DNA of 64,000 nt from Mobula hypostoma (lineage: Eukaryota), in NCBI RefSeq assembly GCF_963921235.1, contig NC_086097.1, positions 61,692,001 through 61,756,000 on the forward strand. The letters are read 5' to 3'. The notes beneath the pieces were generated by a model. It did not search any database and was not told the origin of the DNA. It saw only the letters and a program-made list of their open reading frames with translations. The position numbers and the translations under genes are program-made. Within the stretch, counting starts at the first letter, position 1, and each line of letters begins with the position of its first letter. Below are positions 1-64,000 of this stretch, in pieces.

Positions 1-1139
1 AGAAAAGGCTATGGTGACATTGAAATGTTCTAAAATATAATAACTAAAAATATTATGCTAAACTGTGACTGTTGTGTAGGTTAAATAAAAACAGTGACCG
101 CAATTGGATGTTTCTTACAAATGTTTTGAATGTTGTTTTAATTTCTCTTTCAGCAGTTTAAAATATTGCTATGCATTCTTTTTATTCTCTGGAGGTGTTT
201 CCTATGTGTGTGGATCACAAATATTTTCCGAAACTGTCACTTACACTACAAGCACTGTAATAGCTAATTTTCTCTGAATAAATCAGAAACAACATCACGG
301 GCTCCTCACTTATTATTGTACGCACACCACAAATATGTAGGCTGTAGGTTAAACACGGGAATTAACATGTAAATGACAATTACATAACAACCAGTAAAAA
401 TCTTTACAGAAAAAAAATGATAAAAACATGAGATTATTTAATTTTGTAAACTAACTGGGATAATGTTGGTATGTGGAGTTCACACCTGACTTTTTTTTTC
501 CTGCAAGTTTTCTGAGGTGAATCTTATTTGCATGTTTTGGACATGTTCCCAACAGAGCTTCCACACATGCTGCAGGTGGATGAAAAATGAGGGTTTCAAA
601 CCATGGGCACTTTTGCAGAGTGGAACTGGTTGTTTGCAGGGCTTCAGGCTGAGTTGCACCACCTTAGTTACTCTGTATCAGGGGGAAACTTAAATCTTAC
701 ATGCCTTTAAGCATTCAACAGTGCTACTTGACTTCTATATCATGTTGGCGATGCATAGTTCCAATGTTGCTATGGCAATAAGAAAACAATGTGATTTGCA
801 CAATCACTTCATCATTGTCAGCCACTCTGGCTATGCCCATTCATATTTGGATGGTCAAATTCAATAAACCTGCTTCACTTTTGCTTACTGTGAGTGATTT
901 ACATGTCAGTTTCCTGTAAGCTTTGATAGGACATTAACAAATGGAGAGAGAGCCTGATACCATCCAGCTGATGCCTTGGAAATTCTGATGTGCTGGTCAT
1001 ATCTCCAGAGTGGGCCTTCAACCTTTATTAATAGCAAACAAATACTTTTTCAGGCATTTCTTATACAGAATTGAAATGGTTCATTCGTACCCAATCAACT
1101 GCAGGGCAACACTCTTGGTAATGTGGCAACAAAGTCTTC

Positions 1140-1295
1140 AAAAAATGTGCGAAGAGTATTGCATTTATGGAGAAGAATTAACAGTTATGAAGCTCAGCAC
1201 AAAGCACCAACTATTTAATCTGCTCTGCAGATACTGCTCCAGCATTTTGTAGCTGTTTCTCCTGATTTCCAGCATCTGCAGAATCCCTAGTGTCT
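1140..1295. repeat. Old Penelope terminal-repeat-derived short element (degenerate)
   Basis: Ends in ...ctccagcattttgt...gatttccagcatctgcagaatc, the same tail as the Penelope-derived repeats at 22367, 40660 and 44827. Heavily diverged. Confidence 0.5.
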
Positions 1296-1787
1296 ATGAA
1301 GAGCTCTGTGCAAGTTTAATTTAGATTCCTTTGTGGTCATCTAAATCTACAAAGCAGATTATGTATCTTGATTTATTTTGTTTATCATATTGCTAAAATA
1401 TATAAACTCCTGATGTACTGCGTACTTTATACAGGCCCTTGTCTAATGGGGACACCAGAAGTTTAAATCCAACAAACACAACAGGATATTACAAGATAAA
1501 CACTAACTTGTTCTATCAGATGCTGCATGTAACTGACATATTTTCAATCACAGAAAATTTGAAACCTTCAAAGTGGAATGAATTGGATGACTGTTAGCTG
1601 CTGAGAAAAATAAAGTCAGCATAAATAATTCATTGGCGCTCTGATATGATTTGAATTCTAAGACCATAAGAGGAAGAGGTTAGGAAGTTCGACCTTGCTC
1701 AGAACTGGAGTGAGGGAACAGAGAAACAGTTCTGTGCATCAGTGCCTGATTGACTGAATCAGGTATGCCTTCTGGCCACTCATAGAA

Positions 1788-1884
1788 GCTACTGGAAGGC
1801 TATGGATTTGAAAGGGGCAGAGCTGTGGAGCTTGCTACAGGAAGGCTACGGATTTGAAAGGGGCACAGCTGTGGAGCTTGCTAC
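1788..1884. repeat. 46-bp tandem duplication (2 copies)
   Basis: gctac(t/a)ggaaggcta(t/c)ggatttgaaaggggca(g/c)agctgtggagctt repeats with period 46 (gctac at 1788, 1834, 1880). Confidence 0.9.
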
Positions 1885-2461
1885 CTAGACAGGTGGGGAA
1901 AGTAAAAAGCCCTTGCACCAAAGGAGTGGATGATCTTTTTACTGTAAATAGTCACTGTATCCTGGGGGCTTAGAAACTTACCAGCTTTTCCTCTTGCTTA
2001 AGCCATTGAAAAGGAAATTGGATGACCTTCATCAATTGCCTCCTTCTTTGATTCTCTGCATGTATTTGGTGTTAGAACTGATGTCCAGCTCACGCCACTG
2101 GTTTGGTTAAAGGATTGCAGCTGCTCAGCTACAGGTTACCTATCTTCACGCTTGTTATTGAACCCTTTGGTTTTTACCAGGCACATCTGGCTCCCCAACT
2201 TTAATCTACTCTCAACCTTCAAACAACCGAACTTCCTTCTTTCCAATCACAGATTCGTGAATGCATTCACAATATGTAAAAGAAGTAAGAACCTCAATGC
2301 CAGTCAGTTTACCCACAACCAATAATAAAAGATCGGATTGAAGTCAATTGATTCCTGTTGGGTTAATTTTCATGTTTATTTCAGAAGCTCTTTCTGTAAT
2401 TGATGTTTTCTGAGGTATGTTTGAAAATTCATTATTAAAGCAGTTCAACTTGTCTGAAGAA

Positions 2462-2657
2462 GATTTATTTATTTAAATGGTAGAGTAGGCCCTTCCAGCC
2501 CTTCGAGCTGTGCAGTCCAGCAATCCCCCAGTTTAATCTCAGCCTAATTATGGGGCAATTTACAATGACCAATTAAACTTCCTACTGGTAAGTCTTTAGA
2601 TTTTGGGTGGAAACTGCGGCACCCAGAGAAAACCCACAGGGTCACGGGGAGAACGTA
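2462..2657 (-). mobile_element. V-SINE (HE1-like) partial copy
   Basis: Reverse complement reads gtacgttctccccgtgaccctgtgggttttctctgggtgccgcagtttccacccaaaatctaaagac, resembling the V-SINE central domain, followed by a CR1-like 3' tail (gaagggctggaagggcc). Confidence 0.7.
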
Positions 2658-3774
2658 CATATAGAAACATTAAATAGGGCTGGCCTTACTGTACCAAAGA
2701 CTGGTGAGCAAGCAAGGTTGCTGGAATTTGGTTAAACTTATCAAACTAACCTGTGGTATTTGTTTCATTTAGTGTTTGCTTAGCTCTTAAACTAGTTACT
2801 GTCAGAAATTGGCGGGCAGTTCTGTACTGACGTACCAAAGTAAAACTCCTTTAAGAACCGTTTCCATTCGGGGTGTTTGGATGGGGTGGATGGGGGACAA
2901 TTAAAGGGTCAGTGAAGTTGGGGGTACAGAGCAGGCTGCTTTAAAGGGCCTGTCCAGCAAAAATACACTATGGAACGAGAAGATTAAGATGTCAGTTACC
3001 ATGAATGATACCTTGCACTGAAGCTGAGAATGTGGAGAAAAGCAGGAAGTTGAGGACTTGGGTTGTGGGACTGAGACCTGTTTAGAGAAATTCAATCTCT
3101 GTCCTCTAAAGGGGAATCACAGAAGTGAGAGAAATATGGACTGCTGTAGAAGCCCACACTCACCATCACCCAGCCTCTTCATTTGCTTACATATTCTACA
3201 TCGGTCTTGAGCCTTGTGAAAGATTGAATTTCTAAGCTCTGGGTCCATAGCATTATTGTGTAGCTTGGTAGGGTACTAAACATCTGCAGACCCTGGTGTC
3301 TGAAATCTTCCATTCCACAACAATAACAAGCTGCTTAAAGCCCTTCCTCTCTACTCATTTGAAATGAAAGCTCTTGAAACAGCTGGATAAAGTGCTTGTT
3401 CAATAAGTATAGAGATTCTCATAAGATGCCTGCTGTGTGGTAAGAATTCATTTGCAAAGAAAAATAGATGCTTATCATAAATTTCTTTCATTTTCAGCTG
3501 AGCTTTACAAATGGGCACTTTCTCCCACTTTGCTATATTCCTGTCACAATTACCCACAGCAATTTTCACACATAAAATATGTTAAGTTAATTTTGAACTT
3601 TTCAGGTTCTTGCAAGTTTCTCGCAAACAATTGTTCCTGCAAAGACAACGCATCCCCAACACATCACGTTTTCTGGGAAGTACTTTGTCTGAGTGAATAT
3701 ATGCAGCATATCTTCTTTCTAAATAACCATCTATACCTTAAGTCAGCTACAACTCAGGCGTAGAATCAGCTATC

Positions 3775-4001
3775 TGAAGCACCTTCAATAACTCCAAAAG
3801 ACTGAAGTAGGGTAAATACTGAAAGGCTTTTATTCGCAGTAAAATATGACCTCCACGCTGAGTGTCTGCCCCTGGACTGAGGGGGAGGGGCAAGGCAAAA
3901 TCACCTTTATTCATTGATCTGTGGGAGGAGCCACGGGGCAGTCAGCAGAGGGGCGTGTCCAGATAGTTAACCCAGTTATAACATATGAATGTGGTAAACC
4001 A
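3775..4001 (-). repeat. 3' LTR of Gypsy element 1 (inner end disrupted by a microinversion)
   Basis: Matches 8047-8272. The inner boundary is restored by inverting 3986-4005. PPT-like aaaagaagagg lies next to it on the minus strand (4006-4016). Confidence 0.92.
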
Positions 4002-4071
4002 TATACCTCTTCTTTTGTTTTAAAAGAGTCCCGCGCGGTGAAGCGACTGACAATATTTAAAACAAGTATAT

Positions 4072-7000
4072 TTACAGGTCAAGTCTATCAGGCGGTCGAG
4101 TCCGTCGCTGTGAACTACGTAGCACCGGCCGTGATTGCACCGGCGATGGCGGTTGTGCTGGCTCCAGCCTGACTTCAGGTGCCAGCACGTTAGGCGTCGG
4201 TAATCCCTCGTGCATGTGCGTCACGCCCGGTATGGGAGTGTCGTGTGGTGTCTGTATAGGGTTTGAGGTGCACGGTGTCTTGTAGGTACATATATTGGTG
4301 GGTACGGGGTCAATAGTCACTACGGAGTGTTCAGGGTAGGGGCCCGGAGCTCCTGCGGGTGCCAGGTCGCGGATGGAGACCGTGTCCTCCCGCCCATCAG
4401 GTAAAACCACGTAGGCATACTGAGGGTTCGCATGAAGTAAGTGAACCCTCTCGACCATCGGGGAGTATTTATTGCTCCTTACATGTTTCCGGAGCAGCAC
4501 TGGCCCCGGGGACGTCAGCCAAGATGGTAGGGTGATTCCAGTGATCGACTTTCTGGGAAAAGAAAAGAGCCGCTTATGAGGGGTAGCATTGGAGGCTGTG
4601 CATAGCAGGGAGCGGATGGAGTGGAGTGCCTCGGGAAGGACCTCCTGCCAGCGGGAGACCGGCAGTCCCTTTGACCTGAGGGCTAAGAGTGTGGCCTTCC
4701 ACACCGTGGCATTCTCCTTCTCCACCTGTCCATTCCCTCGGGGATTATAGCTCGTGGTCCTACTAGTTGCAATTCCCCTAGCCAGTAGATATTGGTGCAG
4801 CTCGTCACTCATAAACGAGGACCCTCTGTCACTGTGGATATAGCATGGGTATCCGAACAGAGTGAAGAGCTTGCGCAGGGCTTTTATAACTGACGTGATA
4901 GTGGTGTCCGGGCAGGGAATGGCGAAGGAGAACCGCGAGTACTCATCGATAACGTTAAGAAAGTACACATTGCGGTTGGTGGAGGGAAGGGGGCCCTTAA
5001 AGTCAACACTCAGTCGCTCAAAGGGGCGGGTGGCCTTGATGAGTGATGCCTTTTCGGGTCGGTAGAAGTGCGGTTTGCACTCTGCGCAGACTTGGCAGTC
5101 GCTGGTCATCATCCTGATCTCCTCAAGGCAGTAAGGCAGGTTCCAGGTTTCACGAAGTGGAAAAGCCGGGTGACCCCCAGGTGGCAAAGGTCTACATGTC
5201 GGGTGTATAGCCGGTCGATCTGCGCGCTGGCGCATGTTCCCCAGGATAGGGCATCGGCGGGCTCGTTGAGCTTCGCAGGCCTGTACATGATGTCATAGTT
5301 GAAGGTGGAGAGTTCGATTCTCCACCTCAGAATTTTATCATTTTTGATTTTGCCCCGCTGTTGGTTACTAAACATGAATGCGACTGAGTGCTGGTCAGTT
5401 AGCAGGATGAACCTTTTGCCGGCGAGATAGTGCCTCCAGTGCCTAATAGCTTCCACTATGGCCTTGGCCTCTTTCTCCACCGCGGAGTGCCAAATTTCAG
5501 GGCCTTGAAGGGTACGGGAGAAGAACGCCACCGGTCTTCCTGCCAGGTTGAGGGTAGCAGCCAGCTCAAAGTCGGAGGCGTCACTCTCTACTTGGAAGGG
5601 AATGGCCTCATCCACCGCATGCATTGCTGCTTTGGCAATGTCTCCTTTTATGTGGCTGAAGGCTGCGTGGGCCTCGGCAGAGAGGGGGAATGTGGTGGAC
5701 TTGACCAGGGGGCGGGCCTTGTCTGTGTAGTTAGGGACCCACTGGGCGTAATATGAAAAGAAGCCCTGGCACCTATTGAGGGCTCTGAGGGTGTTGGGAA
5801 GAGGGAGTTGCAACAGGGAGTGCATACGGTCGGGGTCAGGGCCAATGACTCCGTTCTCCACAACACACCCAAGGATAGCAAGTTGGGTGGTCCCGAATAC
5901 AAACTTGTCCTTGTTGTAGGTGAGGTTGAAAGCTTTGGCCGCTTGGAGAAATTTTTGGAGGTTGTTGTCGTGATCCTGCCGGTCGTGACCACAGATGGTG
6001 ATGTTATCCAGATATGGGAACATGGCCTTCAGTTGGCACTGGTCCACCATTCGGTCCTTTGCCCTCTGGAAGACAGATACACCATTCGTGACACCGAGGG
6101 GGACGCACAGGAAGTGATAAAGCCTGCTGTCCACCTCGAAGGTGGTGTAAGGGCGGTCCTCCCGGCGGATGGGGAGCTGATGGTAAGCGGATTTTAGGTC
6201 TATGGTTGAGTACACCTTGTACTGTGCTATCTGATTGACCATATCCGCGATGCAGGGTAGAGGGTATGCGTAGAGCTGGATGAACCTATTGATGGTCTGG
6301 CTATAGTCCACGACCATCCTATTTTTCTTCCCATTCCGAACAATGACCACCTGCACCCTCCAAGGACTTGTGCTTACCTCAATGACCCCCTCCCTGAGCA
6401 ACCGCTGCACCTCCGACTTAATGAAAGCTCTGTCCCCCGCGCTGTACCTCCTGCTTTTAGTTGCCACAGGTTTACAGTCGGGGGTCAGGTTGGCGAACAG
6501 CAGTGGGGGAGGGATCTTGAGGGTGGAGAGGCCGCAAGTGGCATCGGTAGTGCGGCAGTTGGCATGGTGTTGGGTGGGATGTGCGGGTCGGTGTGTGGGG
6601 GTGGTCAGAAACGGGGTATGTGACGTATCCCTACAAAACTGGGGATTTCCAACAGTGATTGGTGGGAGGGGCCCATCATACTCCATTGTCACGCTATTCA
6701 GGAGACTCTGGAAGTCGAGCCCCAATAGCACAGGGGCACACAGTTGAGGCATGACCAGTAATGTAAAGTCCCGATACTCTGTGCCCTGCAACACTAGTGT
6801 CGCTACACAACCCTGCCCCCCCCCCCACCGGATATCTGTTGTATGCGACCCGGAAGCCATGGCGACCCTCTGACTTACCGGCCATATCACAAGTCCGCAA
6901 TGCTACATCGTGTCCGGGTAGATAAAACGCTCCGTGTTGCCTGTGTCAAACAGGCAGCTTGTCCTGCGCTCCTCCACCAGGACGTCCATCATTGACCTGG

Positions 7001-8021
7001 TGAGCTGGTGGGGAGCGCTTTGGTCAAGGGTCACGGAGGCCAGGGTTGTGTCGCTGTCTTGGTCCAGCATGGTAGGGTGACCTGTGAGCACCCGTTGGTT
7101 GTAGGTGGTGGGAGGTGGCGCCGACCAAGATGGCCACCCCCATGTCTCGCACGTGGTGGCGGAGTGCAGGGAAGATGGCGGCAGACAAGATGGTGACCCC
7201 CATGTCTCGCACACGGCGCTGCTCGATCCCGCTCGCAGTTTGAACTTACAGACCTTGGCGACGTGGCCCTTCTTTCCGCAGCTAGAGCAGGTAGCTTGTC
7301 AGGCCGGGCAGCATTTCCGGGAGTGCTTCTCGACTCCACAGAAGTAGCACTTCACGGACTCGCAACTGGCAGCAGCCAAGCTCGATTCGCCGGCGGGTTG
7401 CGGGGACTCACAACTGGCAGCAGCCGTGGTCATTTCACCGGCGGGTTGCGGGGTCTGCGGCACCCACGAGGCCATCAGGGAATCACATGCCTGATGAGCC
7501 TCAGAGTTGTGCAGAGCGGCCTCCAGCATGTCCGCCAGCTCGATTGCAGAACTTAAGGTAAGATCAGCTTTTTCCAACAGCCGCTGGTGCACATACACTG
7601 ACCTGCTCCCCGTGACGAAGGTGTCTCTCACTAGGAGCTCTGCATGCTGTCCTGCCGTCAGTTCTTGGCAGCTGCAGGTCCGCACGAGTGTCTGTAGTGT
7701 CTGGACAAACTCAGCACTTGATTCCCCGGGCCTCCGGCGCCATGTTGCTAAACAATGGCACGTGTAGACGGTGTTTAGTAGCTGCAGGTATTGTCCTTTG
7801 TATGCGTTCATCACGCTGTCATAGCTCAGCTGGTCTCTGATCATCAAGTAGACCCGTTGCCTCACCCTGGAATGTAGAACTCTGTGCTTCGCTGTGGGGT
7901 CGGTCACTTCAATCGTCTCTAGGTATGATTCGAAGCAAGCCAGCCAGGGTTCAAAAGCGTTTCCAGCTTCAGGTGTTTGCGGGTCGAGATCTAACTTGTC
8001 GGGTCTCAGAGATCGTTCCAT
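4072..8021 (-). pseudogene. Single gag-pol ORF of Gypsy element 1 with 2 premature stops and 1 frameshift
   Basis: ORFs 7299..8021, 6903..7214 and 5109..6890 share a frame. Gag has two Zn knuckles (CYFCGVEKHSRKC, then CSSCGKKGHVAKVC after the TGA at 7299-7301). Protease CLFDTG; RT (VVDY, IDLKSAYHQ, YLDN); RNase H (SDAS, EKEA, LTD). Integrase (4072..5235) follows a frameshift near 5150, with VDFKG/HSDRG/GQVE. Confidence 0.93.
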
Positions 8022-8030
8022 GCTTTAAAA

Positions 8031-8045
8031 TTACTGCGAATAAAA
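8031..8045 (-). promoter_or_regulatory. Atypical primer-binding site complementary to the element's own LTR (self-priming candidate)
   Basis: Minus strand TTTTATTCGCAGTAA starts 1 nt after the 5' LTR and is a perfect 15-bp reverse complement of LTR 8100-8114. No TGG tRNA-type PBS is present. Confidence 0.75.
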
Positions 8046-8046
8046 T

Positions 8047-8272
8047 TGAAACACCTCCAATAACTCCAAAAGACTGAAGTAGGGTAAATACTGGAAGGCT
8101 TTTATTCGCAGTAAAATACGACCTCCATGCTGAGTGTCTTCCCCAGACTGAGGGGGAGGGGCAAGGCGAATCACCTTTATTCAGGGGTCTGTGGGAGGAG
8201 CCACAGGGGCAGTCAGCAGAGGGGCGTGTCCGGATGGTTAACCCAGTTACAACATATATATGGTTTACCACA
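8047..8272 (-). repeat. 5' LTR of Gypsy element 1
   Basis: Minus strand TGTGGTAAACC...GGTGTTTCA. TATA-like AATAAA at 8181-8176, Inr-like TCAGT at 8151-8147, second AATAAA at 8106-8101. Confidence 0.93.
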
Positions 8273-8664
8273 CTATCATCGTGTAATGTTCCAATTGGCA
8301 ACTTGTGGTTTATTCTTCAAACTGATGAGGTTAATTGCACCAGTTTGAGTTTAAAGTGGTGGAGTTGCAACGATTTTACATACAGATATATGCCATTCAC
8401 CAATTCAGTCTGCCTAAGTTGATCGCAAGAAGTTGGAGTAAGAGAGTAAGGCTATCAACATAAGACTGCATTTGGACTGCTTCAGGAAAAACGTAGTTAA
8501 TAACTTCAAGCTAGATGTGCAGCAGAGACATTTCCCACTTTTCCCCTAAATGCCTTTTGGATTTGAGCATCCATTCAAAATTAACGTTTTTTTTTTCGTT
8601 AGCATCCCATTTTAAAAAAGAATCCTCTAGCAGCCTCTTAAAGTGCACTGAAGAAATATGACAA

Positions 8665-9140
8665 TATTAGATATAGGAACAGAATTAGGCCATTTGGCCC
8701 ATAGAGTCTGCACCGCCATTTCATATGGCTAATCCAATTTTTCTCTCAGACCAACACTTCTGCCTTCTCCCCGTATCTCTTCATGCACTGACCAGTCAAG
8801 AATCTGTCACCCTCTGCCTTAAAAATCCATAAAGACTTGGCCTCCACAGATGCCCGTAGCAAAGATTTCCACAGATTCACTACTCTCTGGCTTAAGAAAT
8901 TCCTCCCCATCTCCGTTCTAAAAAGTCACCTCGCTATTCTGAGGCTATGTCCTCTGGTCTCAGACTCTCTCACCATATGAAACATCCCTCCACATCCACT
9001 CTATCAAGGCCTTTCTCCATTCGATAGGTTTCAATGAGGTCACCCCTCATTCTCCTGAATTCTAGTGAGTACAGGCCCAGAGCCATCAAACACTTTTCTT
9101 ATGACAAGCCATTCAATCCAGGAATCATTGTCGTGAACCT
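8665..9140 (-). mobile_element. CR1 LINE 3' fragment
   Basis: Reverse complement encodes the CR1 ORF2 C-terminus (EFRRMRGDLIETY...) and 3' UTR/tail, as at 50730-51140. Confidence 0.85.
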
Positions 9141-10098
9141 ACAATCATGGAGCATTTTTGTGAGCCTTGAATAAGCCTTGAATATGATTTATGAAAAGCC
9201 ACAGAATTTTTAACAATGATTCAGTGTTGCCAAAATGGTTTGGAACAGCATTCAATTTTTAAGTTAAATATTATTTCATTATTATTCATGTTGGAAAGTA
9301 TTGTGGAAATGATTTTAAAATAATTAAAGTCAAAAGATCAGAAAGGCAGATTATTCTGTTTTGTATCATTGAATTTTGACAGGTGACAGAACAGCATTGC
9401 ACATCAGATATTTTTCCAGATGGCTTTTAATATCATTGTCATTTAATTTAACTATGTAAGAGAAATTACCAGCCAGATGATAAAAGATTCTGCAAACCAT
9501 TTGTGTAAGCAACAGTTAGAAAATTTTAGGGTTAGACATTTGATCATTTTTGCTGAATGCACGTATAGTATTGTCTGTATTTTTTTACTTTGCTGTCAAA
9601 ATTCAGTTTCATTAACTTCCTTCCGGGTTCAATGTCTAATTTGCACTTCTGAGGCTTAAAAAGAATGTGACATGTCATTTCAGACTGATTGTTCATGCTA
9701 CCAATCATATAATCTCAGCTGTGTGTCATTGGTGATTGGATAAAGAGAGATAAGAGAACAGCTGTGATATGCCATGGTGGCTGAGTTGTCTATCTATTTA
9801 AGCATATCAAGCCCACATGTTAAATCTGTTCCTTGTCTGTCATTTCGGAAGAATCCACAGCCACATACACTCAGTAGTGAATTTAGGTAACTAACGAAGG
9901 CCACTTGGGTGTATGTTCTTGGTCTTCTGCTGCTGTAGTCCATCCACTTCAAGGTTTGACATGCTGTGCATTCAGAGATGTTCTTCTGCATCACCTTCCT
10001 GACCGCCTGAACCACTCTGGCCATTCTCTTCTAATCTCTCACATTAAAAAGGCATTTGCTCCCACAGAATTGTCACTCTCTGGAAGCATCATACTATG

Positions 10099-10705
10099 TG
10101 TATGGGGTCTTTCTTTTGTTACATTTAAAATGGCGACTTTGTTATGTTAATCTGGGGAATGCGGCTTTGTTGTGCTTTAACGCTGAAGAGAGTTTGCGCT
10201 AACAGTTGTTTTACTTTAAAATGAGATAACAGGGTTCTATTAGCCAATGGGTGGTTATATATCATTTTGTTTTCGGATATCATGCTGTATGATATGACTG
10301 TGGACTGAGTTTTGGCGGGGAGTCGGAGGAGAGATGAGGAAGACCGCGGACGTGTGGAGAGGCTCCGGTTGATCACTCAGGGTGGTCCCGAGCTGTGAGT
10401 CGACGGAATTCGGGTGGTCGTCTGAAGTCGAATTGAGCTCCAACGTAGCGCGCAAAGAACTTGGACTTTGATAAGTGTTGGCGCCTTTTTTTTTCATTAC
10501 TGTCCTCTCTGTATCAAATGTATATTAATGTCATAGAATTAGTAATATCTATAAAGTGTACTTGTTAAAATTTACTGGGTGTGCTGGCTGATGATTGATG
10601 TTTGTGATTGATTCAGGGGGCAAACAACCCTGTGGGGAGTGTTGAGGCGAGTGCTGGGCTGGATTTCCCCTAGACATACACGAGCCAATATAACTGAACG
10701 TTACA
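10099..10705 (+). repeat. 5' LTR of Gypsy element 2 (607 bp)
   Basis: Direct repeat of 16618-17225; TG...CA ends. Confidence 0.97.
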
Positions 10706-10707
10706 AG

Positions 10708-10730
10708 TGGGGGCTACCGTCCTGGATTTG
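10708..10730 (+). promoter_or_regulatory. tRNA-Pro-like primer-binding site
   Basis: TGGGGGCTACCGTCCTGGATTTG lies 2 nt after the LTR. The canonical tRNA-Pro PBS is TGGGGGCTCGTCCGGGATTTG (2-nt insertion and 1 mismatch here). Confidence 0.8.
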
Positions 10731-10777
10731 GACTTTTCGGGAAAGTTGTACTTGTCGTTGTGGTAAGTGGTGTGAAG

Positions 10778-12091
10778 ATGGATCGAGATAAGATTGTAAG
10801 TTGGTGTGAATTTGAGGTGGTACCGGTGAATCATGCATGTGTGGTAAGCGGGGCCGATTATCGCATTTCGGCAGAGGTACTGGTGCGAGGGTTGAGTTTG
10901 ATTAAAGGTATCGGGCAGGTAGAACTTATAGCTAGAAGGGGTGGGAAAGAACTGGAGTCCAGCTGGATGTTGGTGCGGACGAGTGCCGACGTCATGACTT
11001 TAGAACTACCAGCGACAGTCCACGTCCAGGGGGAGGCAGGGCTGTGGGGTCTCCACACCCTCCCGGAGGACGCAAGTGAGGAGGTGCCGGAGGAGGAGCT
11101 AGATGAGGCCCCAGGGGAGGTGCCGGTAGCCAGGGGTGGAGGTGTGGAGTGGGAAGGCTTGGCCAGGCCCCGTCCCTCAGTTAGGGCTGAGACCTCCGAG
11201 TTAGCGGCTGCCATTACCTCCCTGGCGAGAAGGGTTGAGGGGCCCCGTCCGAAGCTGAGAATTTTCTCGGGAGCCAGGCCCACCCCGGGAGGGGAGGATG
11301 AATATGAGACCTGGGTTGAGGATACATCCCAGTTGTTAGAGGTGTGGCCAGTTTCGGATGAGGAAAAGAGACAGCGATTGGTGGAAAGCTTAAGGGGCGG
11401 GGCAGCCCGTGTGGTCCGCGATTTGAGAGCGAAACGCCCTTCGGCTTCCCTGTCAGAGTGTTTGGACGCTTTGGAGGAAGTGTTTGGACTGTCAGGAGAT
11501 CCCTGGCGGCATTTAGCGGAGTTTCAACAAATGGGGCAGAGAAGAGGGGAAAAGCTCTCAGAATACGTTTTCCAGCTGGAAGGGAAGCTTACGGGGTTGC
11601 TGCGACGAGGGGTAGTGAGGGAGGACGAAGTGGCGGAGTTAAGGATGAGCCAGATATGTAGAGGTTCCCGGGAGGATGACAGGGTGGCTTGGAGTATCCG
11701 GCAGTCATTTAAGTGGAGCCCCCCTCCATCATTCGGACAGCTGATCCGAGAGGTACAGGCCGAGGAGAGTGCTTTGGGCCGACCAGGGGGCTCGGACCCT
11801 CAGGGACGGTCTTCAGCGGTTCAGGAGGTGGTAGCCGGGGTGAGATCAGAGAAATCCAAGAGGTCCCCGGGGGGCCGTATCGGGAGGAGAGAGGCGGTGG
11901 GTAGCGGGTGCTATAACTGTGTGAGAGAGGGGCATTTCCGCCGGGAATGTGAGTGGCCGGGGGTGTGTTACAGCTGTGGGGAAGCGGGTCACTTGCGGAG
12001 GGATTGTGAGAGACGAGATGCTCCGAGGGGGGAGGGCCCCCGGGCCACTAAGAAGGGAGAGGTGTCGGGAAACTTAGGAGAGGCTCAGTGA
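10778..12091 (+). CDS. Gag protein, PNMA/MOAP1-like capsid plus two CCHC zinc knuckles (437 aa, uninterrupted)
   Basis: KLRIFSGARPTPGGEDEYETWVE...VSDEEKRQRLVESLRGGA resembles the PNMA capsid signature. Knuckles CYNCVREGHFRREC and CYSCGEAGHLRRDC. First ATG at 10778. Confidence 0.9.
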   Translation: MDRDKIVSWCEFEVVPVNHACVVSGADYRISAEVLVRGLSLIKGIGQVELIARRGGKELESSWMLVRTSADVMTLELPATVHVQGEAGLWGLHTLPEDASEEVPEEELDEAPGEVPVARGGGVEWEGLARPRPSVRAETSELAAAITSLARRVEGPRPKLRIFSGARPTPGGEDEYETWVEDTSQLLEVWPVSDEEKRQRLVESLRGGAARVVRDLRAKRPSASLSECLDALEEVFGLSGDPWRHLAEFQQMGQRRGEKLSEYVFQLEGKLTGLLRRGVVREDEVAELRMSQICRGSREDDRVAWSIRQSFKWSPPPSFGQLIREVQAEESALGRPGGSDPQGRSSAVQEVVAGVRSEKSKRSPGGRIGRREAVGSGCYNCVREGHFRRECEWPGVCYSCGEAGHLRRDCERRDAPRGEGPRATKKGEVSGNLGEAQ

Positions 12092-12127
12092 GGGAACGGA
12101 CTGGAGTCTCGGGAGGAACACGTTCCC
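12067..12127 (+). promoter_or_regulatory. -1 programmed ribosomal frameshift signal (G GGA AAC plus H-type pseudoknot)
   Basis: Slippery heptamer 12067-12073 in the correct gag phase, 6-nt spacer, stem 1 12080-12089 with 12100-12110, stem 2 GGGAACG 12092-12098 with CGTTCCC 12121-12127. Pol is in the -1 frame. Confidence 0.85.
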
Positions 12128-15100
12128 AGAAACCCACTATGGAACCCCAGAAAGAACAAGCCCAAATTCCGGATGGACTGGTGGGACCCTGTTCCAGCGT
12201 GTCCCTACGGATACAGGGAATCTTTGCGAAAGCCTTCCTTGACACCGGGTTGCAGGTTACCTTACTGTACCGGTCGTTCTACAACAAATATCTGAAGCAT
12301 TTGGCAGTAACTCCGTTTAACGCATTGGAGATTTGGGGCATAAGTGATGGTGATTACCCGTACGATGGATACTTGTCAGTGAGATTGGAATTTTCGGAGG
12401 GAGATGTGGGAGTATCGGAAGCCTTTGAGACGCTGGTGTTGGTCTGTCCGGACCCGGTGGAAACCGTTGGTGCTGCCCTGCTAGTGGGGACTAACTCCCC
12501 TCTGGTGCGACGGCTCTTGGGAGCCTGTAAGAAGGCGGCGGGGGAGAACTTTCTGGAGACCCTCTCGGTACACCCCGTGTTCTGAGCGGTGTACGAAGGA
12601 GTGAGTGACCCCCCGGGGCTGGATCCTGAGTGCAAACGAGGGACGGTGTGGTGCACTCAGGCCAGGCCTAAGGTGATACGGCCAGGGGAGGCGGCATTAG
12701 TGATGGGGACCCCCAGATTCCCCGGATTACCGCCAGGCGAGGCCCTGCTAGTAGACGCCCCCGACGACCTGGAAAGGGAGTCCCGGTTCCCGGCTGGGGC
12801 GCTAGTGAGACCTGAATTGCAGAGGCCCTCAGCTGTACAGGCACGGCGGATGGGGGTGATGGTAAGGAACATAACGGAGAGGGAGATCACCTTTAAGCAC
12901 GGGATGCCCCTCGTGCACTTGTTCCCGGTGACGGTGATGTCCAGCACCCCCGTGAAGCCCACTGGAGGAAAACTATTGGAGAACGGGGGGCAGCTGACCA
13001 AGGAGGCCTTTAGTTTTGAAGACTCCTCTGTACCGCCGGAGTATAAGAGCAGGCTGGTGGAGAAGATGCTGAAGTTAGGGGGTGTCTTTTCTCAGGGCGA
13101 GTTTGATGTGGGATGTTCCAAGAGCACTCGGCACACTATCCAAGTGACAAATGACACCACGTTTAGAGAGAGGTCGCGGCGGTTGGCCCCAGCAGATCTG
13201 GAAGATGTGCGGCAGTTGAAAGACGCAGGGATTATTGTGGAGTCCCGAAGCCCCTATGCGTCCCCCATAGTGGTGGCAAGGAAGAAAAATGGGAAGGTAC
13301 GCATGTGCGTGGACTACAGGACCCTGAACCGGCGCACTGTTCCCGACCAATATACGGTCCCGAGGGTGGAAGATGCCTTGGCCTGTCTGAGTGGTGCACA
13401 GTGGTTCAGTGTATTGGATTTGCGGAGTGGGTATTACTAGATTCCGATGAGTGAGACCGGTAAAGAGAAGACGGCCTTTATCTGCCCCCTGGGTTTTTTC
13501 CAGTTCGAACGAATGCCCCAAGGCATCTCGGGGGCCCCAGCCACCTTCCAGCGGCTCATGGAGCGGACAGTGGGGGACATGAACCTGCTGGAGGTATTGG
13601 TGTACCTGGACGACATGATAGTGTTTGGATCTACGTTGGAGGAACATGAGGAGCGGCTGCTGAAGGTGTTGAGTTGGCTGAAGGAGGAAGGGTTAAAACT
13701 TTCCCTGGATAAATGTCAGTTCTGTAAGACGTCGGTCAGTTCTGTAAGACGTCGGTCAGTTATGTTGGGCACATAATCTTGCGAAATGGAGTGGCCACCG
13801 ATCCGGATAAGATAGCCACAGTCACCACCTGGCCGAGACCTCAGAAGGTGAGCGCCTTACGCTCGTTTTTGGGGTTTTGCGGATATTACCGGCGGTTCGT
13901 GAAAGGATATGCGAAAATGAGTCATCCATTGAACCAGCTGCTGTGTGGCTATCCACCTGTGGGGAGGAGGAGGAAGGGAGACCGAGGGTCGGAGGTAGGA
14001 GGATACCTGAACCCAGGGGAGCCTTTTGGATTGAGGTGGGATGCTCAATGTGAGGGGGCGTTCCAATCTCTGAAAAGGGCGCTGACGCAGGCCCCAGTGT
14101 TGGCATTTGCTGATCCCCGGAAGCCGTATGTTCTACACACTGATGCCAGTCACGAGGGTCTGGGGGCTGTCCTGTACCAGGAACAGGGCAACGGATTGAG
14201 GCTGGTGGCGTTTGTCAGTCGGAGTTTGTCGCCATCTGAGAGAAACTATCCCACTCACAAGCTGGAATTCTTGGCATTGAAATGGGTGGTAGTGGACAAG
14301 TTGAGTGACTACCTATATGGGGCCCAGTTTGAGGTGAGAACTGATAACAACCCCCTCACTTATATCCTGACCTCAGCTATGTTGGATGCTACTGGGCACC
14401 GGTGGTTAGCAGCCTTGTCTGCCTATGAGTTCAGCCTGAGGTACCGCCCGGGGAGTCAGAACAGATGCCCTGTCTTGTCGGGCGCACGACGAGTCGGGCA
14501 CGGCCGAGGAGTGGAAGAGTGTCCCTGCTCAGGGAGTAAAGGCCATGTGTCAAGTTGGGAGCGACGGGGAAGTAGGAGCACAGACGGGAACGGATCGGGC
14601 AGTAGATCAATTGGGGGCTGACGATGACGCGCTACCCACTGTTTACTGTAATGTGACTGCTCTGAGGAACAGGCAGCTGCCGGAGTTGAGCCCCCAGGAA
14701 GTGGGGGCGGCTCAGCGTGATGACCCGAGCATTGGCACTATCTGGTACGCTGTTAGCCAGGGTGATATGGGGCAGGTGGAGAAGGCGAAACACGCCTCCG
14801 TTCCCCTACGACTGAAGGAGTGGCCCTGGTTGAAGCTGAAGAACCACGTCCTGTACCGAGTCACGTCGCCTCCGGACCACCCCCGGCGCTGGCAGCTGGT
14901 CATGCCTGAGAAGTATCGGAAGACTGTGCTCCAGGCTCTACATGATGATTCCGGGCACTTTGGGGTAGAGAAGACCTATGGATTAGTCAAGGACCGGTTT
15001 TACTGGCCCCGGATGAGAGGGGAGGTGGAAGAATACTGTAAGACCTGTAGCCATTGTGTCAGGAGGAAGACCTTGTCTGCGTAGGCGGCCCCGTTATCCC

Positions 15101-16596
15101 ACTTGCAGAGTGCGGGACCCATGGACCTGGTGTGTATGGATTTCCTGTCTATTGAGCCAGACACCAGCAACACTGCGAATGTCTTGGTCCTCACGGATCA
15201 CTACACTAGATATGCGCAGGCTTTTCCTACTAAAGATCAGAAAGCAACTACAGTGGCGAAGGTGTTATGGGAGAAGTACTTTGTTCATTATGGCCTTCCC
15301 CGGCGGATCCATAGTGATCAGGGACGGGACTTCGAGAGCAGGCTTATACATGAATTGCTGGATATGCTTGGGGTTGAGAAATCCAGAACCACCCCCTATC
15401 ACCCGCAGGGTGATCCTCAGCCCGAGAGATTTAACCGGACCCTGCTGGACATGCTCGGCACCTTGGAGATTGGACAGAAGAGTAAGTGGAGTCGGCACAT
15501 CGCCCATTTGGTTCATTGTTACAATTGTACTCGCAATGATGCTACAGGGTACTCGCCCTACTATCGGATGTTCGGACGGGAAGCGAGGTTGCCCATTGAT
15601 CTGTGTTTTGGGACTGAAGCGGGGGAAATACCTTGGAAGCCATGTCTGAAGTACATGTCCGATATGAGGAGAGAGTTGAAAAGGGCGTACGAGTTGGCTG
15701 AGGCGGCAGCCACCAAGCAGAACCAGCGGAATAAAAGGAGGTATGATCAGAAGGTAAAGTTCGTCCAGCTATTGCCGGGAGACCGAGTCCTTATCCGGAA
15801 TTTAGGACTACCTGGTAAGCACAAGTTGGCGGACCGTTGGGCAGCCACCCCCTATGTGGTGGAGAGTCAGATGCCGAATCTCCCGGTTTACCGGGTGAGA
15901 CCCGAGGACAGGAAGGGGCCTGTCAAGGTACTCCATTAGAACCACCTGTTGCCTCTGGGTCGAGAGGTGAAGGTAGACCCAGAGCCCGAATGGGAGTTTA
16001 CGCCTAGTACGAGGACTCTGCGAGGGTGCGGGGCGAGGGAAGAGACCGCTGCAAAGAAGACGGGGCCGGTCCCCACCTGGAGAAGGGATACGTCATCGGA
16101 AGATGATGATTCAGACGTGTGGTACCTGTTTCCGTTCGCTGATTCCCCGGTGCCGGGAGAAGAGACTCTTGGCCCTTCCCTCACTGAGTCAGGGGAACCG
16201 AGGGAGGGTGTTGCAGAGCCGCCTGTATTACAGCTGGGATTGGGGGAGGGTGTTGCAGAGCCACCTGTATTACAGCCGGAATTGGGGGAGGAGAGGGTGG
16301 AGGCAGAACCTGAGCCGGAGGGCTCACAGGGGCAGAGGGAGCCCGGTGAAGGGGAAGGTCCGACAGATAGGCCCGAGGGGTCAGCTGGGGTGTCTGAACA
16401 GGGAGAGTCAGCAGAGGAAGTACAGAGGCCTCAGAGGAGTAGGCATCCCCCGGAAAGACTAACTTATACAGCGCCGGGAGAGCAGGGTGTGATCTCTACT
16501 GCCCTGCAAAGTTATGTCACTGCTTTATGCACCTGGGTTGGGTTTTGTGTTTTACAAGGAGCACTGGTGAACTCTGTTATCGTCATGAGGGCATGA
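12070..16596 (+). pseudogene. pol (PR-RT-RH-IN) of Gypsy element 2, with 4 stops and 2 frameshifts
   Basis: FLDTG protease; RT CVDYR/LDLRSGYY/YLDD; RNase H TDAS/KLEFLAL/TDNNPL; integrase HDDSGH..CSHC, CMDF, HSDQG, QPERFN. Stops at 12583, 13438, 15082 and 15937. Frameshifts from a 20-bp tandem duplication (13721-13760) and a deletion near 14462. Confidence 0.93.
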
Positions 16597-16604
16597 CTTT
16601 TATT

Positions 16605-16617
16605 GGTGGGGGGAGAG
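16605..16617 (+). promoter_or_regulatory. Polypurine tract
   Basis: ggtggggggagag immediately before the 3' LTR. Confidence 0.85.
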
Positions 16618-17225
16618 TGTACGGAGTCTTTCTTTTGTTACATTTAAAATGGCGACTTTGTTATGTTAATCTGGGGAATGCGGCTTTGTTGTGCTTTAAC
16701 GCTGAAGAGAGTTTGCGCTAACAGTTGTTTTACTTTAAAATGAGATAACAGGGTTCTATTAGCCAATGGGTGGTTATGTATCGTTTTGTTTTCGGATACC
16801 ATGCTGTATGATATGACTGTGGACTGAGTTTTGGCGGGGAGCTGGAGGAGAGACGAGGAAGACCGCGGACGTGTGGAGAGGCTCCGGTTGATCACTCAGG
16901 GTGGTCCTGAGCTGTGAGTTGACGGAATTCGGGTGGTCGTCTGAAGTCGAATTGAGCTCCAACGTAGCGCGCAAAGAACTTGGACTTTGATAAGTGTTGG
17001 CGCCTTTTTTTTTCCATTACTGTCCTCTCTGTATCAAATGTATATTAATGTCATAGAATTAGTAATATCTATAAAGTGTATTTGTTAAAATTTATTGGGT
17101 GTGCTGGCTGATGATTGATGTTTGTGATTGATTCGGGTGGCAACCGACCCTGTGGGGAGTGTTGAGGCGGGTGCTGGGCTGGATTTCCCCTAGACATACA
17201 CGAGCCAATATAATTGAACGTTACA
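16618..17225 (+). repeat. 3' LTR of Gypsy element 2 (608 bp)
   Basis: Direct repeat of 10099-10705, followed by the TSD TATG. Confidence 0.97.
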
Positions 17226-17544
17226 TATGTAAACTTTAGAGACTGTTGTGCAGGAAAATCTGAGGAGATCAATATTTAGTGAGATACTCAGACCACCCTG
17301 TCTGGCACCAATAATCATCCCGTAATCAAAATCACTTAGACACATATCTTCCCCATTCTGAAGTTTGGTCTGAATTCCAACTGAACCTCTTGACCGTGTC
17401 TGCATGCTTTTATGCATTGAGTTGCAATGAGATGATTGGCTGATTAGATATTTGCTTTAATGAGCAGGTGCACAAGCGTACCTAATAAAGTAGCCAGATT
17501 CAGGAGAAAGAAGGGAGGAAAAGACATGAGTGAAAACAAGAACA

Positions 17545-18055
17545 GTTATACACAATATTGGTGAGGGCACATTTGGCATACTGCACAGTTTTGTTCTCCT
17601 TACCTGATGAGAGGATTGTTCTGCCAAGAGTGGTGAAACACTTGGTGCCTGTATCCTTTGGAGTTTAGAAGAAAGAGGCTGGACCTTACTCTAACACATA
17701 AGGGCCTATGGGGGGGCTTGACAAGGTAGATATTGAGACTAGTGTGAGAGTTATAGATAAGCAGATACAGATGAAAAATAAGGGCCCGATCATTTAAAAT
17801 GGAGGTACAAGGAAATTTCTTCTCTCTGAAGGCAGTGAATCCCTGAAATACTCTGCCTACAAGAGTAATAGAGACCAGATCATTAGATAGAGATCTAAGG
17901 TGGTGATGGATAAATATTTGAAAGATTCAGAAATTGAGAGTAGCAGAACTGGTTCCAAAGAGGAACTGAGGCCAGCATAGATCAGCCATGGTCATTTTAA
18001 ATGGTGGGGCTGACTTGAGGGACCTAGTGATTCCTCTGCTCCTATTTTCTTGCAA
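17545..18055 (+). mobile_element. Old CR1 LINE 3' fragment
   Basis: Degenerate YTILVRAHLAYCT..SPY and gagtttagaagaa motifs, plus a CR1-type 3' UTR (gatcagccatgg...ctgctcctatttt). Confidence 0.7.
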
Positions 18056-20969
18056 TCTTTTTTTGTTGTGTTCTAAAGGTTGCCTGGGGAAATGGTATCA
18101 AGAATTATCTGAATAGTGGATGGGCTTATGCTTTATCAGACTTTTGGGAAAGTTGACTGCTTTAACGCTTATGTAATTATATTTTCTATAAATCTTAATG
18201 TTTGAATTGATGGCAATGTAATAACTCGAAGCTCAGATTATATGCTTCACCACAGTGAAATACTCCCAATCAGAGCCATGTCTCTAGAGATTTTGGGTGA
18301 AATCTGCAATGATAATTAGTGAAATCATTGGTAGACAATTTTCCCACCGAACAGTTCTCATCAATAAACCCGGTATACCATATGCTGTGCAAAACACTGA
18401 AGCATCAGGAATATGCAATAGACTTGGTTATTAAATGGTCACATATGCCAGCAACCATTCCATTTTACACATCCATTCACTCCAGTGATGTTTTTTGTTT
18501 GATGTGATTCACTGGTTATGCAGATTGTTGATTGGTATGTCATTAAATAAATCACATATGATTTATTCACTGTTTTTAAACTGTGGTTTCTTGAGATTTA
18601 AATTTTCTGAGGCTTGTGAAGCATTGCTATTTAATAACTGGTCCTAAATATTATAGAAATATATACATTAAAATGAGAAGATTAAGAAGGACAGAATTAG
18701 AAACTGCATCCCTACTCAGCAGCTGGGCCTCGAGCAACACTATTAAAATTTCCTGATATTCCTCTGCTACCTAAACTTGCAAATGAATCACACAGCCAGC
18801 ATTCAAACCATCTTAGAAAAAAAATTAACAACCTATTTGTACTTTCATTTTAATCTATACTAATAAGACTTTACAAAGTTTTCATGTAGAAAGGATGGAG
18901 AGATAATGTATCACCATTGTATTCATAATGGTTTTAGTATTTTAAAAAATCCACTTATGAATCAAAATAGTTGAATGCTTTATGTTAAATTAAGCCTGTG
19001 AAATAATTACATGGATATCTGTAAACTATCAAATATGGCATTTATCTTATTCACCGCATGGTGTTGTCACTTAAATTGTGTTACTTGGCTTGTGGAGATT
19101 TCATTTAATTTCAGTGCCTGGCTATCAGACAACTGGTACAAATATTAACAGCAACAGCTTGGAACTACCTAATACTCTATTTTTGAAGAGGCTCAATCTT
19201 TTGGTATTCCAGTCATCGCTGCGCCACATTTCTGTGCCAGTGCTGCCAGGTACAGGCACAATTCATTCACAAGTCCAAACAGACTCATTGAGAAATTGAT
19301 GGGTGAAAATCTCCTCTCACTCTTAGCCATGCTTTTTTTTTTGGACAATACAATGTTCCCTATAATTAAAATAAAAATTAAGGTCACATATATAATAAAT
19401 GCTCTAGTAGACTAGGGAACCTTGTACTTGCTAAAATATTAAGCTGCATCTCATACTCAATCATACTGGTTCGCTTTTTCAGCATGTAAAACACTGGAGC
19501 ATTCACTGCGAGGCAATTAAAATGATTTATAGATGTATCACCTGGTTCATTGTCTTATACTAATCACCATGATTTTGAACTAAATTGAAAAATTAAGAAT
19601 TTAAGCAAAATAAATATAATTTTAGAAGAAGATTTGGATCATGATTTATTTTGATGGCAGAAATATTTTACGTTTCACCTCTCTTCACCTCATTAAATGA
19701 TGTAGATGGGTTGATTTATCATGCTGAAAGCTTTTCATGTAGGTTACCATGATTTTTCAAATAACTCACTTCATATTTTAATAGAATGTGTTCTTAGTTC
19801 TCAGTAGAAAGTCATTGAAAGTTTTCAATGGAAAACATACGTAAATGATGAAACTCCACTCATGGAATGAAACTATATCACTATTATTAATGCTATACAT
19901 TGTTACGACTTGAACTGCAGTAATTCCCAGCTAATAATGAAATTACTACTCCCCCATCATGGGTCTGATATCACAATAGTCTAGGTGGAGTAGAGGCACT
20001 TTGTAACAGCAGGAGTGAAGATAAGGCCACAATGCTAATGGTCCTACTCTTTCAAAAAAAATTGCCAATCTGAAAAAGACTATATTAATGGTTATTTTGC
20101 AATAACATTTACTCCTTGAAAGAAATTGTAATCAATTACTACCAAATAAAAGTTTGCACTTATCATAGCCAACTTGTTTCTAAGTAATGGCCTTGAATGA
20201 TTGTTAGTCGGTTAATCAATATTATAATTATGTTGTTTTATAGATTATTCATTGCAGAGCTCATCAATATTTGTGTTATTATTTTATAAGTCACTATTTC
20301 TGCCTCTGCCATGCTAGCCTACATTCCTGATTGTCCTATTTGTTTCCTATTTTATGTAATACCAATGAAGTAACATCCAAACTCCAGTTTAAAAAGTGCA
20401 TGTAGTGTTCTCCACAACATAATCTCAAATGAAAGACATAAATGAAATCAGTCTACCTCCGGGTCAAGAACATTCACTGCCACTAGGTCCTACTTCTGCT
20501 TTTCTTTCACCAGTACCTCACATCCACCTCTTGTCTCTCAGGCTTCTTTTGACCCCTCATTCCCCTTCATTCCTTTAACCCCCCCCCCCCAGCTTCCTCC
20601 CACCCAATTCCCCTAAACACCCAGCCTCCTCCCTTATCTGACCCTCCACTCTATACAGTACCTGGATACCAACCCTACCATGTCTTCACCATCCTTTCAT
20701 CCTTCCTCTCTCTGAGGTGGAACATTCTGTCCTCAGCAAAGGCCTTACATTTTCTCGCTGCATCCATATCCAGTCAGTTCCATGGCCACCATGATGTTGA
20801 ACTCTTTTTCCATTGCCTCTGTCTCCAGGCATACTTCTTTGACAAGGATTCCTCACCCCTCCACTCTCTCCAATTAATTGTCCTTTCCACTGGATTCAAT
20901 CTCTCTCCTCTTTTTGGACACATAACTCAGGCCTTCTGGCTGCTCTGAATAGCCTCATCTCTAACTGCC

Positions 20970-21845
20970 AATCAGAATCAGAATCAGGTTTATTATCACT
21001 GGCATATGTTGTGAAATTTATTAACTTAGCAGCAGCAGTACAATGCAATGCATAATATAGAAGAAACATAAATAAATCAATTACAGTACATCTATATTGG
21101 AGATTAAAAATCATGCAAAAAGCAGAAATAATATATATTGAAAATGTGAAGTACTGTTCACAGGTTCAATGTCCATTTAGGAATCAGATGCCAGAGGGGA
21201 AGAAACTGTTCCTGAATCTCTAAGTTTGTGCCTTTAGGCTTCTGTACCTCCTACCTGATGCTAACAGTGAGAAAAGGGCACGGCTAGGTGCTGGGGGTCC
21301 TTAATAATAGACACTGCCTTTCTGAGACACCGCTCCTTGAAGATGTCCTGGGCAGTTTGTAGGCTAAAGCCCAAGATGGAGCCGACCAAATTTACGAAAC
21401 TCTGCAGCTTCTTTCAGTCATGTGCAGTAGCCAACACGTCCCCCCATACCCGACAGTGAGGCAGTTTGTCAGAATGCTCTCCACGCCAAATCTCTTCAAA
21501 CTCCTAATGAAGTACAGTCACTGTCTTGCCTTCTTTATTGCTGCATTGATATGTTGGGACCAGATTAGATTCTCAGAGATCTTGACACCCAGGAACTTGA
21601 AACTGCTCACTCTCTCCACTTCTGATCCTTCTATCAGGATTTTTATGTGTTCCTTCATCTTGCCCTTCCTGAAGTCCACAATCAGCTCTTTTTGAAGGGG
21701 AGGTTTTGCATTGCAATTCAGAGAAAATATAACAGCACTGCTCTGGCAGGATAGATTAGTAGACTCAGCTTTCTGATGTTGTGTGCAAGGTTGTTGCTGT
21801 GACACCACTCCATTAGTTGATATATCTCACTCCTGTGTGCCCTCT
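20970..21845 (-). mobile_element. Rex1/Babar LINE 3' part
   Basis: KELIVDFRKGK...EVERVSSFKFLGVKISENLIWSQHINAAIKKARQ (ORF 21518..21808) and a (TCTGAT)n tail at 20970-20987. Confidence 0.85.
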
Positions 21846-21970
21846 CATCTTTTCAACTTCAGCAGACCTTTCTCCTATTCTAACAACATTCCTCTGAGCA
21901 CACTGTCCTCCATTCTCTCTGCGCTATTCCAGTTCAAAGTAAATGTGTTATCAAAGTGCATATATGCCAA

Positions 21971-24900
21971 AAATGGTTGCAGGAGAGCTGTGATTGGCAA
22001 CTAAATGGTTGCAGGAGGGGTGTGATTGGCAACTAAATATTCCTGGATTTTGTTGCTTCAGATGTGATAGAATCAGAGGGGCAAGAGGGGGAGGTTTTGC
22101 ATTCTATGTCAGAGAAAATATAACCAGTGCTCTGGCAGGATAGATTAGTAGACTCGTCTAGGGAGGCTACTTGGGTGGAACTGAGGAATGGGAAAGGTGT
22201 AGTGATGCTTAGAGGGGTGTATTATAGACCACCTAATGGGGAGCAAGACTTGGAGGAGCAAATTTGTAAGGAGATAGCAGATATTTGCAGTAAGCACAAG
22301 GTTGTGATTGTGGCAGATTTTAATTTTCCACACATTGACTGGGAAGCCCATTCTGTAAAAGGGCTAACAACAGGAATTCTGCAGATGCTGGAAATTCAAG
22401 CAACATACATCAAAGTTGCTGGTGAACGCAGCAGGCCAAGCAGCATCTATAGGAAGAGGCGCAGTCGACGTTTCAGGCCGAGACCTTTCGTGGTCTCGGC
22501 CTGAAACGTCGACTGCGCCTCTTCCTATAGATGCTGCTTGGCCTGCTGCGTTCACCAGCAACTTTGATGTATGTTTCTGTAAAAGGGCTAGATGGTTTGG
22601 AGTTTGTAAAATGTGTGCAAAATAGTTTTTTGCAGCAATACATAGAAGTACCAACTAGAGAAGGAGCAGTGCTGGGTCTCCTGTTAGGGAATGAGATAGA
22701 GCAGGTGATGGAGGTATGTGTTGGGGACACTTTGGGTCCAGTGATCACAATACTATTAGTTTCAATATAGTTATGGAGAAGGATAGGACTGGACCCAGGG
22801 TTGAGATTTTTGATTAGAGATAGGATAACTTTGAGGAGATGCGAAAGGATTTAGAAGGAGTGGATTGAGACAATTTGTTTTATGGATAGGATGTAATAGA
22901 GAAATGGAGGTCATTTAAAGGTGAAATTTTGAGGGTACAGGATTTTTATGTTCCTGTTAGGTTGAAAGGAAAGGTTAAAAGTTTGAAAGAGCCATAGTTT
23001 TCAAGAGATATTGGAAACTTGGTTCAGAAAAAGAGAGGGATCTACAATAAATATAGGCAGCTTGGAGTAAATGAGGAGCTCGAGGAATATAAAGAATGTA
23101 AAAAGAATCCTAAGAAAGAAATTAGAAAAGCTAAAAGAAGATATGAGGCTGCTTTGGCAAGTAAGGTGAAAATAAATCCAAAGGGTTTTTACAGTTATAT
23201 TAATAGCAAAAGGATAGTGAGGGATAAAATTGGTCCCTTAGAGAATCAGAGTGGACGGCTATGTGCAGAGCCAAAAGAGATGGGGGAGATTTTGAACAAT
23301 TTCTTTTCTTCGGTATTCACTAAGGAGAAGGATATTGAATTGTGTAAGGTAAAGGAAACAAGAAAGGTAGTTATGGAAAGTATGATGATTAAAGAAGAGG
23401 AAGTACTTGCGCTTTTAAGGAATATAAAAGTGGATAAGTCTCCAGGTCCAGACAGGATATTCCCTTGGACCTTGAGGGAAGTGAGTGTGGAAATAGCAGG
23501 GGCTCTGACAGAAATATTTCAAATGTCATTAGAAACAGGGATGGTGCCGGAGGATTGGCGTATTGCTCATGTTTTTCCATTGTTTAAAAAGGGATCTAAG
23601 AGTAAACCTAGCAATTATTGGCCTGTGAGTTTGACGTCAGTGGTAGGTAAATTGATGGAAAGTATTCTTAGAGATGGTATATATAATTATCTGGATAGAC
23701 AGGGTCTGATTAGGAACAGTCAACACGGATTTGTGCCTGGAAGGTCATGTTTGATAAATCTTATTGAATTTTTTGTTGAGGTTACTAGGAGAGCTGATGA
23801 GCATAAAGCGGTGGATGTGGTCTATATGGACTTCAGTAATGCCTTTGACAAGGTTCCACACGGAAGGTTAGTTAGGAAGGTTCAATTGTTGGGTATTAAT
23901 ATTGCAGTAGTAAAATGGATTCAGCAGTGGCTGGATGGGAGACGCCAGAGAAAAGTGGTGGATAACTGTATGTCGGATTAGAAGGCGGTGTCTAGTGGTG
24001 TGCCTCAGGGATCTGTACTGGGTCCAATGTTGTTTGTCATATATATTAATAATCTGGATGATGGGGTTGTAAATTGGATGAGTAAGTATGCAGATGATAC
24101 TAAGACAGGTGGAGTTGTGGATTATGACGTAGGATTTCAAAGCTTGCAGAGAGATTTAGACCACTTAGAAGAGTGGGCTGAAAGATGGCAGATGGAGTTT
24201 AATGCTGATAAATGTGAGGTGCTACATTTTGGTAGGACTAATCAAAATAGGACATACATGGTAAACGGTAGGGCATTGAAGAATGCAGTAGAACAGAGGG
24301 ATCTAGGAATAATGATGCATAGTTCCCTGAAGGTGGAATCTGATGTGGATAGGGTGGTGAAGAAAGCTTTTAGTATGCTGGCCTTTATAAAGCAGAGCAT
24401 TAAGTATAGGAGTTGGAATGCAATGTTGAAATCGTATAAGGCATTGGTAAAGCCAAATTTGGAGTATTGTGTACAGTTCTGGTCACCAAATTATAGGAAA
24501 GATGTCAATAAAATTGAGAGAGTACAGAGGAGATATACTAAAATGTTGCCTGGATTTCATCTCCTAAGTTACAGAGAAAGGTTGAACAAGTTAGGTCTTT
24601 ATTCTTTGGAGTGTAGAAGGTTGAGATATTTAAAATTATGAGGGGGATAGATAGAGGTGACGAGGATAGGCTTTTTCCATTGAGAGTGGGGGAGATTCAA
24701 ACAAGAGGACATGAGTTGAGAGTTAAAGGGCAAAAGTTTGGGGGGAGCTTCATTACTCAGAGAGTGATAGCTGTGTGGAATGAGCTTCCAGCAGAAGTGG
24801 TTGAGGCAGGTTGGATGTTGTCATTTAAAGTTAAATTGGATAGATATAGGGACAGGAAAGGAATGGAGGATTATGGGCTGAGTGCAGGTCTGTGGGACTA

Positions 24901-24988
24901 GGTGAGAGTAAGAGTTTGGCGCAGGCTAGAAGGGCCAAGATGGCCTGTTTCTGTGCTGTAATTGTTATATGGTTATATATGGTTATAT
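21971..24988 (+). mobile_element. 5'-truncated CR1 LINE (ORF2 APE-RT, decayed)
   Basis: VYYRPPN, ADFNFP, KSPGPD, QHGF, DFSNAFDKVPH, GVPQGSVLGP, YADD, LEYCVQFWSP; 3' tail (ggttatat)n. Confidence 0.95.
22367..22575. mobile_element. Fold-back (hairpin) insertion made of the Penelope terminal repeat
   Basis: Perfect 84-bp inverted repeat (22402-22485 and 22492-22575, loop tttcgt). TSD (t)tctgtaaaagggcta, 15-16 bp, at 22351/2-22366 and 22575/6-22590. Confidence 0.93.
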
Positions 24989-26286
24989 ATCACCATATAC
25001 AACCCTGAGATTCATTTTCTTGCAGGATATTCAATAAATCCAATAGCCACAATGGAATCAATTAAAGAACGCATTATCAGGGCAAACATCCAGTGTGCAA
25101 AAGACAACAAACTGTGCACATACAAAAATAAATAATAATAATAATTAAGCAATAAATATCAAGAAGTTAAGATGAAGAGTCCTTGAAAGAGATTCCATTG
25201 GTTGTGGGAACAATTTCCATATCATTGATGGTGTAAGTGAAGTTGAGTGAAGTTATCCTGTCTGGTTCAGCAACCTGTTAGCTGAGGGGTAATAACTGTT
25301 CTTAAATCTGGCAGTATGGAACCTCTTGTACTTTCTTCCTGATGACAACAGTGAGAAGAAAGCATAACATGGGTAAAAGATGTTCTGCGACTATGGGTCT
25401 TGTTTTCTTGTGGCAATGCTCTGTGGTGGAGAGGGTTTTACCAATGGGCCAAATCCACTACATTTTGTAGGACCTTCTGTTCAAGGCATTGGTGTTTCCA
25501 TGCCAGGCCATGATGCAGCGAGTCAACATACTCTCCACTGCACATCTATAGACACTTGTTGAATTTATAGATGTCATGACGAATCTTCGCAAACTCCCAA
25601 GAAAGTAGAGGCACTGCTATGCTTCCATTGTACTTACACTTAGTGCTGAGCCCCGGACAGGTCCTCTGAAGTGATAACACCAGCAATTTAAAGATGCTGC
25701 CTTTTTCCACCTCTGTTCCTCTGATGTGGACAGGCTCATGCTCCTCTGGTTTCCTCTTCCTGATGTCAATCATCCGATCCTTGGTCTTGCTGACATTGAA
25801 TAAGAGGTTATTGTTGTGTCAGCATCAAACCTACAGACAACGGTGGTGCTGTTGCAGTCAGGTGGACTGACCTCTGCTTTGCTGAGGCCAGATGGCAGAA
25901 CTCAGACACCTCCATTTACCTACTATTGTAAAGGACCCGACTATAAAGCACCAGGCCTTTTGCTCCCATACTACCATTAACCTCATTAACTCTAGAAATC
26001 TCCCATCCACTGTCACCAGCCTCATAGTTCCCATACCCTGCATTGTGTGTTTCCACCTCTCACCCAAGATCCACAAACCCAACTACCCCAGTAGGCCCAT
26101 TGTTTCTGACTGCTCCTGCACCACTGAACTTATGTCTACATACCTCAAATCTATTTTGTCCTGCTTGGTTCAGTCACTTCTGACTTGAGACTACACATTC
26201 TCCGCATCACTTTAATCTTTTTCCGTTCCCTAACTCAGAATACTTCATTTTCCTATGGACATCCAGTTACTGTACACTTCCACCCC

Positions 26287-26380
26287 TGTCCTGCCGAAGG
26301 GTCTCAGCCCAAAACATCGACTATACTTTTTTCCATAGATGCTGCCTGGCCTGCTGAGTTCCTCCAGCATTCTGTGTGTC
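26287..26380 (+). repeat. Penelope terminal-repeat copy with degenerate minimal hammerhead ribozyme
   Basis: gtc-CTGCCGA-agggtctcagccc-AAAACATC-gac resembles the CTGANGA...GAAACGTC core with mutations, followed by the shared tail gatgctgcctggcctgctgagttcctccagca. Confidence 0.75.
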
Positions 26381-26535
26381 ACTACTGTCTTATTTCTATT
26401 TTTGCATTACATATTTTATTTAACCATTTAATACATATAAACTCACAATTTTTCTCTTACTATGTATTGCATTGTAGTGCTGCCACAAAGACGACTAATT
26501 TCACAACACATGCTAGTGATTATTATTCTAATTCT

Positions 26536-27935
26536 GAAGAAGGGAGGAAGATAGAAGTGATGAAATTATCGGCCAGTTATCCTGACTCAATGGTTGAGAA
26601 GATATTGGAGTCCATTATTAAGGATTAGGTTTTGGGGTACCTGAAGGTACATGATAAAAATTTTCTTTCCTTAAGTGCATGTCTTGTCTAACAAATCTGT
26701 CTTTGAGGAAATAATGGGCAAGATAGATAAAGGAGAGTCAATGGATGTTGTTTACTTGGATTTTCAGAAAGTCTTTGATAAGGTACCAAATATGAGGCCG
26801 CTTAAAAAGAGCCCATGGTATTACAAGAAAGATGATGACATGGATAGAAGATTGGCTGACTGTCAGAAGGCAAAGAGTGGGAATAAAGAGGGCCTTTTCT
26901 GGTTGGCTGCCGGTGACCAGTTATGTTCTGCAGGTGTCAGTATAGGAACTGCTTCTTTTCACATTATATGTCAATAATATGGGTGACAGAATTGACGGCA
27001 TTGTGCCCAAGTTTGCAGCCAATATGAAAATAAGTGGAGGAGCAGGTAGTGTTGACGTAATAGGGAGCTTACTGAAGAAATGGGACAGATTGAGTGAATA
27101 GGCAAAAGAGTGACAGACAGCATATAGTGCCGGGAAGTTTATGATCGTGTACTTTGGTAGAAGGAATTAATGTGTAGACTATATTATAAATGGGAAGAAA
27201 ACTCTAACCTCAGAGGTGCAAAGTGATGCTTGTGCAGGATCCTCTAAAGATTAACACAGGTTGATCTTTGATAAGGAAGGCAACCGCAATGTCAGCATCC
27301 TTTTCGAGAGGACAAGTATATAAGAGCAAGGGTGTAATGCTGAGGCTTTATAAAGCATTGGTCAGACCACTCTTGGAGTATTGTAAGCAGTTTTGGGCCC
27401 CTTATTGAAGAAAAGATGTGTTGGCAATAGAAAAAGTCTCGAAGTTTCATGAGAATGATTCCGGGAATGGAAAATGTTAACGTATGAGGAGTATTAAATG
27501 GCTCTGCGCCTGTATTCACTCGAGTTTAGAAGAATGAAGGTGGAGGGTATCTCTTTGAATCTGATTAAATATTGAAAGGCCTAGATAGAGCAGATTTGGC
27601 GAGTATGTTTCCTATAGTGGGTAAGTGTAGTACCAGAAAGTACAGCCTCAGAAAAGAAGGATCTCCATTTAGAACAGAGATGAGGAAGAGCTTCTTTCGC
27701 CAGAGAGCAGCAAACCTGTGGAAATCATTGCTGCAGATGACAGTGGAGTATAAGTCATTGAGTATATTTAAAGTGAAGTTTGATAAGTTCTTGATCAGTC
27801 AGGGCATCAAAGGTTACAGGGAGAAGGCAAGAGACTAGAGTTGAGAGAAATAAATCAGCTATAACAGAATGGCAGAACAGATGCAATGGGACAAATGACC
27901 TAATTGTGCTTCTATGTTTTATGGTTTTATAGTTT
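26536..27935 (+). mobile_element. CR1 LINE (RT and 3' end, decayed)
   Basis: DVVYLDFQKVFDKVP, LYKALVRPLLEYC, FRTEMRKSFFRQR; tail atgttttatggttttat. Confidence 0.9.
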
Positions 27936-29929
27936 TATGTTTCTTACCTATCACCCAATGAGCCTCCATATCAAGCACATCGTTCTCTGTAACTCCCACC
28001 ATCTCCAACAGGATCCTACCACTAAGCACATCTTTCCCTGTACACCCCTCCTCCACTTCCCGTAGGGTTAGCTGTCTAAGTGACTGACTCGTCCACTCAT
28101 CCCTCCCATAGATTCCCCTCCTGGCAAAAGGGACAATTGGCATATATGCAACCCCTCTTCTTTACCACCATTCAAAGATCCAAATGGTCCTTCCAAGTGA
28201 GATGACGCTTCACATGCAAGTCTTTTGGGGTTATCTATTCTATCCAGTGCTCCCGATGCAGCCTCCTCTACATCAGTGAGATCTGATGCAGACTGGAGGA
28301 ACATAGAATAGTACAGCACATTACAAGCCCTTCAGCTTTGAGGAAACTGCTTTGTTGAGCACCTTCACTCTGTCCGCTGCCAAAGGCAAGATCTACAGGT
28401 GGCTACCCATTTCAATTTGACTTCCTATACCCACTCTGATATGACTGTCTATGACCTCCTCTACTGCCATGATGAGGCCAGTCTCAAGTTAGAGGAGCAA
28501 CTCCTGATATTTCATTTGCATAGCTTCCAACCTTATGGCATAAACATTGATTTCTCTAACTTCTGCCAATTTTTCCCCTTATCTCTTTTTCCCCTTCTCT
28601 CTTTTTCCCTTCCTCATTCTAGTCACCTTCTCACACTGTCCTCTCCTGTTGAATACCTTTTCCTTTAGCCCCTTACCTCTTCCACCTGTCCCCTCCCAGT
28701 TTCTTACTTCATTGCCCACACCCCATTCACCCCCCCCACTTTCCCCTCACCTGGTTTCACCTATCAAATGCCAGCTTGTACTCCTTCCCCATTGCACCTA
28801 ATTATTCTTGCTTCCCTTCCTTTCCAGTCCTGACAAAGGGCGTTGGTCGGAAATGTCAACTGTTTATTCCCCCACCATAGATGCTGTTGGACTTACTGAG
28901 TTCCCCAGCACCTTTTTTGTGCTGCTTTGCCCATTAATTGATCTCTGTCTCTAATCTTTGCTTCCATCCTTTTTAGCCAACCTACATTAACTCAGCACTT
29001 AAATAAGATGATAAAAAAGTTCACATTTTCTTTATCAGTTTTGCTGGTAAAATTATATCTATATATATGCCAACTTATCTCTACATTTAGTAATTTATTT
29101 TAGCCCTTTTGTGGTAGGGTTCCCTTCTCATTACTTCCTAATTCTTCTGATCTTGATCTCCATCAGAACTTTACAAGACTGACACCTTAGTACTTTTCTA
29201 ACCATCTACTGGTACAGACAGACTACAGTCTATCCCAACGTAAATCGAAATAACACGGAAAAAATACCAGATTGCCTATATTGTCTGTTCTTCTGATCAT
29301 TAGGAATACTTGTAGATCTGTGCTTAATTATTTGATGCTCGAACATTAAAACATAGCAATTGATAAAAAGTGATAAGGTATTCTGATAGTTACTAAAAAG
29401 TTGTCAATTGTTTTGCAATGTTCTCCCTTTCTAAAAAAAATACACACATGAATATTATATGCACATAGAGGCAACATCATTTTTTTATTTCTTGCTTTTA
29501 AATACTCCAAGAGATCACTAAATTATAACATCTAAAATGGTCACTTACGGGTCACTTATAAATTTGTCAGTTTGCTTTAGCACAAAGCCAGTTGGGAATG
29601 TTCCCTGTGGCTTGAGTAGAATTTATGTTTTCTAAACTTGTATTTCTTTAAACAAGATGCAACCATCACGTATTATTTATACTTGATTTAAGAAAGCATT
29701 ATGATTCCCTTGTTCCTGTTTGTTGTCAACATAATTTCCTGCTATTTTAGGAGACTGTATTAGACCATTAGATTACAATGACACTGCATGACATGAAGCT
29801 GCATTTGAATGTATTATTCATCTCCTGTGCATTTTACAAACTTTTCTTTGAATTTTCTTTGAATTTGTTTAAGCAGAAACAGTATCCTATTAAGAAAATA
29901 AAATGTATCATAACACATGTATGACGTAT

Positions 29930-30420
29930 AGGACCAAATGACCATAAGATTTTGGAGCAGAAGTAGAACACTTGGCTATCGAGTCTGTTCCACCATTTCA
30001 TCATGGTTGATCTAACTTTCCTCTCAACCCCAATCTCTAGCCTTCTCTCTGTATCCCTTTATGCCCTGATGAACCAAATATATATCAACCTCTGCATAAT
30101 GTACATAAAGACTCGGCCTCCAAAGAATTCCACACATTCACCACTCACTGGCTAAAAGAAATTCCTCCTTATCTCCAATTTCAGCTTATCCTTTCTCAGA
30201 TAAGCGACCCAGAACTACACACCATGCTAAAGTGAGGCCTCACTAGTGTTTTGTAAAGACTCAACACCACCTCTTTGCTCTTATATTATTGTCCTCTTGA
30301 AATGAAAGCTAACATTGCACTTGCCTTCCTTACACAGACTCAGCCTGCAAATTAACCTTTAGGGAATCCTGCACAAGGACTCCCTTGCACCTCAGTATTT
30401 TGTAGTTTCTTTCCACTTAG
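29930..30420 (-). mobile_element. CR1 LINE 3' fragment with internal deletions
   Basis: Same 3' UTR as 8665 and 31176 (accataagat...ggagcagaagtag); minus strand encodes KVNLQAESV...AMLAFISRG. Confidence 0.8.
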
Positions 30421-31175
30421 ACTTAAGATTTTATGACATGTTAAAGGTTCCCTTATAATTTTTCTTTGGGCATAGCAACTTCAGACTATAGACTGTGATT
30501 CAAATTTAACTAAATCGTCAAATAATGGATAATTTTTAATCTAGGTAGTTGTTTATAATTAATATCAATTTCATAGAATAAAATCAGAGTTTTAAAGGCA
30601 CAGGTAAAGGATTTTTGAGTCTAGCTGAGCAAGTCAATGTCATACTCACAGGATCAAAGAACAGTTATAGCAAGAAAGGAAATTAGTTAACCAATCCAGT
30701 CTATGACAGAGCAATCCAGTTAGTTCCATTCACTTGCACTTCCCATCTGCCTGCAATTATTCTCTAACCATTCAAGTGGTTGCCAGGCTCCTTTTGAATT
30801 TGATTGAAACTGCTGTCCTGGCTGTGCCTCTGGATACTAAGAATGAGAAAAATAATAATGAAGCCTTTCAGGCCCTCATGCCTGCCCTGGTTGAACTATT
30901 ACTTCAGAAGTATTCTCCAGTATTAGACTCATAACATTGATTCCCTAGCTATCCATAAATCTCCTGATCTCACTCTTGAGTATACCCAGTGACAATGCTT
31001 CTATGTTCACCTTGGCTAGAAAATTCCAAAGACCATTCGCCTTCTCGATGAAAAAAACATCTCCCAACCTGTTATGATGGCTTGAGATTATGCTCTCTGT
31101 AGTGGTCCACACATTGAGCTTGTCTGTTTCTAAATTTCAGGGAGCAGAACATATCTGCATAATCTCTCCTTATAC

Positions 31176-34100
31176 TATAAGACCATAAGATATAGGAGCA
31201 GAAGTAGGCCATTCAGCCCATTGAGTCAGCTCTGCCATTCAATCATGGGCTGATCCAATTCTTCCAGTCATCCCCACTCCCCTACCGTCTTTCTCCCCAT
31301 ACACTTTGATGCCCTGGCTAATCAAGAACGTATCTATCTCTGCCTTAAATGCACCCAATGACTTGGCCTTCACAGCCGCTCGTGGCAACAAATTCTACAG
31401 ATTTACCACCCTCTGACTAAAGAAATTTCTCTGCATCTCTGTTCTAAATCCTGAAGTCGTACCCTCTTGTCCTAAACTCCCCTACCATGGGAAATAACTT
31501 TGCCATATCTAATCTGCTCAGACCTTCTAACATTTGGAATGTTTCTGTGAGATCCCCCCTCATTCTCCTGAACTCCAGGGAATACAGCCCAAGAGCTGCC
31601 AGACATTCCTCATATCATAATCCTTTCATTCCTGGAATCATTTTCTTGAATCTTCTCTGAACCCTCTTCAATGTTAGTATATCCTTTCTAAAATAAGGAG
31701 CCCAGAACTGCACACAATACTCCAAGTGTGGTCTCACGAGTGCCTTATAGAGCCTCAACATCATATCCCTGCTCTTATATTCCATACCTCCAGAAATGAA
31801 TGCCAACATTGCATTCGCCTTCTTCACCACCGACTCAACCTGGAGGTTAACCTTTAGAGTATCCTGCACAGGACTCCCAAGTCTCTTTGCATTTCTGCAT
31901 TTTGAATTCTCTCACCATCTGAATAATAGTCTTCCTGTTTATTTCTTCCACCAAAGTGTATGACCATACACTTTCCAACATTGTATTTAATTTTCTACCT
32001 CTTTGCCCATTCCCTGAAACAATCTAAGTCTCTCTGCAGGCTTTCTGTTTCCTCAACATGACCTGCTCCTCCACCTATCTTTGTATCATCGGCAAATTTA
32101 GCCTCAAATCTATTAATCCCATAGTCCAAATGATATACATTGTAAAAAGCAGTGGTCCCAACACTGACCCCTGTAGAACTCCAGTAGTAACCGACAGCCA
32201 GCCAGAATAGGATCCCTTTATTCCCACTCTCTGTTTTCTGCCGATCAGCCACTGCTCCACCCCTGCTAGTAACTCCCCTGTAATCCCATGGGCTCTTAGC
32301 CTGCTAAGCAGTCTCATGTGCAGCACCTTGTCAAAGGCCTTCTGAAAATCCAAGTATACCATATCTACTGCATCTCCTTTGTCTATCCTGCATGTAATTC
32401 CCTCAAAAAATTGCAGTAGCTTAGTCAGGCAGGATTTTCCTTATAGGAAACCATGCTGGCTTTGGCCTATCTTGTCATGTGCCTCCAGGTATTCCGTAAT
32501 CTCATCCCTAACAACCGATGCCAACAACTTCCCATCCATCAATGTCAGGTTAACAGGTCTATAGTTTCCTTTCTTCTGCCTTCCACCATTCTTAAATAGA
32601 GGAATAACGTTTGCAATTTTCCAGTCATCTGGTACAATGCCAGAATCTGTCAATTCTTGAAAGATCAATTTTAATGCCTCTGCAATCTTTCCAGCTACTT
32701 CCTTCAGGACTCGAGGGTGCATTCCATCAGGTCCAGGAGAGTTATCCACCGTCAGAACATTAAGCTTCCTGAGCACATTCTCAGACGTAATTTTCACTGC
32801 ACATACTTCATTTCCCTGATGCTCGTGAATGGTACTGCAGATGTCTTCCACTGTCACGACTGATGCAAAATACGTATTCAGTTCCTCTGCCGTCTCTGCA
32901 TCGCTCATTACAATATCTCCAGCATCATTTTCTATTGCTCCTATATCTACCCTCAACTCTCTTTACCCTTTATATACTTTAAAAAGCTTTTAGTACCTTC
33001 TTTGATATTAGTCACTAGTTTCCTTTCATAATTCATCTATTCCTTCCTAATGACCTTCTTAGTTTCCTTCTGCAAGTTTTTAAAAGCTTCCCAATCCTCT
33101 ATCTTCCCACTAGCTTTGGCTTCCTTGTATGCCCTCTTTTTTTGCTTTTGACTTCACTTGTCAACGACGGTAGTGTCCTTCTTCCATTTGAAAATTTGGA
33201 ATATGTCTGTCTTGCACTTCCTTCATTTTTTACAGTAACTCCAGCCATTGCTGCTCTGCTGTCCTTCCTGCTAGTGTCCCTTTCCAATCAACCTTGGCCA
33301 GTTCACCTCTCATGCCATTGTAATTTCCTTTATTCCACTGAAATACCGACACATTGGAATTTAGTTTCTCCTTCTCAAATTTCAAAGTGAACTCGATCAT
33401 TTTGTGATCACTGTTCCCTAAGGGTTGCTTAACCTTAAGCTCTCTTATCACCTCCGGATCATTGCAGAACACCTAAAAAGCCATCCCTTAGACATTCTAC
33501 AAATTCTCTCTCTTGAAGTCCAATACTGACCTGGTTTTCCCAATCCACTTTTGTGTTAAAATCCCCAAGGATTACCATGACATTGCCCTTCTGACACACC
33601 TTTTCTATTTCCTGCTGTAATTTGTAATCCACATCCTGGCTGCTGTTTGGGGGCCTGTATACAACTGTCATTAGGGTCCTTTTACCCTTGCCATTTCTTA
33701 ACTCAACCCATAGAGACCCTACACCTTTTGATCCTATGTCATTCCTTTCTTGTGATTTAATATTATTTCTTAAACACGGAGTCACACCACCCCCTCTGCC
33801 TACTAATCTATCTTTCCAATACACCATATATCCGTGGACTTTCAACTCCCAATGGCAGCCATCCTTTAGCCAAGTTTCAGAGATGGCCACAATGTTATAC
33901 TTGCCAATCTGTAGCTGAATTTCAAGATCATCCATTTTATTTCTTCTGCAGCGTGCATTCAAATACAACACTTTCAGTCCAGTATTTGTTGCTTTCTGTT
34001 TTAACTGCACCACACCTCTACTGCCCTTAACTCATCCCACTGGCTAAGCATCCTCTCCTGCCTGTACTTTCTATCATCTCCGTCACACGCCATCTTGGAT

Positions 34101-34400
34101 TTATTTCTGTTTTCCCCTTCCTCAGCCCTATCACCCCGGTTCCCACCCTCCTGCCAAATTAGTTTAAACCCTCCCTAACAGACAGCTCTATTAAACCTGC
34201 CTGCTGAGATATTGGAACCCTTTGGCTTCAGGTGTAACCCGTGGTTGTCCTCTGTCAGGTCACCCTCTCAACAGCATTCAAAACAAGATAACGATTACTG
34301 AGGGGGATGGCCACAGGGGTGCTCTTTACTATCTGAGCTCTTTCCATCCCTTCCCTGACAGCCACCCACTTATCTAACTCCAGCAGCCTCGGGGTGACTA
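31176..34400 (-). mobile_element. Near-complete CR1 ORF2 copy plus ORF1 remnant (decayed)
   Basis: APE GLKVLYLNAR..ISETWL..VYRPP..GDFN (33459..34013), SPGPDGMHP, QHGF, DFQKAFDKV, GVLQGSVLGP, FADD, PHLEYCVQFW; tail (cttatggt/cttatagt). Confidence 0.93.
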
Positions 34401-34419
34401 ACTCCTTGTAGCAAAAGTC

Positions 34420-36205
34420 TCATTCCAAAGTAAAGTTATTGTTGATGTAAATGTCATTACATACGACCCTGAGATTCATTTTCAGGTGGGCCATCATAGC
34501 AGATGCAAAAAAAACACAATGGAGCCAATAAAAAAACGACACACAAAGATGGACAAGCAACTAATGTGAAACAGTAGACAAACTGCACAAAGATATGAAG
34601 AAAATAAAGAATAATAATTATTATTATATTATGACCGATCAGTTATTATGGATAGGATAATCCATAATAACCATCTGGATATAATAATACAGGATAAACA
34701 AGCAAGAACTATTTATTTAATAGATATAGCCATTCCAAACTTACAGAAATCAATAAGTGAAAAATACCAGAAATGCACTGAATTAAAAGAGGAAATTGAA
34801 AGACTTTGGAACCTGAGCAACCTCTACATTGAACCAATGGTGATATCTACAACTACACAATAGCATTAAATAATATAATCAGTGAAAGACTGCACCAACT
34901 TCAGTGTTCAACTAGTGTGTAAAAGACAAAAATTGTGCAAATACAATAGGAAAGAAATAATAGAAAATAAATAAGAAATAAATACTGGGAAACATAAGAT
35001 GAAGTTTCCTTAAAAGTGAGTCCAAATGTTGTGGGAACATCTCATTGTTGTGGGGCGAGTGAAGTTATCCCCTTTGGTTCAACAGCCTGGTGGACGAGGG
35101 GTAATAACTGTTTCTAAACCTGGTGGCATGAGTTCTGAGGCTTCTGAACCTTCTTCCTGATGGCAACAGTGAGAAGAGAGCATGTCCTGTGTGACGGGAG
35201 TCCCTGATGATGGATGTTGCTTTCCACAACAAAACTCAATGGTGGGGACATCTTTATCCATGATGGACTGGGCCATATCCATACTTATCGTAGGATTTTC
35301 CATTCAAGGGCATTGTTATTTCTATACCAAGCTGTGATGCAATCAGTCAATATACTCTCCACTACACATCTATATAAGTTTGTCAAAGTTTTGGATATCA
35401 TGCCAAGGAAGAAGAGATGCTACTGTGCTTTCTTTGTAATTGCATTTACATACTAGCCCAAGGACAGGTCCTTCAAAATGATAATGCCAAGGAATTTAAA
35501 GATGCTGGCTCTCTCCACCTTTGATCCCCCACTGGGACATGGCCCATGGATCTCTAGTTTGTTCTTCCTGAAGTTACTTATCAGCTCCTAGGTCTTATTG
35601 ACATTGAGTAAGAGGTTGTTTTTAAGACACTACTCAGCTAGATTTTCAATCTCCCTCATATAAGCTGATTCATATGGGCCTATGATAGTGGTGTCATCAG
35701 CAAACTTGGATATTGCTTTGAAGCTGTCCTTAATCATACGGTAATACATGTAAGTCGAGTAGAGGAGAGGCTAAGCACACAGCTTTGTGTTGTACCTATG
35801 CTGATGAAGATCATGGAGGAGATGTTGTTAATCCAAATTGATTGGGGTCTACAAGTGAGGAAATTGAGGATCCATTTGGCCAAAGGGGTATTGAGGCCAA
35901 GGTCTTGTAGATTATTGATTAGTTTTGAGTGGATAATGGTATTGAATGTCAAACTATAGTTGATGTATGAGCCTTTGCTGTCCAAATATTCAAGGGTTGA
36001 GTGAAGAGTCAATAAGTTGGCATCTGCTGTGAACCTTTTGCTCCAGTAGGCAAATTGGAGCAGATCCAAGTTGTTTCTCAGGCAGTAGTTGATAGGTTTC
36101 ATCACCAATCTCTCAAAGCACTTTATCACTGTGGATGTAAGTGCTACTGAATAATAGTCATTAAGGCTTGTTACCATGTTCTTCTTAGGCACTGATATAA
36201 TTGAA
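34420..36205 (-). mobile_element. Rex1/Babar LINE (RT region and 3' end, decayed)
   Basis: PKKNMVTSLNDYYSVALTSTVIKCFERLV..DLLQFAY..TADA (35734..36192), with KFADDTTI nearby; 3' tail similar to 21929/24989. Confidence 0.88.
34620..34870 (+). mobile_element. R4/Dong-type non-LTR retrotransposon fragment (restriction-like endonuclease region)
   Basis: YYDRSVIMDRIIHNNHLDIIIQDK..IYLIDIAIP..EKYQKCTELKEEIERLW resembles the RLE motif (RPD..D..P..K..KY); sits next to a TAA-rich tract. Confidence 0.7.
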
Positions 36206-36379
36206 GCCTGCTTGACTTCAACTTAGACTTCCTTAGACTTCGGAAGCAGTTTCCTTATACATGTTCTCCTTAAGTATTTCACTATTCATCCTTTACACAT
36301 GACCTCTATAGTAGTTGAGGTCTCACCCATCCTACGTAGAAAATACTTGCAGTGTTCTACATTAGCAATGTCCAACATG

Positions 36380-36648
36380 GTTTTGCAATCACAATAAAAA
36401 TGCCTAAGGCAATCACTCACACTGTGCACCCTCTCAACACAACAATGTTACACAACAAGTCTAGGCAACAACTCAGAAACGGTAAGCCCAACTCTGTCAC
36501 TATCGAGCAACTCACTAATGGAATAGTCCTGCAGTACTTGATGTTCCTAGTATCCAGCAGTGTCTTGCAATCATAAAAAAAATGTAAAGGAACAAACACA
36601 TCTTTGATTGGCTCAGAGTGGCGCCTGTGACCAAGTGCGCCACCATCT
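36380..36648 (-). mobile_element. 5' part of a non-autonomous SINE/LINE-like repeat
   Basis: Homologous to 45095-45290; minus strand starts aagatggtggcgc. Confidence 0.6.
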
Positions 36649-38096
36649 TATGATATTGAGAACATCTAATCATTTTGCCTCTCCTTGTTCTTCCTTGCAA
36701 AATTTAATTGTGCATTTATCTGCATACCAGTGGTCTTTTGTCTGCCCATTCCACCAAACTATTTATTGCTTCTCCTGAGCTCCATTATCATTTTCCTGAC
36801 AGGTTGCTGTGCTTCCAAATTTCTCCATAGTACTATCAATTATTGCCTATCCCGTTACTTCCTGAAGCCATAGTGAATGTTAGACCATAGCTGCTCTCTG
36901 TGAATAAGAATGGTTTGCCAACTGTTTATAATCAGAACCCCGTCCGACTCATCACCCCCTTTGCGCTTGATCCTTGATAGGGACAGCTTCCTTAGTCTAC
37001 CCTCTGTAAACCAATCATTATTTTGTAGTTCATTCAGAATCAAAAGCTAACATTACTGAAGCGTTACTTTAGACATGGAAATATATATATTTTTTGATAG
37101 ATGTTTGATATAACCTTCATCTCACTAGCATTTTAAACATACTCCAAAAGTCAGAATTTGCTATTTCATTACTGTAAAATTCACTTTTGGTTTTGAACTC
37201 ACACTTTGACCCACTCGTTATTTTTACTCAGAAATGTAATTCTCTTCTCCAAGGACAAATCTGTAAAAAAGAATACAAAGGAAACAGAAGGCAATTGGCT
37301 TTTGTTAAAAAAGGAGACTTGGGTAACGTCACTTACCTTCAAGGACAGATGAAAAAGATTTCTTTGAACCATCATATAGGCTCTAATTCCAATACAATCA
37401 AAAGCCATTTGAAGAGAATGGCTTTAGATTTCATTGCTGAAATCACGCAGACCATCAGAATTCTTAACAATCAAGTTTCTTTCTTTGTTGTGGTTGTCTA
37501 TTTCATTTTAATTTTTCTTCAGCTGAAAACATCTAACCTCCACTCTGAGTGTTCATTCATATTACAGTTAATTGCTCTCACCATTTCATGTCTCCGTTAT
37601 TCTTCACTGAAGAATACATTTTGTATGCAGAACATAACAATATAGGAGTTACTATGATAACTACGTACTATCTCTTTTCAAGAAAGTCATTCCATCTATC
37701 AAACTCATTTTGCACTTTCTAAAAAGGCCTCAGATTACACGTAAATGCCAAAAAATGTAAGATGTTATTTAATTACAGGTAGCCAGTGCTCAGAGAATGT
37801 TGGTTTTTATTTTCTTTTTCTTAAATTACAGCATTGCAAAGCTGAGGATGAACAGAAAATTCAAAAAGCTTTAATTCAGAATAATATCCAAAAGTGTGTG
37901 CAGATCTAGAAAAAAAGGCAAATTATAATTTCACATAAAATTATTACAACAATAATGTTGGCAAAAGCACATATTTCTAAATAGCTATTCATTACTAAAG
38001 ATTATATAGGGATATTAGCCAAGGATAATGAGAGAACCTCTTCTTCATTCACTAAAGGTTGTGCATAATTAGATAGGTTTAAATTATTCATTGCCT

Positions 38097-38196
38097 CCAG
38101 TCTTGATGCAGGATTTCATCTGGAAATATTGATAATTCGTTTCATCCTGTAGATATGTTCAACCTGTTGAGTTCTTCCAGCAGATTGTTTGTTGCT
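38097..38196 (+). repeat. Old Penelope terminal-repeat copy
   Basis: ccagtc-ttgatgc...gaaat...agat...cctgttgagttcttccagcag, similar to 26287 and 28826. Confidence 0.6.
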
Positions 38197-39514
38197 CTCA
38201 CTTATTGTGTCCTCCTGGGCCATTATCTTTCTACTCACAACCTTCCTCATAAAAATAAAGACAGTGACAGTGCAGTTGACTCTGGGTGGTTTTTGTAGCT
38301 TGATCAACGGTGATGCCCATTGTGACACCTCTGGTTCGGATGCTGGTCTGCTGATGAGAGTCTGGTCACCCACACTTTTATGAAGAACTTGCAAGAGGGA
38401 CGGTGTTGCTCTCCTCAGATTAGTAGAGAGTGTCTCAACAAATCAGGCAGCTGCAATGACCTGAGATAGCAAAGCGCAGGTGACAATAATATAGGGCTAC
38501 TAGTAATAGAGGAAAAAAAAACTTCTTGACTAAATCATGGATATTGAGGCTCCTCAAAAATGCATTTCAGGAGTCTTATACCATCCTGGTTGGCCTTGCA
38601 TATTTATCAGTGAAGCCAAAGCACAACGGTTAATTTTAAATGAGATTCTTCACTTCTAATATCTGACACTAATTGGTCATTAGTGGAGCAGGACAAAAGA
38701 CAAAATGTGATTACTTATTGTTGTAATATACTTCAAGTGGAAGAAAGTGAAATTGGGCAGAGGAATTGATCTGATGTATCATAAACATGCTTGTTCAATG
38801 CATTTGCAATTCTATCACACATAGTGATGAGAGAGTTCTTCACCTTCGTTAGACCTTACACATCATTGATTATGTTTCTCCCCGTAATACACGGTGAAGC
38901 AATAGGTCAGATTTGTTTCTGAGCAGAAGCTGCTGTTATTTGAGTTGCCATCAGCAAAGGAGTCCGTGGACAGATAAAAAAAATAAGCTGAATACTTGCA
39001 AAATTCTAGCAGTATGGCAGCTCTTTTCTGCTGACCTTGAGAACAGATGGTAAGTCGTTGCTTAGAAGTCAAGATTATACTTGAATCCAAAATATAACTA
39101 GAATTCACTTTTAATATTTATATCAAGCATAAATATAGTGGTGACTTTGAGACCCTCATTTATTTAATTTATCTCGTACTTTTACAACAGAAAACAGTTC
39201 TTCCTAATGTTGTAAGCAAACAAAAGGAGACATTAGGAATGTTAGCAAAATATTGTTAAGATCTTTAAGTTTTAAAATAGGCCTTGATGAAGGCATGGAT
39301 ATTTAGTTGCAGAGAGGAAATGCTCACTTGAGGCTGTGTTGCTTACATGGTGGAGTAAAAAGAAACAGTTTCTGTAAAAAAGCCGATGCTGGAGGAATAG
39401 AGAGCATCAATGCTGTAAGTAAATGGGTATGGTTAGTACGTCAAATGAAAACCAGAAGGATTTATATATGAAGATAATTGTTTTCCATCTGAAGGTTAGT
39501 AGGTGAACTTGATA

Positions 39515-40230
39515 GGATAGAATCATTAACTGGCTACAGCACAGAAAGATCCAATTTACTCCAACCTGCCTGCAATAGCTTTCTACTGGAACAACTCACA
39601 AGTTCCTCTCTGTAACTTCTTCAGCCTTTCAAAATTTTCCTCACTACATACCTATCCAGTTCCCACTAGAAGGCCATGATGAAGCCCAATTCTACTCCAT
39701 CACCAGGCGTTGTTTTCCCTATTCCAAGCAGATACTGTATAATACCATTTATCTTTAAATCATAATTAATTCTCTTCTTCTTTATTTTATACCTGTGAGA
39801 TTGTCCCTTCCATTCATGGCAACAGCCTCACACCATCAACTCTGTTCGAACCTCCCATCATGTTTATATACTTCCGTTAGATTTCCCCTCAGCCTTCCTT
39901 TCTCTAAAGAAAACAGATGCAGTCCTTCCAATCTACACTCACAAATTCTGTTCTTCATTCCTGGGACCATTCTTCTGGACATTCTCCAGTGGCTGCATAT
40001 CAATCCTACCAGAAATACTCTAGATGAGACAGGAGCAGCATTTTAAAATGACTTTGCAGCTTTTAAATCAAATGGCTTTATGGATTAAACTTAGAATTGT
40101 GCATGCATAATTAACTACTTTCTCAGCCAACCCTGCCATTTTCTTGAATTATATACCTTTTCTCCCAGGTCCCACTGCTCCTGAACCATTTTCAGAGTAA
40201 TACCTTTACTGCCTTACTGCCTCTCCTCAT
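39515..40230 (-). mobile_element. Old CR1 LINE 3' fragment
   Basis: atagaatcat...ctacagcacagaaag tail and degenerate cccctcagccttcctttctctaaagaaaac, typical of reverse-strand CR1 ends. Confidence 0.55.
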
Positions 40231-40659
40231 AAGATGTACAGGAGATATTTCACCTTGCAGAGAGAACAAAACTCCAAATCATAAATATTAGAAACTCAAA
40301 AAATAATAGGAAATTCAGATTAAATTTGTTTACCCTGAAAGCAGTTTTAATACTGGATTTATTACCACGTGGAGTAATTAAGGTGATGCATTTAGAGGAA
40401 AAATTGATAAAAACAAGGATAGAACAGCAGGTAATGTTACTAATTCTAACATGCCTGCAAGCATTAGAGGAACAACTGTAGGGTGGTTGACTGCATAATA
40501 AACGTTAAATATTACCTGCCTTCCTCCGGTGCCAAGAATAGTGACATAGCTTCATCACCACCAAGCTGAAAAATGGTAATAGTCTCCTCCTTATCCAGAG
40601 GTGCAGCTCACCAGAAATTCCTATTGGGAGTCTAAGTAACTGTTAAAATAACTGAAATT

Positions 40660-40843
40660 CAAAAAAAACTTCAGATGCTGGAAATCTGAAATAAACCAGA
40701 AAATGTCGAAAATACGCAGCAAATCAGGCTATTTCTCTGGGCAGAGAAGTAGATGTAGTATTTCAGGTTGAAGATCATTCATCAGAACATCTTTCCACTG
40801 ATGTCGCTTGAGCTGCTGAGCATTTTCAACATTTTTTTGTTTA
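40660..40843. repeat. Old fold-back Penelope terminal-repeat insertion
   Basis: Inverted arms (aaaatgtcgaaaatacgcagcaaatcagg and gcttgagctgctgagcattttcaacatttt). The minus strand keeps CTGATGA-14nt-GAAA near 40761-40785. Confidence 0.65.
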
Positions 40844-43800
40844 ATCTAAACAAAAATGACCCAAGACACCTGGCTGAGTACAGTAACCAAGTACAATATT
40901 AAAACTGGGGAACATCTTTAGTTGTGAGTATGTAAAAATCAGAAAATATTTAATTTCTGAGTATTGAAGACTTGCCTTACAATGCAAATGACCAATAAAA
41001 TCACCAAGAAAGTAAAATAAATCTACCCACAGCCAGATAATTAAGCCGCAGAACCAAACTGAGCACTTGGCCTCTATCAGTATCTAAGAATGTGGCATTG
41101 ATTAGACATGATTCAAGAGATGACAAGGAATCTTTTTCTGAACATCCAGCAAATAATTAAACAAAACTGCGATTAGGTTATGCAAATTGAAGGCAGAACA
41201 AATCAGTTAGGAAAGATCCCAATCTGATATCTTTGTGTTTGATTTTGATTACAGCAAGGTTCACAGTGCAGTTGACAGAGCCAAGTGACCAATTGTTAAC
41301 CAGTATTAGCACTCCTACTTTTCTTTCCCAAAGAAAGACAGGATGTAGTCTATTTTAAGCATTCCTATAAGTGGGAGAGAAGCTACTCAGAATGTCAAAT
41401 ATCTATTGCCAAATTGAACATTTTAACTCTGTTACTAAATCAAACTGCAGACCGTAAATTCACTCAAGTTAAGCATGCATATATAGCGATGTCTGCAATT
41501 TTACACCATTTCTATTATTTCTGGATCATAGATTCATCTCCAGTGGTTGAGTTGGACGGATTGAGATCACAGAGGTCAAACTTGGAATGGAATGAAGACT
41601 TAAAGGTACATGCTGATGAAAATGGATTTCTACCCCATGAGTTGTTATACATTTATAAAAAAAATCTCCTACAGAATCAGAATCTTGTAATACAACTATC
41701 AGAAGGCTTATCTCCTTTTGATTATACCTGATTTTCCAAATTACTTTGTTAACCCCTAGTAGTGCTGAGCCTTTCAGTGCCATGGAGAGGAAATTTTATC
41801 AGTAAGTATATATTTGCTTCAAGAAAGGTCCAAAGACAAGGAAAGAAAAAAAAATTTGTAACTTGCTTTTAATTTTGTGCTTTTTATAGAAGAAGGTGCA
41901 CTGATATTATATGAAATAATATTGTGCCATGTACTGTGAACTATTGTTCTTACATTTATCAGATCTATTACAGAAATGCTCTGAGCTATTCTGCAGCTAA
42001 TTATTGACTGACTATGAATGAATGCAAACCCATAATAATAGAACAATTAAAAATAAATTGATTAAGCATATCTAATGACCAACTCTTTCAGATATTTTAC
42101 TAAAATTTTATATCAGAAATCGATTCAGGTTTTGAGTGATGAATGGAAGTGGTGTCTTAGCATTACATTAAAAATGCTTACATTGTTGCTCCCTTATACT
42201 TAATAACTGAAACTGCACAAGTAGAAAACTACATACCATCACTGCTGATTTTCCTTCAGCTTAGCTCTTTTGGTTTCACTTGTCACTGAAAGTAGATGTG
42301 TCATATAGCAAATGAAATGCTCTGCTAATTAACATCATATTTCCCTCTTATTCTTTCTCCTCATTTTTTGAATTGGTTTATCAAAGTAAGGCTGGAGGAT
42401 TTTAACAGAAAAGACAGCCATATCAGCACCAAAGCATACATTTATAGCATACAATTATAAGGTAACTAGAATATAGTTAATTATCCCAGTGCCCTACACA
42501 AGTGTCAGCAAATTTCACAGAAGCTTCATAAATAAAAACTTGATCAAATTACTAGGATTTAAGGGGTACCTATAAAAAGGGTGAAGAAAGGGGTTTACTT
42601 AGTTGCCATTAGACATAAAGTAGATAAGGACAAGACTGTGAATGGTGGACCAGTAATTAAGATGTCTGAATTGGAGCGCAGTGACACAAAGGGATTGTTC
42701 TTTTGAATAAGGCATGTGGCCTCAGATGGGCATGAACACAAACGTCACTGTTTTAAGTTTGAAGTATTGTCTGTTGGGAGCCAATATTGGTAAATGACAG
42801 AGAGATGATTGATGTCAGATGCACAGAACTTGTTGACTTAAGTAACAGGTAGCTAGTTTTAGGAAGAAGTCAAGTTTGGGAGAAGTAGTAGGTGGGAAGT
42901 TAACCAGAAGTATATTGGAATTGCTGAGACTAAAGTCAGTAAGGACATGGTTATATATTTAGGAGCAAATAGGTACAAGCTAGAACAAAGTTATCCACCC
43001 TTATAGAAATGGAAGCAATGGTGTTGGTGATGAGAGGATATAGCATCAGCTCAAGTCAGTTAAAACATTGATGCCCTGATCCAGTTTCAGAACAGAGAAG
43101 TGAGGTTTATCAGCAGCTAGGGAGCAGAATGTGTGACAAAAACTAAAGGCTTGCATCTGCATTCCCAATGGAAAATATTAAATATATTTAATTAGAACAT
43201 TACATACATCTTTTGTCATATTATATCATTCTGGACTGTATAAGGCTATTGTAATTATGGTAAGCATGTTGGTGCCATGACATGTTGTGGGATAGCAGTA
43301 ATCCAGAAAAGTAGTCCACCTTCAATATAATTATTCAACATATGCACATTACCACAAATATTCATTGCAATATAATTGAAAGAAATCCCCATAACACTGA
43401 AAGGAACAAACAAAGTGACAATACATCACAACAAGTGCACACGAGTCCTCTTCCCATCAAAATACTTAAGCCTCATTAATCTGTTATATGACAAACTTTG
43501 ATGAAATCACAGGTAGACAAAATTTCAATAAAACTTTCCTTTCCAGAAAAGTATAATTAGTATTTTCTGCACTATTGAACTTTAATTACCACAGCACATG
43601 AATAGGTTATTTGAATTTACCAATCATCATTTGCAATCGGTATTCTACCCATGTGCTGTGAATGCAGGTGGTTCATTATAACTTTTAATTTTGGGTTTGA
43701 GCCACATCTGCTCAGCTATTGTTCATAAGTCAGGGATATCTCCAGGGAACGCAGATTCCTTGTATGAAACAAGTGTCTGGCAGTAACTAAATCTGTTACA

Positions 43801-44284
43801 CTCAGCTTTGCTGATTTACTGAATGATGCACAATTGTCAACGTGGCCTATCACGTTGTGGTTTTTGAGTATTGCTTAATATACATAGTAATAAATAGGCT
43901 AGAAACTATATTTGGGATCAATACCAGATTGTGCCAAGAATTTGTTCTAGCTCATCCTGATTGCTCAGTTTAACGTTGACAAAAAAATCATTAGAAATTC
44001 TGAAGGCACTGAATAAGTTGAGTTTCCAATGACTTTCTATGAAGGTAGCTGCACAAGGCAACTAGAAAGGAAATTTCTTCCATTTTAGAATAGATATTGC
44101 ATCATTTAAAATGCATAAATTATTACTGCTTCTCATGTAACAGGGAGAATGAATAGACATCTCTGGAGAGAGGTATTTCAGGAAAATAAGCGTCCCATGT
44201 GTAATGTCAGGCTGAATAGTTATATTCTGACTGGTCTAAATGATCACAATCCACATTCGATGAAATATTCTCTCAGCATCATCA

Positions 44285-45290
44285 TTCAAGTGCAAGTTCA
44301 AGTTCACGTTTAATGAGTATTCAACTGTACATGAATGTACCATTCACTGTTCCTCCAGGGCCAAGGTGCAAAACACATTAACAGCAGCACACTACACATA
44401 GCACATAGCACAAACAGCACAAATGGCATGTATGGTTATGATTTCAGAAAAACATAGTCATGAAGGAAAAAAAATAATTTTGCCCGAGTCCCTGAATGGG
44501 ATGACTTTAGAAATGATGGTAAGTTGCTTGATTTTCCACTGAGCAAACACTGGAGAGCAGCACTGATGGAAGATGCCAGCCCCCAACACAAATATGTATT
44601 CCAACCTGCCCCACAAAGGCACTCACGCACTGCCTCGGCATTTCCTCTCTTGGTCAGCAGCCACAGGCAAGGCGGCGGCTAGGGCTTAGCCCTTGCCACA
44701 ACTGAGGCAACGCAACTCCCTTGCTGTCAGTCTCACAGATGAACCAGTGAACTGGACTTGCAGAATTCTATGTTACTGATGTCCTACAGGATCTTGGGAT
44801 CACAAAAACAATCCCTCAGGCCTTTTAAAAATGCAAACAACAGGAATACTGCAGATGCCGGAAATTCAAGCAACACACATCAAAGTTGCTGGTGAACACA
44901 GCAGGCCAGGCAGCATCTCCTAGAGATACTGCCTGGGACTGTACCTCTTCCTAGAGATGCTGCCTGGGACTGTACCTCTTCCTAGAGATGCTGCCTGGCC
45001 TGCTGCATTCACCAGCAACTTTGATGTGTGTTGCCTCAGGCCTTTTTCCTGGACCGGTCACCAGCTTGGCACAACAGTACATGGCAAATCCAGGTGACAA
45101 CACAACAATGGTACATAATAAGTCCAGCTCTATCACTTTCAAGCAACTCGCTGATGGGATAACCCTGCAGAGCTTGATGTTCTTAGTTTACAGCTGTGAC
45201 TTGTGATCATAAAAAAGACATACAAGACAAACAGATACACCTCTGATTAGACCCAGAATTGCCTCTGCGTCTGAGTGTGCTGCCATCTTA
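44285..45290 (-). mobile_element. About 0.8-kb non-autonomous SINE/LINE-like element, interrupted by the 44827 insertion
   Basis: (CTTGAA)n-like tail at 44285-44305, 5' end aagatggcagcacac, homology to 36380-36648. Confidence 0.6.
44827..45033. mobile_element. Fold-back Penelope terminal-repeat insertion with internal 31-bp tandem
   Basis: 13-bp TSD cctcaggcctttt (44814-44826 and 45034-45046), 49-bp inverted arms 44871-44919 and 44985-45033 (2 mismatches), central 31-bp units. Confidence 0.92.
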
Positions 45291-45479
45291 CTCTAATCTC
45301 TCAGGTGATAGTAAAAGAAATCTCATCTAAAGAAGTACAGAAGAGACTTTGGTGATCCAAGCAATATGTTCCCTTCATCCAATTTCACTGAAATAGATGA
45401 ACAGGCCTTGATGTTGTTTACAGAACGTTGCTGCATACAAATAATTGGCTGTCACAATCCCTATAATAGTGACAAACCT

Positions 45480-45970
45480 CTATAGAGTCATAGATCAATA
45501 TACAGTACAGCACAGATACTGGCCTTTTGGTCCAACAAATCCATGTCAAGCAGTTTGCACTCAGCTAATCCAAACTTCCCTCTTCACCCCCTACCCCATC
45601 TATGGACATATCTAAGTGCTTCTTAAATTGTACTATTGTACTTTCCTCAACCACTTCTGTCAGCTTGTTGCATATACTCACCCTCACCACCCTCTATGTT
45701 AAAGCATTGCCCCTCACATTATTTTCTCTCTTCTCACTTAATCTATCACTATCACATCCCCTCCCCTCCCTCTAGTTTTCAACTCCCCTAATTTTTGGAA
45801 AAAGACTGTTTCTGTCCTCCTTATCTATGCCTCTCAAAATTTTGAATATTTCTATGAGGTCACCTCTCATTCTTGTTCCAAGAGATAAAGACTCAACCTG
45901 GCCAAACTCTCCTTATAACCCAGCCACCTCTGGTCCCAACAACGTTCTCATAAATCTTTTCTGCACTTCT
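45480..45970 (-). mobile_element. Old CR1 LINE 3' fragment
   Basis: atagagtcatag...tacagcacagatactggcc tail and gtcacctctcattct (RMRGD on the minus strand). Confidence 0.7.
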
Positions 45971-46854
45971 TCCTGAGGTTCTGAAACACACTTTATAAAT
46001 ACAAGCCATTTCATCACTTATAATACTGCTAAATGGGTGAAATTAAATATTTGAAAAAGCTACGTTAATATGCCATTCATTTGTCAAAATTAGTATTTAT
46101 AAAAATGCAGTTGATTAATTATAACTATTAATTTTAGTTCTGAGGCAGTTATCTTTCACCTCAGTTCTTAAGTTGGAGACAAGAATCAGTGAATATCTCC
46201 AGAGGGAAGGACATGGAAACTAGTAAGTTCAGCAAAGCAACAGTGATATCCTGGAGCACGTCAACATTACAAAGAAGGAGGTGCCGGAGATCTTGAAACA
46301 TAATCTGGTTCCCATAGCATCCTAGGATATACTTGGTCAGTCCCTGGGACTTAATATATTGGAAATCCCTCAGATAAAGCACTAAGCCTAACCAGGTGTA
46401 TCCTTGGATATTACAGAAAGAAAGGGAAGGGATTGCTGGGACTTTGGTGTAGAGAGTTAGGTTGATCAGATCCAAACTATCTGAGTGTCCAGGAGATGTG
46501 GTAATAAGCATACTAACACAACAAAGTAACCAACCTAACTAATTATTATAGAATAGAAAGGCCCAGATAAACCACACAAAATACTATATGTATTCACAAA
46601 AGATAGCAGGGCCCATGATTCTTAGTCACCACTTGATTGTTGCTGTTGTTAGTGGATCCCCAAATTCCAACTCACTCATGAAACCATCCCTGGGTTGTTG
46701 GCACTGATCACAATTTCTGGCCCTTATTTCAAGCCTGATGAAATCAGGAAAGGTACACCAATAAATAGAAATATCACAGGCATGGAGAGACACACACAGA
46801 GACAAACAAAGTCTTTCAACTTTAGACCCATGACTTTTTCAAATATATCCTCTG

Positions 46855-49800
46855 TTGGAGAGGAGGGGATTTCAATCTGGTCCACTGCCCAAGGATAAAA
46901 GGCAGCAGCATAACAGAGCTTTGACCGGCAACCAGTTGGTGTCTAGAATTGATTGGTAAGAGCAAATTAAAGGAAGGCAGGGACAAGCACAGCAGCCATC
47001 GTCTCAGTGGACATAGTCAGAGTGGTGATCTTACGGCGTTAGTTTTTCAAGGCTTCATCAAAGAGAGGTTTCAGTCAGAGAAAACAAGAGAAAAGAAAAG
47101 CTCTTTTTTTTTCCATCTCTTCTTTATATCTGCTCAGCTAGGGCAGTAGAAATGCCAGGCAGAATAGTGAAATGCTCCTCTTGCAGAATGTGGGATGGCA
47201 GGAAGACCCCCAGTGTCCCTGATAACTACAACTGCAAGTGCATCCAGCTGCAGCTTGTAACAAACCACATTAGGGAGTTGGATCTGGAACTGGATGAACT
47301 CTGGATCATTCGGGAGGATGAAGGGTAGATAGGTAGGACATGTAGAGAGGTATTTGCACTCAAGGTGAAGGACACAGGAAACTGAGCAATGGTCAGGGAG
47401 GGGAAAGGAGTTAAGTAGTCAATGCAGAGTACACCTGTTGCCATCCCCCTCAACAACAGGTATATCACATTGAATACTACCAGGGGTGTTGACCTAAAAG
47501 AGGAGAGTCACAGTGGTTGAGTTTCTGGCACTAAGTCTGCCTCTGTGATTCAGAAGAAAAGGGGTGGGGGGAGAAGAGGCGAGCTGTGGTGATAGGGGAT
47601 TTGATAGTTAGGGGAATGGACAGAGTTCTGTGGATGAGAACGAGATTCCTAGATGGTACGTTTCTCCTGGGTGTCTGGTTTCAGGATATCTCAGAACAAG
47701 TCCTCAGCATTCTTAATGGGGAGGGTGAACAGCCAGAAGTCACAGTCCATGTAGGTAGTAAAGGCATGAGAGGACAAGTGATGAGTTTTTGCATAGGGAG
47801 TGCTGGGAGTTAGTTGCTAAGCTAAAGGGCAGGACCTCCAGGATTGTGATCTCAGGATTGCGACCCATGCCGTGTGCTATGTGGCTAAATAGTTTGTGTA
47901 AGAGGGAGGACATAGGATTTTTAGTTCATTAGACCTCTTCCAGTGAATGTTGGACCTGTACAGAAGGGATTTGCACCTGAACTGAAGGGGGACTATGTCC
48001 TAACAGGAAAGTTTGCTAATACTGCATGGTAGGGTTTAAACTAGAGCTGAGGGGATGGGAACCAGAGTGCCAGAATAGTTAGTGGAGAGATTGTGGCGGC
48101 AGATGTTGGTAAGTCATCAAACAAAGTTAGGAATCAAAAGGTTGAGCATGGTGCCACGAATGTCCTGAGCTGCCCATATTTTAATGCAAGAAGTATCACA
48201 GGAAAGGCGGATAATAGTGCTGAAGATAAGGTAGCTGGTTTACAAATAGAGACAATGTGTAGTGAGGAGAGGCTGTTGATAGGGCAAAACTGCAGTCAAC
48301 AGGATGAGTTGCAACATAAAAAAGCAGACAAAATCGAAAAGGGTGAATACAGGACTGAAGGTGTTAAATATGAATGCTCGCAGCATACAGAATAATGTTG
48401 GAGAACTTGCAGCACAGTTGCAGATTGGCAGGTATGATGTTGTAAGCATCACTGAATCAAGACAGAAAGATTATAGCTGGGTGCTCAATGTTCAAGGATA
48501 TACATTATATCAAAAGGATAGGTAGGAAGGCTGAGGGGGCCTCTTTAGAAAGAGGAGACATAGTGTTGGAAGGTGTTCAATCATTGTGGATAGAGCTAAG
48601 GATCTACAAGTGTAGAAAGTATTTGATGGGAGTTGTATAGAGACCCCCAAACAATAGTAAGGATGTGGCCTCCAAATTACAATGGGAGATGGAGTGTGCA
48701 TGCCAAAAGGTTTATGTTACAGTCGTCACGAGGGACTTCAACAGGAAGTTAGATTGGAACAATCAGGTTGGTGCTGGATTACGGGAGAGGGAGCTTGTAA
48801 AATACTTATGAGACAGCTTTTTAGAGCAGCTCGTGGTTAAGACCAGCTAGACGATCAGCTATTCTAGATTGGGTGTTGTGCAATGAAACAGAATTGATTA
48901 AAGAGCTTACCGTAAAAGAACTTGTAGGGGCAAGGGATCATAATATGATTAAAATTTGAGGAGAAGCTAAATTCAGATGTATCAGTATTACAGTGGAGTA
49001 AAGGGAAATACAGAGGCGTGAGAGACGAGTAGGCCATAATTCATTGGAAAAAAAACATTGGCAGGGATGACAACAGAGATGGCTGGAATATATGGAAGCA
49101 ATTCAGAAGGCACAGGATATATACATCCCAAAGAGGAAGAAGTGTTCTAAAGGAAAGATGACACAACTTTGGCAAACAAGCAACGTCAAAGCTAACATAC
49201 AAGCCAAAGAGAAGGCATAAAATAATGCAAAAATCATTAGGAATATAGAGGATTGGGAAGCTTTCAAATACCAACAGAAAGCAACTAGAAGAGTCATTAT
49301 GAAAGGAAAAGATGGAATACAAAAGTAAGCAAGCCAATATTATTAAAGAGAACACCAGAAGTTTCTTCAGAAATGTAAAGTGTAAAAGGGAGATGAGAGT
49401 GGATATCAGACTACTGGAAAACAATGCTGGAGAGGTAGAAATGGGAGATAATGAAATGGCTGATTTATTAAATATGTGTTTTGCAACAGTCTTCACCGTG
49501 GAAAACACTAGCAATATGGTGGAAGTTTCAGGTTTCAGGGTGCATGAACTGTGTGAAGTGGCCACAATTAGAGAGAAGGTTCCTGGGAAACTAAAAGGTC
49601 TGAAGGTAGATAAGTCACCTGGACCAGATGGTGTACACCCTGGAGTTCTGAAAGAGGTGGCTGAAGAGATCTTGGAGGCATTAGTAAGTAATGATCTTTC
49701 AAGAATCACTAGATTCTGGAATGGTTCAGGAAGACTTGAAAATTGCAAATGCCACTCCACACTTCAAGAAGGGAGAGAGGCAGTGGAAAGGAAGCTATTA

Positions 49801-51143
49801 GTATCACATCAGCAGTTGGGAAAATGTTAGATTCGATTATTAAGGATGAAGTTTCAGTATACTTGGAGGCACATGATAAAATAGGTCATAGGCAGCAATG
49901 TTTCCTCATGGGAATATCTTGCCTGACAAATCTGCTGGAATACTTTGAAGAAATAAGAAGGAGATTCGGGTGATGTCGTATAATTGGATTTTCAGAAGGC
50001 CTTTGGCTAGATGCCACACATGAGGTTGCTTAATAGGCTATGAGCCCATGGTATTCCAGGAAAGATTCTAGCACGAATAAAGCAGTGGCTGATTGGCAAG
50101 AGGCAAAGAATGGGAATAAAGAGAGCCACTTGCTGGCTGTTGGTGACTCATCATGTTTTGTGTTGTGACTGATTCTTTTCATGGATGATGGAATTGATGG
50201 CTTTGTTGAAAGGTTTGCAGACGATATGAAGGTAGGTAGAGGGGCAAATAATTTTGTGGAAGTAGAGAGGCTACAAAAGGGCTTTGGCAGATTAGGAGAA
50301 TGGGCAAAGAAATGGCAAATGAAGTATAGGGTCGGTAAGTATATGGTTGTACAGTTTGGTGGAAGAAGAGAAAGGGTTGACCATCTTCTAAATGGAAAGA
50401 AAACACAAAACTGAGATGCAAAGGGACTTAGGAATCCTTGTGCAAGATTCGCAAAAGTTAATTTGCAAGTTGGGTCTGTGGTGAGGAAGGCAAATGCAAT
50501 GTTAGCATTCATTTCAAGAGGAGTAGAACATAAAAGCAAGGATGTAATGTTGAGGCTTTATAAAGCACTGGTGATGCCTCACTTGGCATATTGTGAGCAG
50601 CTTTGGGCCCCGTGTGATGGAAAGGATGTGCTGAACCTGGAAAGGGTTCAAAGAAGATTCACAAAAATGTTTCTAGGATTGAACGGCTTGTCACTTAAAG
50701 AGCACTTGATGGCTCTGGGCCTGTATTTACTGGAATTCAGAAGAATGAGGGGTGACCTTATTGAAACCTATCAAATGGTGAAAGGACTTGATAGAGTAGA
50801 TGTGGAGAGGACGTTTCCTATGGAGGGAGAGTTTAAGGCCACAGGACACAACCTCAGAACAGAGGGGAATCCTTTTAGAATGGAGATGAGGAGGAATTTC
50901 TTTAACTAGAGAGTGGTGAATCTGTGGAGCTCATTGCCTCTGGCAACTGTGGAGGCCAAGTCTTTATGTATATTGAAGGCAGAGGTTGGTAGATTCTTGT
51001 TTGGTCAGAGCATGAAGGGATATAGTGAGAAGGCAGGAGATTGGGCTGAGAGGAAAATTGGATCAGACATGATGAAATGGTGGCGTAGACTCAATGAGCC
51101 AAATGGACTAATTCTGTTCCTATATCTTATGGTCTTATGGTGT
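46855..51143 (+). mobile_element. Full-length CR1 LINE (5' UTR, ORF1 Zn-finger/leucine zipper/SGNH esterase, ORF2 APE-RT), decayed
   Basis: ORF1 from 47152: MPGRIVKCSSCRMW...CKCIQLQL...IRELDLELDELWIIRE, then VIGDLIVRG..EQPEVTVHVG. ORF2: NARSI, KSPGPDGVHP, FADD, PHLAYCEQLW. Tail atcttatggtcttatggt. Confidence 0.92.
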
Positions 51144-51329
51144 TAATATGGTGTTCAGCATCCTCGCATAAATCAATTAGACACTTTAATGGTCACTCTT
51201 CATCCATTAGACCATGAATATGTTGGACGTAACAACCCTCTGACTTACAGAAGAACAATAATATTACATATAAGCAATAAGAATGAATCCAGATAAGAAG
51301 CTATCAAACCATCAAACTGGGCGGACCTA

Positions 51330-52428
51330 TGATGGAGTCTGACAGCGACTCCTTCGAGCTCATCTGCGGAAAGATTTAATTTCTACCTTTAATGAGTCTC
51401 TTTTTCCTTTTCAAGTTAGGTGGGGTTCTGTCAGAGACCTTGACGTAGAGCTATATTCAGACTTCAGATCTTTGCAGTGGTGGGACCAGCTCCCAGGGGT
51501 TCATGGCTGGTCATTTTTCGGCACCCCAAGCATACGGACTAGAAGATGAGGGTGTCTTTGGGATTCGGAGGCTTTGCGGACCCATAGACAAGCTGAATCT
51601 ATGCCGGTGCCGGTGACTGATGCGACGCAGAAGGAAACGGAGCATCAGGAACAGCTTCTGCTGTCAGGAGTTCTGTATTCTGCAAATCACACTGTAGGGT
51701 AATGTAATTGGCAGAAAAGTACATAATTTACAACACCGACTTTGAATTGGGGTTTCACTTTAAGAGGCAGATCTGACATGATGACATTATAACATGAAAG
51801 TTTTTAGCATGCTTTTTATGTGTAGGATAGGGAGTTCATAAAAATGAGTTATGGGATTTGTTAAGCATAAAACGTCTCACTTACATTTTATTTGCAGAAA
51901 CCTACAGTGCTCTCTCTCTCTCGTTGGTGAGGGAGAATATGTTGGCAATTCTCAAGTCAGAGAAGTTGATAAAAAAAAAGCGATGTGGCTGACTTTTTCA
52001 TTGGAAATCAGCGAGTTGCTCTGTTTGTGACTCCCCTCTCACTGTGAAAGGACAACATCCCTCTGTCCCTCTACTGGGGAGAGAGAGCCTGTGGTATGTT
52101 GAATTATTGGGTGACCAATTAGTTTTTGTTGTACTGCAGATTGTGGTATTTCTTGGGGGCTTTCCTATTGCTTGTTCAGTGGGTGAAGGGCACTGATGTC
52201 TTTTCTTGCTGAAGTAAGTGGGGGAGTGAGTGAATCATTGCCTTCCTGCTTCTTTTGCATGGGGGGAGTTGGAGGTGCTTTGGGGTTCTAACGTTTTTAC
52301 TGTCACTTATTCTTTGGGGCACTGTTCTGTTTTCATGGCTATCTGTGAAGAACAAGAATTTCAGGTTGTATATTGTATACATTTCTCTGATATTAAATGG
52401 AACTGATAAACTATTGAACTATTGAAAT
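51330..52428 (+). mobile_element. Non-autonomous element with Rex1-like 3' tail
   Basis: 3' end aagaatttcaggttgtatattgtatacatttctctgatattaaatg...(ctattgaa)n is the reverse complement of the Rex1-type tails at 21929, 34420 and 58030. Confidence 0.55.
51693..51906. repeat. Probable solo LTR (214 bp)
   Basis: TGTAGG...CCTACA termini; AT-rich block interrupting the host repeat. Flanks ACAC and GTGC do not match exactly. Confidence 0.45.
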
Positions 52429-53339
52429 GAACTTGACAGATATTCACATTTTAATGCTGCCTGAGACTAGAAAAAATCCTGCTGCTATCAGAAAATGTTC
52501 CACAGACATTAAAAGTATTTACCTTGTTTAGAAACTCTACCAACAGTACTAACTACAGACATACAGACCCGACATGCTAACGATTCAGAAAGAGTTAAGA
52601 TGTCATTCTGAGCTATTCAAACATTTATTCAATGTTTTACAAAATTTAATATGGAAAACTAGGCAGAATTTTTTTGTTTCTTCATTGACTGCAGTTGAGG
52701 TACCATAAGACTGAGCATTTATTTAAGAAGGATACCAGGGAGAAACCTACAGGCTGGTGAGCTTTACATAAATCATTGATGAGAAGGTTATTGGAAAGAT
52801 TTCTGAGGTACAAGACTTATTTTTATTTTAAAAGGTAATGATTGCCTAGTGATAGTCAGCATTGGATTTGTGTGTGCAAAATCATGTCTTTTGAATTTGA
52901 CTGACTTTATTGGAGACGTGATCAGGAGGATTAATGAGGGCTTGGCTGTTGATGATGTTCACCTGGCCTTTGACAAGGTCCTATATAACAAGCTGACCCA
53001 AAAGGTTAGAACATATGGGATCTAGTGTGAGCTGGCTAATAAGATACAGAAGTGGACAAGAGACTGGCAGATGGAATTTAACTTGAACAAGTGTGAGATG
53101 ATGTACTGTGGGAATCCAAACCAGGGTAAAGCATACACAGAGAAAGGTAGAGCTCTGAGGAGTGTTCTTCACCAAGGAAACCTTGGGTATAGGTATTTCC
53201 TTCCCTGAAAGTGGGAATTTATTTAGACAGTCAGGCATATGACATGTTTGCCTTCATTAACTGTGGCACTGAATATAAAGATTGAAACGTCATGTTACAC
53301 TTGTGCAAAGTGTTTGCTAAGCAGCACTTGGTAAGTGGG

Positions 53340-54760
53340 TAAATCGGTTTTTTGTTGACCCACATGCAGAGCTGTGCTGAGAAACTTTTCCTATACACCG
53401 TCCATACAGATCATTTAATCATAACAGTGCATTGTGGTGGAATAAGATAAAACAATAACAAAGAGCAAAATAAAAGGTTATTGTTACAGAGAAAGTATGC
53501 TGCAGATTACAATAAAGTGCAAGGTCATAACAAGGTAGCTTATCAGGCAAAGAGTCCACCTTACTGTACTAGGGAACAATTCAATAGTCTTATGAAGGTG
53601 GGATAGAAGGTGTATTTGATCTCAATGGAACATGCTTACAAGCTTTTATATCTTCTGCTCAGTGGGAAGGAGGGAGAAAAGATAATGTTCAGGATGGGTG
53701 TGTCAGTACCTCCAGTTGAACTCTGTCTGTTTGTGTGTTTTCCCCGTACCCATCAGTCTGTGGTTTTGTATTGCCATGTGCTCCTGTCCCTGCTCCTGCT
53801 CTGCTCCGGCCCCTGTATTACTGAGTACTCTGCCTCTCACCTGTTTCTCATTATTACCTGTATTGCTGCCACTTGTGTCTCATTGTGCTCCACCTATCAT
53901 CTGCCTCTCTGTTTATTGCTCAGTGTATTTCAATCCTGTGTTTTCACCTGTTTGTTGTCAGATTGTACTAGTGAGTTTTCCTTAGCCTTTTCAGTGTTTG
54001 TATCTGAACTCTGGCTGTCTGAATATTGACTCTGTCTATTTCCCAATTCTGGTTTTTGGATTTCTCTGGAATTTTTGATCTCCGCCTGAATTTTGACACT
54101 GACATTGTTGCCCCTCTGGATTTGCTACTCAGCAAATATCTCAGTGCTCACAGTACTTGGTCTGCAATTGGATCCCTGCTTCAGCATCCTGACAGGGTGG
54201 GACCTTTGATTATCATTGCTGCTTACCGAGACAGCCAGAAGTGTACACAGAATCTTTGGAGGGGAAGATGGTTACCATGATGTATGCAGCTGTGTCCACA
54301 ACTCTGCAGTTTTTTTTTATTTAGTTGCCATACCAACCCATGAGACATCTGGATAGGATGCATTCTATGGTACTTCAATAAAAATTAATAAGGGTCAAAG
54401 GGACATACTAATTTTTTTTTAGCTTCTTGAGGAAGTAGAGATGCTGATGAACATTCTTGAACCAGGAAAGGACATTGGTGATGTTAACTATTTGGACCTT
54501 GAAGTTCTTAACCCTCTCGACCACAGCATTGTTGATGTGAACAGAAGCACATGCACCATCCCATTTCTTATGGTCAATAACTAACTCTTGTTTGTTGACA
54601 TTGGGGGAAAGGTTATTGTCATGATAGCATGTCATGAGTTTTCTATCTTCTTCCTGTACTCCGACTCATTATTATTCGAGATGTGGCTCACTACAATGGT
54701 GTCATCTGCACACCGGCAGATAGAGTTAGTGCGGAACCTAGCCATACAGTCATGAATATG
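53340..54760 (-). mobile_element. Rex1/Babar LINE 3' part containing a solo LTR
   Basis: ORF 54408..54635 NNLSPNVNKQELVIDHKK..VERVKNFK..HLYFLKKLKK, with ADDTIV upstream. Confidence 0.75.
53701..54194. repeat. Solo LTR (494 bp)
   Basis: TGTCAG...CTGACA termini with a perfect 5-bp TSD GGGTG (53696-53700 and 54195-54199). Confidence 0.88.
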
Positions 54761-55589
54761 TTGCCAGACTACTGGAGTATTGAGTGCAGTTCAGATCATC
54801 ATGCTGTAGAAAAAAAGTGATTAAGCTAGAGAGAATGTTGCCTTAATTGGATGGACTAAGTTATCAAGATAGTCTAGGTATAATTTTCCTGGAGTGAAGA
54901 TTTGACTTTTTAGGGGCATATAGAAAGTGTTTGTTTCCCATGGTTTGCCTGTTTAAAACTAGAAGGCGTAGGTTTAAGGTGTGAGAGAAGATAATTAAAG
55001 AAGATCTGAGAGTTAAATTTTTACACAAAGTGTTGTTGGTATCTGGAATAAGCTGCCAGAGGAGGTGCTGGAGACAGGAACAGTAACACATTTAAAAGGC
55101 AACTGGACAGGTGTTTGAATGAGCAGGGCAAAGAGGGATATATATGAAATGTATTCAAATGAAATTAACATGGACAGGTTTGACATCAGCATAGATAGAT
55201 TGGGCTGAAGGGCCTGTTCGTACGCTGCCCAAAATGTTGACATTTTGACTCTGTAAAAATGCTCTAAAAATTTATAGTGTTGTAAAATATATGCGCTCAA
55301 TGGCCTCTTAACCTCAAATTAAATTGCAGAATATACAGAGTGAATCACATGTGGCATGAGGAACTTAAACAGTCCATGAAGTTTCTTCATGGACTCTTCA
55401 CAGATTCCTTTTGGAACTTCCTGCAACTATTGTTACAATCTGGAGAGTGGCAGTAATACAGTCACAATCCATGAATGGATAATAGCCTTAAAATAACATT
55501 TATTGTCCACAATGCATATTATATATACTGTACTTATATAAAACTTCCACCTTCAGCAAAAGCTCTTGGTCAATGTCAGGTAGGCAATA

Positions 55590-55885
55590 TAGCAAAGTCA
55601 AAGTCAAATATATTATCATATGCACATGTACATGTATATGTAAGTATAATGAAAAACTTACTTGCAACAGCATCAAGGACACAGCATCATATAAGCAGCA
55701 TTCACTCACATGCAAGCCATAAACAACTTTCAGGAGAACAACCCCAAATATAACAAAAATAGCCAACTTATGCAAAGCGATAAAGTGGTCAGTGTTGTCA
55801 AACTGTAGTGCAGGCTGGTTCAGGAACTCAGTTGTTATGAGGAAGTAGCTGATTATGAAACTGGTGGTGTAGAACTACAGGCTAT
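55590..55885 (-). mobile_element. Rex1-type 3' tail fragment
   Basis: (aaagtc)n tail followed by ttcaggaactc...aggaagtagctg...aacctggtggtgt, as in other Rex1 3' ends here. Confidence 0.55.
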
Positions 55886-57219
55886 CACAAGTATTTAAAT
55901 GCTGTTAATTGACCTGTGACCTCAGCTATATTTGATGGACAGATATTTTGGATGCAGCAATGAATCTGTGTAGACAACTGCAGCCAGAAATCCGGGCATA
56001 TTTTCTCTCTACTTCCTTCTTGCTTTAGAGTTAATTTGTCAGTATCAGTACACATCACAGAATTAGTCTGCATCTTTTATAACTTCTTACATATTTATCA
56101 TTCATGATCTAATGCAGCTGCTTGAACATGCCTATAATGTCACTACCAAAATATCTGTGGCTCTGGTGATGTTTGTGAGACTGTTGCCAGCTGTAAAATC
56201 TTGAACTTAGTCTAGCAAATGCTTTTCTACAGGTTTCCTTTAGACAGTTAAATTCAACATGTAACCTCTCTCTGCAGAGAGCTTGGAATAATTATTCATG
56301 TGGTTCCAAATATATTATTGAAATGCAATAGCATTAAACATAAGGATTGGTCATATTTTAGGTGATACTCAGATCAAGGACTGACCAACAAAAACTGGTC
56401 ACTTACTGAGCAAATCAATAATCTGCAAGTTATGAAGTTTTGGGATGAAAGGATAGGACAAAGCAGAAGATTCTCGTTGTCGTATCCGTGCAACTTAAAA
56501 CTAATTTACTTGATTCATTCCAATTCTGACAATGGGCTTTCAAACTGAAGCATTAAATCTGTTTCCCTTTCCACAAAGTTGCTTTACATACTGAGATCTT
56601 TAGAATTTTACTTTAATCTTGGATTTCTTGCATTTCTGACTCTATTTTTAATTTGCAGGCATTCAACATGAAAGGTCCATGGCTGATGTGTTCTATCATT
56701 CTCGCCACTGGATACAAATTCTGCAACAATAAAACCATTCAAGTAGGGTTTAGATTTCTGTACCTAATACTGTATGAATTTCTTGCTCTCTTAAATTAAA
56801 AGACAGTTGGTGGGACTGTCTGGAGAGGTAGGAAATCTACACATATTTAATATTTGCTTTGCTTCACAGAGCTGCACCTGCTCGACATGGTTAATTGTAT
56901 GAAATTGTGGCTCTCAGAATTAATAAAGTCTGAAACCACATTGTAACAGTTCAGCTGGAAAAACAGACTGGCAAATGTTTTACAATTGGCAAAGTATGGA
57001 TTCTTCTATTTCTCCACAGTGTATTTTACTAGAAGATTAGAATTTACAGCCTAGAAACAAGACACCCATCCAACACTTCTATGTCAGTTTTAATGCTCCA
57101 ACCTATCTGCCTGTTCTACAATTACATCTAATCCATTCAGCATACCTACTTTACCCTTCTCTCCATGTATTTTGCTAGGTTCCATTAAAATACTTTCCAA
57201 CTCAAATGTTCCTAATATT

Positions 57220-57902
57220 TTATTTTAGATTGGGTTATGAGGACACTCAGTCCTTGTTTATTGTTATTTAGAAATGCATGCATTAAAAATGATGCAATGT
57301 TCCTCCAGAATGATATCACAAGAAACACAGGACAAACCAAGACTAAAACTGACAAAACCACATAATTATAACATACAGTTACAACAGTTAAAGCAATACC
57401 GTAATTTGATAAAGAGCAGACCATGGGCACAGTAAAAAAAAGTCTCAAAGTCCCGTTGGCCTCATCATCTCACGCAGTCAGTAGAAGGGAGAAACCCTCC
57501 CTGTCATGAACCTCCAAGCGCCGCAAACTTGCCGATGCAGCACCATTGGAAGCATCCAACCGCAGCGGACTCTGAGTCCGTCCGAAAACTTCGAGCCTCC
57601 GACCAGCCCTTCGACACCAAGGACTGAGCACCATCCTCTGCCGAGCGCTTCGACCCCGCCCTGGCTGCCGAGCAACAAGCAAAGCCGAGGACTTGGAGCC
57701 TTCCCCTCTGGAGATTTCGGACCACACAGTTACAGCAGCAGTGAAGCAGACATTTCAGAAGTTTCACCAGATGTTCCTCAGTGCTCTCACGTCTGTCTCC
57801 ATCAAATCAGGATTGTGCACAGCACCCTACTTGACAAATAACAGATATCACCACTGGAGTGGCCGCTGCGAGCTGCGTCACGCCGCCATCTTCTCCTCTC
57901 CT
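57220..57902 (-). mobile_element. Young, CpG-rich non-autonomous retroelement (about 680 bp)
   Basis: Flanked by the direct repeat taatatt (57213-57219 and 57903-57909). Minus strand 5' ggagaagatggcggcg; 3' end with aataaa and a short AT-rich tail. Confidence 0.7.
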
Positions 57903-58673
57903 TAATATTCCTATTTTTGTAGTTGTTAGTATTTTGATACTCCAATATCTGTGTAGGATCTTTAATGGATTTGCAATGATATTTAAAATTAAATGCTCAT
58001 TCTACTTTTGTTCAACCCCAGCCTGGATTATGTCAAAGTACATTTCTTATCGAAGTATGTATACGATATACAATCTGATGATTCGTCTCCTTACAGGCAG
58101 CCACAGACCAAAGAAACCCAAACAGAACCCATTAAACACCGAATGTGCATAAAAAAAGACATATTGTGCAAACAACAAAAGCAAGCAAACAATTGACATT
58201 TACGAAAGTGAGTCCATAGCCTTGACACTTGTCATCAATGCAGCATATTCAGGAGCCCATTAGTTGCAGGCCATAGCCTCAGTTCAGCGCAGAGACAAAT
58301 AAACCTTGCAGAACAGCAAGCTTAACTGGCCCGTCCCTCACCTCCGGCCCCGACACCCTAACTTCAATTTGGCTTTGTGCTTAAACCTTCTAAATCCGTG
58401 CAGTTCCTTGCTCTTGGACTTGAATATTGCTGCTTCGATTCAACCCATACCTGACCTTTTCAACTTGGACCGTGCTTAAGTCGATCAAACCTCAGATTAT
58501 TCCTTGCTTCCGAACCTGAGACTTGTCACTTCAATACACTCCCAGACCTGGACCCTGTCAGCTCAAATCGGCCTGTACCCAACCTTTCTAGTTCAGGCCA
58601 GCACTTAGATTGATCAAACCTTGGGTCTTTCCTAACTCTTGAGCCATATAGTCTATGAGCCAGTAGGGTTGGT

Positions 58674-61204
58674 CAGTACTATCTGAGGGAAATAATGCTC
58701 ATCATGATTTTTGACAAGGTATACATCTCTAGAGTTAGAAAATATGTGATAGCATTGCACCAGTGGTAGCTTTCAACCTCTGTTGGTTCAAGTCACTGGC
58801 TATGTCGTTCACATGGTCTAAGAATGATTTGATCATCCCACTCCTCTCTGGAACGTTGTCCTCAACCCACGGTGTGAACTCTGCCCATGCAAGTCTCATC
58901 AGTGCTTCATAGATGTACTTACGGACCCTGACAGCATGATTGTAGTGTTTACCATCAAGGACTCCATTGATGGACTCCTCCACGACAATTCTAGCCTCCA
59001 TGCATACATCCTTTACACCAGCATCCCAAAATCACTTTCCTAGGATGGCTAAGCCATTACATATGGTATTGGATATCCCCATCCTGAGAAGAATGTTGGA
59101 GAAGCGCTCTTCGTACTTCCAGGCAATTTCAGTGGCTTTTGCATAGGGTGCTTGACCCATGACTACCACAATTGTTTCCAGATAAAGCTCCTTCCTGATT
59201 AGCTCTGATTGGTTCAAGATTTCAAATACTGTGGTCAACTGTGTGGCTGGTGAATAGATGATTGGCAGACACCCAACAATATCCTTCGAGATTGGTTCTT
59301 GGTACCTGGTGCTGATATTAAAATGAGTCCAGCTTGGGATTGTCTGATTCTCTGGATCTGTTTGCCTCACAAGTGTCCACACCAGGTTCTTCTTGTAGGC
59401 AAGAAGAGCAGCTTCCTTGGTTTCCTGGACACAGTGTTCCCTGGTGGGAAGAGGCTGTGGGTCCACACGTGCACCTGCTACATATACTTCCAGTTCTTGG
59501 TCCTCAATGGTGACTGATCTCTGCTTCAGTTTCTCAATGTGTGGAAGCTCAGCTCTTGGCAGATGTGGTCCATAGACATTGGCCTGTACCACTATGCCAT
59601 TGACTCTATGTGATGTACTCTTTCCAGTGAGAGTTTCCTCAAGTCTATCGATATTGTCCCATGCAAGATTGGTGAAGACATGAGGCTTGATGGAGCTGGA
59701 AGTACAACTCTTTGGTTGGAGGCTGTTGCTAGCTTTTGGAGACATAGAGCAGTGTTGTTCTCTTCAAGTCAGGAGTAAGACACACCATGCCCAAGCCTGC
59801 TCTGTGTTTGGTTGAGCTCAGTGTTACCCGTCAGTGTTTTTACCTCATTAAGAAGTAGAAGGTGCTTTGGTGGTTTACGTTGGCCACATGTCACACCATA
59901 TATTATGTCCTGACTAAATGACTGAACCAGAGCAGTGACTCTCTGTGTTTGAGTCTGGTGTCAGGATTTCCAGTGAGCAGTCCAACAAGAAGCTGCTCTA
60001 GTTGATCCGGTATGGAGGTGTGAGCACTATCCTTCACATCAGATAGATGGAATGGCCAGGGAGTCATGGTCATCTCCTGTCTAATGATTGATCTGATATG
60101 TGATAAAGTCTAATCTATGATCTTGTTGAAATTGGTTGCTTTGGCCCTCCAAAATTTGAGTTCCCTCTGTAAAGTTTGATTTTCCAAGACAACATTCCTT
60201 AATGATACACTGTCAGGAACCATTAACAATTTTCCTTTGTCATCTGGAAATATGTCTACTGAATTGCCCAGCTCAGATTCCAGTTTCCTATGAATGTGCT
60301 TCCTTGTAGAACCTTGCAGAAGTGTAACTCCACCTGATAGCATAAAAAATTCAAGCTTCATGAGCAAAGAAGTGACTTGTACAATCATCTTTTTGCGTAT
60401 GATATCAGTTCTGATATACTTGAAAAGGGCTTTACAGGCTTGCCTTTCAATCTTTTTATACAGTTTCTTACTGTCTGTCTCATCATCACTCTCTTTGCGC
60501 TTAGGTTGCTTTTTCTTGATTCTGCTATAATCCTTAGCATGAAACATGATAGCAGGCCTCTGCAGCAACTACGTCTCTGCTTGTTACTGCTAGAATCTTT
60601 TCATCTTCCTTTTGGGTTGCACATTCTCGTAGTGAACAGCTTGTGTAAGCTTTTCACGTGACTTGGACCTCTTCAGAAATTTCACCTTATTGCAAAAAAT
60701 GCAGATTTGATCATACACCCTTGCTTCTGATGGCAGTCTCCTACTTGACCTTTTTGATGTACAGGTATTCTCACCAGCTTCATCAGTAATGCTTTCCTTG
60801 GCTTTCCTTTTCAGAGTCTCTAAGTCTCTCTTCATGGTGAAGAGGCTTCGGCACTTTCTGTGATAATAGATTTTTGGGACTTCTTTTTCTCCAAGTTCTT
60901 TAGCAACGTCTAAAATAGGGGCGTAGTTTCTCACTTTGGCTGCTTCAAGTAACATTTTCCAGGATTCATAGTCTTGAGGACTAACTAAATGGTCATCATC
61001 TCCTTTTGATGTTTTCTGGTATATGATACACTGCTTCTTAATAGATTCTTTGTGCTTATGGCTCTCCATTCTGAAGCAAAGTGATGGAGCTACTCCACGC
61101 ACAGAAAGCTACCTCCGCTGCAATGCTATCATATATTTTCTAGCACTGGGGGTGTGCACCTTGCCAAAAATCACTATAATAATTATTCCCCCCAGATGGT
61201 ACTG
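58674..61204 (-). mobile_element. Internally deleted Academ-like DNA transposon with 101-bp TIRs
   Basis: TIRs 58674-58774 and 61104-61204 align without gaps (about 20 mismatches in 101) with CAGTAC...GTACTG ends. Flanks give a 2-bp GT or 3-bp TGG duplication. A transposase remnant lies inside. Confidence 0.8.
58735..61069 (-). pseudogene. Academ-like transposase N-terminal/catalytic portion, frameshifted and truncated
   Basis: ATG 61069; YYHRKCRS, CIFC, AAEACYHVSC, KPPKHLL, LGHGVSY, AWDNIDRLEETLTGKSTSH, IPSWTHFN, VVVMGQAPYAKA (DQ..Y-like), LLRMG, LDGKHYNHAVR. The reading frame runs straight into the left TIR. Confidence 0.72.
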
Positions 61205-63289
61205 GTGGCCCAAGTTTGGGGTCCTGGCTCATGGACTAGTGTCCCAGGCCCTACCACCTCGAATCTGCATTGCCTCTGCTCACCTTGCATCGGTTGTGCC
61301 GCATTAAATCACCTCCAAGTCTCTTCCAGCAATGGACAAACTTGGTTCATTCCCCACTCTCAGGCCTGAGCCAAGCACATTGACTGGGCCTGTAAATGCC
61401 ACATCGCAACCGTCCTGCGTCTTCAAGAACTTCAGTTTACACCGCAAAGATGCCCGGTCATATAGGCGATTCAAAAGCTCCTCTTCGCAAGGGAAGTTAC
61501 AGGTTATTGATTGTAGTGATCATTTACCAGGAAGAGTGCAGCTAATAAAGCAGATATTAGTGTTCTTTGTTTTGTTTGCTACAGGTAAGTAATCACTACG
61601 CTTCATTAGCGCCATCTTAAACTGGGAAAAAGCAATTGCTAAATGCAACTTTTGATATGTTATCTCTCAGTGGCAATAGCACACGTGTGCAGGATGTGTT
61701 CCGGTCATTCAAGGTCTACTGATATAATTGTTTGCTTCTCCCATTTCATCAGATATCCCACCAATGTTTTGCTGAAGTTGTAGTGAGGACTTGGAAAATT
61801 GATAGAAATTCTACACAAAACACAACCAATATAAGTTAACTATTGTGAATGTGTCAGATCTGAAGCATTTGAACTTGCTGACAACTCCTATAAATCAGTC
61901 AATATACATTCAGATGAATCAATGCCTTTTTTTCCTTTTGTGTCAATTTTGTGCTATATGTATTTTGTTTTCTTCTCTGCACTCTTGACTGGAAAGAGGC
62001 ATCCAGATGTACACTATAAACTAGATAAGTTGTACAAGGTATTTAGTTATGTGCATGATTGTTAGCTACTTCCGATTTTAGATGAATATTATTTAAATGC
62101 AAAGAAGTCTAGTAATTGTTTCAAGAGCATTGACTGAGCTTGATGGTTCAAATCAAAGAATCAGGCTGGACTTTCAAGAAGACTTATTAGCCTATTCTTG
62201 TTGCTATGGCAACTGAGATTGTGACTGAAGAACAACTGTCTTTCATTAAAAGTTAATCATGAAATGCCTCGTTCAGTATTTCTATGCATAGTTAGTTTAG
62301 GGAAAAAAAAGAGGTGGAGAAGATAATTCCAATTGACAGTTCTGCAAGATGCTCTGAGTGAAGAGAACATTCTTAAAAGTACAAACCAGCATAAAGATAG
62401 CTTAAAAAGAAAAATGACTTTGCTCCAGATAGTTGATTTCTATAGGAATATTATTATAACTGATGGGCATTGCTATGTTACATCATGTCTAAATAATTTC
62501 CATTGTAATAAAATTAACGTTGCTAAAAGAACCATTTGTGGGATGAAAGGCCCCACATTGGTAATAATCACTACTGGTTATTAACAACGATTTGATCTTT
62601 CTCCAACCTCACAAGAATATGGAGATCCTACACCACCACAACAGAGGTCAAACTTTTTAAATTTTATGTTTGTTTATGCAGAATAAAGCAGCAGAAAAGC
62701 CAAACCTCTCAACTTCTCAGCAGCAATCATTCAACTGGAATAACAATTGTGTCCTTCATGTGCATCAATTTGCTAAAAGGAAAAAAAGATCTCAAATTAC
62801 ACTCTAAATTGCAGCATCTATGCATCTTAATTCAATACATTAACGAATGAATAGACAGTGAACAGAAATTAATTCTTTGTCCAAAAAAGGATATTATATA
62901 GTCAAATAGATAAATAAATGGAGAAAGCTTTCTCTCTAATTGACAATTTAACATGTATACTACCGACATGTGAATTGATTGTTCACATTTACTAAGAAGA
63001 ACTCACCAAGCATATATTTTTAGATGGTAAAGCAAGTTGTTTGAAAAGCCAGAATAGTGATTTGCTTCGAAGCATTTGCAGTCTTTTGGATTCATGCACC
63101 ACTGAGCAGGAGCATCTGGATGAAGTTTAATCACCTCACAAGATTAACCAAGGATAAATGAAGGTGTTGTTCTCCATGCTTATCCTCCAAGCATGACAGT
63201 GACTTGTCTCTTTAGTGCTTTCTATAATAGCTAGTTCTTCAATGATCCATGGGACAAAAGTCATCCAAGTTTCCAATGTCAATGTATCG

Positions 63290-63490
63290 AAGAAGTAGCA
63301 AGTCATAAAGTCAGACTGCATGGAAAAAGACCCTTCAGCCCAACTTGTTCATGCTGACTGTGTCACCCAGTGAGCAAGTCCCATCAATTTGCCAAAAGTC
63401 CTCTAAACCTCTCCAATCCATATATTTACCTAGTTGGCTTTTAAATGTTGCTGATGTGCCTGCCTTAAACATTATCTCTGTCTGGCGGCC
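63290..63490 (-). mobile_element. CR1 3' tail fragment
   Basis: aagtcataaagtca...catggaaaaagacccttcagccca; minus strand AGTSATFKSQLGKYM. Confidence 0.7.
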
Positions 63491-63846
63491 TGATATTATA
63501 AATGAATCTACTATCCTAGTGAGAGTAGAATGTTTGCACAAAACCCGTTGCCCTTGGAGGAAACAGCCTTTGCTGGATTGGCATGGCCACCACCATCAAT
63601 TCCATGAAATGGGGCAGACCCTTTTGTGCATGATTAACAATTCTGTTGGTCAAAAGAAAATTACAGATTTGCTACTCTGTATCATTTTCTATTACAACAA
63701 AGCAAACTGTTCAAAAGTTAGTGGTTTTAGATAAGAAAAACAAGATTAAAGAATGATCAGGCTATGTGGTGTTTGTTTCTTCAAACTTGGAATACGTTAA
63801 GAAAAATTACAGTCTAGATTCAGATACACAATAGGAGATCAGAAGT

Positions 63847-64000
63847 TTGGAAAGGAGGGGACTTCAGTCAGGTCCACACCCCAAGGATAAAAGGCAGCAG
63901 TGGGTTGCAGCAGTGAAAAAGAGCTTTGACCAGACACCATTCGGCATCTGGGGCTGATTAGTAAGAGCAAATTAAAGGAAGGCAGGGACAAGCGCAGCAG
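63847..64000 (+). repeat. Second copy of the CR1 upstream/5' UTR region (runs off the window)
   Basis: Homologous to 46855-46995 (ccaaggataaaaggcagcag...gtaagagcaaattaaaggaaggcagggacaagc). Confidence 0.8.

Follow-up and report, generated by a model that had tools for sequence, protein, structure and literature searches.

The question raised by this locus is how a Gypsy retrotransposon starts reverse transcription when the position of its tRNA primer-binding site is taken by a sequence complementary to its own LTR. The element lies on the minus strand of the window, by which we mean the whole 64,000-nt stretch of Mobula hypostoma DNA that was analysed. An earlier note on this DNA had proposed a non-chromoviral Gypsy element that primes itself from its LTR. 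Our main reading, to which we give a probability of roughly 0.6, is that this decayed element belongs to a widespread lineage of animal Gypsy elements that lack a chromodomain and would be primed from an internal arm of the LTR and not from a tRNA. Taken together, the readings in which the element primes itself, in whatever geometry, appear very likely.

A decayed Gypsy element and its LTR duplex

All features of the element are given on the minus strand. The 5' LTR (8047..8272) is 226 bp long and has the form TG...CA. The sequences that flank 30 copies become dissimilar exactly at 8272, and assembled contigs have loose ends at 8272 and 8047, which confirms both edges of the 5' LTR. The 3' LTR was found at 3775..4003, with a polypurine tract (4006..4021) 2 nt before it, and the two LTRs are identical in 206 of 230 alignment columns. 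The element is flanked by a 5-bp target-site duplication, GATAG, at 8273..8277, with its partner at 3774-3770. The gag region (6903..8021) starts with an ATG at 8021-8019, 10 nt after the primer site, and contains two Cys/His knuckles, but it is broken by in-frame stops at 7301-7299 and 6905-6903. Downstream are a frame for protease, reverse transcriptase (RT) and RNase H (5109..6902; Pfam RVT_1 and RT_RNaseH) and, in a different frame from RNase H, the integrase (4072..5292) that matches Pfam rve only and ends ...RRTRPPDRLDL without a chromodomain. The LTRs, the target-site duplication, the polypurine tract and the order gag-PR-RT-RH-IN are those of Ty3/Gypsy, and a search of solved structures gave the Ty3 RT as the best match (E 8.5e-40). 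The closest protein matches to the element came from rays. The window copy is a decayed, dead copy of a multi-copy, chromodomain-less Gypsy retrotransposon.

Other repeats were also seen in the window. Short tandem duplications are present in the gag region at 7356-7451 and 7110-7212 (units of 48 nt and 43 nt), and a 46-nt unit occurs in two tandem copies, 93% identical, at 1788-1879. A second, larger Gypsy element occupies 10098-17225 on the plus strand. Its LTRs are about 600 bp long (10098-10705 and 16617-17225, 96-97% identical), and its RT, which is 29% identical to that of the element studied here, served as an outgroup. Large swings in GC and AT skew, from about -0.34 to +0.40, were seen at 20001-34000, which suggests further strand-biased repeats such as LINEs.

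The earlier note had described a perfect 15-bp complement between the primer position and an arm within the LTR, and this is borne out by the coordinates. The primer-binding-site position (8031..8045) begins 1 nt after the LTR, behind a spacer A at 8046, and starts with TTTT rather than TGG. Read as 8045-8031, it is the exact reverse complement of the LTR arm (8100..8114, read as 8114-8100), with 15/15 Watson-Crick pairs. For a 226-nt LTR with four start positions allowed, the chance of a perfect 15-mer complement is about 5e-7. The fold of 8150-8010 gave z = -4.27, and 0 of 200 shuffles were as stable. As had been noted, AATAAA lies within the arm (8106-8101), and the predicted primer 3' end is at 8100. 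It was also correctly noted that the partner strand exists at the 5' LTR only: the same arm is present in the 3' LTR, which is followed instead by GATAG, the target duplication. The loop between the arm and the primer site (8047..8099) would comprise the rest of R and U5, from which the short minus-strand strong-stop DNA is predicted to be copied. A second stem is present in the loop of the fold of the window family. Across 23 families, however, by a crude measure, a second stem beside the predicted cut site was not above shuffles (173/300).

Covariation within the genome and across families

A genome search with the LTR and primer site as the query gave 2,812 first-look candidates, 40 of which were scored. 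Pairs were counted in 56 distinct copies parsed from loci L001-L060, after one unparsed copy and three duplicates were dropped. At the pair 8110/8035, 12 of these copies have T-A and 38 have A-T. At 8114/8031, T-A was found in 14/56, G-C in 19/56 and a G.A mismatch in 17/56. A pattern search for an arm variant at 8107 returned 53 copies, in which site 8038 carries the compensating base (T-A) in 44, the old base in 7 and another base in 2; the reverse search returned 4 copies with the new site base but a non-matching arm. Copying of the primer into the site would predict arm changes that precede site changes. The mismatched copies, 9 arm-only and 4 site-only, are too few to establish this order. 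Subfamilies retain the duplex via three matched changes, with some mismatched copies among them. Compensated variants were also seen in assembled contigs from sequencing runs of other organisms.

RT homologues at 50-60% identity were found in cnidarians, a sea cucumber, an ascidian, molluscs, flatworms, nematodes and arthropods, and are typically one polyprotein of about 1,200 aa. The chromodomain family PF00385 was absent among the 240 homologue matches listed. An alignment of 39 homologues was used to fetch 89 loci from metagenome and genome-bin contigs, and it is in these contig loci that the hairpin of relatives was scored. The RT-RNase H of these distant relatives is 39-58% identical to that of the element. 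A gag-start profile gave a testable upstream region in 44 of the 89 loci; 9 were cut or without the N-terminus, and 36 had no gag match. In seven loci (L067, L072, L079, L084, L088, L092 and L142) something other than the RT match follows the gag start immediately, indicating either a permuted contig or a second element. Scans for relatives in viral contigs found none. Loci L141-L149 are animal-type LTR retrotransposons, yet their contigs are assigned to bacterial genome bins, a sign that these bins contain eukaryotic contamination.

The junction of the LTR end followed by TTT or TCT was found in 43 of the 44 testable loci, and pairing of at least 10 bp with at most one mismatch in 39; one locus, L087, has neither junction nor duplex. 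The relatives and the window element make up 23 families, which share ancestry, so that the following counts are not independent trials. With the first-listed member of each family, a perfect duplex of at least 10 bp was found in 16/23 families compared to 2/506 cross-family pairings, and one of at least 12 bp with one mismatch in 20/23 compared to 9/506. In the best-paired members, pairs 4-13 are Watson-Crick in 223/230 cells, with 2-4 pair types per column, and pairs 2-3 are A-U in all 23 families. Pair 10 is G-C in 21/23 families, with the arm ending in three or four A's. The G of this pair stands three or four bases before the hexamer, varying with the number of terminal A's. Since pair 10 stays G-C regardless of that number, the register is set not from the hexamer but from the LTR edge, the point at which synthesis has to start. 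Between the fixed positions, the letters have turned over almost completely among families.

The duplex is 11-18 bp long across families, and the arm ends 24-70 nt from the LTR end. Paired LTRs, in the loci that have them, bear out the junction and delimit elements of 4.0-4.5 kb. An unanchored scan for inverted repeats recovered the same duplexes. In one locus (L096), pairing is weak at the 5' LTR, and a full complement is present in its 3' LTR. By comparison of these loci, the duplex is a feature of the whole lineage and is not peculiar to the window copy. A duplex that starts from a fixed place after the LTR, with an A-U end and a G-C at pair 10, fits a role in priming. The covariation proposed as a test by the earlier note was found on both scales, as three compensated pairs within the genome and as pairing across the 23 families. 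Self-priming is strongly supported by this comparison, with the covariation, the fixed register at the LTR edge and the lack of a TGG as its three parts.

Priming geometry and competing explanations

The TATA-like box (8176..8181) and Inr-like motif (8147..8151) described earlier are both present. In the window copy the putative TATA-position hexamer reads AATAAA and the Inr-like motif reads TCAGT, with a predicted start at the A at 8149, 35 nt before the arm. In all 72 parsed copies of the window family, the Inr-like A comes 31-34 nt after the TATA-position hexamer, which is TATAAA in 20 and AATAAA in 49 copies of a sample skewed by pattern search. The arm of this family starts 67 nt after the box and 35 nt after the Inr-like motif. 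Because the usual step from a TATA box lands on the Inr-like TCAGT, 35 nt before the arm, the arm is likely internal to the RNA.

The chromoviruses of the same genome provide a contrast. Six chromodomain Gypsy elements (L211, L216, L217, L218, L219 and L221) carry a Tf1-like 11-nt self-primer, and in four of them (L216, L217, L219 and L221) the primer of about 11 nt starts 30-31 nt after a TATA-like box. Thus, the genome seems to host two self-priming designs. Two further loci, L210 and L213, are LTR-bounded, 3-4.4 kb long, and have a chromodomain match without an RT match; no complement of the primer position of 8 nt or more was found in their LTRs. They are possibly non-autonomous or deleted chromoviruses.

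The proposal that the geometry differs from that of Tf1 stands in part: the motif spacing in the window family and the contrast with the in-genome chromoviruses favor it, but the CAG of the Inr-like motif is also acceptor-like. No fixed spacing of a promoter or TATA motif upstream of the arm was found in the distant families, so that the Inr can be relied on as no more than a motif of the window family. A pyrimidine tract followed by YAG is modestly enriched upstream of the arm (mean 8.1 compared to 6.8; 2/300 shuffles). Such a tract is present at 8170-8148 in the window and also in L091, L128, L131, L149 and other loci. The Inr-like CAG could alternatively be a splice-acceptor-like motif, which might be used for a spliced gag RNA or for trans-splicing. 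The protease region at first hinted at a conserved donor to go with it, but this was rejected, with at most 3/36 per column. In the assembled contigs, whose RNA status is uncertain, no start, cut or poly(A) site was visible.

In the mechanism that we propose, transcription would start about 35 nt upstream of the arm, near 8149, and the arm would be internal to the RNA. The leader would fold back, and the arm would pair with the primer site. By analogy with Tf1, the RNase H of the element may cut behind the arm's final A (8100), leaving a 3'-OH on a leader fragment of roughly 50 nt. The RT would then extend through U5 and R as far as the cut, copying about 53 nt. Because the cut would lie at the poly(A) hexamer, the first strand transfer would use as its repeat the short stretch from the hexamer to the poly(A) site, 15-30 nt. 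Incidentally, the hexamer would be hidden in its 5' copy and remain free in its 3' copy.

This last point bears on a known problem. Retroviruses must suppress the poly(A) signal of the 5' LTR, and splice donors and RNA structure take part in this, as described in the available text of PMC3694450. The poly(A) hairpin and splice donor of HIV-1 and the U1 snRNP in foamy virus address the same problem, and structure that differs between the two LTRs is part of the solutions (PMC3694450, available text). Unlike in retroviral suppression, the candidate masking strand here is the primer site itself. The arm ends in AATAAA or ATTAAA in 13/23 families and in near variants in the rest, and the canonical hexamer of the arms is usually followed by GCC or ACC. 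In L063 and L069, a non-canonical arm end is accompanied by a canonical hexamer in the unpaired loop, outside the duplex. Masking of the 5' poly(A) signal is plausible in the window element but is not universal in the lineage.

Another possible explanation is that transcription begins with the arm's first base, or that the leader of the RNA is trimmed or trans-spliced there. The primer would then be a 5' end of 13-16 nt, as in plain Tf1 geometry, and only the overlap with the hexamer would be unusual. The length of the duplex, 11-18 bp, is close to the 11 of Tf1, a weak TATTTTA adjoins the arm in the window copy, and the distant families show no conserved promoter spacing. However, such a geometry predicts the 30-31 nt spacing that the in-genome chromoviruses show, and in the window family no TATA-like motif stands some 30 nt ahead of the arm; in the 72 parsed copies, the TATAAA/AATAAA box and the Inr-like motif stand 67 and 35 nt before it. 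We consider this explanation unlikely. A somewhat less probable one is that the RNA starts downstream of the arm, so that both arm and hexamer would belong to U3. In this case the 3' LTR's arm would pair with the primer site and circularize the RNA, which would be primed from its 3' end. The arm is identical in both LTRs and covariation cannot tell which copy pairs, while the acceptor-like motif and hexamer could mark a 3' terminal exon rather than a promoter. Against this are the promoter-like TATA/Inr pair upstream of the arm in the window family, the very stable local fold with its 54-nt loop, and the short distance from arm to LTR end in all families (24-70 nt), which a local hairpin would favor.

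The hairpin could also be an RNA-processing device that only hides the 5' poly(A) signal, with some other RNA as the primer. The canonical hexamer in 13/23 arms would agree with this, as would the part that RNA structure plays in suppression of the retroviral 5' LTR signal (PMC3694450, available text). We find it very improbable, since the duplex fills the whole primer position from a constant base after the LTR, the place of pair 10 follows the LTR edge and not the hexamer, 10/23 families keep the duplex without a canonical hexamer, and no other primer site is visible before gag. Least credible of all is that a host tRNA or tRNA fragment matches the primer site, its complementarity to the LTR being a coincidence. 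Copia lineages include cases of half-tRNA priming, according to the portion of PMC6317226 available. However, the site starts with TTT and not TGG, and so cannot pair with a CCA end, and its letters differ in every family, following the LTR of that family. Rfam gave two matches at chance level only, and the comparison with host tRNAs suggested by the earlier note, which covered the one type present among 30 retrieved loci, found no match of at least 6 nt to one copy of that type, tRNA-Lys(TTT). The tRNA reading appears largely refuted by the covariation. A dense cluster of tRNA-Lys(TTT) gene copies was seen at about 4.02-4.33 Mb of G000:C90 (L156-L179).

Relation to known self-priming elements

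In a FastTree of RT-RNase H, with rows anchored on one clade member, 61 sequences including the window element form one clade (support 0.975). Seven chromodomain-linked RTs of the same genome form a separate group (support 1.0; identity 25-31%). The phylogeny called for by the earlier note, which here takes the in-genome chromodomain elements as its comparison, excludes close kinship of the element to these chromoviruses and gives the lineage no clade name. Its description of the element as non-chromoviral is supported by the lack of a chromodomain in the element or in the 240 listed homologues and by an RT only 25-31% identical to those of the chromodomain-bearing elements.

The names of homologues were uninformative for naming the clade. 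Cigr-1, from Ciona intestinalis, has LTRs of about 245 bp, one frame of about 1,200 codons and a SURL-like gag, and its clade has also been reported in molluscs. It shares the 4.0-4.5-kb, single-frame build of our lineage, which we take to resemble the Cigr-1 clade or one of the MolGy clades, a likeness by general description; an ascidian homologue was among the RT matches. The Cigr-1 clade is named in the available part of PMC6238403, and Cigr is not mentioned in that of PMC2774666.

The primer of Tf1 is the first 11 bases of its mRNA, freed by an RNase H cut (PMC7175516, available text). Our lineage shares with Tf1 and Tf2 of Schizosaccharomyces pombe, Tj1 and the Tf1/sushi chromoviruses membership in Ty3/Gypsy, the absence of a tRNA site, a primer site complementary to the 5' LTR and a single gag-pol frame, as far as these are described in the accessible parts of bioRxiv 2022.12.06.519325, PMC7175516 and PMC4600332. 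In contrast to the Tf1/sushi elements, it lacks a chromodomain, its RT stands apart from the in-genome chromodomain elements, and its duplex, 11-18 bp long, stops at a poly(A)-like hexamer 24-70 nt short of the LTR's end. The arm is predicted to be internal, whereas the primer of Tf1 is the first 11 bases. A second stem beside the cut, as in the three-duplex pretzel of Tf1, is present in the window family and, by the crude measure used, did not exceed shuffles across the 23 families.

Self-priming has been demonstrated for Tf1; it has been predicted for the Tf1/sushi group (PMC4600332, available text) and already outside the chromoviruses for TAR (PMC6317226, available text). For the TAR lineage of plant Ty1/copia (Houba, Osr-1) and for the Tcn1 chromoviruses, it was likewise predicted from complementarity between primer site and LTR; these belong to another superfamily or clade, with plant hosts, and an overlap with the poly(A) signal is not described in the portion of that article available (PMC6317226). 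The priming of our lineage is not described in the available text of PMC5006619, PMC3601003, PMC6934838, PMC6238403, PMC13524379, PMC11042837 or PMC2774666. Our literature search, with subscription journals and Repbase Reports outside its scope, found no published description of self-priming in a non-chromoviral animal Gypsy clade. Repbase Reports may include some self-priming Gypsy entries. Self-priming itself is known; here it is likely in a whole lineage of chromodomain-less animal Gypsy elements, probably in another layout than that of Tf1.

Gypsy self-priming is treated as a hallmark of the Tf1/sushi chromoviruses. Homologues of the present lineage were found in cnidarians, echinoderms, ascidians, molluscs, flatworms, nematodes, arthropods and cartilaginous fish. 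Tentatively, we suggest the broader possibility of a pan-metazoan Gypsy lineage in which self-priming arose independently of the chromoviruses and takes a new geometry, with an internal primer cut out of the leader at the poly(A) signal. The enzyme might read the AAA end and the G ten bases back, and one hairpin might provide the primer, set the length of the transfer repeat and silence the 5' poly(A) signal.

If self-priming holds throughout, this would be a second large animal lineage with tRNA-free priming, pointing to its repeated origin or ancient retention. Such elements would be beyond the reach of silencing by tRNA fragments and would be expected to escape primer-site finders based on tRNAs. 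Their constant AAA end, together with the G of pair 10, would offer a handle on how RT/RNase H chooses where to cut an RNA duplex. The overlap with the hexamer may be an economical solution to the 5' polyadenylation problem that very short LTRs face.

Follow-up and report, generated by a model that had tools for sequence, protein, structure and literature searches.

Anatomy of the insertion

The window, by which we mean the whole 64,000-nucleotide stretch of Mobula hypostoma DNA analyzed here, contains a two-armed Penelope-like insertion of 207 bp at 44827-45033 that is bounded by a 13-bp target-site duplication (TSD), as the first-pass annotation had stated. Element positions are numbered from the G of GACTG, the first base 3' of the predicted hammerhead cut, which is designated +1 (Table 1). 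The insertion is ORF-free. Its inverted arms match over 50 nt with 96% identity, and a tail of ~43 nt is present on one arm only. With the sister arm and the common contig letters as reference, five private changes were counted in the 207 bp. The segment 44827-44835 was assigned to the element because contig letters past the tail read alike. Only the 3' strand of helix I is retained from the ribozyme, with no hammerhead core, confirming that the upstream ribozyme sequence is absent at both junctions of the central repeat.

Table 1. Features of the insertion, its relatives and other short duplications in the window
Feature	Position	Strand	Basis or remark
Left TSD, 13 bp	44814-44826		longest stretch common to both flanks
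Long (tailed) arm, about +110 to +18	44827-44919	-	sequence reading and inverted-arm comparison
Inversion junction at the CTAG palindrome native to the element (+15 to +18), overlap of 2 nt (TC)	44918-44923		
Partial unit, +13 to +31	44918-44936	+	single private substitution, G to A
Full 31-bp unit, +1 to +31, beginning at the predicted cut site	44937-44967	+	Tandem Repeats Finder, sequence reading
Short (tail-less) arm, +1 to +66	44968-45033	+	sequence reading
Right TSD, 13 bp	45034-45046		longest stretch common to both flanks
Sister two-armed insertion, 16-bp TSD; arms stop at -25 and -19, no CUGA	22367-22574		within LINE endonuclease region
Older family copy, whole but mutated minimal hammerhead	26284-26383	+	
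Older Penelope-like 3' terminus with a broken GIY-YIG-like coding relic, a pyrimidine-rich repeat and, at about 28824-28860, what is left of a hammerhead	28206-28927	+	
Other tandem duplications, period 20-48 bp	1788-1884, 7356-7453, 11457-11498, 13715-13765, 16202-16291, 21971-22038, 47950-47989		

According to the available text of two earlier studies, endonuclease-bearing Penelope-like elements (EN+ PLEs) leave inverted arms in one TSD, with only one of the arms tailed and a palindrome where the orientation switches (PMC3846280, PMC8557442). The portion of Frangieh et al. available to us attributes the tail to two RT start sites and describes both target strands as cut and extended (PMC11167929). 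Both young insertions in the window have inverted, 5'-truncated arms within one TSD (13 and 16 bp), together with a tail of the kind (30-40 nt, not always present) that arises from the use of two fixed RT start sites; the arms end at +66 and +110 in the insertion at 44827-45033 and at about +65 and +101 in its sister. The inverted arms, unequal 3' ends and TSD reproduce the published PLE pattern, and the Penelope origin proposed in the first-pass annotation fits. The long arm is likely a cDNA that began at the top-strand nick; for the short arm, priming by the bottom-strand nick, with synthesis beginning at the inner RT start site, is likely. It is more likely that these two cDNAs were joined at CTAG than that the inverted arm was formed afterwards, which is the order that had been proposed. 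The inner start site, at about +66, coincides with a weakly predicted stem-loop in the 3' part of the element (z about -1), in the arms at 44827-44919 (-) and 22367-22491 (-).

Related copies and the predicted cut site

The 16-bp TSD copies of the sister insertion start at 22351 and 22575, and its inverted arms extend over 87 nt with 99% identity and a 6-nt spacer. If transcribed, the near-perfect palindrome at 22399-22578 would form a long RNA hairpin. The repeat in the sister had been reported at 22503-22515, and we read the same there: GAAACGTC starts at 22503 and is followed by GACTG up to 22515. The CUGA half of the hammerhead core is absent from both sister arms, and the sister alone therefore cannot define the ribozyme. 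In contigs extending beyond the sister arm the next letters are CAGGACT, or AGTCCTG when read in reverse, from which a helix I of AGUC/GACU is predicted for the young family. The whole hammerhead motif can be read in the older copies at 26284 and 28822, each of which has core mutations. The minimum-energy fold of the copy at 26284 contains helix I and helix II with an open core and is no more stable than shuffled sequences (z -0.17). While no single copy in the window is an intact hammerhead, the family terminus, as a composite of natural copies and contigs, has the CUGANGA and GAAA core, helix I, helix II and NUH triplet of a minimal type-I hammerhead. An Rfam search of the window returned no matches at the gathering score and no hammerhead match; for the sister palindrome it returned only sub-threshold hairpin (miRNA) matches, which reflect the hairpin alone. 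Much older relics of the family end are found at 38096-38191 (+), 40788-40714 (-) and 1232-1292 (+), and a decayed hammerhead layout is still visible in the first two.

Hammerheads cut after an NUH triplet. Judged from this motif, the predicted cut position at GTC/GACTG is correct. In helix I, +1 is the base at the inner edge, and it also lies at the center of a GTCGAC palindrome. Ends left by trimming or by a structure-driven stop would thus fall on +1 even if no catalysis took place.

The 31-bp repeat and its join

Tandem Repeats Finder reports a period of 31 at 44918-44998 (2.6 copies, 98% match), in agreement with the 31-bp units first described, and GACTG starts at 44937 and 44968, each directly 3' of CTGCCTGG. 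The 13-base join CTGCCTGG/GACTG occurs twice in the 64-kb window, both times in this insertion, where 0.09 occurrences are expected by chance. Both junctions are letter-identical, with the donor at +31 and the acceptor at +1. The claim that the internal junctions fall exactly at the predicted cut is thus right as to position; however, two junctions that share donor and acceptor count as one coincidence, and we rejected the idea of two independent matches at the cut site.

Units 1 and 2 have the same sequence and no private change in common, which gives no clue to their age. The first +31-to-+1 join yields 19-bp direct repeats spaced 31 bp apart, from which the second unit could follow by slippage; the alternative is that the same slip occurred twice. 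Downstream, no sequence resembles GACTG more closely than GCCTG at +31 (4/5, tied with +26; 5/6 in the sister variant), so that a nascent end at +1 has a place at which to re-prime. The resemblance is a weak predictor because self-matches of 5/6 occur at many positions along the element. Re-priming at GCCTG predicts a period of 30 and two G residues, whereas a period of 31 and three G residues are observed; the third G would be supplied by run-off base addition or by a slip within the G run.

The +31/+1 join is base-exact, and its lack of overlap favors run-off or end joining. The window contains seven further local tandem duplications, with periods of 20-48 bp. Unlike the +31/+1 join, four of these seven, all two-copy arrays, have an end overlap of 2-6 nt. 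Across the two young insertions the distinct arm ends (n=5) are -25, -19, +18, +13 to +15, and +1, placing one of the five at the cut site. Two further origins of the repeat were rejected: later duplication of the short arm, as it now stands, as the sole cause, given that the leftmost unit is cut at +13 and calls for a deletion or for one or more non-native joins, and a 31-nt RNA circle, given that the first pass continues from +66 without a join.

Junctions in sequencing contigs

Contigs from four sequencing runs were aligned to the sister arm (22366-22491) at 85% likeness. The DNA run X1 gave 45,296 aligned contigs and X5 gave 24,515. The contigs of two runs, guessed to be RNA, also carry the element; neither expression nor RNA ends can be read from contigs. 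Loose ends, whose flanks are diverse, accumulate at +68/+69, with 121+104 = 225 contigs in X1 and 121+123 = 244 in X5, and near the outer end of the element, with 298 contigs in X1 and 281 in X5. These two piles are the published two-start "tail" signature. No loose-end pile is seen at the cut site among the six listed per run, the smallest of which contain 35 (X1) and 42 (X5) contigs and set no strict bound.

Among the 12 of 20 joins listed, the 5' extents are +68, +41, +32, +25, +1 and seven at -19 to -32, the last counted with between-letters that continue the element. These seven, two of which are probably variants of one junction, end in the upstream half of the hammerhead (window-equivalent 22485-22498), as do both sister arms (-25 and -19). 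Four of the 12 stop at -28 to -32, on or beside the upstream strand of helix I. There are two further strand-switch joins at +33 and +10, and seven "skip" rows were omitted from the junction count because a diverged subfamily accounts for them and the letters they skip are not known. One of the 14 listed junctions is therefore exactly at +1, for which the chance probability is about 0.14 over 95 positions. This junction, found in X1, connects the tail end (about +105), head-to-tail and in direct orientation, with precisely the predicted cut base (22466 to 22366). Its depth of 65.2 is the second highest of the 12 listed and several-fold above most of them, and it may represent several copies. 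It is independent of the join at 44937/44968.

The first-pass annotation had named a spike of junction positions at GTC/GACTG as support for its model. The junctions listed show no such spike and include one independent exact join. The sample is small, ranked by support and drawn from contigs, from which rare joins drop out, and alignment ends can be displaced where subfamilies differ near +6/+7. A modest excess at +1 could thus escape notice. Junctions at the cut site are unlikely to form a dominant 5' class, but may form a minor one. Pattern scans for family copies gave 96 stretches in metagenome contigs and, in viral contigs, 0 in one scan and 1 in another; all 97 loci were rejected as chance matches, as none aligned over more than 35 bases.

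Origin of the +31/+1 join

We estimate about an even chance that the short arm stopped at +1 and restarted 31 bases back through a polymerase slip during integration, a route for which ribozyme cleavage is not needed. Reverse transcription would be primed by both target nicks, beginning at +110 (outer site) from one and at +66 (inner site) from the other. The cDNA begun at the inner site would stop at +1, by chance or since +1 is the edge of helix I, and the stopped end would re-prime at the look-alike GCCTG at +31. The second unit would arise from a repeat of the slip or from later slippage between the 19-bp direct repeats, and the two cDNAs would then be joined at the CTAG palindrome. Consistent with this sequence of events, the arm ends lie close to the contig piles at +68/+69 and near the outer end, the two joins do not differ by a letter, the best downstream match for re-priming (tied) lies at +31, and the inversion falls on CTAG. 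Seven of the 12 listed contig joins lie at -19 to -32 and only one at +1; the seven other duplications of period 20-48 indicate that such events are common in the window; and, in the text available, PAc inserts in vitro without ribozyme cleavage (PMC11167929). A slip leaves some features less well explained. The join is base-exact without overlap and its period requires one G beyond the predicted 30, four of the seven other duplications have end overlaps that this join does not, and the +31 look-alike is weak when 5/6 self-matches are found at many positions. There is also a second, independent direct join at exactly +1 in the contigs.

A second explanation follows the model of the first-pass annotation: the template would be the 3' product of hammerhead self-cleavage, with the RT running off at +1, likely adding a non-templated base and re-engaging this RNA or a different one at +31, in one or two rounds. 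We hold this explanation only tentatively and consider it less probable than a slip. A base-exact join with no overlap and one surplus G fits run-off addition, and the second exact +1 join, from tail end to cut site, also speaks for it. Run-off additions are known for R2, for which the available text also describes a ribozyme cut recorded in 5' junctions and tandem duplications (PMC3774820), and the PAc hammerhead is described as cleaving with its protein present (PMC11167929). Against this, the insertion at 44827-45033 represents one independent event, the one-in-14 contig count at +1 has a chance probability of about 0.14, and no pile of loose ends at the cut site is found among those listed. 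Minimal PLE hammerheads are reported, in the part of the work available, to be poor cleavers in vitro (PMC4209133). The dominant substrate of PAc is described as uncleaved RNA, and the accessible text reports no RNA-seq reads starting or ending at the site (PMC11167929). Furthermore, 275 windows of the genome were scanned, and some exact matches are expected by selection. The proposal in the first-pass annotation that the RT stopped at an RNA end and re-engaged 31 nt further in is thus retained in its stop-and-re-prime geometry, while a self-cleaved RNA end is at most a candidate cause in view of the single join, the helix I edge, the lack of a spike among the listed junctions and the PAc data.

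Palindrome centers are unstable. On this basis a longer perfect palindrome, resembling that of the sister, could have broken at its center after insertion and been repaired with patches, likely templated, that left the tandem units and the +1 end with no RNA end involved. The array does adjoin the inversion point, the insertion has aged (five private changes in 207 bp), and short duplications are frequent in the window. We nevertheless regard repair as unlikely. Several steps would be required, the clean fold-back junction at CTAG resembles a primary join, and the sister palindrome has been preserved, with 87-nt arms at 99% and a 6-nt spacer. The least probable of the explanations is telomerase-like repeat addition in vivo by the Penelope RT, in which hammerhead cleavage would bound the template at its 5' side, GCCUG at +31 would realign and the 31-nt stretch would be copied three times running. 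Telomerase realigns on its template between repeats, and on such a reading the same run-off would also have yielded the +1-to-tail join in the contigs. According to the text available, PLE RTs form the sister group of telomerase (PMC8557442).

The observation is real, and the feature is for the most part an ordinary PLE insertion; a single locus proves nothing about cleavage in cells. The locus bears on the question of cleavage by PLE hammerheads in cells and of whether RNA cleaved in this way is ever copied. The family is very abundant (45,296 contigs from one DNA run), and a census of its junctions is feasible. Direct-orientation joins are the cleanest class to count, since fold-back of helix I does not explain them directly.

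Comparison with known systems

Head-to-head arms within one TSD are common to the insertion and, as described in the available parts of the literature, to Pen2a_Av of Adineta vaga (PMC3846280), PLEs (PMC8557442) and PAc/Poseidon of Anolis (PMC11167929). The 30-40 nt tail on one arm, the palindrome or microhomology at the inversion and the two fixed RT starts are likewise shared with published EN+ PLE insertions. The present insertion differs in being very short (207 bp), in having no ORF and in its tail of about 43 nt, and its central 31-bp repeat is not described for EN+ PLE insertions in the accessible text of these three papers (PMC3846280, PMC8557442, PMC11167929). For PAc, the same source states that the hammerhead cleaves only with the protein and that cleavage is unnecessary for insertion (PMC11167929).

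The minimal type-I hammerheads of PLE pseudo-LTRs, as presented in the available text of Cervera and De la Pena (2014, PMC4209133), have the same CUGANGA core, extra base before helix II and short helix I as the family studied here, as well as the same palindromic ACGU replacing helix III and the same GUC cut triplet. That text maps no genomic junctions to the cut site; the insertion at 44827-45033 carries the 3' strand of helix I and no ribozyme. We found no paper mapping PLE genomic junctions to the hammerhead cut in a literature search that was mostly at title level and covered few subscription journals.

The closest parallel in idea is R2 with its HDV-like ribozyme, where the cut is recorded in 5' junctions accompanied by non-templated bases, microhomology priming and tandem duplications of a length that fits the cut (Eickbush et al. 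2013, PMC3774820, in the sections available). In R2 the cut sets most full-length junctions, whereas at most a small minority lie at the cut in the Penelope-like family, and the duplicated DNA is target sequence in R2 and element sequence in the insertion (PMC3774820). Animal non-LTR retrozymes also consist of tandem units derived from PLE pseudo-LTRs; however, the accessible text describes units of 51-972 bp that each contain a whole hammerhead, while the 31-bp unit contains none (bioRxiv 10.64898/2026.07.22.740005). Retrozymes are defined by at least two consecutive units, each with a complete hammerhead, and a retrozyme identity was rejected for the 31-bp unit, which lacks the core.

Parent element and neighboring elements

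The older 3' end at 28206-28927 suggests a link between the family and a parent ORF of the EN+ PLE kind, in which a PLE-type RT is followed by a C-terminal GIY-YIG endonuclease with a CCHH motif. Upstream, the frame of this relic is broken; it reads VIY..I.C..C..LYI and H...H, with two cysteines between the motifs, and is interrupted near 28300-28337 by a short unrelated insert. Atlas look-alikes of the coding relic at 0.91 include GIY-YIG clusters, and searches of the endonuclease relic against Pfam and NCBIfam and for homologues gave no match. No PLE RT was detected in the window among the 33 of 48 ORFs scanned.

The window also contains LINE remnants with endonuclease and RT domains at 22124-24641 (+) and 32075-34031 (-), which are probably CR1. 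Two decayed LTR retrotransposons, at 4072-8024 (-) and 10694-16596 (+), encode RT, RNase H and integrase, and a PNMA-type gag is present in the latter.
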